The position numbers and the translations under genes were made by a program. A stretch of DNA of 32,295 nucleotides from Octopus sinensis (Eukaryota). Position 1 is the stretch's first letter. Every line of letters starts with the position of its first letter. Positions 1-32,295 of the stretch are shown here, one piece after another. Below the pieces are notes generated by a model. The model was not told where the DNA came from and did no database searches. It worked only from the letters and a program-made list of their open reading frames with translations. Where the stretch lies: positions 1 through 32,295 of the forward strand of contig NW_021832896.1 of NCBI RefSeq assembly GCF_006345805.1, read 5' to 3'.

Positions 1-1539
1 GTTTTCAGGTTAGAAAATGTCAAAATATTCAAATTGTACTTGAAAAACAAAAAAAAATTTTGTTGACTCTTAGATAATTATAAGCTATATGAGTGATCAT
101 AAGCTTATATTTACACAAGAGATCACTAAATTCTCAAAAGTTTTCAGGTTAGAAAATGTCAAAATATTTCAAATGTGTATTTGAAAAATAAAAAAAATTT
201 CGTTGTCTCTTAGGAAAATATAAGCTATATGAGTGATAAAAAGCTTATATTTATCCAAAAGATCACTAAATTCTCAAAAGTTTTCAGGTGAGAAAATGTC
301 AAAATATTTCAAATGTGTACTTGAAAAAAAAAAAAATTTCGTTGTCTCTTAGGAAAATATAAGCAATATGAGTGATAATAACCTTATATTTATCCAAGAG
401 ATCACTAAATTCTCAAAAGTTTTCAGGTTAGAAAAGTCAAAATTTTTCGAATGTGTACTTGAAAAACAAAAAAAAATTTTTGTTGTCTCTTAGATAATTA
501 TAAGCTATATGAGAGATAATAAGCTTATATTTACACAAGAGATCACTAAATTCTCAAATTTTTCAGGTTAGAAAATGTCAAAATATTTCAAATGTGTACT
601 TGAAAAACAAAAAAAATTTTGTGATCTGTTAGGTAAATATGAGCTATATGAATGATAAGCTTATATTTATCCAAGAGATCACCAAATTCTCAAAAGTTTT
701 CAGGTTAGAAAATGTGAAAATATTTCAAATGTGTACTTGAAAAAAAAAAAAAATTTCGTTGTCTCTTAGGAAAATATAAGCTATATGAGTGATGATAAGC
801 TTATATTTATGCAAGAGATCACAAAATTCTGAAATGTTTTCAGGTTAGAAAATGTCAAAATATTTCAAATATGTACTTGAAAGAGAAAAAAAAATTCGTT
901 GTCTCTTAGGAAAATATAAGCTATATGAGTGATAATAAGCTTATATTTATCCAAGTGATCACTAAATTCTCAAAAGTTTTCAGGTTAGAAAATGTCAAAA
1001 TATTTCAAATGTGTACTTCAAAAACAAAAAAAAATTTTGTGATCTGTTAGGTAAATTTTCGCTATATGAGTGATAGTATGCTTATATTTATCCAAGAGAT
1101 CACCAAATTCTCAAAAGTTTTCACGTTAGAAAATTTCAAAATATTTCAAATGTGTACTTGAAAAACAAAAAAAAAATTTGTGATCTGTTAGGTAAATATA
1201 AAATATATGAGTGATAATAAGCTTATATTTATCCAAGAGATCACTAAATTCTCAAACGTTTTCAGGTTAGAAAAGGTGAAATATTTCAAAGGTGTACTTG
1301 AAAAACAAAAAACAATTTTGTGATCTGTTATGTAAATATAAGCTATATGAATGATAAGCTTATATTTATCCAAGAGATCACTAAATTCTCAAAAGTTTTC
1401 AGGTTATACAATGTCAAAATATTTCAAATGTGTACTTGAAAAATAAAAAAAAATTTTGTGATCTGTTAGGTAAATATAAGCTATATGAGTGATAACAAGC
1501 TTATATTTATCCAAGAGATCACTAAATTCTCAAAAGTTT

Positions 1540-4500
1540 TCAGGTTATACAATGTCAAATTATTTCAAATGTGTACTGGAAAAACAAAAAAAAATTTCGT
1601 TTTCTCTTAGGAAATTATAAGCTATATGAGTGATAATAAGCTTATATTTATCAAAGAGATCACTAAATTCTCAAAAGTTTTCATGCTAGAAAATGTCAAA
1701 TATTTCAAATGTGTACTTGAAAAACAAAAAAAAATTTTGTGATCTGTTTGGTAAGAATAAGCTATATGAGTGTTAATAAGCTTATATTCATCCAAGAGAT
1801 CATTAAATTCTCAAAAGTTTTCAGGTTAGAAAATGTCAAAATATTCAAAATGTACTTGAAAGCCAAAGAAAAATTTCGTTGTCACTTAGGAAAAATAAAG
1901 CTATATGAGTGATAATAAGCTATATTTATCCAAGAATTCACTAAATTCTCAAACGTTTTCATGTTAGAAAATATCAAAATATTTCAAATGTGTACTTGAA
2001 AAACAAAAAACAATTTTGTGATCTATTAGGTAAATTTATGCTATATGCGTGATAGTAAGCTTATATTTATCCAAGAGATCACTCACTAAATTCTCAAAAG
2101 TTTTCAGGTTAGAAAATGTCAAAATATTACAAATGTGTACTTGAAAAACAAAAAAAAATTTGTTGTCTCTTAGATAATTATAAGCTATATGAGTGATAAT
2201 AAGCTTATATTTACACAAGAGATTACTAATTCTCAACGTTTTCAGGTAAGAAAATGTCAAAATATTTCAAATGTGTACTTGAAAAACAAAAAAAAAATTT
2301 GTTGTCTCTTAGGAAAATATAAGCTATACGAGTGATATGATAATAGCTTATATTTATCCAAGAGATCACTAAATTCTCAAAAGTTTTCAGGTTAGAAAAT
2401 GTCAAAATATTTCAAATGTGTACTTGAAAAACAAAAAAAAATTTTGTGATCTGTTAGGTAAATATAAGCTATATGAGTGATAATAAGCTTATATTTATCC
2501 AAGAGATCACTAAATTCTCAAAAGTTTTCAGGTTAGAAAATGTCAAAATATTTCAAATGTGTACTTGAAAAACAAAAAAAAATTTCGTTGTCTCTTAGGA
2601 AAATATAAGCTATATGAGTGATAATAAGCTTATATTTATCCAAGAGATCACTAAATTCTCAAAAGTTTTCAGGTTAGAAAATGTCAAAATATTTCAAATG
2701 TGTACTTAAAAACAAAAAATAACTTTCGTTGTCTCTTTGGAAAATATAAGCTGCTACGAGTGATAATAAGCTTATTATTACCAAGAAGATCACTAAATTC
2801 TCAAAAGTTTTCAGGTTATAAAATGTCAAAATATTTCAAATATGTGTACTTGAAAAACAAAAAAAAATTTTGTGATCCATTAGGTAAATATAAGCTATAT
2901 GAATGTAAGCTAATATTAACCAAGAGATCACTAAATTCTCAAAAGTTTTCAGGTTAGAAAATGTCAAAATATTTCAAATGTGTACTTGAAAAACAGAAAA
3001 ACATTTTCAGATCTGTTAGGTAAATATAAGCTATATGAGTGATAATAGCTTATATTTATCCAAGAGATCACTAATTACTCAAAAGTTTTCAGGTTAGAAA
3101 ATGTCAAATTATTTCAAATGTGTACTGGAAAAACAAAAAAAAATTTCGTTTTCTCTTAGGAAATTATAAGCTATATGAGTGATAATAAGCTTATATTTAT
3201 CAAAGAGATCACTAAATTCTCAAAAGTTTTCATGCTAGAAAATGTCAAATATTTCAAATGTGTACTTGAAAAACAAAAAAAAATTTTGTGATCTGTTTGG
3301 TAAGAATAAGCTATATGAGTGATAATAAGCTTATATTCATCCAAGAGATCATTAAATTCTCAAAAGTTTTCAGGTTAGAAAATGTCAAAATATTTCAAAT
3401 ATGTACTTGAAAGCCAAAGAAAAATTTCGTTGTCACTTAGGAAAATAAAAGCTATATGAGTGATAATAAGCTTATATTTATCCAAGAATTCACTAAATTC
3501 TCAAACGTTTTCATGTTAGAAAATATCAAAATATTTCAAATGTGTACTTGAAAAACAAAAAACAATTTTGTGATCTTTAGGTAAATTATGCTATATGAGT
3601 GATATAGTAAGCTTATATTTATCCAAGAGATCACTAAATTCTCAAAAGTTTTCAGGTTAGAAAATGTCAAAATATTACAAATGTGTACTTGAAAACAAAA
3701 AAAAATTTGTTGTCTCTTAGATAATTATAAGCTATATGAGTGATAATAAGCTTATATTTACACAAGAGATTACTAAATTCTCAAACGTTTTCAGGTAAGA
3801 AAATGTCAAAATATTTCAAATGTGTACTTGAAAAACAAAAAAAAAATTTGTTGTCTCTTAGGAAAATATAAGCTATACGAGTGATAATAAGCTTATATTT
3901 ATCCAAGAGATCACTAAATTCTCAAAAGTTTTCAGGTTAGAATTTGTCAAAATATTTCAAATGTGTACTTGAAAAACAAAAAAAAATTTTGTGATCTGTT
4001 AGGTAAATATAAGCTATATGAGTGATAATAAGCTTATATTTATCCAAGAGATCACAAAATTCTCAAAAGTTTTCAGGTTATAATATGTCAAATTATTTCA
4101 AATGTGTACTTGAAAAACAAAAAAAAATTTCGTTGTCTCTTAGGAAAATATAAGCTATATGAGTGATAATAAGCTTATATTTATCCAAGAGATCACTAAA
4201 CTCTCAAAATTTTTCAGGTTAGAAGATGTCAAAATATTTCAAATGTGTACTTAAAAAACAAAAATAACTTTCGTTGTCTCTTTGGAAAATATAAGCTATA
4301 CGAGTGATAATAAGCTTATATTTATCCAAGAGATCACTAAATTCTCAAAAGTTTTCAGGTTATAAAATGTCAAAATATTTCAAATGTGTACTTGAAAAAC
4401 ACAAAAAAAAATTTGTGATCCATTAGGTAAATATAAGCTATATGAAAGAAGCTAATATTTAACAAGAGATCACTAAATTCTCAAAATTTTTCAGGTTAGA

Positions 4501-7500
4501 AAATGTCAAAATATTTCAAATGTGTACTTGAAAAACAGAAAAACATTTTCAGATCTGTTAGGTAAATATAAGCTATATGAGTGATAATAAGCTTATATTT
4601 ATCCAAGAGATCACTATTATTTCTCAAAAGTTTTCAGGTTAGAAAATGTCAATTATTTCAAATGTGTACTGGAAAAACAAAAAAAAATGTCGTTCTCTTA
4701 GGAAAATATAAGCTATATGAGTGATAATAAGCTTATATTTATCAAAGAGATCACTAAATTCTCAAAAGTTTATGCTAGAAAATGTCAAATATTTCAAATG
4801 TGTACTTGAAAAACAAAAAAAAATTTGTGATCTGTTTGGTAAGAATAAGCTATATGAGTGATAATAAGCTTTAATTCATCCAAGAGATCATTAAATTCTC
4901 AAAAGTTTTCAGGTTAGAAAATGTCAAAATATTTCAAATATGTACTTGAAAGCCAAAGAAAAATTTCGTTGTCACTTAGGAAAATAAAAGCTATATGAGT
5001 GATAATAAGCTTATATTTATCCAAGAATCACTAAATTCTCAAACGTTTTCATGTTAGAAAATATCAAAATATTTCAAGTTGTACTTGAAAAACAAAAAAC
5101 AATTTTGTGATCTATGTTAGGAAATTATGCTATATGAGTGATAGTAAGCTTATATTTATCCAAGAGATCACTAAATTCTCAAAAGTTTTCAGGTTAGAAA
5201 ATGTCAAAATATTACAAATGTGTACTTGAAAAACAAAAAAAAAATTGTTGTTCTCTTAGATAATTATAAGCTATATGAGTGATAATAAGCTTATATTTAC
5301 ACAAGAGATTACTAAATTCTCAAACGTTTTCAGGTAAGAAAATGTCAAAATATTTCAAATGTGTGTACTTGAAAAACAAAAAAAAATTTGTGGTCTTAGG
5401 AAAATATAAGCTATACGAGTGATAATAAGCTTATATTTATCCAAGAGATCACTAAATTCTCAAAAGTTTTCAGGTTAGAATTTGTCAAAATATTTCAAAT
5501 GTGTACTTGAAAAAAAAACAAAAAAAAATTTTGTGATCTGTTAGGTAAATATAAGCTATATGAGTGATAATAAGCTTATATTTACAAGAGATCACAAAAT
5601 TCTCAAAAGTTTTCAGGTTATAATATGTCAAATTATTTCAAATGTGTACTTGAAAAACAAAAAAAAATTTCGTTGTCTCTTAGGAAAATATAGCTATATG
5701 AGTGATAATAAGCTTATATTTATCCAAGGAGATCACTAAACTCTCAAAATTTTTCAGGTTAGAAGATGTCAAAATATTTCAAATGTGTACTTAAAAAAAC
5801 AAAAAATAACTTTCGTTGTCTCTTGGAAAATATAAGCTATAGAGTGATAATAAGCTATATTTATCCAAGAGATCACTAAATTCTCAAAAGTTTTCAGGTT
5901 ATAAAATGTCAAAATATTTCAAATGTGTACTTGAAAAACAAAAAAAAATTTTGTGATCCATTAGGTAAATATAAGCTATATGAATGTTAAGCTAATATTT
6001 AACCAAGAGATCACTAAATTCTCAAAATTTCAGGTTAGAAACTCTCAAAATATTTCAAATGTGTACTTGAAAAACAAGAAAAAATTTTGTGATCTGTTAG
6101 GTAAATATGAGCTATATGAGTGATAATAAACATATATTTATCCAAGAGATCACTAAATTCTCAAAAGTTTTCAGGTTAGAAAATGTCAAAATATTTCAAA
6201 TGTGTACTTAAAAAAAAAAAACAATTTTGTGATCTGTTAGGTAAATTTTAGCTATATGAATGATAATAAGCTAATATTTATCGAAGAGATCACTAAATTC
6301 TCAAAAGTTTTCAGGTTACAAAATGTCAAAACATTTGAAATGTGTACTTGAAAAACAAAATAAAAATTTGTGATCTGTTACGTAAATATAAGATACATGA
6401 GTTATGATAAGCTTAAATTTATCCAAGAGATCACTAAATTCTCAAAAGTTTTCAGGTTAGAAAATGTCAAATTATTTCAAATGTGTACTGGAAAAACAAA
6501 AAAAAATTTCGTTTTCTCTTAGGAATTATAAGCTATATGAGTGATAATAAGCTTATATTATCAAAGAGATCACTAAATTCTCAAAAGTTTTCATGCTAGA
6601 AAATGTCAAATATTTCAAATGTGTACTTGAAAAACAAAAAAAATTTTGTGATCTGTTGGTAAGAATAAGCTATATGAGTGATAATAAGCTTATATTCATC
6701 CAAGAGATCATTAAATTCTCAAAAGTTTTCAGGTTAGAAAATGTCAAAATATTTCAAATATGTACTTGAAAGCCAAAGAAAAATTTCGTTGTCACTTAGG
6801 AAAATAAAAGCTATATGAGTGATAATAAGCTTATATTTATCCAAGAATTCACTAAATTCTCAAACGTTTTCAGGTTAGAAAATATCAAAATATTTCAAAT
6901 GTGTACTTGAAAAACAAAAAACAATTTTGTGATCTATTAGGTAAATTTATGCTATATGAGTGATAGTAAGCTTATATTTATCCAAGAGATCACTAAATTC
7001 TCAAAAGTTTTCAGGTTAGAAAATGTCAAAATATTTCAAATGTGTACTTGAAAAACAAAAAAAAAATTTGTTGTCTCTTAGATAATTATAAGCTATATGA
7101 GTGATAATAAGCTTATATTTACACAAGAGATTACTAAATTCTCAAACGTTTTCAGGTAAGAAAATGTCAAAATATTTCAAATGTGTACTTGAAAAAAAAA
7201 AAAAATTTGTTGTCTCTTAGGAAAATATAAGCTATACGAGTGATAATAAGCTTATATTTATCCAAGAGATCACTAAATTCTCAAAAGTTTTCAGGTTAGA
7301 ATTTGTCAAAATATTTCAAATGTGTACTTGAAAAACAAAAAAAAATTTTGTGATCTGTTGGTAAATATAAGCTATATGAGTGATAATAAGCTTATATTTA
7401 TCCAGAGATCACAAAATTCTCAAAAGTTTTCAGGTTATAAAATGTCAAAATATTTCAAATGTGTACTTGAAAAACAAAAAAAAATTTCGTTGTCTCTTAG

Positions 7501-8270
7501 GAAAATATAAGCTATATGAGTGATAATAAGCTTATATTTATCCAGAGATCACTAAACTCTCAAAATTTTTCAGGTTAGAAGATGTCAAAATATTTCAAAT
7601 GTGTACTTAAAAAACAAAAATAACTTTCGTTGTCTCTTAGGAAAATATAAGCTATACGAGTGATAATAAGCTGATATTTATCCAAGAGATCACTAAATTC
7701 TCAAAAGTTTTCAGGTTATAAAATGTCAAAATATTTCAAATGTGTACTTGAAAAACAAAAAAAAATTTTGTGATCTATTAGGTAAATATAAGCTATATGA
7801 ATGTTAAGCTAATATTTAACCAAGAGATCACTAAATTCTCAAAAGTCTTCAGGTTAGAAACTCTCAAAATATTTCAAATATGTACTTGAAAAACAAGAAA
7901 AAATTTTGTGATCTGTTAGGTAAATATGAGCTATATGAGTGATAATAAACATATATTTATCCAAGAGATCACTAAATTCTCAAAAGTTTTCAGGTTAGAA
8001 AATGTCAAAATATTTCAAATGTGTACTTAAAAAACAAAAAACAAATTTGTGATCTGTTAGGTAAATTTTAGCTATATGAATGATAATAAGCTAATATTTA
8101 TCGAAGAGATCACTAAATTCTCAAAAGTTTTCAGGTTACAAAATGTCAAAATATTTGAAATGTGTACTTGAAAAACAAAATAAAAATTTGTGATCTGTTA
8201 CGTAAATATAAGATACATGTGTTATGATAAGCTTAAATTTATCCAAGAGATCACTAAATTCTCAAAAGTT
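1540..8270 (+). repeat. Higher-order repeat: four related copies with 11-, 11- and 13-monomer spacing
   Basis: AGCCAAAGAA occurs at 1861, 3412, 4951 and 6771 (spacing 1551, 1539, 1820). ACTGGAAA occurs at 1575, 3124, 4668 and 6487. ACTCTCAAAATAT occurs at 6041 and 7860. Confidence 0.88.
2440..2516. repeat. Intra-monomer imperfect inverted repeat (31-bp arms, 15-nt spacer); example copy, present in most monomers
   Basis: Left arm 2440-2470 is AATTTTGTGATCTGTTAGGTAAATATAAGCT. The reverse complement of right arm 2486-2516 is AATTTAGTGATCTCTTGGATAAATATAAGCT. They match at 27/31. Confidence 0.93.
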
Positions 8271-8739
8271 TTCAGGTTAGAAAATGTCAAAATATTTCAA
8301 AAGTGTACTTGAAAAACAAAAAAAAAATTTAGTGATCTGTAAGGTAAATATAAGCTATATGAGTGATAATAAGCTTATATTTATCCAAGAGATCACAAAA
8401 TTCTCAAAAGTTTTCTGGTTAGAAAATGTCAAAATATTTCAAATGTGTACTTGAGAAACAAAAAAAAATTTTCTGATCTGTTAGGTAAATATAAGCTATA
8501 TGAGTGATAATAAATTGATATTTATCGAAGAGATCACTAATTACTCAAAAGTTTTCAGGTTAGAAAATGCCAAAATATTTCAAATGTGTACTTGAAAAAC
8601 AAAAAGAAAATTTCGTGATCTGTTAGGTAAATATAAGCTATATTAGTGAATATAAGCTTATATTTATCAAAGAGATCACAAAATTCTCAAAAGTTTTCAG
8701 GTTAGAAAATGTCAAAATGTTTCAAATGTGTACTTCAAA

Positions 8740-9790
8740 AACAAAAAAAAAATTTTGTGATCTGTTAGGTAAATATAAGCTATATGAATGATAAGATTAT
8801 ATTTATGCAAGAGATCACTAAACTCTCAAAATTTTTCAGGTTAGAAAATGTCAAAATATTTCAAATGTGTACTTCAAAAACAAAAAAAACTTTCGTTGTC
8901 TCTTAGGAAAATATAAGCTATATGAGTGATAATAAGCTTATATTTATCCAAGAGATCACTAAATTCTCAAAAGTTTTCAGGTTAGAAAATGTCAAAATAT
9001 TTCAAATGTGTACTTGAAAAACAAAAAAAAATTTTGTGATCTGTTAGGTAAATATAAGCTATATAAATGATAAGCTTATATTTATCCAAGAGATCACTAA
9101 ATTCTCAAAAGTTTTCAGGTTAGAAAATGTCAAAATATTTCAAATGTGTACTTGAAAAACAAAAAAAAATTTTGTGATCTGTTAGGTAAATATAAGCTAT
9201 ATGAATGATAAGCTTATATTTATCCAAGAGATCACTAAATTCTCAAAAGTTTTCAGGTTAGAAAATGTCAAAATATTTCAAATGTGTACTTGAAAAACAA
9301 AAAAAATTTCGTTGTCTCTTAGGAAAATATAAGCTATATGAGTGATAATAAGCTTATATTTATCCAAGAGATCACTAAATTCTCAAAAGTTTTCAGGTTA
9401 GAAAATGTCAAAATATTTCAAATGTGTACTTGAAAAACAAAAAAAAATTTTGTGATCTGTTAGGTAAATATAAGCTATATAAATGATAAGCTTATATTTA
9501 TCCATGAGATCACTAAATTCTCAAAAGTTTTCAGGTTAGAGAATGTCAAAATACTTCAAATGTGTACTTGAAAAACAAAAAAAAAATTTGTGATCTGTTA
9601 GGTAAATATAAGCTATATGAATGATAAGATTATATTTATCCAAGAGATCACTAAACTCTCAAAATTTTTCAGGTTAGAAAATGTCAAAATATTTCAAATG
9701 TGTACTTCAAAAACAAAAAAAACTTTCGTTGTCTCTTAGGAAAATATAAGCTATATGAGTGATAACAAGCATATATTTATACAAGAGATC
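8740..9790 (+). repeat. Short trimeric higher-order repeat (one subtype-B monomer plus two 137-bp subtype-A monomers, ~415 bp)
   Basis: B-type CGTTGTCTC at ~8894, ~9310 and ~9727 alternates with pairs of units carrying the 3-bp-deleted spacer ATGATAAG. AACTCTCAAAATTTTT occurs at 8821 and 9654. Confidence 0.75.
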
Positions 9791-10380
9791 ACTAAATTCT
9801 CAAAAGTTTTCAGGCTAGAAAATGTCAAAATATTTCAAATGTGTACTTGAAAAACAAAAAAGAATTCTGTGGTCTGTCAGGTAAATATAAGCTATATGAG
9901 TGATAATAAGCTTATATTTATCCAAGAGATCACTAAATTCTCAAAAGTTTTCAGGTTAGAAAATGTCAAAATATTTCAAATGTGTACTTGAAAAACAAGA
10001 AAAAATTTTGTGATCTGTTAGGTAAATATAAGCTATATGAATGATAATAAGCTTATATTTATCCAAGAGATCACTAAATTCTCAAAAGTTTTCAGGTTAG
10101 AAAATGTCAAAATATTTCATATGTGTACTTGAAAAACAAAAAAAAATTTTGTTGTCTCTTAGGAAAATATAAGCTATATGAATGATAATAAGCTTATGTT
10201 TATCCAAAAGATCACTAAATTCTCTAAATTTTCAGGTTAGAAAATGTCAAAATATTTCAAATGTGTACTTGAAAAACAAAAAAAAATTTCGTTCTCTCTT
10301 GGGAAAATATAAGCAATATGAGTGAAAATAAGCTTATATTTATCCAGGAGATCACTAAATTCTCAAAAGTTTTCAGGTTA

Positions 10381-10440
10381 GAAAATGTCAAAATATTGTT
10401 TTTTGTTTTTTATGTACACACTTGAAATATTTTGACATTT
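10381..10440. other. Orientation-switch (inversion) junction within the satellite array
   Basis: The forward monomer ends GAAAATGTCAAAATATT (10397) and continues directly as reverse monomer GTTTTTTGTTTTTTATGTACAC. ATT (10395-10397) can be assigned to either side. Confidence 0.92.
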
Positions 10441-10859
10441 TCTAACCTGAAAACTTTTGAGAATTTAGTGATCTGTTGGATAAATATAAGTTTATTAACA
10501 ATCATATAGCTTATATTTACATAAGAGATCACAAAATTTTTTCTTGTTTTTCAAGTACACATTTGAAATATTTTGACAGTTTGTAACCTGAAAACGTTTT
10601 AGAATTTAGTGATCTCCTGGATAAATATAAGCTTATTATCACTCATATAGCTTATATTTTCAAAAGAGACAACGAAATTTTTTTTTGCTTTTCAAGTACA
10701 CATTTGAAATATTTTGACATTTCCTAACCTGAAAAATTTTGAGAATTTAGTGATCTCTTGGATAAATATAAGCTTATTATCACTCTTATAGCATATATTT
10801 ACCTAAAAGATCACAAAATTTTTTTTTGTTTTTGAAGTACACATTTGAAATATTTTGAC

Positions 10860-13800
10860 ATTTTCTAACCTGAAAACTTTTGAGAATTTAGTGATGTCTT
10901 CGATAAATATAAGCTTATTATCACCCATATAGCTTATATTTACCTAACAGAACACAAAATTGTTTTTTGTTTTTCAAGTACACATTTGAAATATTTTGAC
11001 ATTTTCTAACCTGAAAACTTTTGAGAATTTAGTGATCTCTTGGATAAACATAAGCTTATTATCACTCATATAGCTTATATTTACCTAACAGAACACAAAA
11101 TTGTTTTTTGTTTTTCAAGTACATATTTGAAATATTTTGACATTTTGAAACCTGAAAACTTTTGAGAATTTAGGGATCTTGTGGATAAGTATAAGCTTAT
11201 TATCACTCATATAGCTTATATTTTCGTAAGTGACAACGAAAATTTTTTTGTTTTTCAAGTACACATTTGAAATATTTTGACATTTTCTAACCCGAAAACG
11301 TTTGAGAATTTAGCGATCTCTTGGATAAATATAAGCTTATTATCACTCATATAGCTTATATTTTCATAAGAGACAACGAAATTTTTTTTTGTTTTTCAAG
11401 TACACATTTGAAATATTTTGACATTTTCTAAACTGAAAACTTTTGAGAATTTAGTGATCTCTTGGATAAATATAAGCTTATTATCACTCATATAGCTTAT
11501 ATTTTCCCATGAGACAACGAAATTGTTTTTTGTTTTTCAAGTACACATTTGAAATATTTTGACATTTTCTAACATGAAAACTTTTGAGAATTTAGTGATC
11601 ACTTGGATAAATACAAGCTTATTATCTCTCATATAGCTTATTCTTACCTAATAGATCACAAAATTTTTTTTTGTTTTTCAAGTACACATTTGAAATATTT
11701 TGACATTTTCTAACCTGAAAACTTTTGAGAATTTAGTGATCTCTTGGATAAGTATAACCTTCTTATCTCTCTTATAGCTTATATTTACCTAACAGATCAC
11801 AAAATTGTTTTTTGTTTTTCAAGTACACATTTGAAATATTTTGACATTTTCTAACCTGAAAACTTTTGAGAATTTAGTGATCACTTGGGTAAATATAAGC
11901 TTATTATCTCTCATATAGCTTATTCTACCTAATAGATCACAATTTTTTTTGTTTTTCAAGTACACATTGAAATATTTTGACATTTTCTAACCTGAAAACT
12001 TTGAGAATTTAGTGATCTCTGGATAAATATAAGCTTATATATCACTCATATAGCTTATATTTACCTAACAGACAACAATTTTTTTTTGTTTTTGAAGTAC
12101 ACATTTGAAATATTTTGACATTTTCTAACCGAAATCTTTTGAGAATTTAGTGATCGTGTCTTCGAAATATAAGCTTATTATCACCCATATAGCTTATATT
12201 TACCTAACAGAACACAAAATGTTTTTTTGTTTTTCAAGTACACATTTGAAATATTTTGACATTTTTAACCTGAAAACATTTGAGAATTTAGTGATCTCTT
12301 GGATAAATATAAGCTTATTATCACTCATATAGCTATATTTCTAACAGACACAAATTGTTTTTTGTTTTTCAAGTACATATTTGAAATATTTTGACATTTT
12401 GTAACCTGAAAACCTTTGAGAATTTAGTGATCTTTTGGATAAGTATAAGCTTATTATCACTCATATAGCTTATATTTTCGTAAGTGACAACGAAAATTTT
12501 TTTGTTTTTCAAGTACACATTTGAAATATTTTGACATTTTCTAACCCGAAAACTTTTGAGAATTTAGCGATCTCTTGGATAAATATAAGCTTATTATCAC
12601 TCATATAGCTTATATTTTCATAAGAGACAACGAATTTTTTTTTGTTTTTCAAGTACACATTTGAAATATTTTGACATTTCTAACCTGAAAACTTTTGAGA
12701 ATTTGTATCTCTTGCTTGGATAAATAAAGCTTATTATCACTCATATAGCTTATATTTTCCCATGAGACAACGAAATTGTTTTTTGTTTTTCAAGTACACA
12801 TTTCAAATATTTTGACATTTTCTAACATGAAAACTTTTGAGAATTTAGTGAACACTTGGATAAATACAAGCTTATTATCTCTCATATAGCTTATATTTAC
12901 CTAACAGATCACAAAATTTTTTTTTGTTTTTCAAGTACACATTTGAAATATTTTGACCTTTTCTAACCTGAAAACTTTTGAGAATTTAGTGATCTCTTGG
13001 ATAAATATAAGCTTATTATCACTCATATAGCTTATATTTACCTAACAGACAACAAAATTTTTTTTTGTTTTTCAAGTGCACATTTGAAATATTTTGACAT
13101 TTTCTAACCTGGAAACTTCTTAGAATTTAGTGATCTCCTTGATAAATATAATCTTATTATCTCACATATAGCTTATATTCACCTAACAGACAACACAATT
13201 TTTTTTGTTCTTCAAGTACACATTTGAAATATTTTGAAATTTTCTAACCTGAAAACTTTTGAGAATTTAGTGATCTCTTGGATAAATATAAGTTTATTAT
13301 CACTCATATAGCTTATAGTTACCTAAAAGACAACAAAATTTTTTTTTGTTTTTGAAGTACACATTTGAAATATTTTGACATTTCTAACCGAAATCTTTTG
13401 AGAATTTAGTGATCTCTTGGATAAATATAAGCTTATTATCACTCATATAGCTATATTTTCTAAGAGACAACGAAATTTTTTTATTTTTGAAGTACACATT
13501 TGAAATATTTTGACATTTTCTAACATGAAAACTTTTGAGAATTTAGTGATCATTGGATAAATATAAGCTATTATCTCTCATATAGCTTATTCTTACCTAA
13601 TAGATCACAAAATTTTTTTTGTTTTTCAAGTACACATTTGAAATATTTTGACATTTCTAACCTGAAAACTTTGAGAATTTAGTGATCTCTTGATAAGTAT
13701 AAGCTTATTATCACTCATATAGCTTATATTTACCTAACAGATCACAAAATTTTTTTTTGTTTTTCAAGTACACATTTGAAATATTTTGACATTTTCTAAC

Positions 13801-15460
13801 CTGAAAACTTTGAGAATTTAGTGATCTCTTGGATAAATATAAGCTTATTATCACTCATATAGCTTATTTTACCTAATAGATCACAAATTTTTTTTGTTTT
13901 TCAAGTACACATTTGAAATATTTTGACATTTCTAACCTGAAAACTTTTGAGAATTTAGTGATCTCTTGGATAAATATAAGCTTATTATCACTCATATAGC
14001 TATATTACCTAACAGACACAAAATTTTTTTTTGTTTTTGAAGTACACATTTGAAATATTTTGACATTTTCTAACCGAAAACTTTGAGAATTTAGTGATCT
14101 CTGCGATAAATATAAGCTTATTATCACTCATATAGCTTATATTTACCTAACAGAACACAAAATTGTTTTTTGTTTTTCAAGTACACATTTGAAATATTTT
14201 GACATTTTCTAACCTGAAAACATTTGAGAATTTAGTGATCTCTTGGATAAATATAAGCTTATTATCACTCATATAGCTTATATTTACCTAACAGAAACAA
14301 AATTTTTTTTTGTTTTTCAAGTACACATTTGAAATATTTTGACATTTTCTAACCTGAAAACTTTTGAGAATTTAGTGATCTCTTGGATAAATATAAGCTT
14401 ATTATCACTCATATAGCTTATATTTTCGTAAGTGACACGAAATTTTTTTTGTTTTTCAAGTACACATTTGAAATATTTTGACATTTTCTAACCTGAAAAC
14501 TTTTGAGAATTTAGTGATCTCTTGGATAAATATAAGCTTATTATCACTCATATAGCTTATATTTTCCTAAGAGACAACGAAATTTTTTTTGTTTTTCAAG
14601 TACACATTTGAAATATTTTGACATTTTCTAACCTGAAAACTTTTGAGAATTTAGTGATCTCTTGGATAAATATAAGCTTATTATCACTCATATAGCTTAT
14701 ATTTTCCTAAGAGACAACGAAATTTTTTTTGTTTTTCAAGTACACATTTGAAATATTTTGACATTTTCTAACCTGAAAACTTTTGAGAATTTAGTGATCT
14801 CTTGGATAAATATAAGCTTATTATCACTCATATAGCTTATATTTACCTAACAGATCACAAAATTTTTTTTTGTTTTTCAAGTACACATTTGAAATATTTT
14901 GACATTTTCTAACCTGAAAACTTTTGAGAATTTAGTGATCTCTTGGATAAATATAAGCTTATTATCACTCATATAGCTTATTATTACCTAACAGACAACA
15001 AATTTTTTTTTTGTTTTTCAAGTACACATTTGAAATATTTTGACATTTTCTAACCTGAAAACTTTTGAGAATTTAGTGATCTCTTGATAAATATAATCTT
15101 ATTATCTCACATATAGCTTATATTCCTAACAGACAACACAATTTTTTTTTGTTTTTCAAGTACACATTTGAAATATTTTGAAATTTTCTAACCTGAAAAC
15201 TTTTGAGAATTTAGTGATCTCTTGGATAAATATAAGTTTATTATCACTCATATAGCTTATAGTTACCTAAAAGACAACAAAATTTTTTTTTGTTTTTGAA
15301 GTACACATTTGAAATATTTTGACATTTTCTAACCCGAAATCTTTTGAGAATTTAGTGATCTCTTGGATAAATATAAGCTTATTATCACTCATATAGCTTA
15401 TATTTTCCTAAGAGACAACGAAATTTTTTTTATTTTTGAAGTACACATTTGAAATATTTT
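10860..15460 (-). repeat. Overlapping 9-monomer (~1.26 kb) and 14-monomer (~1.95 kb) duplications
   Basis: TCACCCATAT at 10921/12181; TTTTCGTAAGTGAC at 11221/12475/14423; AACATGAAAA at 11571/12825/13522; ATCTTATTATCTCACAT at ~13151/~15097. Confidence 0.75.
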
Positions 15461-16319
15461 GACATTTTATAACCTGAAAACTTTTGAGAATTTAGTGATC
15501 TCTTGGATAAATATAAGCTTTTTTTCACTCATATAGCTTATATTTACCTAACAGACAACAAATTTTTTTTTTTTTTTGAAGTACACATTTGAAATATTTT
15601 GACATTATCTAACCGAAAACTTTTGAGAATTTAGTGATCTCTTGGATAAATATAAGCTTATTATCACTCATATAGCTTATATTTTCCTAAGAGACGACGA
15701 AATTTGTTTTATTTTTCAAGTACACATTTGAAATATTTTGACATTTTCTAACCTGAAAACTTTTGAGAATTTAGTGATCTCTTGGATAAATATAAGCTTC
15801 TTATCACTCATATAGCTTATATTTACATAAAAGATCACAAATTTTTTTTTTGTTTTTCAAGTTCACATTTGAAATATTTTGACATTTTATAACCTGAAAA
15901 CTTTTGAGAATTTAGTGATCTCTTGGATAAATATAAGCTTATTATCACTCATATAGCTTGTAATTACCTAACAGACAACAAATTTTTTTTTGTTTTTCAA
16001 GTACACATTTGAAATATTTTGACATTTTCTAACCTGAAAACTTTTGAGAATTTAGTGATCTCTTGGATGAGCTAATTATCACTCATGTAGCATATATTTA
16101 CCTTACAGATCACAAAATTCTTTTTTGTTTTTCAAGTACACATTTGTAATATTTTGAATTTTTCTAACCTGAAAACTTTTGAGAATTTAGTGATCTCTTG
16201 GGTAAATATAAGCTTATTATCACACTATTACTTATATTTATCTAAGATCACAAAATTTTTTTTTGTTTTTCAAGTACACATTTGAAATATTTTGACATTT
16301 TCTAACCTGAAAACTTTTG

Positions 16320-18170
16320 AGAATTTAGTGATCTCTTGGATAAGCTTATTATCATTCATATAGCTTATATTTACCTAACGGATCACAAAATTTTTTTTTT
16401 ATTCAAGTACACATTTGAAATATTTTGAATTTTCTAGACTGAAAACTTTTGAGAAGTTAGTGATCTGTTGGATAAATATAAGCATATTATCATTCATATA
16501 GCTTATATTTACGTTACAGATGACAAAATTTTTTTTTGTTTTTCAAGTACACATTTGAAATATTTTGACATTTTCTAACCTGAAAACTTTTGAGAATTTA
16601 GTGATCTCTTGATAAGCTTATTATCATTCATATAGCTTATATTTACCTAACGGATCACAAAATTTTTTTTTTATTCAAGTACACATTTGAAATATTTTGA
16701 ATTTTCTAACTGAAAACTTTTGAGAAGTTAGTGATCTGTTGGATAAATATAAGCATATTATCATTCATATAGCTTATATTACCTTAACAGATGAACAAAA
16801 TTTTTTTTTGTTTTTCAAGTAGATATTTGAAATATTTTGACATTTTCTAACCTGAAAAGCTTATAGTTACCTAACAGAACACAAAATTTTTTTTTGTCTT
16901 TCAAGTACACATTTGAAATATTTTGACATTTTCTAACCTGAAAAATATGAGAATTTAGTGATCTCTTGGATAAATATAAGCTTATTATCACTCATATAGC
17001 TTATATTTACCTAAAAGAAAAAAAAAATTTTTTTTGTTTTTCAAGTACACATTTGAAATATTTTGACATTTTCTAACCTGAAAACTTCTTAGAATTTAGT
17101 GATCTCCTTGATAAATATAAGCTAATTATCTCTCATATAGCTTATATTCACCTAACAGACAACAAAATTTATTTTGTTCTTCCAGTACAGATTTGAAATA
17201 TTTTGAAATTTTCTAACCTGAAATCTTTTGAGAATTTAGTGATCTCTTGGATAAATATAAGCTTATTATCACTCATATAGCTTATATTTAACTAACAGAT
17301 CTCAAAATTTTTTTTTGTTATTCAAGTAAACATAGGAAATATTTTGAATTTTCTAACCTGTAAACTTTTGAGAATTTAGTGATCTCTTGGGTAAATATAA
17401 GCTTATTATCACTCAGTTAACTTATATTTATCTAATAGATCAGAAATTTTTTTTTTGTTTTTCAAGTACACATTTGAAATATTTTGATTTTTTCTAACCT
17501 GAAAATTTTTGAGAATTTAGTGATCTCTTGGATAAATATAAGCATATTATCACTCATATAGCTTATATTTACACACTGAAATCTTCTTTAAATATTTTGA
17601 AATATTTTGACAATTTCTAAACTGAAAACTTTTGAGAATTTAGTGATCTCTTGGATAAGCTAATTATCACTCATATAGCTTATATTTACCTAACGGATCA
17701 CAAAATTTTTTTTTTTCACGTACACATTTGAAATATTTTGAATTTTCTAAACTGAAAACGTTTGAGAAATTAGTGATCTGTTGGATAAATATAAACGTAT
17801 TATCACTCATATAGCTTATATTTACCTTACAGATGACAAAATTTTTTTTCTTTTTTCAAGTACACATTTGAAATATTTTGACATTTTCTAAACTGAAAAC
17901 TTTTGAAAATTTAGTTATCTCTTGGATAAGCTTATTATCACTCATATAGCTTATATTTACCTAACGGATCACAAAATTTTTTTTTTTCAAGTACACATTT
18001 GAAATATTTTGAATATTCTAAACTGAAAACTTTTGAGAAATTAGTGATCTCTTGGATAAATATAAGCTTATTATCACTCATATAGCTTATATTTACCTTA
18101 CAGATCACAAAATTTTTTTTTGTTTTTCAAGTACACATTTGAAATATTTTGACATTTTCTAACCTGAAAA
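16320..18170 (-). repeat. Two pairs of a ~272-bp dimer (6-bp-deleted monomer with TAACGGATC plus a partner monomer)
   Basis: GATAAGCT...TAACGGATCAC units occur at ~16340, ~16612, ~17655 and ~17925. Each is followed by a GAGAAGTTAG or GAGAAATTAG variant unit. Confidence 0.7.
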
Positions 18171-18299
18171 CTTTTGATAAATTATTGATCTCTTGGATGA
18201 GCTTATTATCACTCATATATCTTATAGTTACCTAACAGATCACAAATTTTTTTTTGTCTTTCAAGTACACATTTGAAATATTTTGACATTTTCTAACCT

Positions 18300-21200
18300 G
18301 AAATGTTTTGAGAATTTAGTGATCTCTTGGATATATATATCAGCTTATTATCACTCATATAGCTTATATGTACCTAACAGATCACAAATTTTTTTTTGTT
18401 TCTCAAGTACACATTTGCAATATTTTGAATTTTCTAAACTGAAAACTCTTGAGAATTTAGTGATCTCTTGGGTAAATATAAGCTTATTATCACTCAGTTA
18501 ACTTATATTTATCTAACAGATCACAAAATTTTTTTTGTTTTTCAAGTACACATTTGAAATATTTTGACATTTTCTAACCTGAAAACTTTTGAGAATTTAG
18601 TGATCTCTTGGATAAATATAAGCTTATTATCACTCATATAGCTTATATTCACCTAACATACCACAAATTTTTTTTTTGTCTTTCAAGTACACATTTGAAA
18701 GGTTTTGACATTTTCTAACCTCAAAACTTTTGAGAAGTTAGTGTTCTCTTGGATAAATATAAGCTTATTATCACTCATATAGCTTATATTTACCAAAGAG
18801 TGAACAAAAATTTTTTTTGTTTTTCAAGTACACATTTGAAATATTTTGACATTTTCTAACCTGAAAACTTTTGAGAATTAGTGATCTCTTGGATGAGCTT
18901 ATTATCACTTATATAGCTTATATTTACCTTACAGACCACAGAATTTTTTTTTGTTTTTCAAGTACACATTTGAAGTAATTTGACATTTTCTAACCTGAAA
19001 ACTTTTGAGAATTTAGTGATCTCTTGGAAAAATATAAGCTTATTATCACTCATAGCTTATATTTACCCAACAGATCACAAAATTTTTTTTGTTTTCAAGT
19101 AGACATTTGAAATATTTTGACATATTCTAACCTGAAAACTTTTGAGAATTTAGTGATCTCTTGGATAAATATAAGCTTATTATCACTCATATAGCTTATA
19201 TTTACCTAAGAGATAACAAATTTTTTTTTTGTTTTTCAAGTACACATTTGAAATATTTTGAAATTTTCTAACCTGAAAACTTTTGAGAATTCAGTGATCT
19301 CTTGCATAAAGATAAGCTTATTATCGCTCATATAGCTAATATTTACCTAACAGATCACAAAATTTTATTTTGTTTTTCAAGTACACATTTGAAATAATTT
19401 GACTTATTCTAACCTGAAAACTTTTGACAATTTAGTGATCTCTTGGATAAATATAAGATTATTATCACTCATATAGCTTATATTTACCTAAAAGATCACA
19501 AATTTTTTTTTGTTTTTCAAGTAAACATTTGAAATATTTTGTCATATTCTAACCTGAAAACTACTGAGAATTTAGTGATTCTTTGATAAATATAAGCTAT
19601 TATCACTCATATAGCTTATATTTCCCTAATAGATCACAAAATTTTTTTTTGTTTTTCAAGTACACATTTGACATTTTGACTTTTCTAACCTGAAAACTTT
19701 TGAGAATTTAGTGATCTCTTGGATAAATATAAGCTTATTATCACTCAGTTAACTTATATTTATCAACAGATCACAAAATATTTTTTTTCTTTTTCAAGTA
19801 CACATTTGAAACATTTTGAAATTTTCTAACCTGAAAACTTTTGAGAATTTAGTGATCTCTTGGATAAATAAGCTTATTATCACTCAGTTAACTTATATTT
19901 ATCTGACAGATCACAAATTTTTTTTTGTTTTTCAAGTAGACATTTGAAATATTTTGACATTTTCTAACCTGAAAACTTTTGAGAATTTAGTGATCTCTGG
20001 GATAAATATAAGCTTATTATCACTCATATAGCTTATAGTTACCTAACAGATCACAAAATTTTTTTTTGTCTTTGAAGTACAAATTTGAAATATTTTGACA
20101 TTTTCTAACCTGAAAATTTTTCAGAATTTAGTGATCTCTTGGATAAATATAAGCTTTATATCACTCATATAGCTTATATTTACCTTACAGATCACATTTT
20201 GAATTTTCTAAAGTGAAAACTTTTAAGAATTTAGTGATCTCTTGGATAAGCTTATTATCACTCATATAGCTTATATTTACCTAACAGATCACAAAATTTT
20301 TTTTTGTTTTTCAAGTACACATTTGAAATAATTTGACATTTTCTAACCTGAAAACTTTTGAGAATTTAGTGATCTCTTGGGTAAATATATACTTATTATC
20401 ACTCAGTTAACTTATATTTATCTAACAGATCATAAATTTTTTTTTTGTTTTTCAAGTACACATTTGAAATATTTTGACATTTTCTAACCTGAAAACTTTT
20501 GAGAATGTAATGATCTCTTAGATAAATATAAGCTTATTATCACTCATATAGCTTATATTTACCTAACAGACAACAAATTTTTTTTTCTTTTTCAAGTACA
20601 CGTTTGAAATATTTGACATTTTCTCACCTGAAAACTTTTAGAATTTAGTGATCTCTTGGATAAATATAAGCTTATTATCACTCATATAGCTTATATATAC
20701 CTAACAGATCACAAAATACTTTTTTTGTCTTTGAAGTACACATTTGAAATATTTTGACATTTTCTAACCTGAAAACTTTTGAGAATTTAGTGATTTCTTG
20801 GATAAATATAAGCTTTTTATCACTCATATAGCTTATATTTACCTTACAGATCACATTTTGAATTTTCTAAACTGAAAACTTTTAAGAATTTAGTGATCAC
20901 TTGTGTAAATATATGCTTATTATCACTCAGTTAACTTATTTTATCTAACAGATCATAAATTTTTTTTTGTTTTTCAAGAAACATTTTGAAATATTTTGTA
21001 TTTTCTAACCTGAAAACTTTTGAGAATTTAATGATCTCTTGGATAAATATAAGCTAATTATCAACATATAGCTTATATTTACCTAACAGACAACAAATTT
21101 TTTTTTCTTTTTCAAGTACACATTTGAAATATTTGACATTTTCTTGCCTGAAAACTTTTTAGAATTTAGTGATCTCTTGGTAAATATAAGCTTATTATCA

Positions 21201-24200
21201 CTCATATAGCTTATATTTACTAAGAGATAACAAATTTTTTTTGTTTTTCAAGTACACCATTTGAAATATTTTGAAATTTTCTAACTGAAAACTTTTGAGA
21301 ATTCAGTGATCTCTTGGATAAGATAAGCTTATTATCACTCATATAGCTAATATTTACTAACAGATCACAAATTTTTTTTGTTTTCAAGTACACATTTGAA
21401 ATATTTTGAATTATTCTAACCTGAAAACTTTTGACAATTTAGTGATCTCTTGGATAAATATAAGATTATTATCACTCAGCTATATTAATAGTAAATTTTA
21501 TTCCCTAAAAGATCACTCTTTTTTTTTGTTTTTCAAACATTAAGTCAATTGGAATATTTGTCATATTCTAACCTGAAAACTACTGAGAATTTAGTGATCT
21601 CTTTGATAAATATAAGCATATTATCACTCATATAGCTTATATTTCCCTAATAGGTCACAAAATTTTTTTTTGTTTTTCAAGTACACATTTGAAATATTTT
21701 GACTTTTTCTAACCTGAAAACTTTTGAGAATTTAGTGATCTCTTGGATAAATATAAGCTTATTATCACTCAGTTAACTTATATTTATCTAACAGATCACA
21801 AAATATTTTTTTTTGTTTTTCAAGTACACATTTGAAACATTTTGAAATTTTCTAACCTGAAAACTTTTGAGAATTTAGTGATCTCTTGGATAAACATAAG
21901 CTTATTATCACTCAGTTAACTTATATTTATCTGACAGATCACAAATTTTTTTTTGTTTTTCAAGTAGACATTTGAAATATTTTGACATTTTCTAACCTGA
22001 AAACTTTTGAGAATTTAGTGATCTCTGGGATAAATATAAGCTTATTATCACTCATATAGCTTATAGTTACCTAACAGATCACAAAATTTTTTTTTGTCTT
22101 TGAAGTACAAATTTGAAATATTTGACATTTCTAACCTGAAAGTTTTGAGAATTTAGTGATCTCTTGGATATATATATCAGCTTATTATCACTCATATAGC
22201 TTATATGTACCTAACAGATCACAAATTTTTTTGTTTTTCAAGTACACATTTGAAATATTTTGAATTTTCTAACCTGAAAACTTTTGAGAATTTAGTGATC
22301 TCTTGGGTAAATATAAGCTTATTATCACTCAGTTAACTTATATTTATCTAACAGATCACAAAATTTTTTTTTGTTTTTCAAGTACACATTTGAAATATTT
22401 TGACATTTTCTAACCTGAAAACTTTTGAGAATTTAGTGATCTCTTGGATAAATATAAGCTTATTATCACTCATATAGCTTATATTCACCTAACATACACA
22501 AATTTTTTTTTGTCTTTCAAGTACACATTTGAAAGGTTTTGACATTTTTAACCTCAAAACTTTTGAGAAGTTAGTGTTCTCTTGGATAAGATTAAGCTTA
22601 TATCACTAAGCTTATAGCTTATATTTCCCAAAGAGTGAACAAAAATTTTTTTTGTTTTTCAAGTACACATTTGAAATACTTTGACATTTTCTAACCTGAA
22701 AACTTTTGAGAATTAGTGATCTCTTGGATGAGCTATTATCACTTATATAGCTTATATTTACCTTACAGACCACAGAATTTTTTTTTTTTTCAAGTACACA
22801 TTTGAAGTAATTTGACATTTTCTAACCTGAAAACCTTTGAGAATTTAGTGATCTCTTGGAAAAATATAAGCTTATTATCACTCATATAGCTTATATTTAC
22901 CCAACAGATCACAAAATTTTTTTTTGTTTTTCAAGTAGACATTTGAAATATTTTGACATATTCTAACCTGAAAACTTTTGAGAATTTAGTGATCTTGGAT
23001 AAATATAAGCTTATTATCACTCATATAGCTTATATTTACCTAAGAGATAACAAATTTTTTTTTGTTTTTCAAGTACCATTTGAAATATTTTGAAATTTTC
23101 TAACCTGAAAACTTTTGAGAATTCAGTGATCTCTTGCATAAAGATAAGCTTATTATCGCTCATATAGCTAATATTTACCTAACAGATCACAAAATTTTAT
23201 TTTGTTTTTCAAGTACACATTTGAAATAATTTGACTTATTCTAACCTGAAAACTTTTGACAATTTAGTGATCTCTTGGATAAATATAAGATTATTATCAC
23301 TCATATAGCTTATATTTACCTAAAAGATCACAAATTTTTTTTTGTTTTTCAAGTAAACATTTGAAATATTTTGTCATATTCTAACCTGAAAACTACTGAG
23401 AATTTAGTGATCTCTTTGATAAATATAAGCATATTATCACTCATATAGCTTATATTTCCCTAATAGATCACAAAATTTTTTTTTGTTTTTCAAGTACACA
23501 TTTGAAATATTTTGACTTTTTCTAACCTGAAAACTTTTGAGAATTTAGTGATCTCTTGGATAAATATAAGCTTATTATCACTCAGTAAACTTATATTTAT
23601 ATAACAGATCACCAAATATTTTTTTTGTTTTCAAGTAACATTTGAAACATTTTTGAATTTTCTAACCTGAAAACTTTTGAGAATTTAGTGATCTCTTGGA
23701 TAAACATAAGCTTATTATCACTCAGTTAATATATTTATCTGACAGATCACAAATTTTTTTTGTTTTTCAAGTAGACATTTGAAATATTTTGACATTTTCT
23801 AACCTGAAAACTTTGAGAATTTAGTGATCTCTGGGATAAATATAAGCTTATTATCACTCATATAGCTTATAGTTACCAACAGATCACAAAATTTTTTTTT
23901 GTTTTTGAAGTACAAATTTGAAATATTTGACATTTTCAACCTGAAAATTTTTCAGAATTTAGTGATCTCTTGGATAAATATAAGCTTTATTCACTCATAT
24001 AGCTTATATTTACCTTACAGATCACATTTTGACATTTTCTAACTGAAAACTTTTAAGAATTTAGTGATCTCTTGGATAAGCTTATTATCACTCATATAGC
24101 TTATATTACCTAACAGATCACAAAATTTTTTTTTGTTTTTCAAGTACACATTTGAAATAATTTGACATTTTCTAACCTGAAAACTTTTGAGAATTTAGTG

Positions 24201-27020
24201 ATCTCTTGGGTAAATATATACTTATTATCACTCAGTTAACTTATATTTATCTAACAGATCATAAATTTTTTTTTTGTTTTTCAAGTACACATTTGAAATA
24301 TTTTGACATTTTCTAACCTGAAATCTTTTGAGAATGTAATGATCTCTTAGATAAATATAAGCTTATTATCACTCATATAGCTTATATTTACCTAACAGAC
24401 AACAAATTTTTTTTTTCTTTTTCAAGTACACGTTTGAAATATTTTGACATTTTCTCACCTGAAAACTTTTTAGAATTTAGTGATCTCTTGGATAAATATA
24501 AGCTTATTATCACTCATATAGCTTATATATACCTAACAGATCACAAAATACTTTTTTTTGTCTTGAAGTACAATTTGAAATATTTTGACATTTCTCAACC
24601 TGAAAACTTTTGAGAATTTAGTGATTTCTTGGATAAATATAGCTTTTTATCACTCATATAGCTTATATTTACCTTACAGATCACATTTTGAATTTTCTAA
24701 ACTGAAAACTTTTAAGAATTTAGTGATCATGTGTAAATATATGCTTATTATCACTCAGTTAACTTATTTTATCTAACAGATCATAAATTTTTTTTTGTTT
24801 TTCAAGAACACATTTGAAATATTTTGTCATTTTCTAACCTGAAAACTTGAGTTTTTGAGATTTGATTCTTCTTGGATAAATTAAGCTAATTATCACTCAT
24901 ATAGCTTATATTTACCTAACAGACAACAAAATTTTTTTTTCTTTTTCAAGTACACATTTGAAATATTTGACATTTTCTTGCCTGAAAACTTTTTAGAATT
25001 TAGTGATCTCTTGGATAAATATAAGCTATTATCACTCATATAGCTTATATTTACCTAAAGAGATACCAAAATTTTTTTTGTTTTTCAAGTACACATTGAA
25101 ATATTTTGAAATTTTCTAACTGAAAACTTTGAGAATTCAGTGATCTCTTGGATAAAGATAAGCTTATTATCACTCATATAGCTAATATTTACCTAACAGA
25201 TCACAAAATTTTATTTTGTTTTTCAAGTACACATTTGAAATAATTTGACTATTCTAACCTGAAAACTTTTGACAATTAGTGATCTCTTGGATAAATATAA
25301 GATTATTATCACTCATATAGCTTATATTTACCTAAAAGATCACAAAATTTTTTTTGTTTTTCAAGTAAACATTTGAAATATTTTGTCATATCTAACCTGA
25401 AAATACTGAGAATTTAGTGATCTCTTTGATAAATATAAGATATTATCATCATATAGCTTATATTTCCTAATAGGTCACAAAATTTTTTTTGTTTTCAAGT
25501 ACACATTTGAAATATTTTGACTTTTTCTAACCTGAAAACTTTTGAGAATTTAGTGATCTCTTGGATAAATATAAGCTATAATCACTCAGTTAACTTATAT
25601 ATCTAACAGATCACAAAATATTTTTTTTGTTTTTCAAGTACACATTTGAAACATTTTGAAATTTTCTAACTGAAAACTTTTGAGAATTTAGTGATCTCTT
25701 GGATAAACATAAGCTTATTATATCATCAGTTAACTTATATTATTTGACAGATCACAATTTTTTTTTGTTTTTCAAGTAGACATTTGAAATATTTGACATT
25801 TTCTAACCTGAAAACTTTTGAGAATTTAGTGATCTCTGGGATAAATATAAGCTTATTATCACTCATATAGCTTATAGTTACCTAACAGATCACAAAATTT
25901 TTTTTGTCTTTGAAGTACAAATTGAAATATTTTGACATTTTCTAACCTGAAAATTTTTCAGAATTTAGTCATCTTGGATAAATATAAGCTGTATATCACT
26001 CATATAGCTTATATTTACCTTACAGATAAACATTTTTGAATTTTCTAAACTGAAAACTTTTAAGAATTTAGTGATCTCTTGGATAAGCTTATATCACTCA
26101 TATAGCTTATATTTACCTAACAGATCACAAAATTTTTTTTTTGTTTTCAAGTACCATTTGAAATAATTTGACATTTTCTAACCTGAAAACTTTTGAGAAT
26201 TTTGATCTTGGGTAAATATATGCTTATTATCACTCAGTTAACTTATATTTATTAACAGATCATAAATTTTTTTTTTGTTTTTCAAGTACACATTTGAAAT
26301 ATTTTGACATTTTCTAACCTGAAATCTTTTGAGAATGTAATGATCTCTTAGATAAATATAAGCTTATTATCACTCATATAGCTTATATTTACCTAACAGA
26401 CAACAAATTTTTTTTTTCTTTTTCAAGTACACGTTTGAAATATTTTGACATTTTCTCACCTGAAAACTTTTTAGAATTTAGTGATCTCTTGGATAAATAT
26501 AAGCTTATTATCACTCATATAGCTTATATATACCTAACAGATCACAAAATACTTTTTTTGTCTTTGAAGTACACATTTGAAATATTTTGACATTTTCTAA
26601 CCTGAAAACTTTTGAGAATTTAGTGATTTCTTGGATAAATATAAGCTTTTTATCACTCATATAGCTTATATTTACCTTACAGATCACATTTTGAATTTTC
26701 TAAACTGAAAACTTTTAAGAATTTAGTGATCACTTGTGTAAATATATGCTTATTATCACTCAGTTAACTTATTTTTATCTAACAGATCATAAATTTTTTT
26801 TTTGTTTTTCAAGAACACATTTGAAATATTTTGTCATTTTCTAACCTGAAAACTTTTGAGAATTTAATGATCTCTTGGATAAATATAAGCTAATTATCAC
26901 TCATATAGCTTATATTTACCTAACAGACAACAAATTTTTTTTTTCTTTTTCAAGTACACATCTGAAATATTTTGACATTTTCTTGCCTGAAAACTTTTTA
27001 GAATTTAGTGATCTCTTGGA
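18300..27020 (-). repeat. Nested higher-order repeat: 15-mer (~2.0 kb) inside a 28-mer (~3.83 kb) duplication
   Basis: GAAAGGTTTTGAC at 18698/22531; TTGCATAAAGATAAG at 19302/23135; TACTGAGAA at ~19562/21581/23394/25404; GAATGTAATGATCTCTTAG at 20503/24332/26333; CTTGCCTG at ~21143/24977/26982. Confidence 0.88.
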
Positions 27021-27699
27021 TAAATATATGCTTATTATCAATCATATAGCTTATATATACCTAACAGATCACAACATTTTTTTTTCAAGTACACATTTGA
27101 AATATATTGAATTTTCTAACCTGAAAACTTTTGAGAATTTAGTGATCTCTTGGATAGATATAAGCTTATTATAACTCATATAGATTATATTCACCTAACA
27201 GACAACAAAATTTTTTTTGTTCTTCAAGTACACATTTGAAATATTTTGTCATATTCTAACCTGAAAACTTTTGAGAATTTAGTGTTCTCGTGGATAAATA
27301 TAAGCTTATTATCACTCATATAGCTTATATTTACCTTACAGATCACAGAAATTTTTTTTTGGTTTTCAAGTACACATTTGAAATATTTTGACATTCTCTA
27401 ACCTGAAAACCTTTGAGAATTTAGTCATCTCTTCGATAAATATAAGCTTATTATCACTTAGTTAACTTATATTTATCTAACAGATCACAAAATTTTTTTT
27501 TGTTTTTCAGGTACACATTTGAAATATTTTGACATTTTAGTGATCTCTTGGGTAAATGTAAGCTTATTATCACTCAGTTAACTTATATTTCTCTAACAGA
27601 TCACAAAATTTTTTTTAATTTTTCAAGTACACATTTGAAATATTTTGACATTTTCTAACCTGAAAACTTTTGAGAACTTAGTGACTCTTGGATAAATAT

Positions 27700-29600
27700 A
27701 AGCCTTTTATCACTCAGTTAACTTATATTTATCTAAGAGATCACAAATTTTTTTTTTAGTTTTCAAGTACATATCTCAAACATTTTGACATTTTCTAACC
27801 TGAAAATTTTGAGAATTTAGTGTTCTCTTGGATAAATATAAGCTTTTTATCACTCATATAGCTTATATTTACCTACAGATCACAGAATTTTCTTTTTGTT
27901 TTTCAAGTACACATTTGAAATATTTTGACATATTCTACCTGAAAACATTTGAGAATTTAGTGATCTCTGGATAAATATGAGCTTATTATCACTCATTTAG
28001 TTATATTTACCTAACAGATCACAAAATTTTTTTTTTTTTTCAAGTTCACATTTGAAACATTTTGACATTTTCTAACCTGAAAACTTTTGAGAATTTTGTG
28101 ATCTCTTCGATAAATATAAGCTTATTATCACTCAGTTAACTTATATTTATGTAACAGTTAACAAAATTTTTTTTTGTTTTTCAAGTACACATTTGAAATA
28201 TTTTGACATTTTCTAACCTGAAAACTTTTGAGAATTTAGTGATCTCTTGGATAAATATAAGCTTATTATCAATCATATAGCCTATATTTACCTAACAGAT
28301 CACAAAATTTTTTTTTGTTTTTCAAGAACACATTTGAAATATTTTGACTTTTTCTAACCTGAAAACTTTTGAGAATTTAGTGATCTCTTGGATAAATATA
28401 AGCTTATTATCACTCATATAGATTATAGTTACCTGAGAGACAACAAAATTTTTTTTTGTTTTTCAAGTACACATTTGAATTATTTTGACATTTTCTAACC
28501 TGAAAACTTTTGAGAATATAGGGATCTCTTGGATAAGTATAAGCTTATTATCTCTCATATAGCTTATATTTACCTTATATTTTGTTTTTCAAGTACACAT
28601 TTGAAATATTTTGAATTTTCTAAACTTCATATAGCTTATATTTATCTAACAGATCACAGAATTTTTTTTTGTTTTTCAAGTAGACTTTTGAAATATTTTG
28701 ACATTTTCTAACCTGAAAACTTTTGAGAATTTAGTGATGTCTGGGATAAATATAAGCTTTATATCACTCATATAGCTTATATTTACCTTACAGATCACAT
28801 TTTGAATTTTCTAAACTGAAAACTTTTAAGAATTTAGTGATCTCTTGGATAAGCTTATTATCACTCATATAGCTTATATTTACCTAACAGATCACATAAG
28901 CTTATTATCAAATGTAAGCTTATTATCACTCAGTTAACTTATATTTATCTAAGAGATCACAAATTTTTTTTTTATTTTTCAAGTACATATCTCAAACATT
29001 TTGACATTTTCTAACCTGAAAACTTTTGAGAATTTAGTGTTCTCTTGGATAAATATAAGCTTTTTATCACTCATATAGCTTATATTTACCTTACAGATCA
29101 CAGAATTTTCTTTTTGTTTTTCAAGTACACATTTGATATATTTTGACATATTCTAACCTGAAAACATTTGAGAATTTAGTGATCTCATGGATAAATATGA
29201 GCTTATTATCACTCATTTAGCTTATATTTACCTAACAGATCACAAATTTTTTTTTTTTTTCAAGTTCACATTTGAAACATTTTGACATTTTCTAACCTGA
29301 AAACTTTTGAGAATTTTGTGATCTCTTCGATAAATATAAGCTTATTATCACTCAGTTAACTTATATTTATGTAACAGTTAACAAAATTTTTTTTTGTTTT
29401 TCAAGTACACATTTGAAATATTTTGACATTTTCTAACCTGAAAACTTTGAGAATTTAGTGATCTCTGGATAAATATGAGCTTATTATCAATCATATAGCC
29501 TATATTTACCTAACAGATCACAAAATTTTTTTTGTTTTTCAAGAACACATTTGAAATATTTTGACTTTTTCTAACCTGAAAACTTTTGAGAATTTAGTGA
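27700..29600 (-). repeat. Duplicated 5-6-monomer block (~27700-28370 and ~28920-29590) flanking a cluster of truncated monomers
   Basis: CATATCTCAAAC at 27770/28986; CAAGTTCACA at 28041/29261; GTAACAGTTA at 28151/29371; AATCATATAGCC at 28271/29489. Confidence 0.8.
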
Positions 29601-32295
29601 TATCTTGGATAAATATAAGCTTATTATCACTTAGTTAACTTATATTTATGTAACATTTAACAAAATTTTTTTTTGTTTCTCAAGTACACATTTGAAATAT
29701 TTTGACATTTTCTAACCTGAAAACTTTTGAGAATTTAGTGATCTCTTGGATAAGTATAAGCTTATTATCTCTCATATAGCTTATATTTACCTAACAGTTC
29801 ACAAAATTTTTTTTTTTTTCAAGAAAACATTTGAAATATTTTGACTTTTTCTAACCTGAAAACTTTTGAGAATTTAGTGATCTCTTGGATAAATATAAGC
29901 TTATTATCACTCATATAGCTCATATTTACCTGAGAGACAACAAAATTTTTTTTTGTTTTTCAAGTACACATTTGAAATATTTTGACTTTTCTAACCTGAA
30001 AACTTTTGAGAATATAGGGATCTCTTGGATAAATATAAACTTATTATCACTCATATTGCTTATATTTACCTAACAGATCACAAATTTTTTTTTGTTTTTC
30101 AAGTACACATTTGAAATATTTTGAATTGTGTAAACTGAAAACTTTTAAGAATTTAGTGATCTCTTGGATAAGCTTATTATCACTCATATAACTTATATTT
30201 TCCTAACAGATCACAAAATTGTTTTTTGTTTTTCAAGTACACATTAGAAATATTTTGACATTTTCTAACCTGAAAACTTTTGTGAATTTGGTGATCTCTT
30301 CGGTAAATATAAGCTTATTATCACTCAGTTAACTTATATATTTATCTAACAGATCATGAATTTTTTTTTGTTATATAAGCTTATTATCACTCAGTTAACT
30401 TATATTTATGTAACAGTTAACAAAATTTTTTTTTGTTTTTCAAGTAGACATTTGAAATATTTTGACATTTTCTAACCTGAAAACTTTTGAGAATTTAGTG
30501 ATCTCTTGGGTAAATGTAAGCTTATTATCACGCAGTTAACTTATATTTTTCTAACAGATCACAACTTCTTTTTTTATTTTTGAAGTACACATTTGAAATA
30601 TTTTGTCATTTTCTAACCTGAAAACTTTTGAGAATTTTGTGATCTCTTGGATAAATATAAGCCTTTTATCACTCAGTTAACTTATATTTATCTAAGAGAT
30701 CACAAATTTTTTTTTATCTTTGAAGTACACATTTGAAATATTTTGACATTTTCTAACCAGAAAACTTTTGAGAATTTAGTGATCTCTTGGATAAATATAA
30801 GCTAATTATCACTCATATAGCTAACAGATCACAAAATTTTTTTTTGTTTTTCAAGTACACATTTGAAATATTTTGACATTTTCTAACCTGAAAACATTTG
30901 AGAATTTAGTGATCTCTTGGATAAATATAAGCTTATTATCACTTAGTTAACTTATATCTATGTAACAGTCAACAAAATTTTTTTTTGTTTTTCAAGTAGA
31001 CATTTGAAATATTTTGACATTTTCTAACCTGAAAACTTTTGAGAATTTAGTGATCTCTTGGGTAAATGTAAGATTATTATCACTCAGTTAACTTATATTT
31101 ACCTAACAGATCACAATTTTTTTTTTATTTGTCATGTACACATTTGAAATATTTTGACATTTTCTAACCTGAAAACTTTTGAGAATTTAGTGATCTTTTG
31201 GGTAAATGTAAGCTTATTATCACTCAGTTAACTTATATTTATCTAATAGATCACAAAATTTTTTTTTGTTTTTCAGGTACACATTTGAAATATTTTGACA
31301 TTTTCTAACCGGAAAACTTTTGAGAATTTAGTGATCTCTTGGATAAATATAAGCTTATTATCACTCATATAGCTTATATTTATCTAAGAGACAAGAAAAT
31401 TTTTTTTTGTTTTTCGAGTACACATTTGAAATATTTTGACATTTTCTAACCTGAAAACTTTTGAGAATTTAGTGTTCTCTTGGATAAATATAAGCTTATT
31501 ATCACTCATATAGCTTATATTTACCTAATAGATCACAAAATTTTTTTTTGTTTTTCAAGTACACATTTGAAATATTTTGACATTTTCTAACCTGAAAACT
31601 TTTGAGAATTTATTGATCACTTGGATTAATATATGCCTTTTATCACTCAGTTAACTTATATATTTATCTAAGGCATCAGAAATTTTTTTTTTATTTTTCA
31701 AGTACACATTTGAAATATTTTGACATTTTCTAACTTTTGAGAATTTAGTGTTCTCTTGGATAAATATAAGCTTAATATCACTCATATAGCTTATATTTAC
31801 CTAACAGACAACCAAATTTTTTTTTGTTTTTCAAGTACAATTTTGAAATATTTTGACATTTTCTAACCTGAACACTTTTGAGAATTTAGTGATCTCTTGG
31901 ATAAATATAAGCTTATTATCACTCATATAGCATATATTTTCTTAAGAGACAACGAAATATTTTCTTGTTTTTTAAGTACACATTTGAAATATTTTGAGAT
32001 TTCTAAGCTGAAATCTTTTAAGAATTTAGTGATCTCTTGGATGAGCTTATAATCACTCATATTGCTAATATTTACCATACAGATCACAAAATTTTTTTTT
32101 TGTTTTTCAAGTACACATTTGAAATATTTTGACATTTTCTAACCTGAAAACCTTTGAGAATTTAGTGATCTCTTGGATAAATATTAGCTTATTATCACTC
32201 ATATAGCTTATATTTAACTAAGAGATCACAAAATTTTTTTTTTGAAGTACACATTTGAAATATTTTGACATTTTCTAACCTGAAACTTTTGAGAA

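What the first reader, a model, noticed from the sequence alone, without database searches (positions are those of the whole stretch)
10370..10455. Clean polarity switch turns the array into a >20-kb imperfect palindrome with a 28-bp centre
Seen: the forward block ends CAGGTTAGAAAATGTCAAAATATT (10397) and its complement AATATTTTGACATTTTCTAACCTG starts at 10426. This leaves a 28-bp spacer made of reverse-strand satellite, with no inserted DNA. The join lies between look-alike motifs, CAAAATATT (forward) and CAAAATTG (a reverse-strand variant), with 3-bp ATT microhomology. It falls in the AAATATTT dyad of the monomer. Private variants on the two sides are not mirror images, so this is not a recent fold-back copy or a simple chimeric-read palindrome. 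Inference: an older microhomology-mediated inversion or template switch that could extrude a cruciform or act as a fragile site or homogenisation boundary.
Basis: partly seen in the sequence, partly recalled or inferred. Interest (0 to 1): 0.72.

Follow-up and report, generated by a model that had tools for sequence, protein, structure and literature searches.

The report
Ordinary strand switch in satellite DNA
A 141-base repeat array flips direction once in this contig, likely at an ordinary inversion breakpoint; the same repeat family flips at 13 other places on one chromosome-scale scaffold, so the "giant palindrome" follows from the flip and is probably not a special element.

Summary
The window is a whole unplaced 32-kb contig, 99.97% one AT-rich 141-bp satellite. 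It has one strand switch: forward monomers end at 10397, reverse monomers start at 10395 (shared ATT), with 49-bp perfect arms around a 28-bp centre. Variants are not mirrored and the junction is single-copy in the assembly.

It is ordinary. The same family on scaffold C29 has 13 gap-free switches in 255 kb (10 distinct joins). A random join gives a centre of 28 bp or less 40% of the time and an overlap of 3 bp or more 9% of the time. The arms are only 90% alike, the family background.

Two results favour a real local inversion over a chimera: the left arm's variant profile best matches the 6 kb just across the junction (rank 1 of 45 blocks), and the junction lies in the contig's cleanest sequence. 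Read-level proof is missing. The variant profile breaks near 16.7 kb, not at the junction, and 'older' does not follow from non-mirroring. Closest known: human beta-satellite/HSat3 strand switches and Tribolium macro-dyads, whose conserved, amplified inversion site is absent here. The scan earlier judged an inverted block in another satellite of this genome ordinary.

The parts
1..10397 (+). Left arm: about 74 head-to-tail 141-bp monomers, cut by the contig start; local 11-, 13- and 24-monomer duplications
10395..32295 (-). Right arm: the same satellite in opposite orientation (146 near-full monomers plus truncated ones), cut by the contig end; 9/14-monomer duplications near the junction, 25/13-monomer duplications beyond 18 kb
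10395..10397 (.). Junction: 3-bp exact overlap ATT (forward monomer positions 13-15 = reverse positions 46-44). Also readable as a 6-bp overlap (positions 7-12 with 50-45) plus a 2-nt duplication
   Evidence: the alternative reading is from the sequence
10349..10397 (+). Perfect inverted arm, 49 bp (left)
10426..10474 (-). Perfect inverted arm, 49 bp (right)
10398..10425 (-). 28-bp unpaired centre = reverse monomer positions 43-16; carries the common A-to-C variant at position 43 and three further substitutions (10411, 10413, 10421)
7582..11849 (.). Cleanest stretch of the contig: 30 consecutive monomers with 1 short indel outside the A-tract, spanning the junction
1..16700 (.). One variant domain that spans the junction (left arm plus the first 6 kb of the right arm); the profile changes near 16.7 kb

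Best explanation
This is a single-copy strand switch between two parts of one 141-bp satellite array, likely a real inversion breakpoint made by a microhomology-guided template switch or end-joining, and likely without any function. Shown: a forward monomer ending at position 15 is joined, with a 3-bp overlap and no insert, to a reverse monomer starting at position 46 that carries a common variant; both sides belong to the same variant domain; the family switches strand about once per 20 kb on C29. Inferred: a broken or stalled 3' end at the monomer's position 7-15 motif annealed to the look-alike motif on the opposite strand of another monomer of the same array and was extended or ligated. 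Any such join makes a long imperfect palindrome with a centre of at most 70 bp, so the arms and the 28-bp centre need no separate cause.
For: Not mirrored. The whole left arm correlates best in variant profile with the 44 monomers just across the junction: r=0.45, rank 1 of 45 blocks of the assembled family, next 0.34, median -0.05. Left bins correlate 0.18-0.32 with right bins up to 16.7 kb and -0.10 to 0.14 beyond. Variant T49C is in 23 of 74 left, 12 of 44 right-proximal, 1 of 102 right-distal and 104 of 1924 other monomers. The 20 monomers around the junction have 1 short indel against 164 in the other 200; essentially none of C29's 30-monomer windows is as clean (fraction 0.000). Switches are common in the family: 14 on C29, 13 of them not at a gap, in 255 kb; three pairs are copies of one another (99.0, 94.5 and 93.7% over 600 bp), so such joins were assembled more than once. 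Overlap of 3 bp or more in 4 of 12 distinct joins. Stochastic strand switches are described in human beta-satellite and HSat3 arrays.
Against: The contig is small, unplaced and pure satellite, with what look like residual read errors elsewhere (52 gap openings against 21 mismatches between two 2.8-kb copies). The reads behind the assembly could not be examined, so read support is untested. With 15-monomer bins the two proximal bins rank only 11-12 of 131 by correlation and 42-45 by distance. The last 20 monomers of the contig are also nearly free of indels (3 events), so cleanness is not unique to the junction. A 3-bp overlap alone has an 8.8% chance rate, and the family-level excess was read by eye against the consensus. 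The reciprocal breakpoint of a simple inversion (reverse ending near 16, forward starting near 47) is not among the joins mapped.
Confidence: 0.62

Rival explanations
1. Library or assembly artefact: two satellite molecules ligated in opposite orientation, or two reads mis-joined by the assembler, gave a junction that does not exist in the animal.
For: Whole 32-kb unplaced all-satellite contig. The junction is single-copy even at 3 mismatches. Indel excess elsewhere in the contig suggests imperfect consensus.
Against: A random partner from the family would not be expected to be the best variant match of 45 blocks. A join resting on one noisy read should be error-rich at the join, yet this is the cleanest stretch. 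An assembler joins like to like and would not readily create a join at a new monomer phase (inference). Other switches of the family occur in duplicate.
Confidence: 0.15
2. Real inversion join, but made by blunt non-homologous end-joining at a random phase; the 3-bp overlap and the look-alike motifs are coincidence in 75% AT DNA.
For: An overlap of 3 bp or more occurs in 8.8% of random joins; 8 of 12 distinct joins have 2 bp or less; breakpoints are scattered around the monomer.
Against: 4 of 12 joins have 3-7 bp (p=0.016; p=0.08 for 3 of 12). This join also admits a 6-bp overlap with a 2-nt duplication (0.85% chance for 6 bp or more). An independent deletion in the right arm ends within 4 bp of both breakpoints (positions 12/50 against 15/46).
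Confidence: 0.15
3. A functional or fragile 'macro-dyad' site: the inverted arms would extrude a hairpin or cruciform that organises (peri)centromeric chromatin or breaks recurrently, as proposed for Tribolium satellites.
For: The strand folds strongly (-107 kcal/mol per 300 nt; one-directional controls -33 +/- 5.7, n=26). Among 15 junction sites this one has the third-longest perfect arm and the shortest loop of the four with arms of 30 bp or more. The monomer has its own internal hairpin (-21 kcal/mol). A paper title says widely spaced, divergent inverted repeats become unstable in long single-stranded DNA (PMC10164571, search listing only).
Against: The Tribolium hallmark, one inversion site in thousands of 98-99% identical copies, is absent: this join is single-copy and 15 sites give 12 different joins. 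In yeast, 320-bp Alu inverted repeats stop blocking forks once the spacer exceeds 8 bp (PMC8053094 passages); here it is 28 bp with 90%-identical arms. With 300-nt windows centred on the breakpoints it ranks 8th of 15 in folding energy.
Confidence: 0.08

Closest known systems
Strand switches (inversion breakpoints) in human beta-satellite and HSat3 arrays (bioRxiv 10.1101/2021.07.12.452052, passages; bioRxiv 10.64898/2026.07.22.740206, passages)
   Same: Many switches inside one satellite family (over 200 in the CHM13 chr9 HSat3 and beta-satellite arrays). The second paper finds them randomly spread and calls them stochastic by-products of array expansion. Here: 13 in 255 kb on C29, at scattered monomer phases.
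   Different: Unrelated sequence and organism; this assembly is collapsed and gapped, so scaling with array length was not tested; the human switches rest on complete assemblies, this one has no read check.
Tribolium satellite macro-dyad symmetries (PMC13081366: abstract, outline and passages)
   Same: Kilobase inverted subarrays of one satellite that form palindrome-like arrays of up to tens of kb; monomers with internal dyads; hairpin or cruciform proposed but untested there too.
   Different: Tribolium inversion sites are of very few types, in thousands of 98-99% identical copies, in multi-megabase arrays on all chromosomes and confirmed on raw HiFi reads. This join is single-copy, the family has 12 different joins at 15 sites, and its chromosomal role is unknown.
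Fold-back read artefacts and breakage-fusion-bridge palindromes (general knowledge, recalled)
   Same: A head-on strand switch with a short unpaired centre.
   Different: Those have mirror-image arms; here mirrored monomer pairs differ by 9.7%, the family background.

Membership tests
Tandem satellite DNA | Long head-to-tail array of a fixed monomer with no coding content | tested here: met
   141-bp period, 74 + about 155 units, 99.97% of the window covered by the monomer
Stochastic satellite strand switches (beta-satellite/HSat3 type) | Many switches per array family at unrelated positions | tested here: met
   13 gap-free switches in 255 kb on C29, 1 on C8119, 1 here; 12 distinct joins
Stochastic satellite strand switches (beta-satellite/HSat3 type) | Switch number scales with array length across haplotypes | not testable with these tools
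   Only one collapsed assembly is held and it has no relatives
Tribolium macro-dyad symmetry | Kilobase-scale inverted subarrays of the same satellite | tested here: met
   10.4-kb and 21.9-kb arms
Tribolium macro-dyad symmetry | Inversion site conserved and amplified to many near-identical copies | tested here: not met
   Junction 31-mer found once at 0 and at 3 mismatches, 22-mer once; other joins occur once or twice. Caveat: the unassembled part of the array is unseen
Tribolium macro-dyad symmetry | Multi-megabase (peri)centromeric arrays on all chromosomes | not testable with these tools
   711 of 730 exact 28-mer copies map to the end of one scaffold and four small contigs; no FISH or CENP-A data
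Tribolium macro-dyad symmetry | Inversion site confirmed on raw long reads | tested here: inconclusive
   Only short contigs of public runs could be laid; see Tried and rejected
Fold-back read artefact / BFB palindrome | Private variants mirrored about the centre | tested here: not met
   Mirror pairs 9.7% diverged, no offset enriched; longest cross-arm match at 95% or more is 407 bp and not in mirror position
Fork-blocking quasi-palindrome (yeast Alu-QP type) | Spacer under 9 bp | tested here: not met
   Spacer 28 bp; threshold from PMC8053094 passages
Fork-blocking quasi-palindrome (yeast Alu-QP type) | Breaks or fork arrest measured at the site | not testable with these tools
   Needs break mapping or structure probing

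The most novel reading that the evidence does not exclude
The 141-bp family is a switch-rich satellite whose own monomer drives its rearrangement: the internal hairpin and the look-alike motifs at positions 7-15 and 42-50 guide template switches, and in the much larger unassembled array this or similar joins are amplified into Tribolium-like macro-dyads. That would be a structure-guided macro-dyad satellite outside beetles, in what earlier notes call an octopus.
Probability: 0.1. Interest if true: 0.5.

Novelty: new member of a known kind. Interest (0 to 1): 0.17.

Why it matters
As a single site it matters little: it is one more strand switch in a satellite that has many. The family-level picture is modestly useful. 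About one switch per 20 kb, with mappable breakpoints, duplicated joins and small fold-backs inside the monomer's hairpin, makes this array a compact test case for whether satellite inversions arise by microhomology-guided template switching. One 2026 paper states that macro-dyads are documented only in Tribolium; human data and this family show that inverted subarrays as such are widespread, so what is distinctive in Tribolium is the conserved, amplified inversion site.

Tried and rejected
Public-run check, inconclusive. The look-up of sequencing runs listed 23 runs, 15 holding part of the stretch, none half or more; 6 different runs were laid, all as short contigs, none known to be the assembled individual. 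At 97% likeness no contig crossed the junction in 4 of 4 runs (X1, X3, X12, X13). At 95%, X1 and X3 (one sample) had depth 250 and 15 over 10400-10419 and X2 and X6 had none; the records were not displayed and vanished at 97%, so they carry at least one difference. No assembled ordinary monomer comes within 2 edits of the 31-mer 10389-10419, so they may be near-copies of the junction or unassembled monomer variants. Holes in such contigs prove nothing, and neither result is used as evidence.

Searching other contigs for near-identical continuations of either flank gave only 94-98% matches to near-consensus monomers. A donor monomer giving a 9-bp overlap was looked for and not found in the close subfamily (0 copies; 6 in the diverged C9307 subfamily). 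Clustering of breakpoints at the base of the monomer hairpin (8 of 24 ends in 28 of 141 positions, read by eye) was post hoc and weak, so I dropped it. The switch across the C29 N-gap (16,992,763) was excluded from counts, and the many short 'switches' in C9307 and the one in C4711 (83-87% subfamily) were left out of the overlap count. Literature: searches for a described cephalopod 141-bp satellite found none in the listings; 'macro-dyad' occurs in 5 records, 4 listed, and in the two non-Tribolium ones only in the reference list. Supplements were not read. The scan's notes hold nothing on this junction.

Full report
What the window is. The window is the whole of unplaced contig G000:C9367 (32,295 bp) in a 2.72-Gb assembly of 13,516 pieces. 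It is 24-25% GC throughout, and GC and AT skew change sign once, near 10.4 kb. A 141-bp monomer covers 99.97% of it. Earlier scan notes call the animal an octopus; I did not test that.

The observation. Forward monomers end at 10397 (monomer position 15, numbering from window 2397) and reverse monomers begin at 10395 (position 46), sharing ATT, with no inserted DNA. The perfect arms are 49 bp around a 28-bp centre. Mirrored monomers differ by 9.7%, the same as any left-right pair (10.1%) or within-arm pair (9.8%), so this is not a fold-back copy. The junction occurs once in the assembly as a 31-mer at 0 and 3 mismatches and as a 22-mer.

How much is beyond chance. Any head-on join in a tandem array yields a long imperfect palindrome whose centre is at most 70 bp; 40% of random joins give 28 bp or less. 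An exact overlap of 3 bp or more arises in 8.8% of random joins of this monomer. In-register arm identity is about 90% at every scale from 100 to 3000 bp. The '>20 kb' is twice the left arm, which ends at the contig edge. The strand does fold strongly (-107 kcal/mol, z -22.8), but so do the other joins (-53 to -126 kcal/mol per 300 nt against -33 for one-directional array).

The family. An exact 28-mer of the monomer occurs 730 times; 711 of these lie in the sequence I mapped: the end of scaffold C29, this contig, and C983, C7467 and C8119. Palindromic pattern searches found further switches on C29, C8119, C4711 and C9307. Mapping 462 kb of C29 gave 255 kb of satellite with 14 switches, 13 not at an N-gap, about one per 20 kb. 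One switch in this 32-kb contig is what that rate predicts. Three pairs of C29 joins are copies (99.0, 94.5, 93.7% over 600 bp). The 99% pair lies in a 12-kb inverted match at 98.8% across a scaffold gap, which may be a second haplotype or a true inverted duplication; either way that join was assembled twice. With C8119 and this window there are 12 distinct joins at 15 sites, at scattered monomer phases.

Real or artefact. Non-mirroring does not exclude a ligation chimera, so I ran two other tests. First, variant profiles over 2,146 monomers: the left arm matches the 44 monomers just across the junction better than any other block of the family (r=0.45, rank 1 of 45, median -0.05), and the shared profile stops near 16.7 kb. 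With small 15-monomer bins the signal is weaker (rank 11-12 of 131). Second, short indels, which look like residual read errors because they outnumber substitutions between recent copies (52 against 21), are almost absent around the junction: 1 in 20 monomers against 164 in 200. C29 monomers near switches are also somewhat cleaner (0.67 against 0.90 events per monomer, p=0.003). My inference is that several reads anchor on the junction. The contig's last 20 monomers are clean too, so this is supporting, not decisive. I put the chance that the join is real at about 0.85.

Mechanism. The monomer carries look-alike motifs on opposite strands at positions 7-15 and 42-50, and a longer internal hairpin between about 44-78 and 87-120. 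The join reads either as a 3-bp overlap or as a 6-bp overlap with a 2-nt duplication. The base after the overlap matches a common variant (position 43 C) found in nearby right-arm monomers. Across the subfamily 4 of 12 distinct joins overlap by 3-7 bp (p=0.016 against chance; p=0.08 if one doubtful case is dropped; counts read by eye against the consensus), one of them exactly in the 7-bp hairpin-arm repeat. Two copies of a small fold-back inside the hairpin loop on C29 and a deletion of positions 13-49 copied seven times in the right arm point the same way. I therefore favour a microhomology-guided template switch or end-joining between two monomers of one array. This step is inferred. The reciprocal breakpoint was not found, and the age is undetermined.

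Function. Nothing here shows one. The junction is not where the variant profile changes, though recent tandem duplications do stay within each arm (12 of 12), as expected for exchange between direct repeats. For fragility, yeast inverted Alu repeats stop blocking forks above an 8-bp spacer (PMC8053094, passages); this site has 28 bp and 90%-identical arms. In its favour, it has the shortest loop of the four sites with perfect arms of 30 bp or more, and a paper seen only as a listing reports that spaced, divergent repeats can be unstable in long single-stranded DNA (PMC10164571).

Comparison with what is known. Human beta-satellite and HSat3 arrays hold hundreds of strand switches, described as stochastic by-products of expansion (passages): this works like those. 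Tribolium macro-dyads (PMC13081366, abstract and passages) share the geometry but are defined by conserved inversion sites in thousands of copies, which was tested and not met in this assembly. No description of this satellite turned up in two searches.

Verdict. A correctly observed, probably real, ordinary strand switch: a new member of a known kind, interest 0.17.

Noticed in passing
G000:C29:16,681,378-17,062,404 (loci L058-L059, L013-L049): The scaffold ends in 255 kb of this satellite with 14 strand switches, including a 0.7-kb inverted block present twice (16,971,177 and 16,976,244) and a 119-kb non-satellite interruption.
   Followed up: yes
G000:C29:16,835,354-16,889,178 against 16,992,816-17,036,307: A long inverted near-copy (96-99%) across scaffold gaps, sharing one switch and a 322-bp insert: a duplicated haplotype or a real inverted duplication.
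   Followed up: partly
G000:C29:16,710,043 and 16,710,779: Two copies of a 24-30-bp fold-back inside the monomer's hairpin loop, with the look of a local template switch at the 10-bp dyad at positions 87-96.
   Followed up: partly
window 20196, 20855, 24026, 24685, 26026, 26688, 28799: A deletion of monomer positions 13-49, amplified to seven copies in the right arm; its ends lie within 4 bp of the two inversion breakpoints.
   Followed up: partly
window about 16,700: The sharpest change in variant profile in the contig lies inside the reverse arm, beside a truncated monomer at 16,858-16,931, not at the strand switch.
   Followed up: partly
G000:C29:16,887,625, 16,904,096 and 16,994,050: A 322-bp GC-richer insert at the same monomer phase in three places, with an apparent 10-bp target duplication; SINE-like by appearance (recalled, not tested).
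   Followed up: no
G000:C9307 (82 kb) and C4711:1-1250: A diverged subfamily (83-87% to the window monomer) with its own duplicated fold-back joins and a complex composite repeat; in C4711 it abuts sequence that looks like a LINE reverse-transcriptase fragment (by eye, not tested).
   Followed up: no
public runs X1, X2, X3, X6, X12, X13: The conserved part of the monomer is present at very high word depth in runs labelled as three different organisms (A, B, C), and both subfamily continuations appear in X1, X2, X3 and X6, so the family is shared between organism labels and probably much larger than assembled.
   Followed up: no
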